A stretch of DNA of 64,000 bases, from NCBI GenBank assembly GCA_965649765.1, contig OZ287754.1, positions 33,852,001-33,916,000 on the forward strand. Reading direction: 5' to 3'. Below the pieces are notes generated by a model. The model worked only from the letters and a program-made list of their open reading frames with translations, did not search any database and was not told the origin of the DNA. The position numbers and the translations under genes were made by a program. This document shows positions 1-64,000 of the stretch, in pieces. The stretch is from Bispira polyomma (Eukaryota). How positions within the stretch are numbered: position 1 is the first letter of the stretch; each line of letters begins with the position of its first letter.

Positions 1-1143
1 ATAGTTTTACGAGTAATAAGCTCACAAAGGAGATTAAGCACAAAACCAAAAAAGGAATATTCTAAAAGGTAAAAAATTAACAATAGAAGACAAAGTGGAT
101 GGTAGGAGGTGGGCTTGATGTGAATAGCGTTTAATATAGTCCCATATGGCATTGGTTTTCCAAACACTATATTGTTCATGGGAACATTGGCATCAAAAGC
201 CAAAGTTGCCGTGGAACGTCTACAATTATGGAAACCATGGCCTTACATTGGAAAGCCTACTACTTTTAAAATGGAGGATAAACACCTTCTTAACATGAAT
301 TTTGTAATGAGATTTTTGGAGGAGAGCAACGCCTGGATGGCCTGAACCGGACACATAAGTAGGTTATTGTCCCTTGGAAGTATCACTACTTATGATTCAC
401 CCCACATATTATGTAAGCTTTTGGTCCATATTTTAGTATGGTATATCCCAGGGTGTGCTAATACCGCATCTTGCCTAGAAATTTGTTTATTAATATCAAA
501 CCCCGCGGTTATCACTGGAGCCAGATTATATATCTAAAGAAAAACATAAAATGCTGTGAAAAATGCAGCCTTGTAGATAAGGGGACTCTCAAAGATCGAA
601 CAAGCTTCTGAGATTGGTTGATCTGTTGTAATGAGAAGAGACCTTTATTTTGCACCACTTTGGGTATATTTAACATGGTTGACCAAAGAAACCATTCAAC
701 TGCTGTATGTTCCCATACTTGTGTGTCTAGCTCATACACTGCACTACAAAATTTCACTCCTATTACCTAATTATCAACTACCCTAGATATTAGTTCCTGT
801 GCGGTCAGGTTCTCCAAGTACATTAACACTGTTGATACTGACAAAAGTGGGATAAGCCTATCATGTATACTAAACATCAAGAAAGTCTTAAAATGTTTTA
901 GGTATGTTTTCTGTGTGCCATCCCGTGTGCCACCCCGTAAGTTCGAGATCTCTCATAGACTGAAACTAACAAGCCTACATGTGCTGTAGAAAACCTTTAA
1001 ATACAAATATAACATTTCATTAGTGACTAAAGTCACATACAAATATAACATGTCATTAGTGACAAAAGTCACATAACACTTTGGTATCAGATGATCTAGA
1101 TAATCCATCAGCTAGTACATAATCTTTACCCACAATGTGCTAA

Positions 1144-1602
1144 AGCCCCAGTCACACTTTGCCGGTATGGTAGTCGGTGCTAGAAGGTAGCAGAAGATAC
1201 TAGAACTTATTTTTTCGCTTATTAAATCAGCCGTTCCATCTGTGTAAAACATACTCTCTCAAACTTGTCCAGATAAGTTTTACAAACGGAAAAAGATGGA
1301 AAAAGGCGATACTACTATGATAGTCTTATAATATTTGAAGGGAAATATATGGAAACACACACAAACGCATGATTAGATGGACGGAAGACTTACAGTAGAA
1401 TTTGGTACTACCGGGAAACTACCGTTCTTTTTCGCTTTGGTGAGGCCATGTATAAAACTATTATCTATCACGGCCAGTTACAGATGGCAAGGGAAGGAAG
1501 CTAAACTTTGGGGAAATTATAAATAGGGTTCCTGGTGGTAGAAGGTGATTTTCAAATTATCTCTATCCACCTATCCATAGTGCGATAGTAAAACAGGGGC
1601 TT
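1144..1602. mobile_element. PIF/Harbinger-derived MITE
   Basis: Termini AGCCCCAG.../...CAGGGGCT(T), TAA TSD at 1141-1143 and 1603-1605; 5' end matches the Harbinger end at 4642. Confidence 0.65.
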
Positions 1603-1610
1603 TAACTTTA

Positions 1611-2418
1611 CGTAGTGAATATACACACTGATCCGTGGGTACAAAAATATTGTTATACACACGGCCCTTGTATTTTTTATGTCTGTGACCGCTTGTTTAT
1701 TAATAAATTAAACAAAGACCGATAGGTCACGGTAGTGTGGGTTGAAGTTTTACATTTCTTCCATGGCATCCAAAAAGATATTTATTACATATTTATATCA
1801 AAGCACATATTTTCTCTGAATATATTTTTACTTTTGCTTTAATAAATTAATGAGTTATATCGTGAATTGATGTTTCTACTTTACAAAGGCAGAAATAAAT
1901 ATAGCTATTTTCGGGGATTTCCGTGAAGTTCCGTTAATTGCTTCTTTCCAGAAATATAGCAATTAATAAAGCAAATATATAACTAGGACCTGATATGGAT
2001 TGGGGAAGTGAAGCACGTGTATATGAGCGACAATGGAAGAATTTGATGCAAATTAGGCATGTATCATCGTTGGGAGAACCCCAAAGCACCAACTTCCGTA
2101 AGGATATTTAACTGTCTCTGACCTTTGACTTGGCAGTAATCGCCAACATATATGACCTTATATCTACATAATTGTTAGGTATATTTAATATATACTTTAT
2201 ATATTATAAATTTATATATATATATTATATTTTAGTTAGTCCGTTAATTGCTTTTAACCTCTAAAGAGTCCGTTAATTGCTTCTTTAAAACTTCCTAACA
2301 AATATTTTATAGTTTTATTTGATCATATGGGAGAAGTTAATTGCTTCATTTTATTTAGCGGATCCATGCATACAAAAATATTTTTTATACACACGGATCC
2401 GTGCGTATAACACCGGCG
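1611..2418. mobile_element. Non-autonomous TIR element with 9-bp TSD (MULE-like)
   Basis: Imperfect ~50-bp inverted termini (TATACACACTGATCCGTG / CACGGATCCGTGCGTATA), exact TTAACTTTA direct repeat at 1602-1610 and 2419-2427, internal CCGTTAATTGCTT repeats. Confidence 0.7.
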
Positions 2419-3603
2419 TTAACTTTAATGTCTATGTTATACGTGGCTCCACACAGCCTTAACCCCATTCCTAACAAACTAATGAAAGGATCACGTGTAT
2501 GTCCTGTATTCACCATGTACAGCAGCATTGTCACACCTAATACAAATTGCCTTATTTTCCCATTTATGAGTCCAAAGTCTCGCTGTTACTAAAATGTTAT
2601 AAAGTTCATAGTGTCAGATTGCTTGGGTATGAATGAGAACCTGTGGTATATCCACTGAATAAACATGATCTCTCAAAAGGAAACCTAGTCCTGTAAAAAT
2701 GTCTACTCGTGTGTCATATGTACCTTCTGCGTCATTCTTGTGGATGCATACATAGATGACATTGATGTAATTGGACCCCTGGAAACACTGCTTTTTCGTA
2801 AGATATCTGCTCCAAAAGCTGGTCTAATAAATAGTCCCTCATCCCACTGTATATCCAAATGTACCAGGTCTCTCTATTCTTACATTTCAGAATGTGTGAG
2901 AAATGTTCACCTTTAAAAGTCTTGTGTGGTCTCCCAACTGTTTGAGATGTGGAATGACTTAGTCTAATGTGGGTAAGCACAAATGGTAAGGGATAACCTC
3001 ATAAATATGGTCGCATTGTTTACAGAGTCATCACCTTGGGTGAGGTCAAGTATGACCCCATATTGATCAGTGTTCTTATGCCTAGTAATAAGTGGTACGT
3101 GGGTGTCATGTGAGATTGTTACAGATGGACGTAGAATCGTTCGACGTCGTTTTCCAGCGTGCAAGTATTGCTTAAATGATTTGGGAAACTGCCTAGCAAA
3201 GGATAGAGTTCAAATAGAGAATAAATGCAGTTAACTGTTAAATTTTGAATATTGCTGGGTAACCTTTGTTCTTAATCAGATATTTCTTGCATCCCTTTTT
3301 TCTTGTCTAATATTTCTCCTATTTTTAAACAGGTATCCATGAGTATGTAAACTTTCTGTAATTCCCATAAATAAAATGTTACACTTGATGTCTCCCTAGC
3401 AACATCCTTTAATATTTATACTGGGGCACCCTTCACACACCACAACATCGCTCCATGGCTACAGTTTTGTAAATATCCCTGTTCAAATCAACCTTTCACT
3501 CTTGGAATCCTTACGTGCCCCATGACATTTTACCCAGACCTTCTTCTGGTTGGTCTCTGTGACCAATACAGGTTGCAGGCCTATCATCTCTTTGTGACCT
3601 TAA

Positions 3604-3889
3604 GGGGCAAGTATACATAGCCGATTTTGCGTCCGAATCCGTCATCTGTTTCCATTATCTGATAAATTAAAATCAAAGAAAATAGAGAAGTGCAAGAAAC
3701 CTGACCGACAGCACCATTGAATCAGGATCCGAATTTTTAAAAATGTCGTGATTTTTTTTGATGACGGATGAGTTTATGAGGTAAATTTAGTGGATTTTGT
3801 GAGGTTCATGATCATGTTATTTTGTATTAAACTAGGAAAAACGGCCATGACGGATTCGTACACAAAATCGGCCAGGTATATTCGTCCCT
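3604..3889. mobile_element. MITE with ~40-bp TIRs (Kolobok-like, TTAA target)
   Basis: GGGGCAAGTATACATAGCCGATTTTGCGTCCGAATCCGTCAT matches the reverse complement of the right end; flanked by TTAA and TTAT. Confidence 0.7.
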
Positions 3890-4906
3890 TTATTCTTCTT
3901 GCACAACGTTATTTCCTTCTTCTTGCCATTTATTTTATTTCTACTCTTCTAGTATTTACTACCACCACTGTTACTACTAACTATTACTACCACTGCCATT
4001 ACTGGTAAAAGGATACTACAAAAGGTGGATATGTATTAAATGATGTTCTCATACACAACTAAACTCCCATGCCGAGGTTGGTAGCTGTTGTAACTGCTGC
4101 TGTCTGTAAAAAATGAGTCATTGTTTTCAAATACTGGCAGAGATTGTTTGTATTGTATATATGAGGATATTACATAAATAATATTTAAATAACATGTATT
4201 TTAAGGAAACCAATGCTGAAGATAAAATAAATAAACCAGTTGTTAAACGTGAACCAAATTGACCTAACTGGGAGGCTAATGAACGCTGTGACATTCACAA
4301 TGATATACTGTGCAGATATAGAACCAATGTAGAACTCCTTATGTGAGCACATTGTAAAGTAATAGTTCCAGGGTGTGAATATGCACCCATATACACCATT
4401 GCACATTACAATATATGAATTTTCAAATTCCTCATGTTTTTCCTTTCTGGTTACCTCTTCTGTTGTGCTTTTTTTGTGATAGATTCTATATTTAAATTAA
4501 TTAAAATGTCTTACTAAAACACTCAAAATGGGTAGCTTGGCCCCAGTTTCGCAAAGTCCTACTAAAATTGAGAGTCCTATGTTTAGTTGGGTGATAACTT
4601 CATCAAATGCTATTCTAAAGTGTTTCACTAAAGCTCCATTATGCCCTGGTCACACATTGCCGGTATGCTAAACAGTAGCAGAATGTTATGGAAGGTTACA
4701 TATCTTCCCTTACTGTGCTGCCATAACGTCTGAAAATATGCAAATGAGCTCTGAGACGTTTAAGCCTCAGCGGCGATGCAGTTTAGAAATTTTTTTTCAG
4801 TTATGGTGTAGAGAAGGTGATAGAAGGTAAGAGAGGGTATATTCCAGTTACTGGCTTATATGACACAATTATTGTTGTCATACGAACAAGTACCTCCATG
4901 GTTAGA

Positions 4907-5163
4907 GGGGCCGGGGTGGCCTAGTGGTTAGCAAGCATTGCGCTTCACAATCACTGGTATCTCACCTCTGGGCGGTGTCAGTTCGAATCCCATCAATGTC
5001 TATGCGGGAAAGGTGGTAGTTTCTTACTGTGTGCCACTGGTTTCAGTGCAGAACCTTAATCAACTGTATGCAGTATTTCCTCCAGCATTTCCAACTACTC
5101 ATTCCAATATAACCTAAACAGGTACTAGAGTGGACATTAAATATCCAAATAAAAAAAAAAAAA
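4907..5163 (+). mobile_element. tRNA-derived SINE, full length
   Basis: Pol III A box TGGCCTAGTGG, B box GTTCGAATCC, poly(A) tail, ~15-bp TSD ACCTC(C/A)ATGGTTA(G/T)A. Confidence 0.85.
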
Positions 5164-6248
5164 ACCTCAATGGTTATACCCGGCTGAGAAAAGGTTGTAA
5201 AGGTTTAAAAAGGAGATGGCATTAGAAGAGACACCGCACAAAACGGTAGAAGAAGGTTATTCCCTGATGATTGACGGTGGGTCGACAGTTGGAGGCCGAT
5301 GCTGGGGCCGTTCTGTGTATAAGATGTGCAATTTCTGGCCTTCGCTCATCCACTTTTTAGACGTATTCACATCACAATTAATATAGGTAGCTCTTCAATT
5401 CGCATTGCTGCAGGGTTTTATGCAGTTGAATTATATTAACCAGAGAAGCAATATAGCTATCTACAATTATATGAGAAAGAGGCATGTTATAAGAAGATAG
5501 AGAAGGGGAGCCTTATGGGTTCGACCCTGGTTGCTGAGGAGGCCAAATTTAGGCCAGTATGAAAACCTCTTGCATGAGCTGGAGCACTGTTTATAAAACT
5601 TTTTGAAAGAGTGGGGCCTCTGATAGAGAAGAATAGAACCTTTTACCGGCAACTATTGGCACCTGGTTTGCTGTTAACCATCACACATCGTTATCTAGCC
5701 TCCAGGGGGCCTGATGTTCATAACACCATTTCCACCATCATTATTGAGGTCTGTTAAGCTATCAATGAGGTCTACCGAGAAGAGGTGCTGTTTTGTCTAA
5801 GCCAAACCAATGGATAGAAAGAGAAGGCAGAACTGTTAGGTAGTTGATTGAATTTTCACCACGCTGTTGGAGCTTTAGATGGAAAGCATGTGTCCCACAA
5901 GTGTACTCCGAACTTAGGGTCTCTGTACCACAATTACAAGGGGCTTTATTCCATTTTCTTGCTGGCTCTGGTAGATGCTGCTTACAACTTCTTGTGGTCG
6001 ATGTCGGCAGTAATGGTAGTTTCTCTGATACCGAGGTGTTTAATCACTGTGATCCATAACAAGGTGATGACAGAGATGTACTATATTTTCCGATTGCTGA
6101 CGATACATTTGGTTGAAAGACTTGGAAGATGAAGCCATTATCGGCCAGACATCTCTCAGAAGCATATTTAACTATAGATTATTCAGGGCAAGGCATATAG
6201 TTTAAAATACTATTGGAATTTCATCAAACAGATTTTGGTGCCTCTTAA

Positions 6249-9200
6249 GGGGCTATGAACGTACACACATAAATGCACTGCCGAGTATTATGCTGCATTT
6301 TACGAAATTTTATGTTAGCCTATATACTCACATTCCCTGTCTTAAAGTGATAGTTTACTGGCAATTTTAACCATTTTTATATGCACAAAAAATTTAAAAC
6401 TTCAATATTATATTGAAAAATGATTAAAATAGTAGTATAGCGAATCTTGTATGGTGACGTCACACAGTTTAAAATCTATGGTGGAACGTCATATTTGTAA
6501 ACAATTCTCGCAGACAGCCCTGTCTATTGTGACACAATACAAGTAGCGATCCAGCATATATGAAGACATTATATGTGCTGCACAACTTTAAAAAACGTGT
6601 ATATTATTTTGAATGATTTATATTTTAAATAGGTTTCCTTACGTTATATAAACGAAGAATACAAAAGACTGCTTCTTCTAGGAAATGGCAACTTAAAAGT
6701 TTTTGTTGAAAAACTGAAAAAAATTTAATTGAAAAAATAATTCATTCAAAATAATGGTAAAGTTTTTCTTTTTCTAGTCATGTACAATCCTTCAGCATCA
6801 ATTACTTCTTGTGTGTGAATTTTGGCACGTTTGTGAAGCATGTACTTTGAAAATATTGCCCATTTTAGTTACAATTTTACACACTCCTATATGTATTGTA
6901 TGTTCGAAAATATCTATTAAAATGCCACATAGTAGTATATCATTATAATATAAGTCATTCTTTATTATTTCTACTTATGAAAATGTAAATGAGTTGTCCA
7001 TAAATCGAGTTTACCACACAAAAATAAAAGTAGTTCAGTTTGTATAGTGGCGCGCATGCTGCTCACTTTTGCAGACTGCTTGTAGGGGGGAGGGGGACTG
7101 CTTTTTTTTTTGGGGGGGGGGAGGGGGGGGGGTTATGAGAAATTTTTATTAACATGACGGACAAGTTAGAACTTGCTTCTAAAGTAGTAAACCAACGTAT
7201 TGCCCCGAAGTGTGGGCGTGAGGTTCATGACTTTGACCACCATGGTCACTGTCTTCCCTGCCAAGAGAAAGGACTGGGAGAAGATACCTGTGTGACCAGC
7301 AGCCCTGAAGACTGCTACCTTTGTATGCAGCTCTCCAGTGACCAGAAGAGGTTATCTGCCAGCAAACTGAAGTTCAGAAAGAAGCTGGACAGACGCCCCA
7401 TCAACGATGCCCTTTTGGATGAAGATGTAGTCATCCCATCTGCTGTGAAGCCAGATAACCTCCTCCAGCAGATTTTGAAGCAATTGTCGAAATTGTATGA
7501 CTGCATGGCCAGAGTGGAAGGTAGAGGCAAGGTCTCATATAGACCTGACACTCTACCAGTGCGTGGAGATGACTTGGATGTAGACTTGCCGAAAGCCGAT
7601 GAGGGAGGAAGAGGTCTGTCTTGCCCATGGATATGAATGACGACCAGCCAGCCGACCGTGGAGGCGCGAAAGATGAAGACCCCTTCTACAGGCAGCTTCT
7701 GGGGATGGTACAGGCCTTGCTTGCCCTAGAGACGCCCCCAGAGCCCAGTACCAAGCCAGTCAGGATTTTGGGGGGTGAGAGATCGACCAAATAAATCGCC
7801 CGTCCTGCCACTTATGCTGCCAACAGTAAAAAAGGTTTTGGCCCATTGGAAATTTTACGAGGATCTCGCTTCAGGGCGATCTGATCCCAAGAATTTAAAA
7901 GTGCTAGATTCTACCCCACCTCCATTAGCAAGACATCCGACTGTTTTGAGTGGTTACTAAAATGCTGAGAAACAAGCATTTTGCAAGAATGTGTGTCCCA
8001 GATGCTTTAAAAGCAGGCCATTTGCAAGGTAAACGATTACACTAGTCTGGGGTTTCACAGCCAACTGTTTTTAGTACCAAAACCGTTAAAAAAATTGTGG
8101 CCAGTGATCGATTTGAGTGTTTTGAACTGACACCTCCCTGTCGCAACACACAAAATGGAGACACCAGAGGTCATACAAAGTTCTTTAAAACAGGGGGAGT
8201 AGGTTATTTTCATGGACTTGACCGACGCCTACTTCCATGTGCCCATTTATTCAAATTTACAGAGATTCCTACGATTCAATGATGCAAACCAGTCATATCT
8301 GTTCAAGGTGCTTCCGTTTGCCATTGCCACAGCCCCATTAGAATTCACTCAAGTTGTAACAAAATTAGTGCTTCAAGCTCAAGACAACTGGTTAATTTGT
8401 TTCGCATCTCTCAAACAAGGGCGAGTCCAGATTCCAAAGATGATTTCAACGGTACAGCAGATGGGCTGGGTGATAAACTTTCAGAAATTTGAGCTCCAGC
8501 CCACTCAAGTAATCAATTTCCTGGGGTACCATGTCTCCCAGAACGTTTATGTCTCTGATACGGTTGATGGTCAGTATGGTGAAAAGAGTGTCATTTAGAA
8601 GGCTTCATATAGGACTTTTCCAATGATATCTGAAATCCTAGTGGAGATTTCTCCAGTCTGGACATCAATATTCCAGTTACAGCCCAGTTACCGAACCATC
8701 TACTAAAGGCAGTATATCTTGCTCTAAAAGCTTTCCAAAACCAGGTTCTTTAGCAAATGGTTCTTATAGCCTCAAACAACTCATCCGTGATTTCCTATCT
8801 GAACAAACAGGGTGGAACCCACTCACTAGAAATGTGTCTCTTGGTATGACGGATACTTGCCTACTGCAAGCCCAGAAAGATTGGGGTTCAAGCCAGTCAT
8901 GTGCAAGGGTAACTGAAGGCGATAGCAGACAGTCTCTCTCGCAAGGACAAAGTGATTCAGACCGAGTGGTCTTTACACCCAGAAATGTTCAAGCTCCTGT
9001 GCCAAAGCTTGTACCGACCTCAGGTAGACCTCTTTGCCACATTCAAAAATCACAAGCTGCCTCTGTACGTTTCCCCAATCCCAAAAGTCCATGCGCTGGA
9101 AATAGATGCATTCAACATATCTTGGGAGGGTCTGGACGGTTATGCCTTTTGTCCAAGGTCGTTCAGAAAGTACTGACTTACCAGTGCCGGATAATGGTCT

Positions 9201-9711
9201 AGATTAATCTGTTTCTTGCACATTGTGTATGTTCTTATCTTAGTCTCAACAATAGTGCTTTCCAATAAATCCTTTAAGTGAGGCTCTGCAACACAAACAC
9301 CCTCCACCTTGATGCTTGGAATCAAGCACTTACTGTGGATAAGATAAGGATATTTATCGCAAAAAAATGTAAAAAATTTATTGTAATTTATCTTTTTGGA
9401 AGCTAAATTTACCTTATCCTCACATACCCGCCCACCGACCCCACTTTTTTGTGTAGCAGACTGTCCAACTGAATATGAAGAGTACAAGCCATCTGCGGAA
9501 GTGACAACACTTGCACATGCACACCACTATTTGTCGGTTAAGAGTAAAATAAGAAACAAGAATAGTCTTTATAAAAAAACTTTTTATTTTTTGGACGAGC
9601 ACTTATTCAAATTGAATAAAAGCACTTAGTGAGGATAAGGTCAGTATTCATCTTCCAAAAGATAAATTCAAATAACATTTTTACAGTTTATGTGTTTACG
9701 TTCATATCCCC
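6249..9711. mobile_element. Kolobok-like non-autonomous DNA transposon (carrying a DIRS1 insertion)
   Basis: 25-bp TIRs GGGGCTATGAACGTACACACATAAA / TTTATGTGTTTACGTTCATATCCCC with TTAA TSD (6245-6248, 9712-9715); removing it restores the Harbinger transposase frame. Confidence 0.8.
7150..9682 (+). mobile_element. DIRS1-type retrotransposon, internally deleted
   Basis: Cys/His gag-like ORF 7154-7636; RT MDLTDAYFHVPI; RNase H remnant; DLFAT..HKLPLYVSP methyltransferase-like segment; 3' end 9629-9682 is complementary to an internal region at about 9372-9423 (DIRS ICR-like). Confidence 0.8.
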
Positions 9712-11077
9712 TTAACCACAATGCAAAGAGTTCTACAGACTTTCACCTTCATTGTTCTTGCTTGTGTGTTATTGCATAATATCATGCGGAACAGGTACCC
9801 ATGATGGCTTCCCTGATGCTGAGGATGACAAACATGTTGTTACACCTGGGGCCTGGAAGGCTGGACTACACACGGCAGACTTACAGAATGCAGCAGGGGG
9901 AAATTGTGCAAACAGGGCTAGGAAGCAACAGGCAGTACCTGAACGAGTATTACAACTCATCACAAGGGGCTGTACCCTGGCAGGACTATACTCGGTTATA
10001 TCTCATATATTATATCTTATATGTTATTATTATTATTATTATGAAAATTTTTTTTTAATTATGATATCAAGTTGTTTTTATTGGGTTATTAACGCCAAGG
10101 GTATTGTCAAGGTATTTTCATTCCACATGATAAGGACATGCATCATAATCATCAACCAAACACAAACAGAACTTGAATACAAGGTCACCTTAAAGTAACT
10201 TGAATACAGGGTCAACACAATCACAACTTAAACACAAACACTGGGTCAACTCTGTAGTGGAGAGCTATTTCATTCTGTGTTATATGACAGTTTTGTTATT
10301 GTGAAATGACAGAGGAGTGTGAGACAGAATGACTACTGGAGAAAAAAGAATTACTTTAAAGAATTACTTTCGCTGTTTGAATAGAGTGACGATGTCTCAA
10401 ATCTAACCTATAATATTCTGTTGTATATTCTCTAAAAACAAATAAATATTACAAGACAAATAACGTAGTCTGTTGCCCAAATAGGTTAACAGTCTCCATC
10501 TCTGACCTTGTTTGACCTTGTAAGCGAAGCCAGTTCTTGCGGGTAAAATTTTTATTTAAAATTTCTACTACTACATACATTATATACAACAGCAGTTATT
10601 TGAAAACTAAAAGGTCTGTTGAGCAACAGAGATTTTTGAAACAACTTTATCCTGTTATCACTGAAAGCTGAAATCTGAATACCATATAAACTGAGTTTTG
10701 ATGTCACAGCCGCCATGTAGTTGGTCACCTGTGTAGGAGAGGTCTTGTTGAAAGCTAAAAATTCCATAAAAGCTAATAATCTTGCCACGTTAATACGTTG
10801 CACTGGACATTTTGCAAAGCAGCAGAAACCTATATATACCCTAAACATGTGCATGTAAGCCCTCTGTGTTGAGGGTCTGAACACTGAGGACACTCTGTCC
10901 AGGACCCCAGTTGTGAGTATCTTTAGGAGAGACTGCCACCTGCAATTTACATATATACATGGTTTTTTAGGTATCTTATATTGACCAGTCAAGGTCAAAT
11001 ACCCCTGGCTCAGGGTGACACCAAATTGGGTTGTCGATAAACTTTTTGATGGTATTCATTTGGCCCCCCGTTCCCTC

Positions 11078-13243
11078 TCATCTAGAGAGGGTGTCCGGCA
11101 CTACATTATGAATACCACGAATGTGTACCACTTTCATTTCGATGTTGTTTTTAGCTGTTAGTAAAAATACATTTCTGGCACATGCCGCTAGGTATGTGTT
11201 ATTAGTTTTTCCTGTGTTCAAGACTGAAACCACTGCACTGTTATCACATTTAATCATGATTTTCCAGTCTTTCCAGTGTGAACCCCACATTTTCAGAGCA
11301 ACTACTATGTTTATCATTTCTAAGTTTGCAATTCCTATATCTCTGATATTATGTGGAATTGGTATGGCATAAACCAGGTTTCCATAGCAGGCCCCTAACC
11401 CCGTTAGGCATGCATCTAATTCGATGATAGCACTGACAGGTTTGTGGTCAAAGAAAGTGACGCCACTATACTGGGCCAGAAAACACCTGAACCAATTTAA
11501 GTCCCTGTAAAAATGTGAATCCAGTGGGATGTATTTTGGATTTGTAGCTGCTCTGAGTGTGGCTAGCATTCTGTTCAAGAATATGCGTGCTGGTTTGCAG
11601 CACTTAGCAATGTACAGTAATGAACCCAGTAAAGGCTGCAGTTTCCTTTTTGTTGTATATTTTGAACCTTGCCACTGCCCTACCGCTGTTAAAATAGTGC
11701 TTAATTTTTCTGCTGGTATGGACATTGTGCCTTTGATGAAGTTTATAACTATTCCCAAACATACGCATTCAGTACTGGGGGGAACCAACTTTTTCTCACT
11801 TATAGCCAGACCTAGGTTTTCTAACAGTGTGTACAGAAATGTGTAAGCTGAGCTAGCTCTACTAGGGACCCCACAACCAATCAGATCATCTATATAATTT
11901 ATGATTTGGTATTTATTTTGGTCCATTATATACCTAACACCATCACTGAGTCTTTGAAAGATTTGGCTTCCATGTCGGAAGCCAAAGGGAAGACAGGTAT
12001 CAAAATGGAACCCTTTCCAGTATAGTCCAAGTAAGTCATAGTCTTTAGGGTCTATTTTTATGTGATGAAATGCCCGTGAGATGTCAATCTTATATATGTG
12101 TGTACCTCTGCCATATAACTTAACTTGTTCAACTATTGTGTCTATTGATGGGAACGTGAGTACAAATTTTGTGCCTAGATATGAATCTTTTTCCACCCCG
12201 GCATTGATACTAGCCCCTTCAGGCCAACTCATGTCCACTATTACTCTCCGATTTACTGAATTTGGCTTTTCCCTAGTCATGAATGGGGAACAGTGGAGGT
12301 TGTCAATTGGACTAACTGCATATGGGCCTTCCACTGCCTTGAAGGTCTTCTCATTTATGTATGTTTCGACATGGGTGGGGTGTTGGTTTGCTGAATTATG
12401 ATTGGCATAGTCACAGTCAAGTGTCATTGTTCTGTTGAAATCTAAAGGAAAGCCATAGCATATGAATTGGACTAACTGTGTGTCCCAATAGTCTACTAAT
12501 TGTTTTTCCCATTGTTCCACATGTAATTGAGATTTAATTGGAATTCTTGCTTCCTGAAAGTTACATTTACCAGTGCCACTGACTATTTTATGCAGCAGAA
12601 TTGGATCAGTTATGTCCTGGTTTCCACCTTGTGTTATACCCCTTTCGGAAGTTTGAAAGTCGCCTGTGAAGTCAGTGAGAGGGATAAAGCCAAAACGCTG
12701 TGTGTTTTGGGCCATGCATTTTTTATGAAGGTCCGAGTCACACTGAATGTCACTAAGGTTTTTGCTATGTGAGCTGATGAACTCCAGTTCATATTTGTCG
12801 TTACTAACCTGTCCATATTGCTGACTAGGTACTGCTGTTTTTGTCCCAGTCATAGTATCTGTTCTTGTTTCCCATGTGTCAGTATTATCCCTACGCCCTT
12901 TAGTTTCGGTCGTACTAAGTGCTTTCTCACTTACACTAGGGATTACCTTTTGTACTACTTGGTCGCTACATGGGATGTCACTATTATTATTTGTTTCAAC
13001 AAGTATATTTGTTTTGCCACTAACCGTGACCCTGTTATTATTATTCACATGTACTTCCCCCACCCCCTTTTTTGGGCCCGGACTAATGTCTATTTCTTTT
13101 GTTGTTTCAGGTCCCTTTTTGAGGTCGGTTTTTGTGCCCTTGTCTTGTTCCCCGTCAACCCTTAAAGGTGTAAACCTGTTGTGTAATTGAATACTGTTGT
13201 CGGGACAGACAATTTGTGTGAATGTTTTGGTTGTGTTACACAT
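11078..13243 (-). CDS. Reverse transcriptase-RNase H of Ngaro-like element
   Basis: 721-aa ORF with KIDISRAF, LPFGFRHG, YIDD, ELDAC and CDNSAVV motifs. Confidence 0.9.
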   Translation of the reverse strand: MCNTTKTFTQIVCPDNSIQLHNRFTPLRVDGEQDKGTKTDLKKGPETTKEIDISPGPKKGVGEVHVNNNNRVTVSGKTNILVETNNNSDIPCSDQVVQKVIPSVSEKALSTTETKGRRDNTDTWETRTDTMTGTKTAVPSQQYGQVSNDKYELEFISSHSKNLSDIQCDSDLHKKCMAQNTQRFGFIPLTDFTGDFQTSERGITQGGNQDITDPILLHKIVSGTGKCNFQEARIPIKSQLHVEQWEKQLVDYWDTQLVQFICYGFPLDFNRTMTLDCDYANHNSANQHPTHVETYINEKTFKAVEGPYAVSPIDNLHCSPFMTREKPNSVNRRVIVDMSWPEGASINAGVEKDSYLGTKFVLTFPSIDTIVEQVKLYGRGTHIYKIDISRAFHHIKIDPKDYDLLGLYWKGFHFDTCLPFGFRHGSQIFQRLSDGVRYIMDQNKYQIINYIDDLIGCGVPSRASSAYTFLYTLLENLGLAISEKKLVPPSTECVCLGIVINFIKGTMSIPAEKLSTILTAVGQWQGSKYTTKRKLQPLLGSLLYIAKCCKPARIFLNRMLATLRAATNPKYIPLDSHFYRDLNWFRCFLAQYSGVTFFDHKPVSAIIELDACLTGLGACYGNLVYAIPIPHNIRDIGIANLEMINIVVALKMWGSHWKDWKIMIKCDNSAVVSVLNTGKTNNTYLAACARNVFLLTAKNNIEMKVVHIRGIHNVVPDTLSR

Positions 13244-15720
13244 ACTGTGGTTTTTGACCCCCTTTTTAGGTTTTCTATCACCAACCTTCGTGTATACTGT
13301 TTTACCAGTTGCTATACTGAGTTGTTTTTCTGTTTACAGGATAACCAACTTTGTCTTTTTCTTTTCTAGTACTAGCCTTTTGTGGGAAATTGGGTGCCCA
13401 GCTCCCTTTTTTTTGCCCTCAGCCAATACCTCAGCACAAGAACGTTTGCTCCACTCATTTGTTGAATACCTTTTCCATTCCCCTGTAGCACTTCTATTAT
13501 CACTTGCTGTGCCTGAGGGAGATAGCTGTTGTATATACACCTACTACTGTACATTGTGCTACTTCTATTTCTTGCACTCCTACCTACTTTATTTACAGAA
13601 TTTGCAAGTTTTTGATTAGATTTTGTTTGTTTTTGTTTATGGCCAGCGCCTACGTGAGTGCTGGCCCCCCTTCGCTTTTTGAAACCTGTTTTTTGTTTCT
13701 GCAATCTCTTTTAGGATGGCCGTAGAGCTTACCATTTGCAAAACAAGCCTCGCACACATGAGTATACAATTTGTTCCCCATCTCATGGTCCCTACTGAAT
13801 TTACACGTTCCCTTCTGAAACCTAAAACATGGGGTCCCCGCTTTTCTATCTTTGAAACTATCTTTTGATGTCTTATAACCACTACCACTACTGCCTACTG
13901 TACTGGGAGCATGTCTCTGGGCATGTGCCCGCCTTATTCTATCTATTTTGTGGGTATCTGTCCAGTCTAATTTCCCCTCTTCCATATGATATAATAGAAC
14001 CGCGTGACTATTTTTTGCGGATTGCCATGAGTCCTGTACATCTTCTAGGAGGTCCCCCAGATAGGCCAGCATCAAGTCTTTCACATTTTGATTTTCTTCT
14101 TCTTGCATTGTGCGTGTAAAGCCTAAAACGAATTGTGAAAATGATAACTGATTGTATGTGAGCCTATCTTTGGTGGAACCCCCTAGAACATACTGGTGTG
14201 GCCATTTTACCCGACGTTTGACCTATACGTCAACTTGCCCCCCCGCCGTTGGGATTTGATTTGGTTTTTACCTGACAAGCTTTGTTCGTTCAAGACAGCG
14301 AGCTCTGCCAGCCTGGCATCCACTTGCAGCTGGATGTCTTTGGACTTAATCACATTCATACTGGGCACAATTGAATCACTACTTGGGGTTTTTACAGAAG
14401 TGCTAGGAGTACTACTAGATTGACTGCTTGAAACACATTTACACACATTCCTGCTACTTGCAGGTTGACAATCTGTAACAATATTACCAGCCTGACAATT
14501 TGGTGTACCTTTACTTGTTGAAACAACATCTTTTGTTCTTTTAACATTTTTTACCACTTTACTGCATTCAGTCGAGTACCTAACTTTTTGAGTTCTGCTA
14601 AAATTAGCACAATTATGTCACTAGATTGTACATTCTGTACTGGTAGCGACTCACCAAGTGATTGAACTTGTCCTTGTGGTGAACGTGGGGGCTGTTGTTC
14701 TATGTCCTGATCCCGGCTGTCGTCTTCGTGTTGCTGCTGCGTGATGTCCAGTATGTCGCCCTGCAGGTCTGCCATTTCCATGTCGGTTTCATCAGAGCCG
14801 TCATATTCTTCTGCTTGAGTTAGAAACGGACACCGTCTTCCTTCTGGTCTGGGGTGTTTACCCCTACACCCGGTACATGCCATGCTAGCCATTTTTTATA
14901 GTTCTGGAACTCTTGCTTTTTTTTCTTTTTTTTTTTATCAATGTTTATAGTTTTGTCTATTTCTAGAACGCTAGGTTTTTATAATTGTCAGTGTTTTTTA
15001 ATCTGAAATTTTTGTCTTTAGTCTGTTTCTGCAAACACAATGAACAATCCGGACAGACCTCTCTGGTGCTTTGCAATATATGTCTTAGTACTGCAGTGTT
15101 TCGGTTTTCTGTTATTTATTGAGCTATAAACAGCCAGGAAATTTATGCATTATATTTGGATTATATATATACGGTACTTATTTCTCTTCAAAGTACTGCC
15201 GAGTGCAGTGTAGTACTGCAGCGTTTCAGTATACAGCACACACAGCCTTGAACTGTATTGATTAAATACGTATTTCCCTACACAGTATTGCCGAGTGCTG
15301 TTTGTTTATCAGCCAACACAGCCGTGAACTGTATTGCTTATATACTTAGTTCCCTTTACAGTATTACCATGTATTGATAATATTGGTACTTCCTTTGAGA
15401 ATTACCGAGGGTTTTTTGTTAATTATTGATCTAAAAACAGCCGGAAACTTTCCTGCCAGAAACATCAACCGCGTAGAATACTAGTATATTTTGCAGAGCA
15501 CACTAGTCGTCTGTCCATTAGTCAGCACACTGTAAATCCATCCAGCTCCCTGATAGCACGATTAAAATATGTATATGTCTTTTAAAATTTGTTGTTTAAA
15601 ACTTTAAAAGGTTATATAACACTTAGGATTGTAAAACTTTTTTAATCTGGAGTCCAGAAACAAACAAATTTTTCATTGTTGACTCGTTCACAATGTTTAC
15701 AAGAATGATAATTTTCCCTC

Positions 15721-16498
15721 CAATCTAATCTAATCTAATCGTACTTTTATAGCGCTTAATCTTTGTACAACAAATTCTAAGGCGCAACTAACCTAAGCAT
15801 TAATCAAAAAAAATCAGAAAGGGGGACGGATGGTGGTCATAACCAGAGAGACTACCGGGATGGTTGCGATGGCTACGGTGGAAAGGCCTGTTCAAAAAGG
15901 TAGGCCTTTAGTTTACTCCTAAAAGAGGAGAACGTTTGAGCCAAGCGAACATGATCAGGCAGGCTGTTCCATATGAAGGGGCCATCATGAGCAAGGAAAT
16001 GACTGAAATGTACTTTGGATTTGTGGGTCGAAAGTGGGAATGTTAAGATATAACTCATCAGGGTTACTGCGCCTAGTCCTGACTGAGCATGTATATTTGG
16101 ATAGATGGGGGCTGAAATAGGTGGGTGATCCAGAATTTAGAAATTTGTATATAATTGTTGCAATTTTGAAAGCAACACGATATTTTATTGGGAGCCAGTG
16201 GAGTGACTTAAGTACAGGAGTAATATGAGAAAATTTAGAAGTTTTGGCCACGATGCGAGCCAATGAGTGTTGAACGTTCTGAAGACGTTTGAGGTCACTA
16301 CAAGATAGGGAACGGAACAGAGAGTTGCAGTAATCAAGCCTACTGCTGACCAAGGCGTTGGCAACAGTGATTGCAGTGGATTTGGTTAGATAACGCCTAA
16401 TTCGCCTGAAATCACGGAGGCCAACAAAACATGATCTACACATGGATGCAACATGGTTGGAGAAGGAGAATTCAGAGTCAAACAACACGCCCAGGTTG
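15721..16498 (-). mobile_element. L2/CR1-group LINE, 5'-truncated 3' fragment
   Basis: SRLDYCNSL and LHWLPIKYR C-terminal motifs; (TTAGA)n tail at 15721-15740. Confidence 0.85.
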
Positions 16499-17195
16499 CA
16501 CTGTGAACTGTTCCAAGAACCGGCACAGCCATGTATTAACGAATGAGAAGAGAGCTATATAGCTTGGCCAATAAGATAGGTTTAAAGAAGGATTTTAAAT
16601 CAAACTTTTATTTCCAAAGTGGCCTTTCTGAGGCTAGATTTGTTATTGTTTTAAGGTCGAGACCCGACTGACCTTACTGGCTACGCCATCTCACAATATG
16701 TCAGGACATTTCAAAAGTAAACATTTTATGTATAACAAATCATTTAATCACACTAACCCTCCTTAATGTTTACACTTAGTTTTTTGATGTTTTGATCCAT
16801 GGTGTGTGACCAGACAATATATTCATGGTATGTGACCAGACAACTTATCCATGGTGTGTGACCAGGCAATAAACTTATGCTGTTTTCTTTTTGTTTTCAT
16901 ATTCGCGCATGCCCCACGAGCAGAAAAATGTTCATTTTTGTAACTTAATGTCAACTTTTCATCAAGGTAATGATGTGAAGGAGTGGACATTTCTTTATGT
17001 CCAACAATAGTGTGATAATTCATTTTTTTTAATATGATGTGAAACACATTATTACACAAATTGTGAGTAATTATATTTGACAAAAGCCGTTGATGTAACT
17101 AAAAGGATTGGTTCACAGAGAAATACAAACTCCAATTAGATGCATTCTACTCATTTCTGGTTTTAAAATCTCTACTGTCAAATTGTTAATATTCT

Positions 17196-17888
17196 CTACA
17201 CAGACTTGTAGTCACAGTAGAGGAAGCTTGTGGGGTCCAGTCTGTTTAACCCAATGTACATGTCTATATGACTGTGATCAGTCATACCTGATCCGTAGCA
17301 GCCACAGTGCAATCCTGTAAACATATTTAATGCTAGATGTATTGGCAGAGAGTGAAATTTGTTGAGAAACTAGTAAAAAGATTGTAAAACTAATAAACAA
17401 GCAGTTTAAACAATCAGACAAGTGTATATTCAACTTGCCAATATGTGTAGCTATCTGGTCTCCTTTATTGTAAGTAGCTCCAATGGTGTATCCATCAGCG
17501 TAAAAAACAACCATGTAATAATCTGAAATAAAGATTTATGTTGTTAAGGACAATAGGGAACTCAACAAGTATAAAAATGTATGAAGAGGTTCCTCACCAT
17601 CATTTAATGTGTTTTAAATTTAGGAACACTGTTAACAGCTAATTTTAACAATTTATGTTTGTTTTAGTGTGTTAGCTATTAGCTAACAGTTAATAAATCA
17701 TGTGCATAATTCTGTATAACTAACTTGGCCAATCAGAATCAGTTGATTCGAATTCAAATCCATTGTCACAACAACTTCCATCCCCGTAGGGAGGCACTGC
17801 TTGTAGCATCCTGCCATCAAAAGGGGCATATATAGGGTCGTTGGCAGAGCACACAACATCAGTACCCAAGTGAAGACGGCCACCAGAT
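17196..17888 (-). CDS. Exons 4-6 of SH3b-M23 gene (M23 catalytic-fold domain)
   Basis: HLGTD (HxxxD), CSANDPIYAPFDG, HSH (HxH) and DPT motifs; exons 17725-17888, 17439-17522, 17196-17314; TAG at 17196-17198. Confidence 0.88.
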
Positions 17889-20800
17889 CTAAAAACAAAA
17901 CCATCATGTTAGCTTTGTGAAATAACAGGTCTAAGATACTAAGTTTTAGTGTTTTAGCGTTCACTGGGGGAAGACCATTACGGAAAAATACCACAAAATT
18001 TTGTTAAAATTGTCGGTTTGGCTACATCTATACTTTTTTTTATTACTTTTTTTTTCTACCCCTTTTACATTGATTTTGTCTTATTTTGATGTTCTATATT
18101 GTAAATTTAGCCAGATACCATGTATACCCTATTATCGTCCACTCCGTTTGGCGGGAGTGGGCCGTACCGCATTTTAGCTAAACAGTATCATGGTCTATGC
18201 ATTTCTTTATTATCATACATGCTTTTTCTAAGTGGTTGTACTTGCCTTAAGGTGAGGCTATAGTGAGGGGTGTTAGGGTGCCCGTGAGTCGCCCACGGGA
18301 CGAAGAATTGTATGGTGAGTTGTTCAGACATATTTTTTTGAGGCTCCCTATTGTTAAGTTTAGTCTAAGGTCTTCTTCTTTTCTACAACCTCACTAGTCA
18401 TGTTTCTCCTTCGGGTTGTCCTTTTTTTGGCACTGTTTGGAGTGGCTATCGCTTAAAGGGATGAGTGTAACCACCCTAGAGTGGCTCACATATCTGCTAC
18501 CTTATTGTTTAAAGTTGAAAAAAATTTCTCATACACATGTTTATGTCACAAATTTCCAACCACCGTTAATAGAAGAGATCTTGTGTTGTTACTCCTACTG
18601 GGCGGTGATGTGTCCCTTAACCCTGGTCCTGTCATGCTGGGTGTGCCAAATGCTAAATCTGTTAGAAACAAAGGTCCACTTCTTGCTGATATTGTGACAT
18701 CGCATGACCTCCACTTCCTCTGTGTTACTGAGACCCATGTCTGTCTATCTGATGCGGATAGCTTTCTACGGTCTGTTACTCCTCCTGATTTTGTGTTTTC
18801 TCAAACGTCTCGTCCCTCACATATTGGTCCCGGTGTCGGTTTCTTTATAAGATCCTCCTTCAAACCACATAAAATAGAGTCTCCTGTCTATCAATCCTTT
18901 GAAAACATGGTGGTGTCAATTGGGCTTCATGGCAGCTCCTTCTTGCTTGCCTGCGTCTATCGCCCCCCCCAGGATCATGTACCTGTATTTTTTTAGAAGA
19001 ATTCATGTCTTTTGTTGGTTTTCTGCCATTTATTAACAGTTCGTATCATGTCTGTGGTGACTTTAACATCCATGTTGATGCACCAGTTGGTGACGGTCAT
19101 AAATTTATGACCTTTCTTGATTCGTGTGATCTAAAACAGTCAGTTACACAACCTACCCATCTGCATGGTCACATTCTGAACCTCATTCTATCTCCTAGTG
19201 ATCAGGATACTATTGTGGATGTCAAAGTCTGCGATTTTATATCTGATCATGCATTAGTCAAATGCTCAATTGCCTTTCCTCAGCAGGTTGCTCATATTCC
19301 ACATATAGTGCAGTATAGGAGGTTGATTTGAATTTGCATTGGGATATTTAACGTCCACTCTAGTACCTTTTTAGGTTATATTGGGACGGGTAGTTGGAAA
19401 CGCTGGAGGAAACACTGCATACAGTTAATCAAGGTTCTGCACTGAAACCAGCGGCCCACAGTAAGGAACCTTTCCCACATGACATCAATGGTATTCGAAC
19501 TCACGCCGCCCAGAGGTGAGAGACCAGTGATTCTGAAGCGAGATGCTTGCTAACCACTAGGCCACCGCGGCCCCTGGAGTATAGGAGGTACCACCGTATA
19601 AACATGTCTGACCTCAGCACTGATCTCAAGAATACTTCCTTCATTAAGTCACCAGCCAATTCTGTGGCCAAACTTTATAAACAATAAGTACATGACTTTG
19701 GGTGATGTTCTTGACAAGCATGCACCACTTGTAACTAGAATGTCAAAGAAAGATTCTGTGCATTGGCTTTCTGATTCATATCGACGGGCAAAGTTTCTCA
19801 GGCGCCAATATGAAAGAACTTAGCGACCGGCCAAGACTCCATTGAATAGAAGTCGACTTCATTGCCAGATTGCTCGGTGCAATGTACTTGTTAACTTGGA
19901 TAAGTATAAAAGCAAATTTATCTCAGACAACAGTCACAACTTCAGGAAGCTGTGGCACGAGCTGCACAAGACCCTTAATATGGTTTCCAATGTAGCACTC
20001 CCATCGCATAAATCTGAAAAGTCATTAGCTGACAAGTTTGCTTCCTTTTCTTCAGACAAAATTAGGAAATTAGAGATACTTTTGTTCTTTATGGAACTAA
20101 AAATGATGTTCATCCTCTTTCTGACCCTCCTGAAATTACTGACTTTTCCAGAATCTCCGAAGATGCTGTTAATAAAATAATTAGTAACTCGTCTACAAAA
20201 TCCTGCATGTTGGATCCATGGCCGACATCTCTTGTCAATGAATGTAGTGATATACTACTCCCATCCATTACGAAGCTGGTAAACCGCTCACTTATTGAGG
20301 GACATGTACCTGATACTTTTAAAACAACTGTGGTTACTCCTCTTATTAAGAAGGCTTTTCTTCCGGTTGATGATCTAAAAAACTATCGACCTGTATCAGG
20401 TCTTAGTTTCATATCAAAACTGGTTAAACGTGTGGTTGCTAAGCAACTGTTAGATCATATCCTTGTCCACGACTTAGATAACCCATACCAGTCTGCATAT
20501 AAAACAGGTCATTCGACTGAGACAGCTCTTCTGTCCATAAAAAATTAAGGTCACTTATCTTTGTCAAGAGGCGAACCTGCTTGGTTTGGATTTGGGGGCT
20601 CTGTTCTTAAATGGTTCACTTCCTACTTAACTGATCGTTATCAGTCGATAAAAATTGGCTCTACTTTGGCCGATCTTTGTAAACTCTTGTTTGGTGTTCC
20701 CCAAGGTTCTGTTTTGGGCCCTCTGTTGTTTTCATTGTACACTGCCCCTCCTAGATTGGTGATTGGCAAATATAAAGGTATTAAGTTTCATTTTTATTCA

Positions 20801-23800
20801 GATGATACCCAAATTTATGTGCACTTATCCCATAAGAATACATCTACTGCCTTTGAACAGTTGAACAGGTGCCTCGACGATGTGAAGGAGTGGATGTCAA
20901 CTGGTAAACTCAAACTAAACCCCGACAAGACTAAGTTTATACTCTTTGGCTCAAAACGACAGAGAGAGAAGTTGAAAGCATGTTTTCCAGTTGACATCCT
21001 GGGTAGCCCTTTCAGCCCAGCTGATTCTGTCAAAAACCTGGGTGTATGGTTTGACTCTGACTTTTCCTTTTCTAAACACGTTTAGAGTTTTGCAAAAGTT
21101 GTTTTGTGCAACTCCGTGACTTTAGACGTGTCAGGCGGTTTCTCACTTATGATGCTTCTATACTTGTGGCCAATGCTTTTGTCAGTAGCAGATTGGATTA
21201 CTGCAATTCGTTTTTCAGGAGTCTCTCAAAGTTTAATTTACGCAAATTACAATGCATTAAAAAAGTGCAGCTAGAATTGTGTCAAATACCAGTCGATACA
21301 CCAGTATAACGCCTGCTCTAAAGAAATTGCATTGGCTCCCTGTTGAACAGCATTCAGTTTATAAAACAGCTACACTTGTTTAAAATTTTCCATTGTTTGG
21401 AATGCTCTTCCTGAGGCGATTTGTGCGTCCCCCTCACTAGCCTCTTTTAGAAAGCAGCTTAAAACCCATCTGTACACCAAACCATACCCACCTTAGTCCC
21501 AATCATCCCCCGGCGTGCTCTGTGTTGCTCGACCCTTTTCTGTCCCTGGATATTGAAATTGGATTACCGTCTTTTGTGCTGTTGCGCCTTAGAGTCCCCT
21601 TTGTTAAGGGAGACTAAGCGCTATAAAAGTCTAATTACAATACAAAAAAAAAAAAAAATACAAAAAGATCACAGTAAACATATTATAGTGACCACATCCC
21701 AAATCTAAGAGTTCCAAGAGTTGCCATGTCACAGTAAACATCTTACCTAGGAGTCCCAAAGTAGCCACCTCCCAAATCTAAGTGTTCCAAGTGTTTATTA
21801 GGTCACAGTAACATTTTAGCAAGGAGCCCTAAAGTGACCACAGCCAAAATCTAAGAGTTAAAAGTGTGCTTAGGTCTCAGTAAACATATTATCAAGGAGC
21901 CCCAAAGTGACCACAGCCCAAACCTAAGAGTTTCAAGTTTTCTTAGGTCACAGTAACATTTTAGCAAGGAGCCCTAAAGTGACCACAGCCAAAATCTAAG
22001 AGTTCCAAGTGTTGATAGGTAACAGTAAACCTCTTACCTAGGAGCCCCAAAGTGACCACAGCCAAAACTATCACATGTCCTTCCCTCATTTCCTCCAACA
22101 CCACAGTGTGTATCAAAGCATGAGCCATCATCTGAATAAAGAAAATATCAAAATTATTTCCTTTCACATGGGTTGCGTCAATGGCACATCACATAGCCCT
22201 TTACATGGCAAAGCATAGAGCTCTGTTTGATCTTTCCAGCATGCTTGGACTTTTTTTACATATATGAAGGAATAAAAAATACGCATTTTATGCTATATGT
22301 CTGGAAACATCATATCTGATGCCGTAGTGCTGTATCACATATCAGTATGACGTCAAATTTATTTTGAGTTTAATGTTATTGTCAAAAACTACAGATGATA
22401 TCACAACTGGCAGTTTACTGGTTAAGGAAAGGATAACAGAACAGCTGGTTGATAAATTGCTGCACTGTAAGTCTACTGTAATATTATTTATGCAATGCCC
22501 GAGATCCAAACTGATGGCTGTAGAGGTGGGAGTGTTATCAGTACCCCACAAATACCCAGTCGATGATGAGGTTGAAAGTCAAGTCAGAGAGACCCAGTCT
22601 GACATGCCAGGAGAAAGTGATGAACCTCTGTCAAATAGTAAGTGGGGAACTAAGATCCATGGCATGGATGAGGCAATTTCTAGAAGAGAATCCAATATTC
22701 AACAGAAAAAAACTTCAAAAAAACTGATGCAATATACGAGTGTAAGTACCAGTAAAAACAGCCTATCCAGACCCACACAGTCATAATCCAGCAACCACAG
22801 CTGCAAGTCTACTAGACAAACCAGCCACAACATCTCATCTTCATCTTAGCCACAACACCAACTTTATTGCTCAAACCACAAAAGTAGCGACTCTGTATCT
22901 GGCTGCAAAAAATCTCATGTGCCTCGACAACCTTAGTATCCTACCTCTAGCCTCAATGAAGGAAGACATAAGGACAAGGTAAACTGGACATTAATACTAT
23001 ATTATTACTGAATATTATGTACCTGTGGTTCAATATTGCTATACAGGGTGTCAGGACTGTTTTTGTGTGTTGTTTACCTGTAATGATAAATTTCGTAAAA
23101 CATTGTAAAATTATGTATATTCTATATATGTTCCATATATTGGGGTTGTTCCTGACCTAAAAATGTCCTATTGGTTGAAAGTTATCTACTGAAATACAAC
23201 TAACACCAATTAACATCAATACAAATACATTAAATGAAAAAAAAAACAATACGAAAATAAGAATCATAAACGTGCACCCAATTGCCATGTCCCTGTCAAA
23301 AAAGGGATTATAGAATTGACAAAAAGAGTTAAAGAATTGAAAAAAAGGTAATAAAATGGGATTTATTGAAAGAGTGTAAAGAGCTTAAATCAAGCTATGT
23401 GAGGTGTTCTGTGGGAACACATTGTTAGGAATGAGACTTGTTGAGAGAGTGTATCCTTCAACCAAGCTGTGTGGAGTGTTCTAGGACTTACCTGTGTGAA
23501 CACATTGTTAGGAATAAGACTTGTTAAAAGAGTATATCCTTAAACCAAGCTATGTGAGGTGTTCTGGGACTTACCTGTGGAAACATTAACAGGAATGAGA
23601 CTTGTTTGGAGAGTGTATCCTTACACCAAGCTATGTGGAGTGTTCTAGGACTTACCTGTGTGAACACATTGTTAGCAATGAGACTTGTTGAAAGAGTGTA
23701 TCCTTAAACCAAGCTTTGTGGGGTGTTCTGGGACTTACCTGTGTGCACACGTTGTTAGGAATGAGGCATGTTGAGAGAGTGTAACCTTAAACCAAGCTAT

Positions 23801-24184
23801 GTGGGGTGTTCTGGGAGTTACCTGCGTGTCCACATTGTTGAGGTTCACTCAGGTAATCATTGCTGGCATATGCAGTTTGCCCGTCATATGTAACAGTACA
23901 CCATCCCTCAGAACATGACTCAGCAAGTAGACACTCATTGGGATAAATCTGCAACACAAGGCATATAGCAGTTTGGTATGCATCATCTGCTAGATACAAT
24001 ATATGTCTATGATTATATGATTAGATAACAGCATTACTTGTCCCACTATGTTCCCTGCAGTAGAAGGTGCATCCCTGATATTTAGTGGAGAGTCAAAGCT
24101 GGAAGTCATACAGCAGACACATGTTACAAAGGCATCAGTGTCTGGGACCAGCAGTGACAGTAATATTAGAACCACAACCAACAT
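17196..24184 (-). CDS. Secreted SH3b (SH3_3) + M23-peptidase/LECT2-like protein, 6 exons, 244 aa
   Basis: Manually assembled exons 24038-24184, 23822-23948, 22038-22131, 17725-17888, 17439-17522 and 17196-17314 (735 nt) join in compatible phases 0,1,2,1,1 with no internal stop. Introns are GT-AG except intron 5 (GC-AG). Protein: MLVVVLILLSLLVPDTDA (signal) ...LNIRDAPSTAGNIVGQIYPNECLLAESCSEGWCTVTYDGQTAYASNDYL (SH3b) ...RTCDSFGCGHFGAPRSGGRLHLGTDVVCSANDPIYAPFDG...VVFY...TDHSHIDMYIGLNRLDPTSFL (LECT2/M23 HxxxD and HxH motifs). Confidence 0.88.
17965..21660 (+). mobile_element. L2-clade LINE, near full-length ORF2, decayed, in intron 3 of the SH3b-M23 gene
   Basis: APE endonuclease (VTETH, GDFNIH, ISDH), RT (GVPQGSVLGPLLF, YSDD), SRLDYCNS, 3' GCGCCTTAGAG...AGCGCTATAAAAG and A-rich tail; several stops and frameshifts; 5' boundary uncertain. 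Confidence 0.9.
19324..19575 (-). mobile_element. tRNA-derived SINE inserted in the L2
   Basis: Same family as 4907-5163; TSD AGTATAGGAGGT at 19312-19323 and 19578-19589. Confidence 0.85.
21669..22068. repeat. ~73-bp minisatellite (~5.5 copies) built from exon 3 end + splice donor
   Basis: GGAG(C/T)CC anchors at about 21750, 21823, 21896, 21968 and 22041; the unit contains the last ~30 nt of exon 3 and TAG|GTAAG. Confidence 0.85.
22038..22131 (-). CDS. Exon 3 of SH3b-M23 gene (LECT2-like Cys-rich N-terminus)
   Basis: Acceptor TTCAG|, DDGSCFDTHCGVGGNEGRTCDSFGCGHFGAPR, donor TAG|GTAAGA. Confidence 0.85.
22270..23340 (+). mobile_element. Harbinger MADF/Myb-gene relic (intron 2 of the SH3b-M23 gene)
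   Basis: Deleted copy of 37930-39780, which encodes FLEENPIFNRKDFKDYKDAQKKRLW (MADF-like). Confidence 0.5.
23385..23842. repeat. ~83-bp minisatellite (~5.5 copies) built from exon 2 end + splice donor
   Basis: (G)ACTTACCTG anchors about every 83 bp; the unit ends in AACAATGTG..CACACAG|GTAAGT on the minus strand. Confidence 0.9.
23822..23948 (-). CDS. Exon 2 of SH3b-M23 gene (second half of SH3b)
   Basis: Acceptor TTGCAG|, GWCTVTYDGQTAYASNDYL, donor CAG|GTAACT. Confidence 0.85.
24038..24184 (-). CDS. Exon 1 of SH3b-M23 gene (signal peptide + first half of SH3b)
   Basis: ATG at 24184, hydrophobic leader, LNIRDAPST motif, donor CAA|GTAATG. Confidence 0.85.
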
Positions 24185-24879
24185 AGCTAGAGGTTAATCA
24201 CCAACACTTAAGATAGAAGAAAACTATAATCATTCAACTATCACTAACTCCTTATCAGAGTGATGTCTTTACTGAATTCTAACAGCCTAGCCACAATATT
24301 AACTAGCTAAATAGATGAGTAAACATGCATGTGTTTCAATATAAAAATCTAACATCGGCTGTCTATCTTGCCACGTATATGACAGTCATATCAGAGTCAA
24401 CGGCTGGATTTTCTCAGATGATCATATTACCATTATAGTAATAGATTCTCAAATTGTCAGTGATATTTAGGCAAATTTTCTGACCATTAAAAATATGTGA
24501 ATATGGATAAATACACTTAAGCATGTTTAAATAAGATAAATATATATATAATCTTTCTGAATTGGTTGAATAGTACAATGCTGTCTAAAGATAAATCCTT
24601 GAAAGCCAGATTTCTTTATTTAATAGTACAGTCCCATAACAATGATCACTTTTTACGGTAATTCACAGGCACCCTGTATATCCCAGTTAGAAGTGAGGTA
24701 CACTATATCCCAGTTAGAAGGGAGGTACACTGTTGTTTATTATGGATTCACTCTATGAGGCCCCTTTAGGGGCACTTCACAGGGCTGATCACAGGAAAGA
24801 TAGTGACATACTGGTCTAATACATACCAGTACAACATACAGCCACCAGGCTCTCACAATCAATTAGCCTAAATAGACTG

Positions 24880-25540
24880 GTACCACAGGGACTCCTGGTG
24901 ATACCATGGGACTTCTGGGAGTGATACCATGGGACTTCTGGGAGTGATACCATGGGACTTCTGGTGGTGATAGCAGGGAACTTCTGGGATGATACCAGGG
25001 GACTTCTGGGGGTGATACCAGGGGACTTCTGGGAGCGATACCATGGGACTTCTGGTGGTAATACCATGAGACTTCTGGTGGTAATACAATGAGACTTCTG
25101 AGGGTAATACCATGAGACTTTTGGTGGTAATACCATGAGACTTCTGGGGGCGATACCATGGGCCTTCTGGTGGTAATACCATGAAACTTCTGGTTGTAAT
25201 ACCATGAGACTTCTGGTGGTGATACCATAGGACTTTCGAGGGTGATACCATGGGACTTCTGGGGTGATACCAGAGGATTTCTAGGGGTACCACAGGACTT
25301 TTGGGGTACTATTGGGACTTCTGGGGTGATACCAGGAAACTTCTCCGAGGGTATAGGGTACCACAGGGACTTCTGGGGGTACTGTGGAGACTTTTGTAGA
25401 TGCTATAGGGACTTCTGGCTGTATCACGGGGGTATCATGGGGCTTCTGGGGGTACCACAAAAGCTCTAGGGGTACTACGGGAACTTCTGGGGGTACCATG
25501 GGGGTACCACAGTACTCTGAGGGTGACTCTGGGAACTTCT
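24880..25540. repeat. ~20-22-bp minisatellite (GGTGATACCATGGGACTTCTGG)n
   Basis: About 30 degenerate tandem units; duplicated at 45205-45665. Confidence 0.9.
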
Positions 25541-26258
25541 AGTCATACTACCACTCTAGGTGATTAAGGCTAAGCATGGGAGAGATTGGGACAGTTGTGG
25601 CACTACCTGTAATTCTTGTTTATAAAAAGTTCCTTCAATCTGTTCACCTGCATTATAATTCCGTTTGTATGTAGAATACTGTTGAGACCAGTCTCTATTC
25701 ACTATTTTGAAAAGCCCACCACTCTGATCATATTTCCTTCGTGTTTTCTGTATAGCAGAATAGCCAAGAATCAGGTGTTTCTTAATTTAAAGAAACACCT
25801 GATTCGAGGTGACAGTAACAAATTATATTTTTATATATTGTTTTGAGTCCTTTCAAATTTCTAAATACACATACACCCATTATAAATATAATTAAAGGTA
25901 AGGTGATACAATTTTATGTTAAAATAATTTTATATCATAATTTTGATGAATAAATGTAATACATATTTAAAAGTTACTGAATTTGATGTACCAATGTAAA
26001 CTTGAACTGACTAATTTATTAAACAAGGTCATTCAATAATGTGGCTCAAAAAGGGGACAGGACATTCTTTAAAAAGAAACATCTGTTTTAAACAATATGT
26101 ATCACCCAAACAGGAGTTTAATGGCATGTAATATTCTAACAAGATCCCCCATTAAATTTAAACTTCTTTTTTTCTTGAAATTTTCCCTGTATGGCTCGAG
26201 TTGTTCACTGTCACTTTAGCTAAGTTATGTGCAATCCAGCTGTAACCATTGGTAATAT

Positions 26259-27463
26259 TGTGACGACCCTTAAGCCAAGCCAATGTCCTATTTAAATAAG
26301 GTCAAAGTTCGCGTTGTGTTCATGTATGGCCAGTCGCCAAGATTACAGATTCAATTGGAATGAGCTATCAGTAGCCAGAGTTATTGAAGCCTGGTATCAA
26401 TAAAACTACCGACAGCCCGAGGTACTATAGGTTTACCACAAATAGAGTGAAAATTGCCAAATATAAACTTAAAGTATTTATTTAATAAAGTGGACTAAAA
26501 TTCGGCTTGTGTATTTTGCAATACAGCCGATGTATAATACAATAGGACATAAAAATGTACACAAATATGGTATAATATTGTAAACCAATACGGCTCCTGT
26601 ATATTACTATACAGCCGAAGTATAATATAATACAGGGCACAACACAATTAATTAAATTATAAACCTACACACATTTATCTTAAAAATGTGTGCCAACCAT
26701 ATTACTAACAGGCTATATTTAAGCTCACGAATTGTCCCTGTAAATTATATCAACACACCGATAATACAGCCTGCACCAAAAATAATACATTGTAGTAGTA
26801 ACTGTCAAATACATGTGTGTTTGTTTATCAACAAAAGGCGGTAAAAACAAAATCTTACAATAATACTCAATAAATATTAAATACTGGACTAAATTGCCTG
26901 AAAGTTACTGAAAGTATTCCTAATTAATAGTCAATCACTTTGGTTATACCGGATCCGAATAATATAACATCGAATTAATAATATAAGACAAAATGTCAGA
27001 GTAAATTAGTACAAGGATGTACCTCCGATTTCGCGGCCACGGTCACACCGAGGAGGTGTTTACCTCCGCGCCTTATATAAGCAGGAGTCGTAACCCTAAT
27101 TTGCCTACCGAACACCGAAATATATCCCCAAATGCATCAGTACACCACTTGGGAAACGAAGCTAACCGAACTACACCGACACCGAGATCAGGGATGTACA
27201 CGTAAAGTGATGACGTCATCGCCGAAATGCACAAAAATGGCGGTATATAATATATAAATATTATTAGTATTTGAATAGAAATGGTGCGAATATTTGACAT
27301 AACAACCTTAACTTCATCTTTTAAAGAGAAGTACATTTTATTTGCAATATTTTATTTGCCGTTTCTGGCTTTTATACTCCACATATTACCCAAATCACGA
27401 TCTCTTAAATCGGCGACCATATTATACAGTACTAAACTACTATGAGATGACAGGGTCATCTCA
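26259..27463 (-). repeat. 3' LTR of Gypsy element
   Basis: Direct repeat of 35552-36747; PPT (AAGGGGGGAG on minus strand) abuts at 27464-27473. Confidence 0.95.
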
Positions 27464-27842
27464 CTCCCCCCTTCTTAAAATCTGTTATGCCCTCATAACA
27501 CTCAAAGTACCATACTCTCCGAATTGACGGCTGAGTATGTGACCACTCCGGCACCTAAGCCAACAACTAATATAAATAATAAACTTGAGATATAACAATA
27601 GTAAAATGTCCATTATACAATAATATATCACCAGCATCTACAATGCATGAACACACTGGAAACCATTAATGACTGGTTATGAAGCTTAACCTTTTAAAAA
27701 CATTAAATAAAGTAACAACCACTGATACATGTGTATAATCAAATAAAACCAGTACATAGTCATGCTAAGAAATGTTCATAGAGTACACTATTTCATACTC
27801 TCTGTACTGTGAGTAAATATATATGTAATAACAGCCTAAAAC

Positions 27843-28001
27843 TGTCACTGTACTATGACAAAACAATTGTTAACTTAAAATACTGCGTCACTTTACTGTG
27901 GCAAAACAATTGTTAACTTAAAATACTGCGTCACTGTACTGTGGCAAAACAATTGTTAACTTAAAATACTGCGTCACTGTACTGTGGCAAAACAATTGTT
28001 A
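27843..28001. repeat. ~39-bp tandem repeat in Gypsy 3' UTR
   Basis: About 4 copies of GTCACTGTACTGTGGCAAAACAATTGTTAACTTAAAATACTGC-like unit. Confidence 0.85.
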
Positions 28002-28123
28002 GTTTAACATAAAAACACTGTTTTTAACACTCACCCACTATACTGTGAGTGGCAACGAAAATTCAAAATTATTATATATTTGATTTACTGCTACATACTT
28101 AATTTTTACATCTTTAATTGCAT

Positions 28124-29011
28124 TTATTCTTCCAAAAGGAACCCATCCCCCAAAACCATATCTTGAAAATGAAACATGTTGTCCAATTCGGTAGTGTCCA
28201 TATTGTCCAAAACATTGTCTTTAGAATTTAATTTAGCTTTTAGAGTCCTGATTTGTTCTTCTAGACTTTTCCTTGAACTTCTTTCCTTGGCCAGTTCTCG
28301 CTCTAAGGCATGTTCTTTAATACGTTGCTCCTTCAGTTCCAGGGCCTTCAGTTCTTTCTTGGCGGCCTTTTCTATTTCGGACCACTCATGAACTTTGCGT
28401 TGTGCCCTAACAACCTGATGGATAAGTTCCTGCTTGCGAGAAGAGTCTTGGGCAGTCAGACTGGAGCCTTCTACCAGCCGTGTCTGAGGCTGAGGCACTG
28501 ATATAGGGTCGGCTTGCTCCACTGAGCTTTCCGGTATATCAGCCCCTGGTATAACGTTATCCGCTGGGGCAGCCACCACCTCGACATCTGTTGGATCTTC
28601 AGCAGTGAACTGGACTTTAAGATTTCTTAGTGGAATGTCTTTTGGCACAAACTGTAGTTGTTGGACGGGTACTCCCTTTGCTGATTCCGTAATCGGCACA
28701 ACAGAAAGGGATGCCGATGGCTTTTTTATCAAATGTCTTTCAAGGTCGTACGGCCTTCTAAACATTCTGCAGGAGGCGTCCGCACTGCATCGGTATAACA
28801 CTATCTGTTTTTGATGGACCTCTTCCCAATGTCTTACCAGCCCAAACCTCTGGCCAAAACTCAAGTTCTTGGTTTTGCAATTGGGCACCAAACAAAGGAA
28901 CCTCCCTTTTTCTTTTTTCCAACCACACTTTCCCCCAGTCTTCTCTCCTGCCTCAAAACTATCCACCTCCTCAAACTGAGCCAGATCAAACACAAACTCG
29001 TCCATGGACAT
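28124..29011 (-). CDS. Extra (env-position) ORF of Gypsy element: C2H2-like zinc fingers + coiled coil
   Basis: Open 295-aa ORF between pol and the PPT; C-x4-C...H-x4-H and a second C-x5-C...H unit; heptad-rich C-terminus; polypyrimidine/TTTCAG acceptor just upstream. Confidence 0.7.
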   Translation of the reverse strand: MSMDEFVFDLAQFEEVDSFEAGEKTGGKCGWKKEKGRFLCLVPNCKTKNLSFGQRFGLVRHWEEVHQKQIVLYRCSADASCRMFRRPYDLERHLIKKPSASLSVVPITESAKGVPVQQLQFVPKDIPLRNLKVQFTAEDPTDVEVVAAPADNVIPGADIPESSVEQADPISVPQPQTRLVEGSSLTAQDSSRKQELIHQVVRAQRKVHEWSEIEKAAKKELKALELKEQRIKEHALERELAKERSSRKSLEEQIRTLKAKLNSKDNVLDNMDTTELDNMFHFQDMVLGDGFLLEE

Positions 29012-29093
29012 TTTGAACTAAACTGAAATTATAAAAAAAAACAAAAAAAAAACATACTGTTAGGTTATGTGATGAACACCTTTAACCTTAAAC

Positions 29094-32000
29094 TTAGTCT
29101 AAGTCAGTTTGGATGCTAACATCCCTACTATCACCTTGTGATATCCAGATAACTGGAGTATCACTGTGTCCATAGGTTTTGATATGGTCGATATGAACAG
29201 TAATAGGGTGAGAGTTTTCATCTTTCTGAACCCTGTAATTGACCTCCCCTAACCGATTTATGACTAAGTATGGCCCTTTCCAACCTCTACCAAATTTTTC
29301 TTTAGCCTTAGGAGGATAAAATACCCACACCCAGTCACCTCGCTTAAAGCTTCGTGTTTGAGCGTTGGTATCATACAAACGTTTCTGTTTTTCAGCACTT
29401 TTCCTTAAGTTTTGCCTTACAAAAGAATAAGCTTCACTCATAGCATCTCTAACCCATTCAACATACTCTACTGGACAACTAGGACCCCCCGAAGAAGTTG
29501 GACAGCCCTCATACATTAAATCTACAGGTAGCCTTAATTCCCTACCAAACATAAGAAGATTTGGTGAACACTTGGTACTTTCTTGTACTGTAGATCTATA
29601 GGCTAACATAACATATGGTAAATGATCATCCCAATCATTACCATTCTAATTAACTGTTGCCCTTAGTAACTGCCTTAGAGTTCTATTCATGCGCTCTACT
29701 AGACCATCTGACTGTGGTCGATAACGAGAAGTCCTTGTTTTTCCCCATATCTAATAACTTGCACAGTTCCTTAAAAAGCACTGACTCATAATTCCTGCCC
29801 TGGTCAGTATGGATCACCAATGGTATTCCGTAACGGCAAAACCACTGAGTCACCAAACAATCGGCCACTGTCTGAGCAGTTTGATCAGGAATCCCATAAG
29901 CCTCGACAAACTTAGTGAAATAATCTTGGACAACTAAGATATAATTGTTACCATTCTTAGTATGCACTACAGGACCCATAATATCACAAGCTATCCTTTC
30001 TAAGGGTGCACCTGCTAACTGTTGCTTTAATGGAGCCCTCTTAGGATTATGCCCAGCCTTAAAGCTCTCACACACCTTACATGTCTGACACCACCTCACA
30101 ATGTCTCGTTTATAGCCTGGCCAATAGAACCTAGTCCTGAGTTTACATACGGTTCTTCTGACACTAAAGTGTCCCCCAATTCTATTGCTATGGAACTGCA
30201 TAAAGATTTCCTTCTCCAAGTCTATGGGAACTACATACTGAAGTACTGGACAACTACTAAAGTCATCAGAAATCCATTCACGATACAAGATACCATCCTT
30301 GACCTTAAGAACTGACCACTGAGCACACAAACACCTAAACAAATCACTCTGCCCATTGATTTCTGCCTTTTGTGGTTTATCACCTCCGGCAGATTTCAAC
30401 TTCAACATGTGACTAATGTCCTCATCTTGGCACTGAAAATTTCTCAGCTCATCAAGAGACCACTTATCAGCCCAATTTGAATCACGAACCCTGGAACTAA
30501 CTGAGAACCCTCTAGATGCAATACTAAAGCCAGTGTTAGACTCACTAACCCTGCCACCTGATGCGGAGTTAGAACCACCATTCACATTACCCTCTGTAGA
30601 CTCACTATGTGATACACCAGTGTCACTAAGACCACCTGACCCAGTTTCAGTGTTGGACTCACCCTCAGACCTACCAGTGGCCTTAGATTTCCCACACCCC
30701 TGAGTATCACCCTGTCTTTTCAACTGACCCCTAGTTACCACACACACACAATCCGATAATTTCAAGGCACATTCCTCACAATCCTCACGCTTACACTTGC
30801 GTGGAGGTATCCTTGACAACCCATCGGCATTACAGTGCCAAGTCCCCTTCCTATGTTGGACTTCATAATCATAATTACTAAGAACTGACAACCACCTAGC
30901 CAACATACCTTCTTGCTCACGAAAATTCACTAACCACTTGAGCGAAGCATGATCTGTTCTTAGCAAAAACCATCTACCCCAGAGATAATGATGAAACTGC
31001 TTCATGAAAACAACACAAGCTAACAACTCCCTCATAGTGGTACAATAATTTCTTTGTGTTTTACTCAGAGTTTTGCTACCATACCCAATGACCCGTTCTT
31101 CACCATTCTCCTGCACTTGACTTAACACTCCACCACAACCATACAAACTAGCATCCGTATCAAGAATAAACAAACCCTATTGGCTAGGATAAGCTAAGAT
31201 AGGACTTGAAACTAATTTCTCCTTAAGCTTTTCAAAAGCGGCCTCGCATGACTCAGTCCACTCGTACTTCACATTTTTCTTTGTTAATTCATACAATGGA
31301 GCGGCTTCGCTCGAAAAACCCCTCACAAAGGACCTATAATAACTTGCAAATCCCAAGAAAGAACGGACTTCCTTTACACAAGAAGGTCTAGGCCAATCTA
31401 CTATAGCTTCTAATTTCTTAGGATCACAACTAACACCCTGATCAGAAACAACATGACCTAGAAACGCAACACTTTCCTGGAAAAATCTACACTTGGAAAC
31501 CTTAAGTTTTAACCTTGCCCAGCGAAACCTTTCAAATATCACCTGCAAACTCTCAAATGTTTCCTCAAAATCAGTACCAAATGAGATTACATCATCTAAG
31601 TACAGCACACATTTTTTCCACTGTAACCCACGGAGGACTTTCTCCATTAGAGACTCAAAAGTTGATGGAGCAGTTGTTAACCCAAAGGGCATGACAGTGA
31701 ACTGCATCAACCCTTTCCTAGTATAAAAAGCTGTTTTACACTTGTCCCTTTCAATCATTGGAATTTGATGATAGCCACTGGCCAAATCCATAGTACAAAA
31801 GAACCTAGCTCCACCAAGAGAAGATAAACATTCCTGTGTATTAGGCAATCCTACCGCCGATTTTCTAGATATTTCATTAATCGTGCGATAATCCACACAA
31901 ACGCGAATACTACCATCCTTTTTAGTTACAATAACTAAAGGTGAAGCCCATGGACCATCACTACACTCTATTAACCCCTGTTCCTCCAATATATCAAGTT

Positions 32001-33050
32001 CCTTTTGTACTATTTCCCTCTGGGCAATAGGTAACCTACGTGGACATTGCTTAATAGGTGAATGGTCACCCGTATCTATACAGTGTTTGGTTAAAGGGGT
32101 TGACCCTAGCTTCCCATCAGGCCCCACAAAAATGTCCTGATAATCAATTAACAACTTTTCAAACCTCTTAACCTCTTGAATAGACAACTTGTTTGTCACT
32201 GACTCAATCAATGGCCTTAAATGTTCAGGTAAAACAGGTTCCTTAACATTAACCTCCTCAGAGTTAACCTTCATGACAGAACCTTGATCCTTTGGACTGA
32301 GAAAACTTACAACCTTATTCACTGGCTGCAACAAAGCTACAGTAGAACCCTTACTAAGAGTAATCATCTTGTCTGTTAGGTTTGCCACCCTTAATGGAAC
32401 AACTGACTTTTCAGTCTGAACTAAGCTTTTAGCCACTAATAATCCAGTCTGAGGAAAAATCAACCTAGTAGGCTCAACAAGTCTGCATTTCCTGTGGGAA
32501 ACCCAATGATTACTATCGAACCTACCAGAAATAATCATTTCATGATTTGATGGAATACAACAGGTTTCAGACACTTGAATGCGTGCACAACGTGTATCAC
32601 CTTTGCGGTGTAAAGTCACCTTATGTACACCCATTCTCATGTAACCTTTACCCATGTGAAGAATACAATCATTCTGTTCCATGAACTCAAGTCCAAGAAT
32701 AGTACTCTTATCTCCTAGAGCTACTACCTTAACACAACTCTCAACACTTCTACCTCCTAACTCTAACGACAGAGTAACCTCACCTAAAACTTTAAGAAGC
32801 TCACCACTAGCACTCCTTAATGCAACATTACAATCCTGTAGCCTGGACTTAACACTATCAGGTAAACTACGAAAGAATTCTATGTCAACAACTGTGTATG
32901 TTGACCCAGAATCAACCAAGAAATCTGAAACGACTCCCTCAACAACTCTTCTTACATACCAACAAGAAGCACTAATGACCTCAACAATTCCCTCAGTGGG
33001 CCGTACAATTGAACTTGCTGTGGATTTGGCCCCAATCCCAGCACTATTTA
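29094..33050 (-). pseudogene. Gypsy Pol (PR-RT-RNaseH-IN) with one stop and one frameshift
   Basis: Protease LVDSGS, RT YLDD, RNase H DTDAS/TDHASL, integrase HHCC + DIMGP/TDQG, GPY motif; TAG at 31177-31179; frameshift near 29720. Confidence 0.92.
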
Positions 33051-34511
33051 GTTTAACTGATTAGGATTTCTGCCAAAATGCTTCCCTACATTCTGACCAG
33101 ACACAACCTGTTTGGGACAATCTTTCTGAAAATGACCAAGCTCCTTACACCTGAAACACTGAATGTTATCCAACCTAAACTCCTTGGGTTTTGGCTTATC
33201 AGTATTGCCCCTGAATGTACCCTTATAGGCTGGGTTATTGTCAGCCTTTATTTGCTGCATGTCCTTCTTAAGAGCCCCAAGCTCCCTAGAACTATTTTGT
33301 AAGGTTGACCAAATTTTCTGGAGCAAATTCTTTTCTGACTGTTGATCAACCTGATCCAACTGATTTAGAGCACCACACTCCCTACCCTTATTCATGGGTT
33401 TTTGCAGAATTTTCTTATGACCATCCCCATACTCAAAACTCTCGCATTCCATTGCCAAAGAAATAGCCTCATTAAGAGATTTTGGATGACCAAACTGAAC
33501 GTGCCTTTTTAGCTCAGGCCTAGCTAACCCCATAATAAACTGATCTAAGACCCATTGTTCCTGACAATCATGTGGGATATTGGGAAAAGCCCTGACTGCT
33601 AAGCGACGTAATGTATAGCCATACTGCGTGACAGATTCATCAGGCCTACGAACCCTATTACGAAACTCCAACCTATATGTAATTTTCATTTCTGAAGGAT
33701 TGAACCGCCTAATTAACTCCCTAACCAAACTGTCAAAGTCCTCAGTTCCCCCATAGTAAGCAACATCACCTAACACCCTTTGTGCAGGACCCTTCAAGCT
33801 CATAGCTAACTGCATGCCTTTTTCCTCATATGACCACCCATTCCACTCTGCTACTGTCTCAAAATGCTGAATGTAATCACTCCATTCAGTTTTTTCCCCA
33901 TCAAACTTATCCGGCTCACGCTGTTTGCGTCCAAAACGCCTATTGCGTGACCGATTGTCACCTAGTGGTATGCCAAAGTTACTACCCAATAGCCTACCTC
34001 TAGTATCCCTACCTCTGGTATGACTACTCACTGGGTTGGGAATGACCGACTCGGATGTAATATGCATTGGTCTCCTTTGTACACCTTCATTGGTGTTTAC
34101 AGGCTGCCCATACACATGTTCATCCTTCCGTGGCTGCCAAACCTGGGCCTCTGGCCTTAACCTGCCACCACTACCTACTTTCTTTTGGACCTCCCCCCTT
34201 CTACCTACAAAAGTAGGGGTTGAATGCCTTATTTGATCACCTAACTCATCTGACGTGTCATAAAACACCTCATCATCAGAGTCCTGATCCCTATTTCCCA
34301 TTCCATGTGAAGCATTCACATTGAAATAATTCTGATTAGCAGGAGTTGTCTTATTCAGTAAACCCTTAGAGTGCCTATCAGGAATCCTATTAAACTGGAC
34401 CTCCTCATCTAACCCTGATACATTCCCCTGGCCCTTAAGCTGTTTTTTAGGCCACCTAGGAACCCAATCAGAAACCACCTGAATCCAACTCTTAGACTTC
34501 CTAATAGTCAT
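33048..34511 (-). CDS. Gypsy Gag
   Basis: 487-aa ORF; capsid-like PDKFDG..W..Y..HFE; CCHC knuckle CFRCKELGHFQKDC. Confidence 0.9.
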   Translation of the reverse strand: MTIRKSKSWIQVVSDWVPRWPKKQLKGQGNVSGLDEEVQFNRIPDRHSKGLLNKTTPANQNYFNVNASHGMGNRDQDSDDEVFYDTSDELGDQIRHSTPTFVGRRGEVQKKVGSGGRLRPEAQVWQPRKDEHVYGQPVNTNEGVQRRPMHITSESVIPNPVSSHTRGRDTRGRLLGSNFGIPLGDNRSRNRRFGRKQREPDKFDGEKTEWSDYIQHFETVAEWNGWSYEEKGMQLAMSLKGPAQRVLGDVAYYGGTEDFDSLVRELIRRFNPSEMKITYRLEFRNRVRRPDESVTQYGYTLRRLAVRAFPNIPHDCQEQWVLDQFIMGLARPELKRHVQFGHPKSLNEAISLAMECESFEYGDGHKKILQKPMNKGRECGALNQLDQVDQQSEKNLLQKIWSTLQNSSRELGALKKDMQQIKADNNPAYKGTFRGNTDKPKPKEFRLDNIQCFRCKELGHFQKDCPKQVVSGQNVGKHFGRNPNQLN

Positions 34512-35526
34512 TTTTATCCCTGTATAGCCTTAGTTTATGAAGAAGTAAGTTAACGACGACAAAAACAATCAGATATATGTTGGAATATAAAGTGCTGTTT
34601 TTCACCTCAGTGACACCTTGGGTATTAACGTTTCTGTTTTTCACTATGTGTAGCTCTTACTGTATTACTGTTTATATCACCTTTATAGTATTTCACCCTT
34701 GTGTTACCATTGTGTCACAGTACTAATACAATTTTATGCACCTTGGCATACACCTCAGGTATATAACCTTCTGTGTCAAAACCTTTGTGCTGACCTTACA
34801 TACACTCAGGCATACACATGCACACCAATCACTGTTTTATGTCACCTAGTAAGTAATCTTGGTGATTACTCTGTGAGAACAGTGATATATGTCTTTGTAC
34901 TGAATATTTTGATATGGAATGATATGATACAATCAATTAATTACTGCTTTATACCACCCGGTATCAACATAAGGTAAGTACCATTTGTGCCAATATCCTG
35001 TGTTAGCAATAATTTACAAACACTCTATTACTGTTTTATCTCACCAAAGTATTCGCCTCAGGCGTGTACCATTTTTGGCTATCATGAATACCTGTGTTAA
35101 CAATAATAACATACATACAATCAATCACCCGTAATTTTGTTGTGTGAAGAGTAAGTAAATCACTGTTTTATACCACCATAGTAAAGTACACCAATGTGTT
35201 GCTACTTGTGAGAACAGTGATTTAAATGAACCAAGCACACAATTTACTGTTTAATTCACCTTAGTAAAATACACCACTGTGTTGCTACTTTTGTGTTAAA
35301 AACAGAAAATTTTCATTCACAACTCTATTACTGTCTATTTCACCCTGGTAATATACCGATGTATTTACCATGTGTCAGCACAGTAATTTCATGTACACAA
35401 CAATTAAATAACTACAGATTTGGACACCTCAGTTATAAATACATATACAGGTACAATTATTAACGGTATTTAAACAACATTCCAACTTAAGTTTATTTGG
35501 CAAGTACAATAATTTAATAAATTCCA

Positions 35527-35544
35527 ATCCTGGTCACGGCACCA
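35527..35544 (-). promoter_or_regulatory. Primer-binding site complementary to tRNA-His 3' end
   Basis: TGGTGCCGTGACCAGGAT, 7 nt downstream of the 5' LTR. Confidence 0.8.
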
Positions 35545-35551
35545 AAATTTC

Positions 35552-36747
35552 TGGGACGACCCTTAAGCCAAGCCAATGTCCTATTTAAATAAGGTCAAAG
35601 TTCGCGTTGTGTTCATGTATGGCCAGTCGCCAAGATTACAGATTCAATTGGAATGAGCTATCAGTAGCCAGAGTTATTGAAGCCTGGTATCAATAAAACT
35701 ACCGACAGCCCGAGGTACTATAGGTTTACCACAAATAGAGTGAAAATTGCCAAATATAAACTTAAAGTATTTATTTAATAAAGTGGACTAAAATTCGGCT
35801 TGTGTATTTTGCAATACAGCCGATGTATAATACAATAGGACATAAAAATGTACACAAATATGGTATAATATTGTAAACCAATACGGCTCCTGTATATTAC
35901 TATACAGCCGAAGTATAATATAATACAGGGCACAACAAAATTAATTAAATTATAAACCTACACACATTTATCTTAAAAATGTGTGCCAACCATATTACTA
36001 ACAGGCTATATTTAAGCTCACGAATTGTCCCTGTAAATTATATCAACACACCGATAATACAGCCTGCACCAAAAATACTACATTGTAGTAGTAACTGTCA
36101 AATACATGTGTGTTTGTTTATCAACGAAAGGCGGTAAAAACAAAATCTTACAATAATACTCAATAAATATTTAATACTGGACTAAATTGCCTGAAAGTTA
36201 CTGAAAGTATTCCTAATTAATAGTCAATCACTTTGGTTATACCGGATCCGAATAATATAACATCAAATTAATAATATAAGACAAAATGTCAGAGTAAATT
36301 AGTACAAGGATGTACCTCCGATTTCGCGGCCACGGTCACACCGAGGAGGTGTTTACCTCCGCGCCTTATATAAGCAGGAGTCGTAACCCTAATTTGCATA
36401 CCGAACACCAAAATATATCCCCAAATGCATCAGTACACCGCTTGGGAAACGAAGCTAACCGAACTACACCGACACCGAGATCGGGGATGTACACGTAAAG
36501 TGATGACGTCATCGCCGAAGTTCACAAAAATGGCGGTATATAATATATAAATATTATTAGTATTTGAATAGAAATGGTGCGAATATTTGACATAACAACC
36601 TTAACTTCATCTTTTAAAGAGAAGTACATTTTATTTGCAATAAAATGAGCCGTTTCTGGCTTTTATACTCCACATATTACCCCAATCACGATCTCTTAAA
36701 TCGGCGACCATATTATACAGTACTAAACTACTACGAGAGTCATCTCA
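35552..36747 (-). repeat. 5' LTR of Gypsy element
   Basis: Direct repeat of 26259-27463, with roughly 15 substitutions and 2 small indels by eye. Confidence 0.95.
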
Positions 36748-39700
36748 ATATCTTGCAACACATTGATATGGTGTTGGTTTGTTTGTGAGTGAAGTATTTG
36801 TAAATCTTGCCTTTGATAGTCTTTATAGTTATCTCTGTCTAATTTGCCTTGACTTAATTTTGCTTCATAAAGTGTCGAACAGAATGCACTTTAAATAACC
36901 TTAAGTTTGCATTTTGTATCCTAAAAATTTGCTTCCTTTATCTGACTGTATGGTTTCTGGTGTCCTTTCCTTAAAAGCCAGTGAGAAACAGCTTTATCTC
37001 CAGATTTGTTTATCAAGGTATTGTCTACACATACTGTGAAAATATATCTATGGCTAATTTTGCTATATTTATCTGGTCGACATCCCACGGCTGCTCTATC
37101 GTCAATGCAATGATTTTGTTTCTTTTAATATTCCTTCTTGTAGGTTTGTGCAACATATACATGGTATGTGTTTAGTCCACCTCACCAGGATTTCACATCT
37201 GTTAGAGTTACGTACCATTCTTCTTTATTTACAACCTCATAAAGCTTTTCAGGCTCAGAAAAACTAGCAGGCTGGACAGGATTTAAGTAAATTGAATTCA
37301 TAAGTTCGTTCACTATTTTTTCTTTACACTAGGATTTGGCAAGTAAGACAGTAAAAAGAGGGTTTGAGGTGCTTAATTTTTACAAGTGTACAGGTAAAAT
37401 ATAAAATAAAGTAGTAATTTTTCCAATATTTTGAAATTTTCAACACCAGCCAAACTATGAGAAACAAGGAATTGTTGAGGCGAATGTGATACTCAGGTCC
37501 CACAGTGGCAAATTGGGAGCGTGAATCATAGTGAATCTGAAGATCGCCATGGATTGTAGTGGCTTTTTTGTAGTGGTAGCTTCTTAATAACCTCCTTGTA
37601 CAAACACTCACCATCCCTCTTTATCCTTGCCACCTTTGATCAGACCAACTATTCTCCACAATCAGAAGCCACATTTTATTGGTAGTGAGGCCCCAAAGTG
37701 ACCACAGCCAAAACTATCACATGTACTTCACTCATTTCCTCCAACACCACAGTGTGTATAAAAGCATGAGCCATCAGCTGAATAAAGAAAATATCAAAAT
37801 TGTTTCCTTTCACAACGGTTGTGTCAATGGCACATCACATAGCCTGTTACATGGCAAAGTATATAGCTCTCTGTTTGATTTTTTCCAGCATGTTTGGACG
37901 GCATTTACATATATGAATGAATGAAAAATACTGCATTTTATGCCATATGTCTGGAAACATCATATCTGATGCCGTAGTGCTGTATCACATGTCAGTATGA
38001 CATGTCAGTACGTCAAATAAGTGTTTTTTTAGTATAATGTTATTGTCAAAAACTACAGATGATATCACGACTGGCTGGTTAATAAATTTCTACACTGTAA
38101 GTCTACTGTAATATTCGTTATGCAATGCCCGAGATCCAAACTGGTGGCTGTAGAGGTGGGAGTGTTATCTGTACCCCACAAATACCCAGTCAGGGAAAGA
38201 TAACGAGGTTGAAAGTCAAGCCAAAGAGACCAAGTCTGACATGCCAGGAGAGAGTGATGAACCTCTGTCATATAGCAAGTGGAGAACCAAGATCCATGGC
38301 ATGGATGATGCAGTTTCTAGAAGAGAATCCAATATTCAACAGAAAAGACTTCAAAGATTATAAAGACGCCCAGAAGAAGAGGCTCTGGGTTGACAAGGTT
38401 GTATCTCTGGACTAGCCTTAATGTGTGATGGCACCAGGAATGAACACTCTATACCATGCTCACCAAAGTAGTGCCTGGAGCTATGGTCAAGACGTTGACA
38501 GAACAGGAACAACAAATCCTGGCCAAATCCGACTTCTTTAAGGGGAACATAACCTGCCAAACTGGCTGTGTCAGCTTCAAGATAAGTATAACAATGTGTC
38601 ATTGAATTGGCACGGTTTTTTCTGTTTATTAATTTTGATATTGACTTGTAATTGAATTTTTTAATTTGTGTGGCCTGGGGTTGTTTCTCATTTGATTAAT
38701 AACATTGAATCGTAAAAGTAAAATAATAGAATGGATAATGTAATGCAATATTAATTGCAAAAAGAATAATTTGAATTTCAGTCCCAGAAATTTACCATAC
38801 TTTAAAATGTATTTAAGCTTTCTTCTGTCTGTTATTATTTGTCACTAATGTTGTTTTTCAATGTCTTACCATAACAGATTGTGCCACAAACCTGCATACA
38901 GCCAAGGAACTACAGCCCAGCTTTCGTCACTTATAGAAACAGAGGTTTAGCAGCCTAGGACCAAACACAGAGATGCCTGAGCTTTAATGCTATAGGCACC
39001 CAAACCACTGTACCCAAGGCATCCAGGATCCCAATGGGGAGGGAGAGTTCATATGTGAGCCGGTGGAACCAAGAGCAGATTGTCAATATTCTGTTCAGGC
39101 ACAAGGCCCGGTCTCAAGACTGCTGTACACTCTGCATGTTTGTGATTGAAACTGATGCAATATACGCGTGTAAGTATCAGTAGAAACAGCCTATCCAGAC
39201 CCACACAGTCATAATCCATAATCCTGCAACCACAGCTGCAAGTCTACTGGACGAACCAGCCACAACATCTCATCTTCACCTTAGCCACAACACCAACTTT
39301 GTTGCTCAAACCCCAAAAGTAGCGACTCTGTATCAGGCTGCAAAATATCTCATTTACCTCGACAGCTTGCAGAGCTCAGTATTCTACCTATAGCCTCAAT
39401 GGAGGAAGACATAAGGACAAGGTAAACTGGACATTAATACTTTTTCAATACCTATTATTATTTATTATGTACCCGTGGTTTAATATTGCTATATAGGGTG
39501 TCGGGGAATGTTTTTTGTGTGTTGTTTACCTGTTATGATAAATTTCGTGAAACATTGTAAATTAATGTATATTCCATATATGTTCCATATATTGGGGTTG
39601 TTCATGACCTAAAACTGTCCTATTGTTTGAAACTTATCTACTGAAATACAACTGACACTAATTAACATCAAAACATTAAACAAAAAAACAAAAATAAGAT

Positions 39701-39862
39701 TGATAAACGTGCACCCAATTGCCATGTTCCTGTCAAAAAAGGGGTTATAGAATTAACAAAAAGAGTTGAAGAATTGAAAAAAGGTAGACTTGTTGAAAGA
39801 GTATATCCTTAAACCAAGCTAGGCCTAAAAGGGAAGTATGAATTAAGCTGCGAGTAAACAGG

Positions 39863-42800
39863 GAGAAAAAATTTTAAATTAGCCCAAACACAAGTTCAAG
39901 CAGAAGAGAGGAGTTTTGAAAAGGTAAGTGGGATTATAGAGGCGGCTTGAGAAGTAGATTACAAATATGTCCAAACGGCAGAACTTCGCCACAGCCCATG
40001 TGCCATAATATTCTGTAAAGAAACATTGTTGTTAAACGCCAGAGTGGCACCAGATCTTCTGAAGGTGTGAAATCTGTGGATGGAAGAGTTAATTCCTAAA
40101 TGTTGAAGTACTGTTCTTAAAGCTGCCCGAATATGTGAGTGAAGTTGTGAAACAAAAATTGGTGAGAGTGGATAGATTTTTCTAGATGCACAGAGTTCTG
40201 TAAGAGCCTTAACTGGGCAAAGTAGTGGGTTGTCTATTTCTGGTAATTGCAACGTGTGATTTGGTTCTGTCTTGCATATTCTTTGCCCATTTTATTATTA
40301 TATGGACCCCAGGGGGGCCAAAAATAAGATCTTGTTTCAACAAGTGTCTTGAGGCATCAAATTTGCTCCTGGAGTTGGGGGCAATATTTCACATGCGCAG
40401 AAATCCATAAAATGCTGTAAGAAATATGGCTCTATATAGTGCTAGGTCATTCAAAATTTGGCAGGTTTTTGAAATTTCTAACAATTGGTGTATGTCAAAA
40501 ACCCTTTTTGAAGAAGGCCTAAAAGGGAAAGTATGAATTAAGCTGCGAGTAAACAGGCAGACAGAGTTGTGTTCTAGCACTGTGTGGTTTAGGTTATATT
40601 TGAGAAACATAAACTTAATACCAAGTAGTTGTTGACAACTATTGGAGATATATTGTTCTGAGTAAGATATTCCAGGAAAGCAAGTACAGAGTGTACTGTG
40701 ATGTCTTTTATATTCACTTATTGTAACAAAGTAAGAAAAGTCCTGAGATGACTGGAATATGCTGTTGTGGTAGCAGGCCTGAGTGCAGAATGTATCCTAT
40801 TGATGGCTGCTAAACCCAACATGTCTGAAGAAGATGTGGAACCTGAAATCACACATTAAGGTTGAGATTAAAATGTGACACTGGAACTTGTTTTCGTTCA
40901 AATGTGGCTAATAGCCTCATCATTTCCCTATTGGGTGGGTTATCCGAATATACTCTGGATAACGCATCTGCCAAAATATTTTCCTTACCCTTAATATGGA
41001 CTATATAATGTCATAAGTAGAGGTAATCAACCAAATATTGCGAATGCATGCTGCTAAGTACATGTCTCTTGTTTTTCCAGTCTGTACGACCAGGACCACG
41101 GCCATGTTGTCACAGTGGACAGTCACCCTTTGGTGTGCCCAGTCTTTTCCCCAAATTTTTAATGCTAACACTATATTCACCATTTCTAATTGTGTAACAG
41201 TAGGTCAGTGTCATAACTTTTGTGAACAGGTGTATAGTATACCTGATTATTCCAAATTCCCCCATGGCCTGTCAAACATGCATCTAGATACATTTCTTTA
41301 TCAGCCTTAGTTGGGATAGGATTTATATATGTAATGCCATTATATGAAAATAGAAACTTGATAAACCAATCTAAGTCCTGTTTGATATTATTAGTAACCT
41401 TAAAATGTTTAGCACCGGGAGATGCTCTAAACACTGACGAAAGACGGTTAATGAAACATCTAGCTGGTTTAACACATTTATGTATGTAAAGGAGTTTTCC
41501 CAAAATTGATTGAAACTTAATGCGCAATAGCCGTGATGTCTGACGTGCTTCCATACGAGCTTCAAAAATTTCTGTAATCTTTTCTTTAGTAATACTTATT
41601 GTACCTTCAGATATGTCTATGTCTATTCCCAGAAACGTAACCTTAGTGGAAGGAACACATACTTTATCCAGATTCATAGGGAGGCCTAAATAGTTCAAAA
41701 GGTTGCAAAGTTGCAAGAAACCTTCCTCTGCTTTGTTTTTATGGCAGACGCAGGCGTAATCATCAATGTAACAATGCAATTTAAATCCCAACTTTTGCAT
41801 GTGATCTGCTGTAAGGTCAGAGCATCGCTGAAACACGGCTCTGCTGTGAGCCCAGCCGAATGCAACGGCAGCGTCAACGTAGTCATCATGCTTGATGCCT
41901 AGCTTTAGTGCGTCCACCGGATCTACCCTTAAATTACGGAATGCGCACGCAACGTCCACCTTGAAGATTTGAGGTTCTTTAGTTTCGCGAATACTGTCTA
42001 TGACGTTGTCAATGTTGGAAATTTCAAATTTTATGCCATCATAGGATTCCCTAATTACATTGTCATTAACCCGATATCTAGAAGGATGGGAAAGGTTGAG
42101 AATGACCCTACGTTTGTCTACGTCCTTAGGTCTAGTGAGCAAAGGGGAGCAGTGAAATTGCAAATCTGGTACCTTGTCCACTGGGCCCAACATGGCACCC
42201 TTACTCCGTTTCTTTTCAAGATATTGATCAATAGCTTCAGAAAATTGTAACGCAGAGTGATGGTTAACTATGTCTGAGCAATGTAATTGGTCAGGATTAT
42301 TTAAGGAAAGAGGGAAGACTTTTAAATACTGCACGATCAATTTATCTGGGTGGTCTTTTGCAATATCCTTCCAAGCTTCAATGTTAAGTATTCTTGCCTG
42401 TCTATAATTTGGCAGTCCAGTATTCCTAATAATATTTGCTACTTCTGTCATGACCTTAATATTATCTATATGGACCGAATGCCTGTCTGGTCCTATAAAT
42501 TGAAATTTTCTGTCTGATACTTTGATGAAACCAATGCTCTTAGAAACATCCGAGATGTCCTTAATATTATTTGTAAGTTTAGCAGAAGAACTTTCTGGGC
42601 TAATCAGCCCGTCTATGGTTAGATCAGTCGGATTATTCACGTACGTTGAGCTCACCTTGATTTTTGTGTCGCTTCTCTTTGTATGAGTAGCAACTGTGTT
42701 TTCAACAACTGTTTGACTGTCATTCGCCTCAATCAGCTTGTCGATAACACCACATAAATATTGAGTATAATCACATGAATTCCTGTCATAACTGGTCAAG

Positions 42801-44855
42801 TCCTGTTTGTAATTTAAGTGGGCCAATTTTGCATTGGTTTGTTGTTCAACACTAAGTTGCTAAACATTCCACATCACTTGCACTGAAATAGTAACACTCA
42901 TAATATCCAAAGTAATTAATTGAAAACTTGGTAGGTCACTAAGCGTGACATAAATGATTCTATTTCCTTGGTGTACTACATAGCAGAAGCCCGACCAGTC
43001 ACTGTTCTCTTTGAAATGCAAGTACACCACCTGGTGCTGTAAACCACTTTGTGGCCTATAAAACATGCAGTTCATTACAAATATGTCACATTTGGTATCC
43101 ATAATGTCACCATATATGAGAACATTGTTTGGACTATAATGTCCTTGACTATGTACATATTCATGTGTAAGTTCGTTCTTGATTGTACTTTTTCAGACAT
43201 TATTGAAATCATTGCTTACTGTTGAAGCTATGGATTCATTATATATTTTCTTGCTATTACTAATATGATAATTTGTTGGAAAATGAACTTGGTTGTTTCC
43301 ACAGAATTTGTAATTTATAAAATTACAATTATTAGATATATTATCATTACCAAATTTACAAAGCTCTTTTGTTACTTTATCACTATTATCACAATTTTCG
43401 ACTTGGTCTATAGTCCCAACACCTGGTCGTTGACTGACTACCTATTTATTTACTTCACTATTGTCTACGGTCTTTTTACTGCTTCCTGCCTTGGTACACT
43501 TGTGCTCTGGGTGAACACTTTCATTGTTTCCATTTTTAAAGCAATAATTACGTATGTGCCTATATTGGCCATGATCCCCTTTATATGAGCACGAGCCGTT
43601 ATTAAAAAACTTGCACACACTTTTCACCTTCTGGTTTAGCTGAGTTGACTGGGGATTCACTAAGGCAAGTGGTGAGGCGTTGCATTTGCCCAATCCAGTC
43701 TCCCCTCCTCGACTTCTTGCATATTAACTCCCCATGCTGCCCTTACTGCTGGCCAGGGCAGCAAAGCAGCATCACAAAACGTATAGACCATTTGATGAAG
43801 CATCTATCTCATCAGATTCGGATCCGAAACTTGGGCAACATTAGCCAGTTGGCCCACTGAGCCCACTGAGGTATTGATAGCTCATTATAGTTGGGTCTTT
43901 TTCTGGCAGTTCCCCCTAACCAGCCCTCGTTTGCCCATCATGCTTGCGGTTCAGCGACACAAACATCAGTAGTATTGTAGCGCTCAGATTTGTGACGTAA
44001 ATGGGGCTTACCTTGAGACAGTTTGTGTCTTAGCTGGGTGTTGTAAGCTGCCAATCTCTGGTTTACTGCGGCACTGACTTCCGGGATCATCTTCATGACA
44101 TCAATACGTGGGATGATATCGTCCCGTTGGTAATCTTGGTGATGTTGTGTAGGAAATGAGGCCGATTTGCCGTGTGTGTGGAGTGGTTGAGCCGGCTGTA
44201 CATGTTGTGGAGGTGATACCTAACACGTCGGTAACACAGGAACAGTCCTGGCCCGGAGATCCATCATGGTGTCATTGCGTGCCGGATGCATCGGTGAATT
44301 TGATGGGGTTGAATTGGCTGTACCCTTTAATTCCACCCTGTCGAGCCGTTTGTTAATATCGGCTTTGGCAGATTCCAGAAGTTGTAAAATGGACATTACT
44401 TCGGCCATTACATTACTTTCTGTCGGACGTACAGGTGGTTCTATTTCGGATAATGGTTCACGTAAATTTCTTACCACTGGGTCCTTTATTTTTGCAGACG
44501 CTGCCTGCCTTGTGGTCAAAGGTGCACATGTAAGGCTGTATAACTCATTCAACACAAAAACTAAAAACCCTAAAATCTAACTATGTACACGTTACTTGAA
44601 AAAAACTCTTGTAAAACCATAAATTTCCTCTTGTAAAACATAAAATTTTCTTTCAGTGTTTACTGTTCAATGTCTAAATCAAAATGGTGCTAGAATCTGG
44701 ATATACAGAAGCTAGATCAGCAGGGGGGTTAATTAGTGATTGGTTCCTACCGTCACAGTTAAATGAACAAGTGCAGAACAAGAAAGATTTTTCAAAATGA
44801 TAATATGGCTGTGTGGTGAACTGACACAGCAGTCCCCTGAAGTGGTCGTGCTAGT
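39863..44855 (-). mobile_element. Ngaro-like tyrosine-recombinase retrotransposon, decayed
   Basis: YR FHTFRRSGATLAF...HGLWRSSAVWTY (39959-40850), RT-RNH 41186-42826 (YIDD, DACLTG), gag zinc finger CKFFNNGSC..H. Confidence 0.88.
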
Positions 44856-45204
44856 CATATTACTAACTCCTTATCAGAGTGATGTCTTTACTGAATTCTA
44901 ACAGCCTAGATTTCTTTATTTAATGGTACAGTCCCATAACAATGATCACTTTTACGGTAAGCCACGGGCACCCTGTATATCCCAGTTAGAAGTGTCTCAC
45001 GATTGGGAGGTACACTGTTGATTATTATGGATTCACTCTATGAGGGCTGTGATGGTTAAAACCTTGGGACTTGATAATAGGGAGGTAGCGTGATACCGTG
45101 GATGCTCACAGGAAAGACAGTGACATACCAGTATCCCTGTCTAATACATACCAGTACAACATACAGCCACCCAGGCTCTCGCAATCAATTAGGCTGGATA
45201 GACT

Positions 45205-45665
45205 GGTACCCCAAGGACTCCTGGTGATTCCATGGGACTTCTGAGGGTAATACCATGGGACTTCTGGTAATGATACCATTAGACTTCTGGGGGTGAAACC
45301 AGGGGACTTCTGGTGGTGATATCATGGGACTTCTGGTGGTGATACCATGGAACTTCTGGGGGTGATACCAGGGGACTTCTGGGGTGATACCATGAGACTT
45401 CTGGTGGTGATAGCACGGAACTTCTGGGGGTGATACCAGGGGACTTCTGGTGGTGATACCATGGGACTTCTGGTGGTGATAGCACGGAACTTCTGGGGAT
45501 GGTACCAGGGGACTTCTGGGGTGATACCATGGGACTTCTTGGGTACAACCACAGGACTGCTGGGAGTAGCATGAAGACTTCTGTGAGTACCACAGGACTT
45601 TTAGGGTACTATAGGACTTCTGGGGGGATCACAGGACGTCTGGGGGTACTACAGGGACTTCTAGG
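45205..45665. repeat. ~20-22-bp minisatellite (duplicate of 24880-25540)
   Basis: Same GGTGATACCATGGGACTTCTGG unit. Confidence 0.9.
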
Positions 45666-46214
45666 GTTACGTGTTTTGTCCATCTCACCAGGATTTCACA
45701 TCTGTTAGACGTACATACCAGTCTTCTTTATTTGCAGCCTCATAAAGCTTTTCAGGCCCAGAAAAACTAGCGGGGTGGACAGGATTAAATTAAATTGAAT
45801 TCAAAAGTTTGCTCATTATTTTCTCCTCAATTTGTAAACTTATCTTACTGGTAGTAGTTTCTATATTTTGTGATATGTATGTGGCAATATTATTATGCCA
45901 AAGAAACTGGGTGTGGGAAAATGGGGGTTAGGCCTCGGGAGATTAGAGTGGCAGATAACTCGGTTCTGAGGGGTGCCCTACCAAGGATGAGGTGGTAGAT
46001 GTGGGTCCTGATTAGAGTGGGAAGGTTCTCAAGCTTCAGCCCTCATCCACAGAGAGGATTATATCTAGCTGACAGAAATCTAAGAAGATGAGATGGCCAA
46101 TTAGATTTAGGACATCTGCCTCTGTAACAAGGCAGGATGGAGTACCGGGATGTGGATAAGAAGGCTGTGTTGTAGGGGCAGCAGGCAGAGTTGATAGATA
46201 CGGATACAGATCTC

Positions 46215-47740
46215 TTTTATTTATTTAAATTTAATTCAATTTAAATTGCCCACTTAATTAAATTTATGTATGAAAAATTATAACACGGCTAATATAATCT
46301 GAATGTTTATAAAATTATTTGTTGTGTCTGAAAATCTGTTAAAATATAGAGAACGAAAGTAAGTATTAAGTATTAATCTAGATATCGTTAATTAAATTAG
46401 TCATGCAAAAGTCCTTCACATACATCTACAAACGGTTGTCATTGCAAAATGAATGCAGACGGATTTTCTACATCTCTGCTGTTAGCTTTGCGAACAGAAT
46501 TTTTAATTCTCCATTTATGCAAATTATAATTAAAGTTTATTATTCTATTGATAACTCTGTATTAAAAGCTTTGTAAGTAATTCAAAATTTTATAAGGAAG
46601 ACTAAATATTTTATTCCAGTAATTTTTTCTAAAAATGGTTACAAATCAATCCTTTTCTTAGTGAAGTTGGTTGTTTTGATTTTGTGCTCAATAAGCTCTT
46701 TATTTATTTGCTTAAAGGTGGTCTTCATCAAAGCTACACATTTTTTATTTATTTTAATTTTAATGTCATTTGCCAACGGTCTGAGAGATCAATATCTACT
46801 TGTTGTAATTGGCATTTCCATAGTTTTGGACTATAATAGAGTTATAATACATCTGATTTAAGTTTGCATTAAGTTTGTTATTTACAGCAATTCTTTGTAA
46901 AATGTTACCGGTATTATCTAATATATCTATAATTTTTATATTGTAGCCATATTTATTTGGAAACTGCTTCAATATAATATGCTTTTTGGCAACGGTTATA
47001 TTTTTATTGTATAGTAGGTATTCATTTAATATCTTGATGTTACTCTTGGGATCTATACAATATATCTTGTACCAACATTCTAGTATTTGCTTATGAAATG
47101 GTGTTAAACTGTTGTTTATCCAAGTAAGGCTAATTTTCTTAGTTAAGATATTTTCATTGAGTGATAACATATTAAGGAATAAAACCTTCCAATTGGTATT
47201 TTCATTACCATTAAGTCTTTTCATCCAGCTACATTTAGCTGCTGCATGCATTTTATACACATCAACCATTTTTAGCCCACTTTTGCTTATTGATCCAGTT
47301 ACTGTATCTCGTTTTACTTCAGCAGGTTTGCTTTTCCATAAAAAGGTGAAAAACAATTTATTAATTATATCAAGAACATCTTTGGGGACATAAATTGAAT
47401 GAAAGAGAAATAAAATTTGTGGCAATATAAGAGATTTTAATATAGTTACTCTCCCTTTCAATGATAGGTTTCTAGAATTCCAAATGTATAATAACCATTT
47501 GATACTTTCTATTCTGTCTTTTAAATTTAGATCTACCATTTCCTTTATGTTTCCTGAAAACCAAATACCTAGTATTTTAACAGGGCTTTTCCTAATTTTA
47601 ATTTTCTTTAAAAATTTTGGTTTTGAGGGATTTGTGTATGTGTTTGCCCCAATTGGAACTATTTTTGTCTTTCAAGATTAAGTTTTAAGCCATAGCAGAA
47701 CTGCTATTAAGTTTTAAGCCAGAACAGAACTGCTATAAAT
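46215..47740 (-). mobile_element. L1/Tx1-clade LINE fragment (RT C-terminal region)
   Basis: WNSRNLSLKGRVTILKSLILPQI...FLWK...GL motif in ORF 46796-47539, with downstream cysteine remnants. Confidence 0.75.
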
Positions 47741-48329
47741 GCTGCAGATTGAATAGGATTTGAATGATTGAATGATCAAGCTCAACATAAGATTTATTGG
47801 TATATCATTTACATGTTAATATGCTGGCTTAAATCAAACCTATAAGGAAATTAGTTGATCCTATAGACATCTTTTATACTTTTGAGTTATTTAGCCTAGA
47901 TATCGTTGGCCTGTGCCTGAGTCTCAGATGCTGTTATAAATGATATTTCATTTTTTTTAAACAGAGACAAGATTAAAAATTATGAGGAATGATATAATCA
48001 TTCATGAATTGTGACAGGCAAAATGCGCATATATTAGCTAGTGATTTCACCAAATTATATTTCTGAATGAGAGGATTACAATGAATAAGATTTACATTAA
48101 TATTATATATCACTTCCACAGAGAGTTTATGCAGTGGGTGTGTAAAACCCTCTCAGCTTATTTTCATTAGAAAGGAGATTCTGTCAGATCGGTACTACAG
48201 ACAGCTGTGCCACTTGTGTCTAGTTCTGAAGGATACCTAGTTTGCATGTCGGCAATTCTCAGGCTTTTATCACCCTTTTGATTTGGTGACCGTGGGGGTC
48301 GCTCAGATGATGACTTTGTAGACAGGTTA

Positions 48330-49096
48330 AACCATGAGTTGTCCATGCTACTGATGATAGTGTTTGCTGTTGTGGTGAGTTTTGAACCATGAGTTGTCCG
48401 TGCTACTAATGGTAGTGTTTACTGTTGTGGTAAGATTTGAACCATGAGTTGTCCGTGCTACTGATGATAGTGTTTGCTGTTGTGGTGAATATTGAACCAT
48501 GAGTTGTCCATGCTACTAATGGTAGTGTTTACTGTCGTGGTGAGTTTTGAACCATGAGTTGTCCGTGCTACTAATGGTAGTGTTTGCGGTCGTGGTGAGT
48601 TTTGAACCATGAGTTGTCCGTGCTACTGATGATAGTGTTTGCTGTTGTGGTGACTTTTGAACCATCAGTTGTCCGTGCTACTGATGATAGTGTTTGCTGT
48701 TGTGGTGACTTTTGAAATATCAGTTGTCCGTGCTACTAATGATAGTGTCTGCTGTTGTGGTAAGTTTTTGAACCATGAGTTGTCTGCGCTACTAATAATA
48801 GTATTTGCTGTTGTGGTGAGTTTTGAACCATCAGTTGTCCATGCTACTAATGGTAGTGTTTGCTGTTGTGGTAAGTTTTTGAACCATGAGTTGTCTGCGC
48901 TACTAATAATAGTATTTGCTGTTGTGGTGAGTTCTGAACCATGAGTTGTCCATGCTACTAATGGTAGTGTTTGCTGTTGTGGTGAGTTTTTAAACCATGA
49001 GTTGTCCGTGCTACTGATGATAGTGTTTGCTGTTGTGGTGAGTTTTTAAACCATGAGTTGTCCGTGCTACTAATGATAGTGTTTGCTGTTGTGGTG
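48330..49096. repeat. 55-56-bp minisatellite (14 copies) built from innexin exon 1 end + donor
   Basis: Unit AACCATGAGTTGTCCGTGCTACTGATGATAGTGTTTGCTGTTGTG|GTGAGTTTTG; the first copy is the real exon end. Confidence 0.95.
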
Positions 49097-49353
49097 CTAA
49101 AAAAAAAATCACTGTTAATGCCTGTATATGTATGTTATCAGTAGATCAGTCTAAGTAGTATGTAGGAGATCCAATACACCTATTATACATATGTTGTTGT
49201 AGACTAGTACTAGTATACAAGGCACTATATACGAGATCCTATCATTGTAGGTCAGTACTAATGTGGGTTCACACTATTGTGGTATTGAGTGGCGGTAAGA
49301 GAAGCTATAGAAATTGCCTGGTAGTCTGTGCAATGCTATCTACAAATTCCCAT

Positions 49354-49470
49354 AACTACCACCTTTCCCACATAGACATCGACGGGAGGCGAACTGCCGA
49401 CCATTCATTCTCCAGAGGTGAGAGACCAGTGATTGCGAAGCGAAATGCTTGCTAAACACTAGGCCACCGC
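49354..49470 (-). mobile_element. SINE fragment (5' tRNA-like head)
   Basis: Matches the head of the SINE at 4907. Confidence 0.75.
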
Positions 49471-49964
49471 CTTATGCAAAAGTGTCTTACCATTCATAAA
49501 TTTAATGGGAGTTATCAGACGGTTTGAAGAGAAACAAGGTGAAAATACCTGATGACGACCTGTTGATGCCAGAGTGTGATACTATTAGTGTGATATTGTC
49601 ATAACTTTAGGTCACACAGCGTGGGGTGATCTAATGTTGAACCAATATGATAAGCAGATGGTATCATACATTATCATTCGGTATGGGATGATTCCAGTCA
49701 GAACCAATGCGATTGTGTCTCGTTGGCAGAAGGTAACACCCATTATGAACTGGATACCTTTTGTGGCAATAAGTGTATGAGGCGACTGCAGTCTTTTTAT
49801 CCGGCGTTGTTTGGATTACCAAAAACGAAAAACCCACAAAATGCCTGGAAAGAACTCACAAAAAAGGAAAATGATAAGCATTGGTCTTTGGGCTGTGAAG
49901 CCTGATCTGGAACCAGAAAAAGCCAATAAGACATTTACTTAACTTATCACTTCTTAAAAGCAGG

Positions 49965-50665
49965 TTTCCTGCCTGTTTAAAAACTGCTTTTGTTACCTCC
50001 TACTCAAGAAATCCAACCCAAAACATACTTGAAATTTTGGGTCTCTTTTCAACTTTAGTTTTATTTCCAAAATTATTGGAACATGTCCAAAAACAACAAG
50101 CAGCCAACCTATATCAGTCTGGCCACAGAAAAGTCATTCAACTGAAAGTGTGCTCTTATACATATGTAATGAAATCGGACTTGCTCTTGACAAAGGTGAA
50201 GTTAATGCTTTGACACTGCTGGATCTGTCAGCAGCGTTTGATACCATGGACCACAACATCTTAAAAGACACATTCAGAACTTGGTTTGGCAGTGGATTGC
50301 ATTATACCTTGCAAATAGAAGCCAAATAATCAAAATTGATGATCATCTGTCTATTCCTTTCAACTTACCTGCTACCTCTTTTTTCGAAATCTTGAAAAAA
50401 TCAGAAAACACATAACTCATCAAACTGCCATAGTCATAGTAATTGCACTCTTAAGCAGTCAATTGGACTACTGCAATTATCTGATTGTTGGAATAAAGTA
50501 CCAACTGCAGAGGCTACAATCAATCCAGAATTATCTGTGCAGAGTTGTGTACTGTGCGGGATCTTGCATCAGTACAACTTCTTTTCTCAAAAGGCTACAT
50601 TGGCTACCTGTCAAGTACCTCATCATTTTCAAGACCAATGTTACTACATACAAAGCTCTGAGGCA
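49965..50665 (+). mobile_element. L2 LINE fragment, highly decayed
   Basis: HSTESVLL...LLDLSAAFDTMDH, DYCNYL, LHWLPVKY. Confidence 0.75.
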
Positions 50666-52329
50666 GAGCACTGAACTACCTGTTCTGAAGGAGGACAGTC
50701 ATGAGTTCCCTGTAATAATGTTACCAGATTTCTAGTTTTAAATGTTGGTAGAAATTAATTTCAATATTTGTGTATTTTTATGGAATATTCTATGAAAGCC
50801 AGTGTGAGTAATCATGAATATGGTTGATATAAAATTGAACCCAGTAACCCGTATGAAATTAAGGTTAACGTTTCTGCTGTTAAAGATGCAATGTTACTGT
50901 GAAGTAAAGACCACCCATAAAGACCCTCTCAGTACCAAGACCAGTACATGAAGCACCTGTTGTTGTTTGCTGTATATATTGTTTAACATGGATCATTTTA
51001 CAAATGACAACAAGGATAGCCACCCAGAGATGTCAGGGATCTCCACAGCCACATTTGTAAGACTGAGGCAAGGGCATCAGCAACTGCCACACCTGTAGGT
51101 GTAGCTGAAATACTGTGAGCCCATAGGCAGGGAAGGAGATAATATCATTAATGAGAGTAACATAGATTCCAGGAGGGAGTGCTGAACCAGTACTCATATA
51201 AGCCAAGCAGGCATTAGGTCAATACATAGTGTATCCAGGAAGTCTATCCCAGCATCTGGAGAGACTTCACAGACCTACAAGCTGCTGAATGATTTCATCA
51301 AGCGGTCACACATCAAAAGCATCTCCCACTCCCCCCACAGTACTCTTGCAGCCACAGTCTTGCAGTCTTGAGGCAGTCGCTCCAACCTGGCACCTCTCAG
51401 CAGCAAGCACCCGTTCATTGTATTGGACAGTCATATCCACAGTCATATCATGCCTACCACGGTCAGATAAACTGACCTACACAACCCTATCAACATTGAC
51501 ATTGATCTAGTCATCGCAGATATCTCACAGTGAGTTGGAAACCCTTTTTTGAATATAGGGAGCATATATAGCATGGTGATGACCACAGCTAATGCTTTTT
51601 TAAAACTATTTTATTGTTTTAATAAAGACTTGTTTATGAACTTGGTTGGTTCTCATTAAAGATCAGGTAAGAGAAACACAAAAGATCATTCCAGAAATAT
51701 TCTGACTTTGAAGTTCAACATTAAGGCCAGGTCCTCGAGTGGGTTTACCCACATGAATTCCCATGTAGTACATTACTTTTTACTTATAATGACAAGATCC
51801 ACAAAAAAATCATACCTCAACATGCATGGATATCTTTGGATATGTTTAGCAGCATACTTGTATATGTTTGTAACCTTAACTGTCAACTGGCACTATATTT
51901 CCTGTAATATCAGTTTGACTGACACTTGATTTCCAATATGAGTCAAAATTCTTAAAAATATTGTAAGGTTTGGCAGTTGACTTGCAGAGGCTTGGTGATG
52001 CAAATAAATCTTAACCAAATGACTGCCATTACATGAATCTCAAATATGCATTAACATAGCCATATCATCACACGTCATTGCACAACAGTATTAAGAACAT
52101 CTTAAAATGTCCATTTCTGTGTACTTCCTTCTCGTAACCATTAAGCTTTCGATAAAAGATGCAGCTACATCTTTACACACCTCAGAGACTCTTAGGGATG
52201 AAAGTCCCTGCAACCTGAAAGCAATTTCCAGGCATTATGACAGGTGGGAAGACAAGTTGCCATACCATCTGGTACTGCCTGGTATCGCCTGCTATACCGC
52301 CAGTATGTGTGGAATGGAATGGGGCACAA

Positions 52330-52657
52330 ATTCCTATCCACTATAAATACAAGCAATATATGTATATGTTAGTTTATGAGTGTAGGTCAGTACTAAGCTC
52401 CTATCTACTATAAACAATACTATTATATGTATGTTACCGTTGTAGGTCAACATCAAGCTCCTACCCACTATAAATATTACTAATATATGTATGTTATTGT
52501 TGTGGGTCAGTACTAAGCCCTATTCACTATTAATATTACTATTATATGTATGTTTCAGTGTAGGTCAGTACAAAGCTCCTATCCACTATAAAAATTACTA
52601 TGATATGTATGTTATCAGTGTATGTCAGTACTAAGCTCGTATCGTACATATTACTAT

Positions 52658-52707
<50 letters not shown>

Positions 52708-52815
52708 ATTGTTGTAGATCAGTACTAAGCAATATGTAGGAGACCAAATCAATTACCAATACAACCTGTATATGTATGTTATCGTTTCAGGTCAGTACAA
52801 AGCAATATGTAGGCG
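52330..52815. repeat. ~58-60-bp minisatellite built from innexin acceptor + exon 2 start (more copies at 49125-49261)
   Basis: Unit TATGTATGTTAT...TGTAG|GTCAGTACTAAGC(TCCTATCCACTATAAA); the last copy is the real TTTCAG|GTCAGTACAAAGC acceptor; includes (TA)n at about 52660-52703. Confidence 0.85.
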
Positions 52816-54229
52816 ATCCAATCCACTGCTGGGTACCAGGTCATTTCACCTCTAACTATGCTGAGTATACTAACAAAGTTTGCTGGGTATCCAATACCTA
52901 CTACCTGCCCCTGGATGACCCTATACCTGACACTACCCCTAGCCAGATGATCAACTATTACCAGTGGGTGCCTATGATCCTACTCATCCAAGCTGTTTGC
53001 TTCTTTCCCATACTTGTTCTGGAAAAATCTCAGCCGTAAGTCTGGTATAGACCTGAATGACCTGGTTAAATCAACTAAACAGCTGTGCAACCTAGAAACA
53101 AGAGATAAATCGCTAAGGTATATGTTACACCAGATTGACAATTATCTCGGCCATTATAAGCCAGAGGATTCTATGTGCTGTGCTACCATAAAATCAAAAT
53201 TTTGCAGAAAATATTCTTTCTGTTTTGGCAAATCATTTGGCAACTATTTGACTTGTCTATATTTGTCTATAAAACTGCTGTACTTTACGAATGCTATTTG
53301 TCAATTGTTTGTACTGGATGCCTACCTTGCTACCGATTTCCATATGTATGGCATTAGAGTTCTCAAAAGCTCATTGTACAAAGAAGACTGGCCAGCTACC
53401 TATGTGTTCCCCAGAGAAACCATGTGTGACTTTAAGATTCGTAGCATGGGTAATGTACATCGTCACACTGTTCAGTGTGTTCTGCCCATTAATTTCTTCA
53501 ATGAAAAGATTTATATTTGTACCTGGTTCTGGCTGGTGTTTATGACGCTCGCTACAGGCCTAAGTACACTGACCTGGACCATCAGGTCTTTATGGCGACT
53601 AAACAGACTTAGGTTTGTGAAACACTACCTGAGATCAATGGACAAGAGGCGCTATGGAGAGGACAAGAAAATGACCAGAAAGTTTGTACTGAAATACCTA
53701 CAACAAGATGGGGCTCTTATATTGCGCTTGTTAAACATTAATTCTAATGGACTAGTGATACCTGACCTCGTAGGGGTGATGTGGGAACATTACTTGGACA
53801 ACCCACCTATACCAAGGAATATAGTAGATGAACTAAGTTCTTTGTAGTACATTTAATTAATAAGAGCTACATACGTGCTTCAGTTATCAAACAAAATTGG
53901 TTCTGTGAAAATAATAAAAAAACAAACTAGTTTTGTTGTGTAGGAAGTTGTAGTTTTTTTACTGGCTATGTGTTTAGTTGTTTGCTAATAAAAATGTATT
54001 CAGTCACAAGTGGTTATTTGATGAAATTAAGGTACAAGAACAGGTTCAATGCATGCTCCGCAAAAATATTGTAAAAGATTATGTGTATATCATCATACAG
54101 AAAACAGTTTCTCCATTTGGTCTTGATAAGGTTAAATAGACACGTCTCGAACAATGAAAAAGTAGCTGCATATGCTGGAAAAAGTGGTGAAGTAAAATAT
54201 AGGCTACATCTGTCATGCTGTGTGTCTTC

Positions 54230-54460
54230 AACCTCCACTCTAGTACCTGTTTAGGTTTTATTGGGACGGGTAATTGGAAATGCTGGAGGAAACACTGCAT
54301 ACAGTTGATCAAGGTTCTGCACTGAAACCAGTGGCCCACAGTAAGGAACTACCACCTTTCCCAAAAAGCATCGATGGGATTTGAACTCAGGTCGCCCAGA
54401 GGTGAGAGACCAGTGATTGTGAAGCGCAATGGTTGCTAACCACTGGGCCACTGCGACCCC
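54230..54460 (-). mobile_element. tRNA-derived SINE
   Basis: Same family as 4907-5163. Confidence 0.85.
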
Positions 54461-56349
54461 TCTTGACAGTAGAAACAACATATGGAACTTATGAACACTA
54501 AATACACTGTTGGAGCTTTTCAATACAAATGTGTCAATGTAATCTGGCCCACACATGATAAGTGTATTAGCTCGCCAAAGTATTATTATTGTGTGTTTTT
54601 TTTTTCAGTTGTAATTTGTTTGAAAATAAAATCATGGCATTCTTTTCACTGTTATAATCGTTCCTTAATGGTATATGGCAGTAACTTGCTTGGCCCTGGG
54701 ATATGGTTTCTGGTCATGGCCAGAGTGGTGGTGGCTAGACTTGCATACTCAGCCTTGGTCCCTTTGGGAGCCTCCCTTATGAACTTGCTATTTGCTTTGG
54801 GTGCATATTAACATGCTTTCACTCACCTAGCACATTCAGTGCTTATAAATCTTGAATTAAACTTAAACTTAAACCTTATGGGTTACTTTGTGTTCCATCT
54901 TGGACCGAGTATTTCAGAACCTTAGATGAGAGAACCGTTTTCTACTAAATAAAGATTAGAGAGTATATACTAAAAGCACATGTACCACAATCCCTAGTTG
55001 CAAATAAAGAGTAAACCCTTGTGGAAGTGGTGAACCCATTTAACTAAGTGCGCCCATCACTAGCCATTAACGCAAACAGCCAGTAAACAAGATAAAGACC
55101 TCTCAAAATCTACACTGCATACCATTTTAAAACTTCAGCAGTAATTTCGGCGAAGTTTTTAATCAAGATTCTAGATTCTTTGGTGACGCTCGTTAAGCAA
55201 TTTCTATCTCCAATAAAATCATTTAAATTTTATAAATTATAATTGATAATGATAGTTCCAATAAATGGCAAAATATCTAAATTTAGTCCAACTATGTGTT
55301 GTTTTATAACACGATTTTTATGTCACAAAAAGGTAATCAGCCCAAAACAGAAGTAGCCGGTATTTATGTCTTAAATGGGTCATTATTACTGGGACGGTTA
55401 CTATCCCTTTGGTTATGGAATAGTTAACATGGCCAATATATGTTTTAGATTTCTTATACAAAAGACATAATTTACCATGTGCAATCATTTAGACAATTAC
55501 TGGTTTTTACCACTACAAGTAAAGCAATATGTTCCTTAGAATAAACTAAAGTAGGTATTTGGCATTACCTGTTGGGCCAAAATAAAACGTTACACAAAGA
55601 TAGTTGGTCATTGAATCTTTATGCCGTGGTCACACTGAGCTTACATTTCGCTTACGCCAAAAAATGGCAAATGTAACCATTGCGTAAGTGTTTGCGTACC
55701 ATACGTAAAATACGTATATAAACATATGCTTGCGTAAGAACAAAATTTAAAATTTTTTTGAAATTTTAAAAAGAGTTTTTTCGGACTGCTCGAAATTTCT
55801 TAAGTTTTTGAGATTTTGGCCATGTGCATAATAAACGGCTTTAAAACGTAATTGAAACAAAATCAAAGCGTATTTTGCATAATTAGACGTGATGGAAGCG
55901 GTCCTAATCGTATTATACCTAAGTGGGATTTACAAGACATATGGGTCGTTTATTACACATTGCACCCGTTTTTACAGCCGTTTTTGTCCAAAAATCAATG
56001 TTTACGTTAGACCCGTTTTGATTAGGTACAGCACGCACATCCTGTTTCATATTTCGTTCAACCCGCATACTATTTTGTTCAACCCGTTTGTTTAACTGTA
56101 CAGTACGTTCACCACGCTTCAACTTCGTCCACCATGCTCTTACTTCATTTGATTCACTTGTGACGTCACAATTTTGTTTGTTTATTTCGTCGTGACGTAT
56201 GCGGGTGCTTTCGTCATTTGCTCATTTCGTCATCTAACGCGCCATACGCTACCACGAGGCACCATACTCTCGCATCATTCAAAATTTAAATTTCATTGTG
56301 TACAGACGTTTTTGCAATCTTTATAAAAGTTTTTGTCCCCATTTGTAAA

Positions 56350-57760
56350 ATGGGTAGAGTAGCTAGAAAGAGGAAAGCACCACCTTTACCTACGCTACAG
56401 CCAGAGGACAAAATTGTGCAAGACTCAGATTGACACTCAGATTGACAGTCAGGTGGATATTTTCACACAAGATGAAGAACTTCCCGATCTTTCCCAGACC
56501 CAGAGCCAAACCAAGAAACTTGCAAAGAAGATGAGCCAGCTAGTGAAATTGACCCACACACAGAAGGAGGAGCTGTTGGATTGGTTGAAGAAAACCTCGG
56601 AGTTGTGGTCACGGGCAGCTGAGTATGTGCATATCCGGCAGCCAAAAATGATGCCAATCTGGTCACAAAAAGCAGCTGAATATGACAAGACTGGTGAGTT
56701 CATATTATTTAACCTTGATTTACCTGTTAATTATAATGTATTTTACAGCCTTGGTTAACCGTCCAAGTTGAGGGAGTAAATTTGTGTTTGGATAATTAGA
56801 CTGATGTGTTGAAATATGTGGGAGAATATCTTGATATTAAATGTAGTTTTATATGTAATTTTAAATGTCATTGTTCCACCATTTTAATTAATGTAGCGCC
56901 TCTATTATCTGGCCATAGTGAGGGAGAAGGATTATGTTTAGATAATTAGATTGATGTGAGAAAATGTGTGGGAGAATATTTTTGTTCTATTATATGTCAT
57001 TTATATGTCGTTGTTCACCCATTTTAATTAATGTATCCCCTCCATTATCCGACCATAGTGTGGGAGTGGGGTCTTGTTTGGATAATTAGATTCATGTTGG
57101 GGATAATGTGTTTGGAGATTATCTTGATATGATATCTCATTTTAATTTATTAATTAATCTAGGCCCTCTATTATCCAACCATAGTTAGGGAGGGGGTCTT
57201 GTTTGGATAATCAGATTGATGTTTGGGGATAATGTGTTTGGAGATTATCTTGATATGATATCTCAGTTTAATTCATTAATTAATCTAGGTCCTCTATTAT
57301 CCGACCATAGTTAGGGAGGGGGTCTTGTTTGGATAATCAGATTGATGTTTGGGGATAAAGTGTTTGGAGATTACCTTGATATAATATCTCATTTCAATTC
57401 ATTAATTAATCTAGGCCCTCTATTATCCAACCATAGTGAGGGAGTGTGGTCTTGTTTGGATAATCAGATTGATGTTTGGGGATAAAGTGTTTTGAGATTA
57501 TCTTGATGGCATCTTTTTCTCTATAGGGGAACAATTGCTGCAGTGGTGGACCAATCTTTGCAAGATCTATGGCCGCAACATAGACATTCCTGCCTCTGAA
57601 TCTGAACCTGCAAAATACACATTGAGGGTGAATTGGGTTTTTGGAAAGTGTGCCTTCCTGAGGACAACATCGGGCGAATGACAAAGAGGAAGAACACTCT
57701 CTTGAAGTACGACCGTACCAAGTTGTGGGTCAGTCCATCAGCCACCGAGCAATCCACTGA
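56350..57760 (+). pseudogene. Harbinger Myb/MADF-like DNA-binding protein (2+ exons, frameshifted)
   Basis: EELLDWLKKTSELW...W..KA..YDKT, donor GTGAGT near 56695, acceptor TCTCTATAG at 57526, then EQLLQWWTNL..IYGR. Confidence 0.6.
56780..57510. repeat. ~122-150-bp tandem repeat in the MADF-gene intron
   Basis: About 6 copies of ...ATTATCC(G/A)ACCATAGT..GGAG..GTCTTGTTTGGATAAT... Confidence 0.85.
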
Positions 57761-57794
57761 GCAATCAAATGAGGCATGCAGTCATTTAGGAACA

Positions 57795-58940
57795 ATCACT
57801 ACCTCTTTTTTTTCGCAGGTGACCTCTACATTCCTACACTTCTTTTTGTGTGTGACCTCCACTTTGCTCCACTCCGTTTTGTGACCTGCACACGCACACA
57901 CTTTTTTGGCAGTTGACCTCTACATTCCAACACTCCTTTTTGTGGGTGACCTCCGCATGTCCTCGTTCGGCACCTTAAGCCGAAGTTTGGTTCATCCTGT
58001 AACCAAAGTTCTGCTCACCAAAAGTGGCCTTCACATTCGATCACCCGGCTTCAGTAAAGCAATTCGGATCTCTGGTCTCTTCATGTATGAAGGGTCTAAT
58101 GGGATTGTCCTTGGTGGGACTTACTTTCCATTTCTGCCATGAGCTGACGTGGACGTTGCTTCATTCCTTCCTTGAGTTTCCCCTGTGTGTGACCTGTACA
58201 TTCCTCCATTTTCTTCTTCAGTTTTCCTTGTTGAGACCTCCGCATGCATCCACTCCTTTTTTTGTCTGTGACCTCCACATGCCTCAACTTCTTTCATTGA
58301 AGGTGACCTCCACTTTCCTGGACTCCTTGCAGGTGACCTCTACATTGTTCATACCCCTTATTTTGTTGTGGTACAGTTTCATTTCCAAAAGTAATTGTTA
58401 TACACAAGCTGTTTGTGAAGAAAACTACACATAAAATAAAATATAATTATAAATAAAACATTACATAAATTTTTAAAAATACATTCTTCCAGTTCATTGA
58501 GGGTGACCTCCACATGCCTCAACTTCTTCCTTTTCAGGTGACCTCTACATTCCTTCAATCCTTCCTTGAGGGTGACCTCCACTTGCATCCATTTCTTGTG
58601 CGTGACCTGTACATTCTCCATTCTCTCCTTTAGTTTTCCCTGTGTGAGACCTCCACATGCCTCCACTACCTTCTTGTGGATGACCACCACATGCCTCAAC
58701 TTCATCCATTGCAGGTGACCTGGACTCCTTGCAGGTCACCTCTACTTCGGCCATTCCATTTCTTATGTGTGACTTCCACATACCTCTACTTCTTTCCTTG
58801 CAAGCGACCTCTACATCCAATTCTTCATCTTGACAAAATCTCATGCTTCTACTGGCAAATTTCCCGCCATTTTGTGGTATGTACTTGTTTCTGTTTAGTT
58901 TGATTATTTCATTTAATGACATATCCACTTTTTCCAAAAT
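57795..58940 (-). other. Decayed repetitive ORF with ALYREF-like N-terminal motif and VEVT-type repeats (Harbinger cargo)
   Basis: KVDMSLNEIIKLNRNK at the start of ORF 58545-58937; many GTGACCT(C)CAC repeats; frameshifts. Confidence 0.4.
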
Positions 58941-59969
58941 GCGTGTTAGTGTGGTATTGACTCACGTGTCGTTTACATTTGTCAAGTCCAACATTCCTTA
59001 AACTTTAAGGGGTTGTTAAAACTAATTAAACCAAAAAAAAACTTGTCAAATAAAATTACAAATTAAATAAAATTATAAATAAAATAATAAACTAAACATT
59101 ACACATTAAAATTTCATTTTACTCTTGAGAGAGTTAGATCTTCATCCTGTGTGTTGAGATTTCCTGTATCCTCTTCTTCCAAACTATTGTCACTCTGTTC
59201 CAGAATTTGTGTCTCTGCATTAATCTTTCTATAACACCACATCATGCAGTTACATTTTATGTAATAGATTCTTCAGTTGTCATTTAATAATGATTGGCCA
59301 AATTTTTCAGAAATGCATCCTTGATAATAGGATTACAGTCAATTGTCATCATCTTCTCCTGACCAGGGGATTTGAGAAATGGGGAAGCGTTATATAGTCA
59401 ATCGTAATTGTCGGTATAGCATTAGAGGTTTTCATGGAGCCAGAATTGTCATCTCCTATTTTTGGGCTTCAGGTGTCTCTCCTTTCGAAAGAAAAGTATT
59501 TATCTTTCCAATAATTTCTCAGTATTGATGGCACATAATGGATGGGTTTGATTTTTATAATCTCCAGTGATGCCCATTTTACTTGGAAGGCCTCATCCCT
59601 CCTAGTTGCCTCAATGGTCAGTATGTACATACAAACAGCAAAGAAAAGGTTGAATGTTCTTTATGTTAATCACAATCTCCATCTCTGAAAAATAAAAATA
59701 TGAATCTCCATCTCTGAAAATATGAATATGTACAATTAAAAATGAATAAATTAAAGTACTCAAATAAATTAAAGTAAATTAAGGTCATTATCAGGGAAGT
59801 TTGCCATGCCACAGAGGTGGAATACCGTGATGGAATTATATGTGCTCCGGGTATACCCCAAGGGGGGACAGACATGGCAGAATTTTTCTATAAAAGATGA
59901 AACATTGTAATATATTGGTCATGTACTTGTGATGTACTTCCTTACACTATCCATAGTAAGACTTGTAAT

Positions 59970-60215
59970 GTATTGGTGATGTGCTTGGGATGTACTTTGT
60001 TTTGTTACAAATTAAAATAAACGAATTTGGTATTGGTGATGTAGTTGGGATGTACTTTGTTTTGTTACAAATTAAAATAAAATAATTTTGGATTGGTGCT
60101 GTACTTTGGATGTACTTTGTTTTGTTACAAATTAAAATGAAATAATTTTGGATTGGTGATGTACTTGGGATGTACTTTGGTTTGTTACAAATTAAAATAA
60201 AAGAATTTCGGATTT
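59970..60215. repeat. 60-bp tandem repeat, 4 copies
   Basis: ATTGGTGATGTACTTGGGATGTACTTTGTTTTGTTACAAATTAAAATAAAA... in register on successive 60-bp lines. Confidence 0.95.
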
Positions 60216-60266
60216 TAGTTACTTGTCTTATTTCATCTTATTTTTTTTAAATTTTACTTTTGCAAA

Positions 60267-60755
60267 CCAAATGACTAGTTCTTTGCTCCTAGGTTTGAAC
60301 CCAGTTGATGGTGGTTGAGATAAATGTCCCTTTGAAAGTCAAATGACTAGTTCTTTGCTCCTGGGTTTGAACCCAGTTGATGATGGTTGAGACAATGGCT
60401 ATTGAAACTTTTGAAAGTCAAATGACTAGTCCTTTGCTTCTGGGTTTGAACCCAGTTGATGGTGATTGAAATAAATGTCCTTTTGAAAGTCAAATGAATA
60501 GTTCTTTGCTCCTTGGTTTGAACCCAGTTGATGGTGGTTGAGACAATGGCCATTTGAAAGTCAAATGACTAGTTCTTTGCTTCTGGGTTTGAACCTAGTT
60601 GATGGTGGTTGAATCAAATGGCCATTTGAAAGTCAAATGACCAGTTCTTTGCTTCTGGGTTTGAACCCAGTTGATGGTGGTTGAGATTAATGTCCATTTC
60701 AAAGTCAAATAACTAGTTCTTGGCTTCTGGGTTTGAATCTAGTTGATAGTGATTA
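60267..60755. repeat. ~70-80-bp tandem repeat, ~7 copies
   Basis: CAAATGACTAGTTCTTTGCT..TGGGTTTGAACCCAGTTGATGGTGGTTGA... unit. Confidence 0.95.
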
Positions 60756-60859
60756 ATTGCCCTTTCCAAATTAGTTATAAAATAAAACAAGAAGAAGAAG
60801 CCTTTATTCACAAAATTAAATATAAATTACAAAACAAAATAGATACAAAGTATACATTA

Positions 60860-62050
60860 AATTGTTCTGTCCTGCCAGGAAACAGTATCTATTGGGTTGT
60901 TGTAGTACCCCTTTAGTAAGGCCATTGAGTCTTGGCCTCTCTGTTGGCTGTGTTTCCCAGCATTATCTCCTCCGTATCTTGCAACGCTGCCCGATTTCTC
61001 CAATCACCTGGTAGCAGATTGTGCTGTGCGGTCCAACAATTCTGGGTTTTGGCCATTTGGATACCTCACTCTGTAAATGTTGTGCAAGATGCAGCAGACT
61101 GTGGTGATTAGAGTGGCTACTTCTGGACCATGGCACAACTTCTCACTGAGGCATCTGAACCTATTAACGAGAAGCCCAAAAGCATTTTCAACAACTCTCC
61201 TTGCACGGGACAGGCGGTAGTTAAAAATCTTCTCTTCATAAGACAGTGCCCCATGTCCATACGGTTTTCATCATGTATCTTGATAATGCAAATGCATCAT
61301 CTCTTATCAAGAAATAGGGCATGGGCTGGTCATCACCAGGCAAAGGAGTAGCTGCTGGAAGTGGGAGTAGGTCATCCTCTAAGGCATTCTTCATGTAAGA
61401 GACATTCCAGATATGGGAATCAGAGCAGCAGCCATTTGCATCAACATCAAAGTAGATGAACTTGTAGTCAGCATCCACCACAGCCAAAAGTATAATTGAA
61501 CTGAACCACTTGTAGTTGAAGAACTGGGATCCACTGTGAGGGGGCTTCAATAGGGCAACATGTTTCCCATCTATGGCACCCATACAATGGGAAAAGTTCC
61601 ATTTTTTCTCAAAAAGTTCTGCAAAATCAGTCCAGCACTGGGGTGTGTCTGCAGCAGATACAACTTCATCGAGGTATTCCGCTTCTATGGCATGGCAAAC
61701 TTCCTGGATAATCACAGACACTGTGTTATGTGCTACACAAAAACCATAGGCCAGAGATCTGTAGTCCGAACCAGTAGCCAGGTACCTCGGGGTGATGGCC
61801 ACCATTAAACCTGGTTCTAGGAAGCCCTAAAATTGACCATTTTCCTTCGCAGTCTTGGTTGCAGGCGTTGTTCTCAGAAGAGGACAGGATCAATCCTGGT
61901 GAAATTTCCATAACTGGCAGGGTCCTCAGCCTCAAGCTCCTGCAATAGGTGCTCGTAGAATCCAATCAGTGGTCTCCACTGGCCTGGTCTTCACCTGCCT
62001 CTGCCTTCTCCTGACCATACCTACCTGTTTTTCCATACCTACCTGTTCCA
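60860..62050 (-). pseudogene. Harbinger (HARBI1-like DDE) transposase
   Basis: RYLATG, GAIDGKH, FFNYK..SIILLAVVDADYKF, DDAF and FNYRLSRARRVVENAFG motifs, with frameshifts. Confidence 0.9.
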
Positions 62051-62599
62051 AATATGGAGTAGCATTATAAATATTCCGCATAGCTTGTACTTGAACCATC
62101 ATAGCTTGTTGCAGGACCTTGCATAAGTAAAACATCCTAGACGTATCCAATGCGCGAGGAATATTATTAACATAATGGAAGCATGAGGGACATAATAGGC
62201 ATAATTGAAGCGTGCCTGGAGCCTGAGTGAAGCAGCTGAAGCGTAATAAATGCATCCTGAACGTTGTAAGCGGAATCAAAACGTTAGGGAAACATGTGTA
62301 ATACATTAAAGTCTCAATTCTTAAGACAGTTTACAGGTACGAAATTGTGCAAGCAATAATCATTCTCTTTGTCAAATATAAGAAAATAAGAAAAATAAGA
62401 TATAATATTATGAAAACGGATTAAATGTGCCTAAAGCGTAAACAAAGCAGCTCGGACGTAATTTTAGGCTTACTCTCATTTATGCTCAAAATAATGACTT
62501 TGTTTACTTGCGTTTCCTCACGTTTGCGAAATTTTAAACGTAAGCAAAACATACTCAGTGGGTTAATGTGTAATTACCAACCTGTGTGGGGTAAACCAG

Positions 62600-64000
62600 T
62601 TACTAGAAATTACCTCCAATGTGGCTCACTTGAACAATGGGCAGTGGCAACACACAAGGCTGTGAGTGATTGGGGTTGCCCCAATTATATGGGTGTGCGT
62701 ATACCAGTACCATCTGAGTTAAATATTGGCGCTTGGCGGGAAGCATTTAAAGGGGATGGGGACACAAAACTCTGTGAATATCTCGAGTTCGGAATTTCCC
62801 TTGACATAAGAGCTGAGAGTTTTAATTTTAACAGTGAAGTTAAAAACCATGACATTGCTTTAGAATTCCCTGAGAGCATGGATAAGTATTTTATCACTAA
62901 AACACCTTCACAAGGCCATAGCAGGCCCATTCAAAGAAAACCCTTATAAGCAATTGCATTGTTTCCCTGTCATGACGTAGCCTGAAGACGATAACACCCG
63001 ACGTCTGATTGTTGACCTCTCGTGGCCCTATGACAACACATTTGTCAATAGTGTGGTGACAGATGGGGTGTACGATGGGCAAAGCTTTGTTCTAACCCTT
63101 CTGACTATAAACATGATATTGGCCCTACAGCAAAAATATATAAGCTGGATCTCTCACATGCTTTTAGGAACCCACGGATCGATCCGGGTGACTATAAGTA
63201 CACAGGTTTGCATTGGGGTGACAGTACATATATAGATTTAGCCGTCATGATGGGTTATAAGCAAGGTACGGCTATATGTGAGCGGGTCACATCATATTAA
63301 GAAAGCAATTCAGGATCTATGATCTGGTTGCCGTAGAAACCAGTGAAAAGGCAAAAGAATCATTTGACCAATTGTGCGGTTTGATTGAGCACCTAGGCCT
63401 CCCTATAAATCCAAAGAAAGTATTTTCCTCTGCAGAACAAGTTGTGTGTATGGAAATTATGGTTAACACTAGGACGGGCATGCTCAAAACACCTGAAGAT
63501 AAATTAGAGCAAATTAAGCTTATGTGTGAACAATAGAAGGGAAAAATCCGGTGTACTAGAAAAAGTTTGCAGTCTATACTTGGAAAATTGTTGCGTGTCT
63601 CCCGCTCGTCTGTTTTTAAATAAAATGTTAAGAATATTGAGGGAAACATACCCCAGCAAGAACATCACACTCACTAGAGAATTCAAAGCGGACATAAATT
63701 GGTTTAATGAATTTTCGGGGTCACTTAATGGGGTTGTAGAGATGCACCTAAAAAGTGGACCAGTGCATGACCTATATGTAGACCCTTCTCTGGTGGGCAT
63801 TGGGGCTATGTGGAGTAAAAATGTTCATGCTGCATCCCTCCCTGTCCAAAAACCCATGTGTTTTAGAATAGTGCATTTTGAAATGTGAAACGTCCTAATG
63901 GTGTTGCATGTATGGGGACATTGTCTCAAAAATTGTACTGTGATAATGGCTGTGGTGTGATAATGGAGCGGTAGTAGCAGGACTAAATTCTAGTCGCTTT
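62600..64000 (+). mobile_element. Ngaro-like RT-RNaseH fragment, decayed, runs off the window
   Basis: NYMGVRIPVPSELNIGAW, RRLIVDLSWP, PARLFLNKML, ADINWF, IVHFEM; stops and frameshifts. Confidence 0.8.

What the first reader, a model, noticed from the sequence alone, without database searches (positions are those of the whole stretch)
17196..24184. Hidden intact animal gene fusing a bacterial-type SH3b cell-wall-binding domain to a LECT2-like M23 domain (lysostaphin-like architecture)
Seen: six small exons spread over 7 kb of TE and repeat DNA splice in phase into a stop-free 244-aa protein with a signal peptide, an SH3_3-like motif (LNIRDAPST...GWCTVTYDGQTAYASNDYL) and the M23 zinc-ligand motifs HLGTD and HSH. 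Established: SH3b domains are typical of bacterial and phage peptidoglycan hydrolases, lysostaphin pairs M23 with SH3b (reverse order, SH3_5 subtype), and vertebrate LECT2 is an M23-fold protein without SH3b. Inference: a secreted antibacterial effector or peptidoglycan-recognition protein, possibly with a horizontally acquired SH3b. An intron inside the SH3b and added cysteines argue for a domesticated gene and against contamination. The gene staying intact amid decayed neighbours suggests selection.
Basis: partly seen in the sequence, partly recalled or inferred. Interest (0 to 1): 0.88.

Follow-up and report, generated by a model that had tools for sequence, protein, structure and literature searches.

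The report
Worm LECT2 with bacterial-wall binding domain
Segmented worms carry a conserved secreted protein that joins a domain normally used by bacteria and phages to grip the bacterial cell wall onto a relative of our immune protein LECT2, which suggests that LECT2-type proteins act on, and may still cut, bacterial walls.

Summary
Observation confirmed: six minus-strand exons (24184-17196, last intron GC-AG) give a stop-free 244-aa protein. The genome holds two paralogs: a 7-exon gene on C1 and its intact intronless retrocopy, which independently proves the SH3b-M23 joined mRNA. Purifying selection is strong (pN 0.25 vs pS 0.75). Pfam SH3_3 passes its cut-off on the retrocopy; the model matches LECT2 (Z 20.8) and Bacillus SH3b (Z 10.7). 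The fusion is an old annelid family (Paralvinella, Dimorphilus, about 15 soil or unlabelled transcripts). The M23 half is inherited animal LECT2 (three intron sites shared with a crocodilian LECT2 gene; animal clade SH-aLRT 100), not a transferred lysostaphin. SH3b modules are already known in annelid and bivalve lysozymes; this fusion was not found in the papers searched. It keeps all zinc ligands but has LECT2's Tyr in place of one catalytic His. That Tyr is in 109 of 111 LECT2-like proteins, including a phage gene in the endolysin slot, so activity is not excluded. Best reading: a secreted, wall-targeted bacteriolytic enzyme (about 50%); rival: a non-catalytic wall sensor (30%). No RNA or activity evidence. 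The scan's earlier notes hold no report of this fusion.

The parts
24038..24184 (-). Exon 1: ATG, hydrophobic signal peptide (about aa 1-18), CxCC, first half of SH3b (LNIRDAPST); phase-0 GT donor
   Evidence: in-frame stop just upstream of the ATG; weak SH3_3 match to profile positions 2-18
23822..23948 (-). Exon 2: second half of SH3b (GWCTVTY..AYASNDY) and the PxxC closing the domain; phase-1 donor
   Evidence: Pfam SH3_3 E 6.6e-5, positions 30-54 of the profile; 59% and 51% identity to the two paralogs
22038..22131 (-). Exon 3 (94 nt, phase 1 to 2): LECT2 N-terminal cysteine segment, RTCD..GCG.FGAP-R; equivalent of vertebrate LECT2 exon 2 (97 nt, phase 1 to 2)
17725..17888 (-). Exon 4 (164 nt, phase 2 to 1): HxxxD zinc motif (H129, D133), YAPF, family-specific CCD loop; equivalent of vertebrate LECT2 exon 3 (146 nt, phase 2 to 1)
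   Evidence: Pfam M23 E 0.005
17439..17522 (-). Exon 5: VFY motif with Tyr185 (17502-17500) at the site of LytM His260; conserved His204; ends at a GC donor
17196..17314 (-). Exon 6: LHCGCY loop, MTDHSH (H219, zinc ligand H221), DPT, stop codon
23409..23839 (.). 83-bp tandem array that repeats the end of exon 2 and its donor into intron 2; extension to any later donor copy meets a stop 13 codons into the intron
21687..22067 (.). 73-bp tandem array that repeats the end of exon 3 and its donor into intron 3
18481..21660 (+). Decayed LINE (endonuclease and RT remnants, poly-A tail) that makes up most of intron 3
37690..39821 (-). Decayed partial duplicate of the gene (intron 2 and exon 3, 85% nt, stop codon in the exon-3 copy); a copy of the upstream region lies at 44858-45670; exons 1-2 not found between

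Best explanation
A secreted, disulfide-stabilised annelid LECT2-family protein to which a bacterial-type SH3b (SH3_3) module was added between the signal peptide and the LECT2 domain. Shown: gene structure, family, folds, ancestry, selection, zinc ligands. Inferred mechanism: it is secreted into gut lumen or mucus; the SH3b binds peptidoglycan peptide stems or cross-bridges and holds the M23 groove on the wall; zinc bound by H129, D133 and H221 polarises a peptide bond, the loop-1 Arg stabilises the oxyanion and H219 activates water, with Tyr185 (possibly helped by the family-invariant His204) standing in for LytM His260; cutting cross-links lyses or digests bacteria, as the SH3b-lysozymes of earthworms and potworms are thought to do.
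For: SH3_3 29.4 bits over cut-off 27 on the intronless paralog; fold match of residues 1-66 to Bacillus anthracis SH3b Z 10.7, rmsd 1.7, to phage and pneumococcal hydrolase SH3b Z 8.9-9.0, above eukaryotic SH3 (Z 6.5). M23 domain matches LECT2 Z 20.8, rmsd 1.4 (E 1e-15). Both zinc His, the Asp, the first His of HxH and the loop-1 Arg are nearly invariant in 111 LECT2-like proteins, and Tyr is at the second-His site in 109, so Tyr is a clade signature, not an animal decay. Salicola phage CGphi29 SLPG_00042 is a Tyr-type LECT2-like M23 placed after the tail genes and before a small membrane protein and an Rz-like spanin, with no other wall hydrolase among 29 proteins scanned. A second protein of the animal LECT2 clade is fused to PG_binding_1 (P0030): two different wall-binding modules recruited to the same domain. 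Annelid SH3b-lysozymes are gut-expressed and proposed to bind peptidoglycan (PMC11083476). Purifying selection on both halves. The window protein is acidic (29 D+E, about 8 K+R), which argues against a cationic membrane killer.
Against: Human LECT2 has the same Tyr and is reported as lacking the catalytic His and as having no shown enzymatic activity (PMC9662197; PMC8174566). Pfam M23 score 20.3 is under the 28.7 cut-off. The phage gene's activity is inferred from gene order only. The position of His204 relative to the zinc could not be measured (no coordinates returned). SH3b domains also bind ligands other than peptidoglycan.
Confidence: 0.5

Rival explanations
1. Non-catalytic peptidoglycan sensor or opsonin: SH3b (and the dead M23 groove) binds the wall, and the LECT2 domain signals to phagocyte receptors, as vertebrate LECT2 does.
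For: Tyr in place of the LytM His260; vertebrate LECT2 is a receptor ligand without shown enzyme activity; extra cysteine loops (CCD, HCGC) could narrow the groove.
Against: The same Tyr is in phage and bacterial relatives that keep all other catalytic residues, one in an endolysin slot; in every characterised case I read, SH3b sits on a hydrolase.
Confidence: 0.3
2. A host-directed extracellular ligand (patterning or adhesion, like C. elegans LECT-2) in which the SH3b fold has become a protein-interaction module unrelated to bacteria.
For: C. elegans LECT-2 bridges L1CAM, MNR-1 and DMA-1 in dendrite patterning (PMC10034042); the three fusion genes are the only LECT2-like genes found in this genome, so they may carry the general LECT2 role.
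Against: SH3_3 signature residues are kept well enough to pass the Pfam cut-off; the family is abundant in soil and unlabelled transcript assemblies and has swapped in other modules, including PG_binding_1.
Confidence: 0.13
3. The family is real but this copy is a dying paralog or yields mainly an SH3b-only product (read-through or mis-splicing at the repeated donors; GC donor; LINE in intron 3).
For: Repeated donor copies in introns 2 and 3, a stop 13 codons into intron 2, a decayed duplicate nearby, no RNA evidence.
Against: Open frame over all six exons with saturated synonymous and low non-synonymous divergence from both paralogs (Fisher p 1e-23 and 5e-29); all family-invariant residues kept; the GC donor fits the strong G|GCAAGT consensus.
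Confidence: 0.05
4. Contamination or a recent whole-gene transfer of a bacterial SH3b-M23 hydrolase.
For: Bacillota and Chloroflexota have M23 + SH3_3 proteins.
Against: Five spliceosomal introns on a 70-Mb chromosome-scale contig; three intron sites shared with a crocodilian LECT2 gene; M23 domain nests with cnidarian and vertebrate LECT2 (SH-aLRT 100); orthologs in two other annelid genomes.
Confidence: 0.01

Closest known systems
LECT2 / MIM-1 (animal M23 fold; PDB 5B0H)
   Same: Secreted; same fold (Z 20.8, rmsd 1.4, 35% identity); HxxxD and HxH; Tyr at the second-His site; RxCD..GCG..GA.R N-terminal segment; intron sites phase 1, 2, 1 shared with the gharial gene.
   Different: Extra N-terminal SH3b of about 70 aa; added CCD and HxGLHCGC loops and C-terminal Cys; acidic rather than basic; 244 vs 151 aa.
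SH3b-containing i-type lysozymes of clitellate annelids and bivalves (Ealb-iLys, Ea-iLys, HcLyso4; PMC11083476)
   Same: Signal peptide, then a disulfide-rich SH3b, then a wall-directed domain, in annelids.
   Different: Catalytic partner is a GH22i muramidase, not M23. Whether the two SH3b modules share one origin was not tested; none was found within 10 kb upstream of this genome's four destabilase loci.
Lysostaphin / ALE-1 and bacterial M23 + SH3_3 hydrolases
   Same: M23 fold paired with an SH3b wall-binding module.
   Different: Order reversed; SH3_3 rather than SH3_5 (Z 6.3 to lysostaphin SH3b); M23 is LECT2-type with Tyr for His; disulfides and introns; independent fusion.
Phage and bacterial LECT2-like M23 proteins (e.g. 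Salicola phage CGphi29 SLPG_00042; ESM Atlas cluster of 315, 60% viral)
   Same: Same Tyr-type active site and often the CD..GCG.YGA.RG segment; TM 0.83.
   Different: No SH3b, no added cysteine loops; uncharacterised; fall outside the animal clade in the tree.
Fungal GH24/GH184 muramidases with SH3-like wall-binding domain (PMC10394673)
   Same: Eukaryotic, disulfide-stabilised N-terminal SH3b-like module on a secreted wall hydrolase (Z 7.5-7.8).
   Different: Glycoside hydrolase partner; more distant SH3 fold.

Membership tests
LECT2 family | M23 fold closest to LECT2 rather than to bacterial M23 | tested here: met
   On the intronless paralog: E 1e-15 vs 2e-3; Z 20.8 vs at most 14.5
LECT2 family | Zinc motifs HxxxD and HxH | tested here: met
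   H129/D133 and H219/H221 in the window exons
LECT2 family | Tyr in place of the second catalytic His; N-terminal CD..GCG segment | tested here: met
   VFY motif, Tyr185
LECT2 family | Descent from the animal LECT2 gene (tree, introns) | tested here: met
   Animal clade SH-aLRT 100 in a quick, midpoint-drawn tree; gharial exons 46/97/146 nt, phases 1,2,1 match window introns 2-4
LECT2 family | Single-domain (or tandem M23) architecture | tested here: not met
   Additional SH3b domain; hence a variant
SH3b (Pfam SH3_3, PF08239) | Profile score above gathering threshold and SH3b fold | tested here: met
   29.4 bits vs 27 on the intronless paralog; window exon 2 alone 23.4 bits; Z 10.7. The joined window protein was not searched.
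SH3b (Pfam SH3_3, PF08239) | Binds peptidoglycan | not testable with these tools
   Needs a pull-down
Active M23B peptidoglycan endopeptidases (LytM, lysostaphin) | Second catalytic His about 30 residues before HxH | tested here: not met
   Tyr185 (definition from PMC9662197)
Active M23B peptidoglycan endopeptidases (LytM, lysostaphin) | Pfam Peptidase_M23 above cut-off | tested here: inconclusive
   20.3 vs 28.7 for the paralog; 28.6 and 32.3 for family members P0001 and P0182
Active M23B peptidoglycan endopeptidases (LytM, lysostaphin) | Cleaves peptidoglycan peptides | not testable with these tools
   Needs an enzyme assay
Lysostaphin | N-terminal M23 with C-terminal SH3_5 | tested here: not met
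   Reverse order; SH3_3, no SH3_5 hit

The most novel reading that the evidence does not exclude
This is an active animal M23 peptidoglycan endopeptidase, the first of its class in animals, and the Tyr-type active site shared by animal LECT2 and phage LECT2-like proteins is a working catalytic variant; the ancestral job of LECT2 was to cut bacterial walls, and the vertebrate cytokine and nematode patterning roles came later.
Probability: 0.35. Interest if true: 0.82.

Novelty: new variant of a known kind. Interest (0 to 1): 0.6.

Why it matters
LECT2 is a much-studied human hepatokine and amyloid protein that keeps a complete zinc site of a bacterial wall-cutting enzyme family but has no known substrate. 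A conserved animal LECT2 carrying a wall-binding module, a second one carrying PG_binding_1, and a phage relative in a lysis cassette point to peptidoglycan as the original target and give small, expressible proteins with which to test it. If active, it adds a new class to animal bacteriolytic enzymes (beside lysozymes and PGRP amidases) and a marker for bacterial feeding or defence in worms. If inactive, it is still a new architecture for a wall sensor.

Tried and rejected
The joined window protein was not sent to any search tool: exons were searched one by one by reference, and the genome's own intronless paralog (L005:1129-1857) served as a stand-in for profile, homolog and fold searches; exons were joined only inside scripts to check the frame. 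A GT donor for intron 5 was tried and breaks the frame; the GC donor restores it. An exon-3 candidate near 22850-23000 was rejected (wrong phase, no homology). Pfam SH3_3 scan of the genome returned only ordinary eukaryotic SH3 proteins. A family SH3b profile found no further SH3b genes in the genome and none upstream of four destabilase loci; sensitivity for split exons is low. The SH3b tree (71 columns) shows one animal clade (SH-aLRT 97) but no donor. The primary LECT2 structure paper is not held, so its content is cited through reviews. Six literature searches found no paper on an SH3b-LECT2 fusion or on LECT2-like endolysins; subscription journals are largely missing. Weak NCBIfam hits to Bacillus EntFM/EntA (19 bits vs cut-offs 560-720) reflect the SH3b only; this is not a toxin. 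The careful M23 tree did not finish; the quick tree was used.
Full report
1. Observation. The exons are 24184-24038, 23948-23822, 22131-22038, 17888-17725, 17522-17439 and 17314-17196; they join in phases 0, 1, 2, 1, 1 to 244 codons plus a stop, with 17 cysteines. Four introns are GT-AG; intron 5 needs a GC donor (a GT alternative breaks the frame). An in-frame stop lies just upstream of the ATG and the first 18 residues are hydrophobic.

2. Independent proof of the splice model. Searching the own genome exon by exon gave two paralogs. One is a seven-exon gene on contig C1 (94.184-94.198 Mb) with the same five intron sites, GT at the fifth, plus one in the signal peptide, and an open frame. 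The other is an intronless ORF on C7 at 58.136 Mb that matches all seven C1 exons at 80-93% nucleotide identity, joined exactly: a retrocopy, that is, a fossil cDNA showing that SH3b and M23 exons were spliced into one mRNA. It is itself intact, with dN/dS 0.33 against C1 (Fisher p 1e-6). The window gene against C1 has pS 0.75 (saturated) and pN 0.25 (p 5e-29), for the SH3b exons and the M23 exons alike.

3. Domains. On the retrocopy, Pfam SH3_3 scores 29.4 bits (cut-off 27) over the whole profile and Peptidase_M23 20.3 bits (cut-off 28.7); window exon 2 alone gives SH3_3 at E 7e-5 and exon 4 M23 at E 0.005. The best solved relative is LECT2 (E 1e-15). The AlphaFold model (pLDDT 90) aligns residues 75-217 to LECT2 at Z 20.8, rmsd 1.4, well above bacterial M23 domains (at most 14.5), and residues 1-66 to a Bacillus anthracis SH3b at Z 10.7, a Clostridium phage endolysin at 9.0 and pneumococcal LytB at 8.9, above fungal muramidase SH3-like modules (7.5-7.8), eukaryotic SH3 (6.5) and lysostaphin's SH3b (6.3).

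4. Family. Homolog searches found the full architecture in Dimorphilus gyrociliatus (DgyrCDS825), in Paralvinella palmiformis (UniRef name 'SH3b domain-containing protein'; the public model skips two exons, the true gene is six exons and 237 aa), in a compact-intron animal gene within a marine metagenome (L031, introns 1-4 at the window's sites) and in about 15 clusters of short transcript-like contigs from JGI and Logan whose species are not given (one is, from my recollection of the sample id, a forest-soil metatranscriptome). Both named genomes are annelids; other agents of this scan also read this genome as an annelid (not tested by me). The family shares extra CCD and HxGL(H/Y)C loops and forms one side of a branch (support 79). 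Word-index searches are insensitive, so the range is a lower bound.

5. Origin. A crocodilian LECT2/MIM-1 gene has exons of 46, 97 and 146 nt with phases 1, 2, 1; window exons 3 (94 nt, 1 to 2) and 4 (164 nt, 2 to 1) end at the same aligned codons, and Paralvinella has all three introns. In a tree of 111 M23 domains the family groups with Hydractinia, coral and vertebrate LECT2 at SH-aLRT 100 (quick method, arbitrary root). So the M23 half is the inherited animal LECT2 gene, and the SH3b was placed between its signal peptide and its first phase-1 intron. The SH3b carries an intron at one site here and in L031 and at another in Paralvinella and Dimorphilus, and six conserved cysteines that the bacterial matches lack, so it has been resident for a long time. 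The animal SH3b sequences form one clade (97) with no resolvable donor. SH3b modules with three disulfides are already described on i-type lysozymes of clitellates and bivalves, gut-expressed in Eisenia (PMC11083476), and on fungal muramidases (PMC10394673). A bacterial origin of the module is likely from its distribution, but it may have reached LECT2 by shuffling inside the annelid genome.

6. Mechanism. Active M23 enzymes use HxxxD and the second His of HxH for zinc, the first His of HxH and another His about 30 residues earlier for water activation; LECT2 lacks the latter (PMC9662197) and has no shown activity. The window protein keeps H129, D133, H219, H221 and the loop-1 Arg and has Tyr185 at the missing-His site. 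That Tyr is present in 109 of 111 LECT2-like domains, most of which fall outside the animal clade and, where checked, come from bacteria or phage-like contigs. In Salicola phage CGphi29 such a gene follows the tail genes and precedes a 62-aa one-helix membrane protein and an Rz-like spanin, and no other wall hydrolase was found among 29 proteins scanned: by gene order it is the endolysin. Another member of the animal clade is fused to PG_binding_1 (P0030; host unknown). The fusion family also has an invariant extra His (204) next to the loop that covers the groove; its geometry could not be measured. Together these make a wall-targeted, zinc-dependent endopeptidase for digesting or controlling bacteria the best reading (0.5), a non-catalytic wall sensor second (0.3) and a host-directed ligand third (0.13). 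The strongly acidic sequence speaks against membrane killing by charge.

7. Novelty and verdict. Both modules are known in animals; their fusion was not found in the literature searched and appears only in automatic annotations. It is a new variant of the LECT2 family, not a member of the lysostaphin family (order, SH3 subtype and catalytic His fail). Its value is that it makes the unknown ancestral function of LECT2 directly testable. Interest 0.6; 0.82 if it proves to be an active enzyme (probability about 0.35 for the full claim including the ancestral role).

Noticed in passing
L062:3836-5111 (Salicola phage CGphi29, SLPG_00042-45): Unannotated LECT2-like, Tyr-type M23 gene in the endolysin position of a lysis cassette; a large uncharacterised phage and bacterial LECT2-like clade exists (Atlas cluster of 315, 60% viral).
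   Followed up: partly
L061:177-863 (P0030): Secreted PG_binding_1 + LECT2 fusion that falls in the animal LECT2 clade; host unknown.
   Followed up: partly
L033:18-857: Same CCD-type LECT2 domain behind two cysteine-rich repeats instead of SH3b; the public gene call is truncated to 102 aa.
   Followed up: no
G000:C7:58136280-58137011 (L005): Intact retrogene of the C1 paralog, dN/dS 0.33.
   Followed up: yes
L030:12676-14240: The NCBI model of the Paralvinella gene (177 aa) has a wrong start and skips two exons; the true gene is 237 aa. A faint SH3_3 gene lies about 10 kb upstream.
   Followed up: partly
window 23409-23839 and 21687-22067; C1 paralog near 94194400-94195000: Tandem arrays that copy a splice junction into the intron, in both paralogs at different junctions; other agents of this scan call these 'mirages'.
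   Followed up: partly
window 26259-36738: Gypsy-type LTR retrotransposon with 1189-bp LTRs 98.3% identical; pol split over several ORFs.
   Followed up: no
window 10552-14108 and 41186-42826: Two DIRS-like elements (RT and recombinase-like ORFs), minus and plus strand.
   Followed up: no
window 52790-53847: Innexin-like coding exon on the plus strand with a frameshift near 53010 (pseudogene or assembly error).
   Followed up: partly
window 61236-61805: PIF/Harbinger-type nuclease ORF fragment.
   Followed up: no
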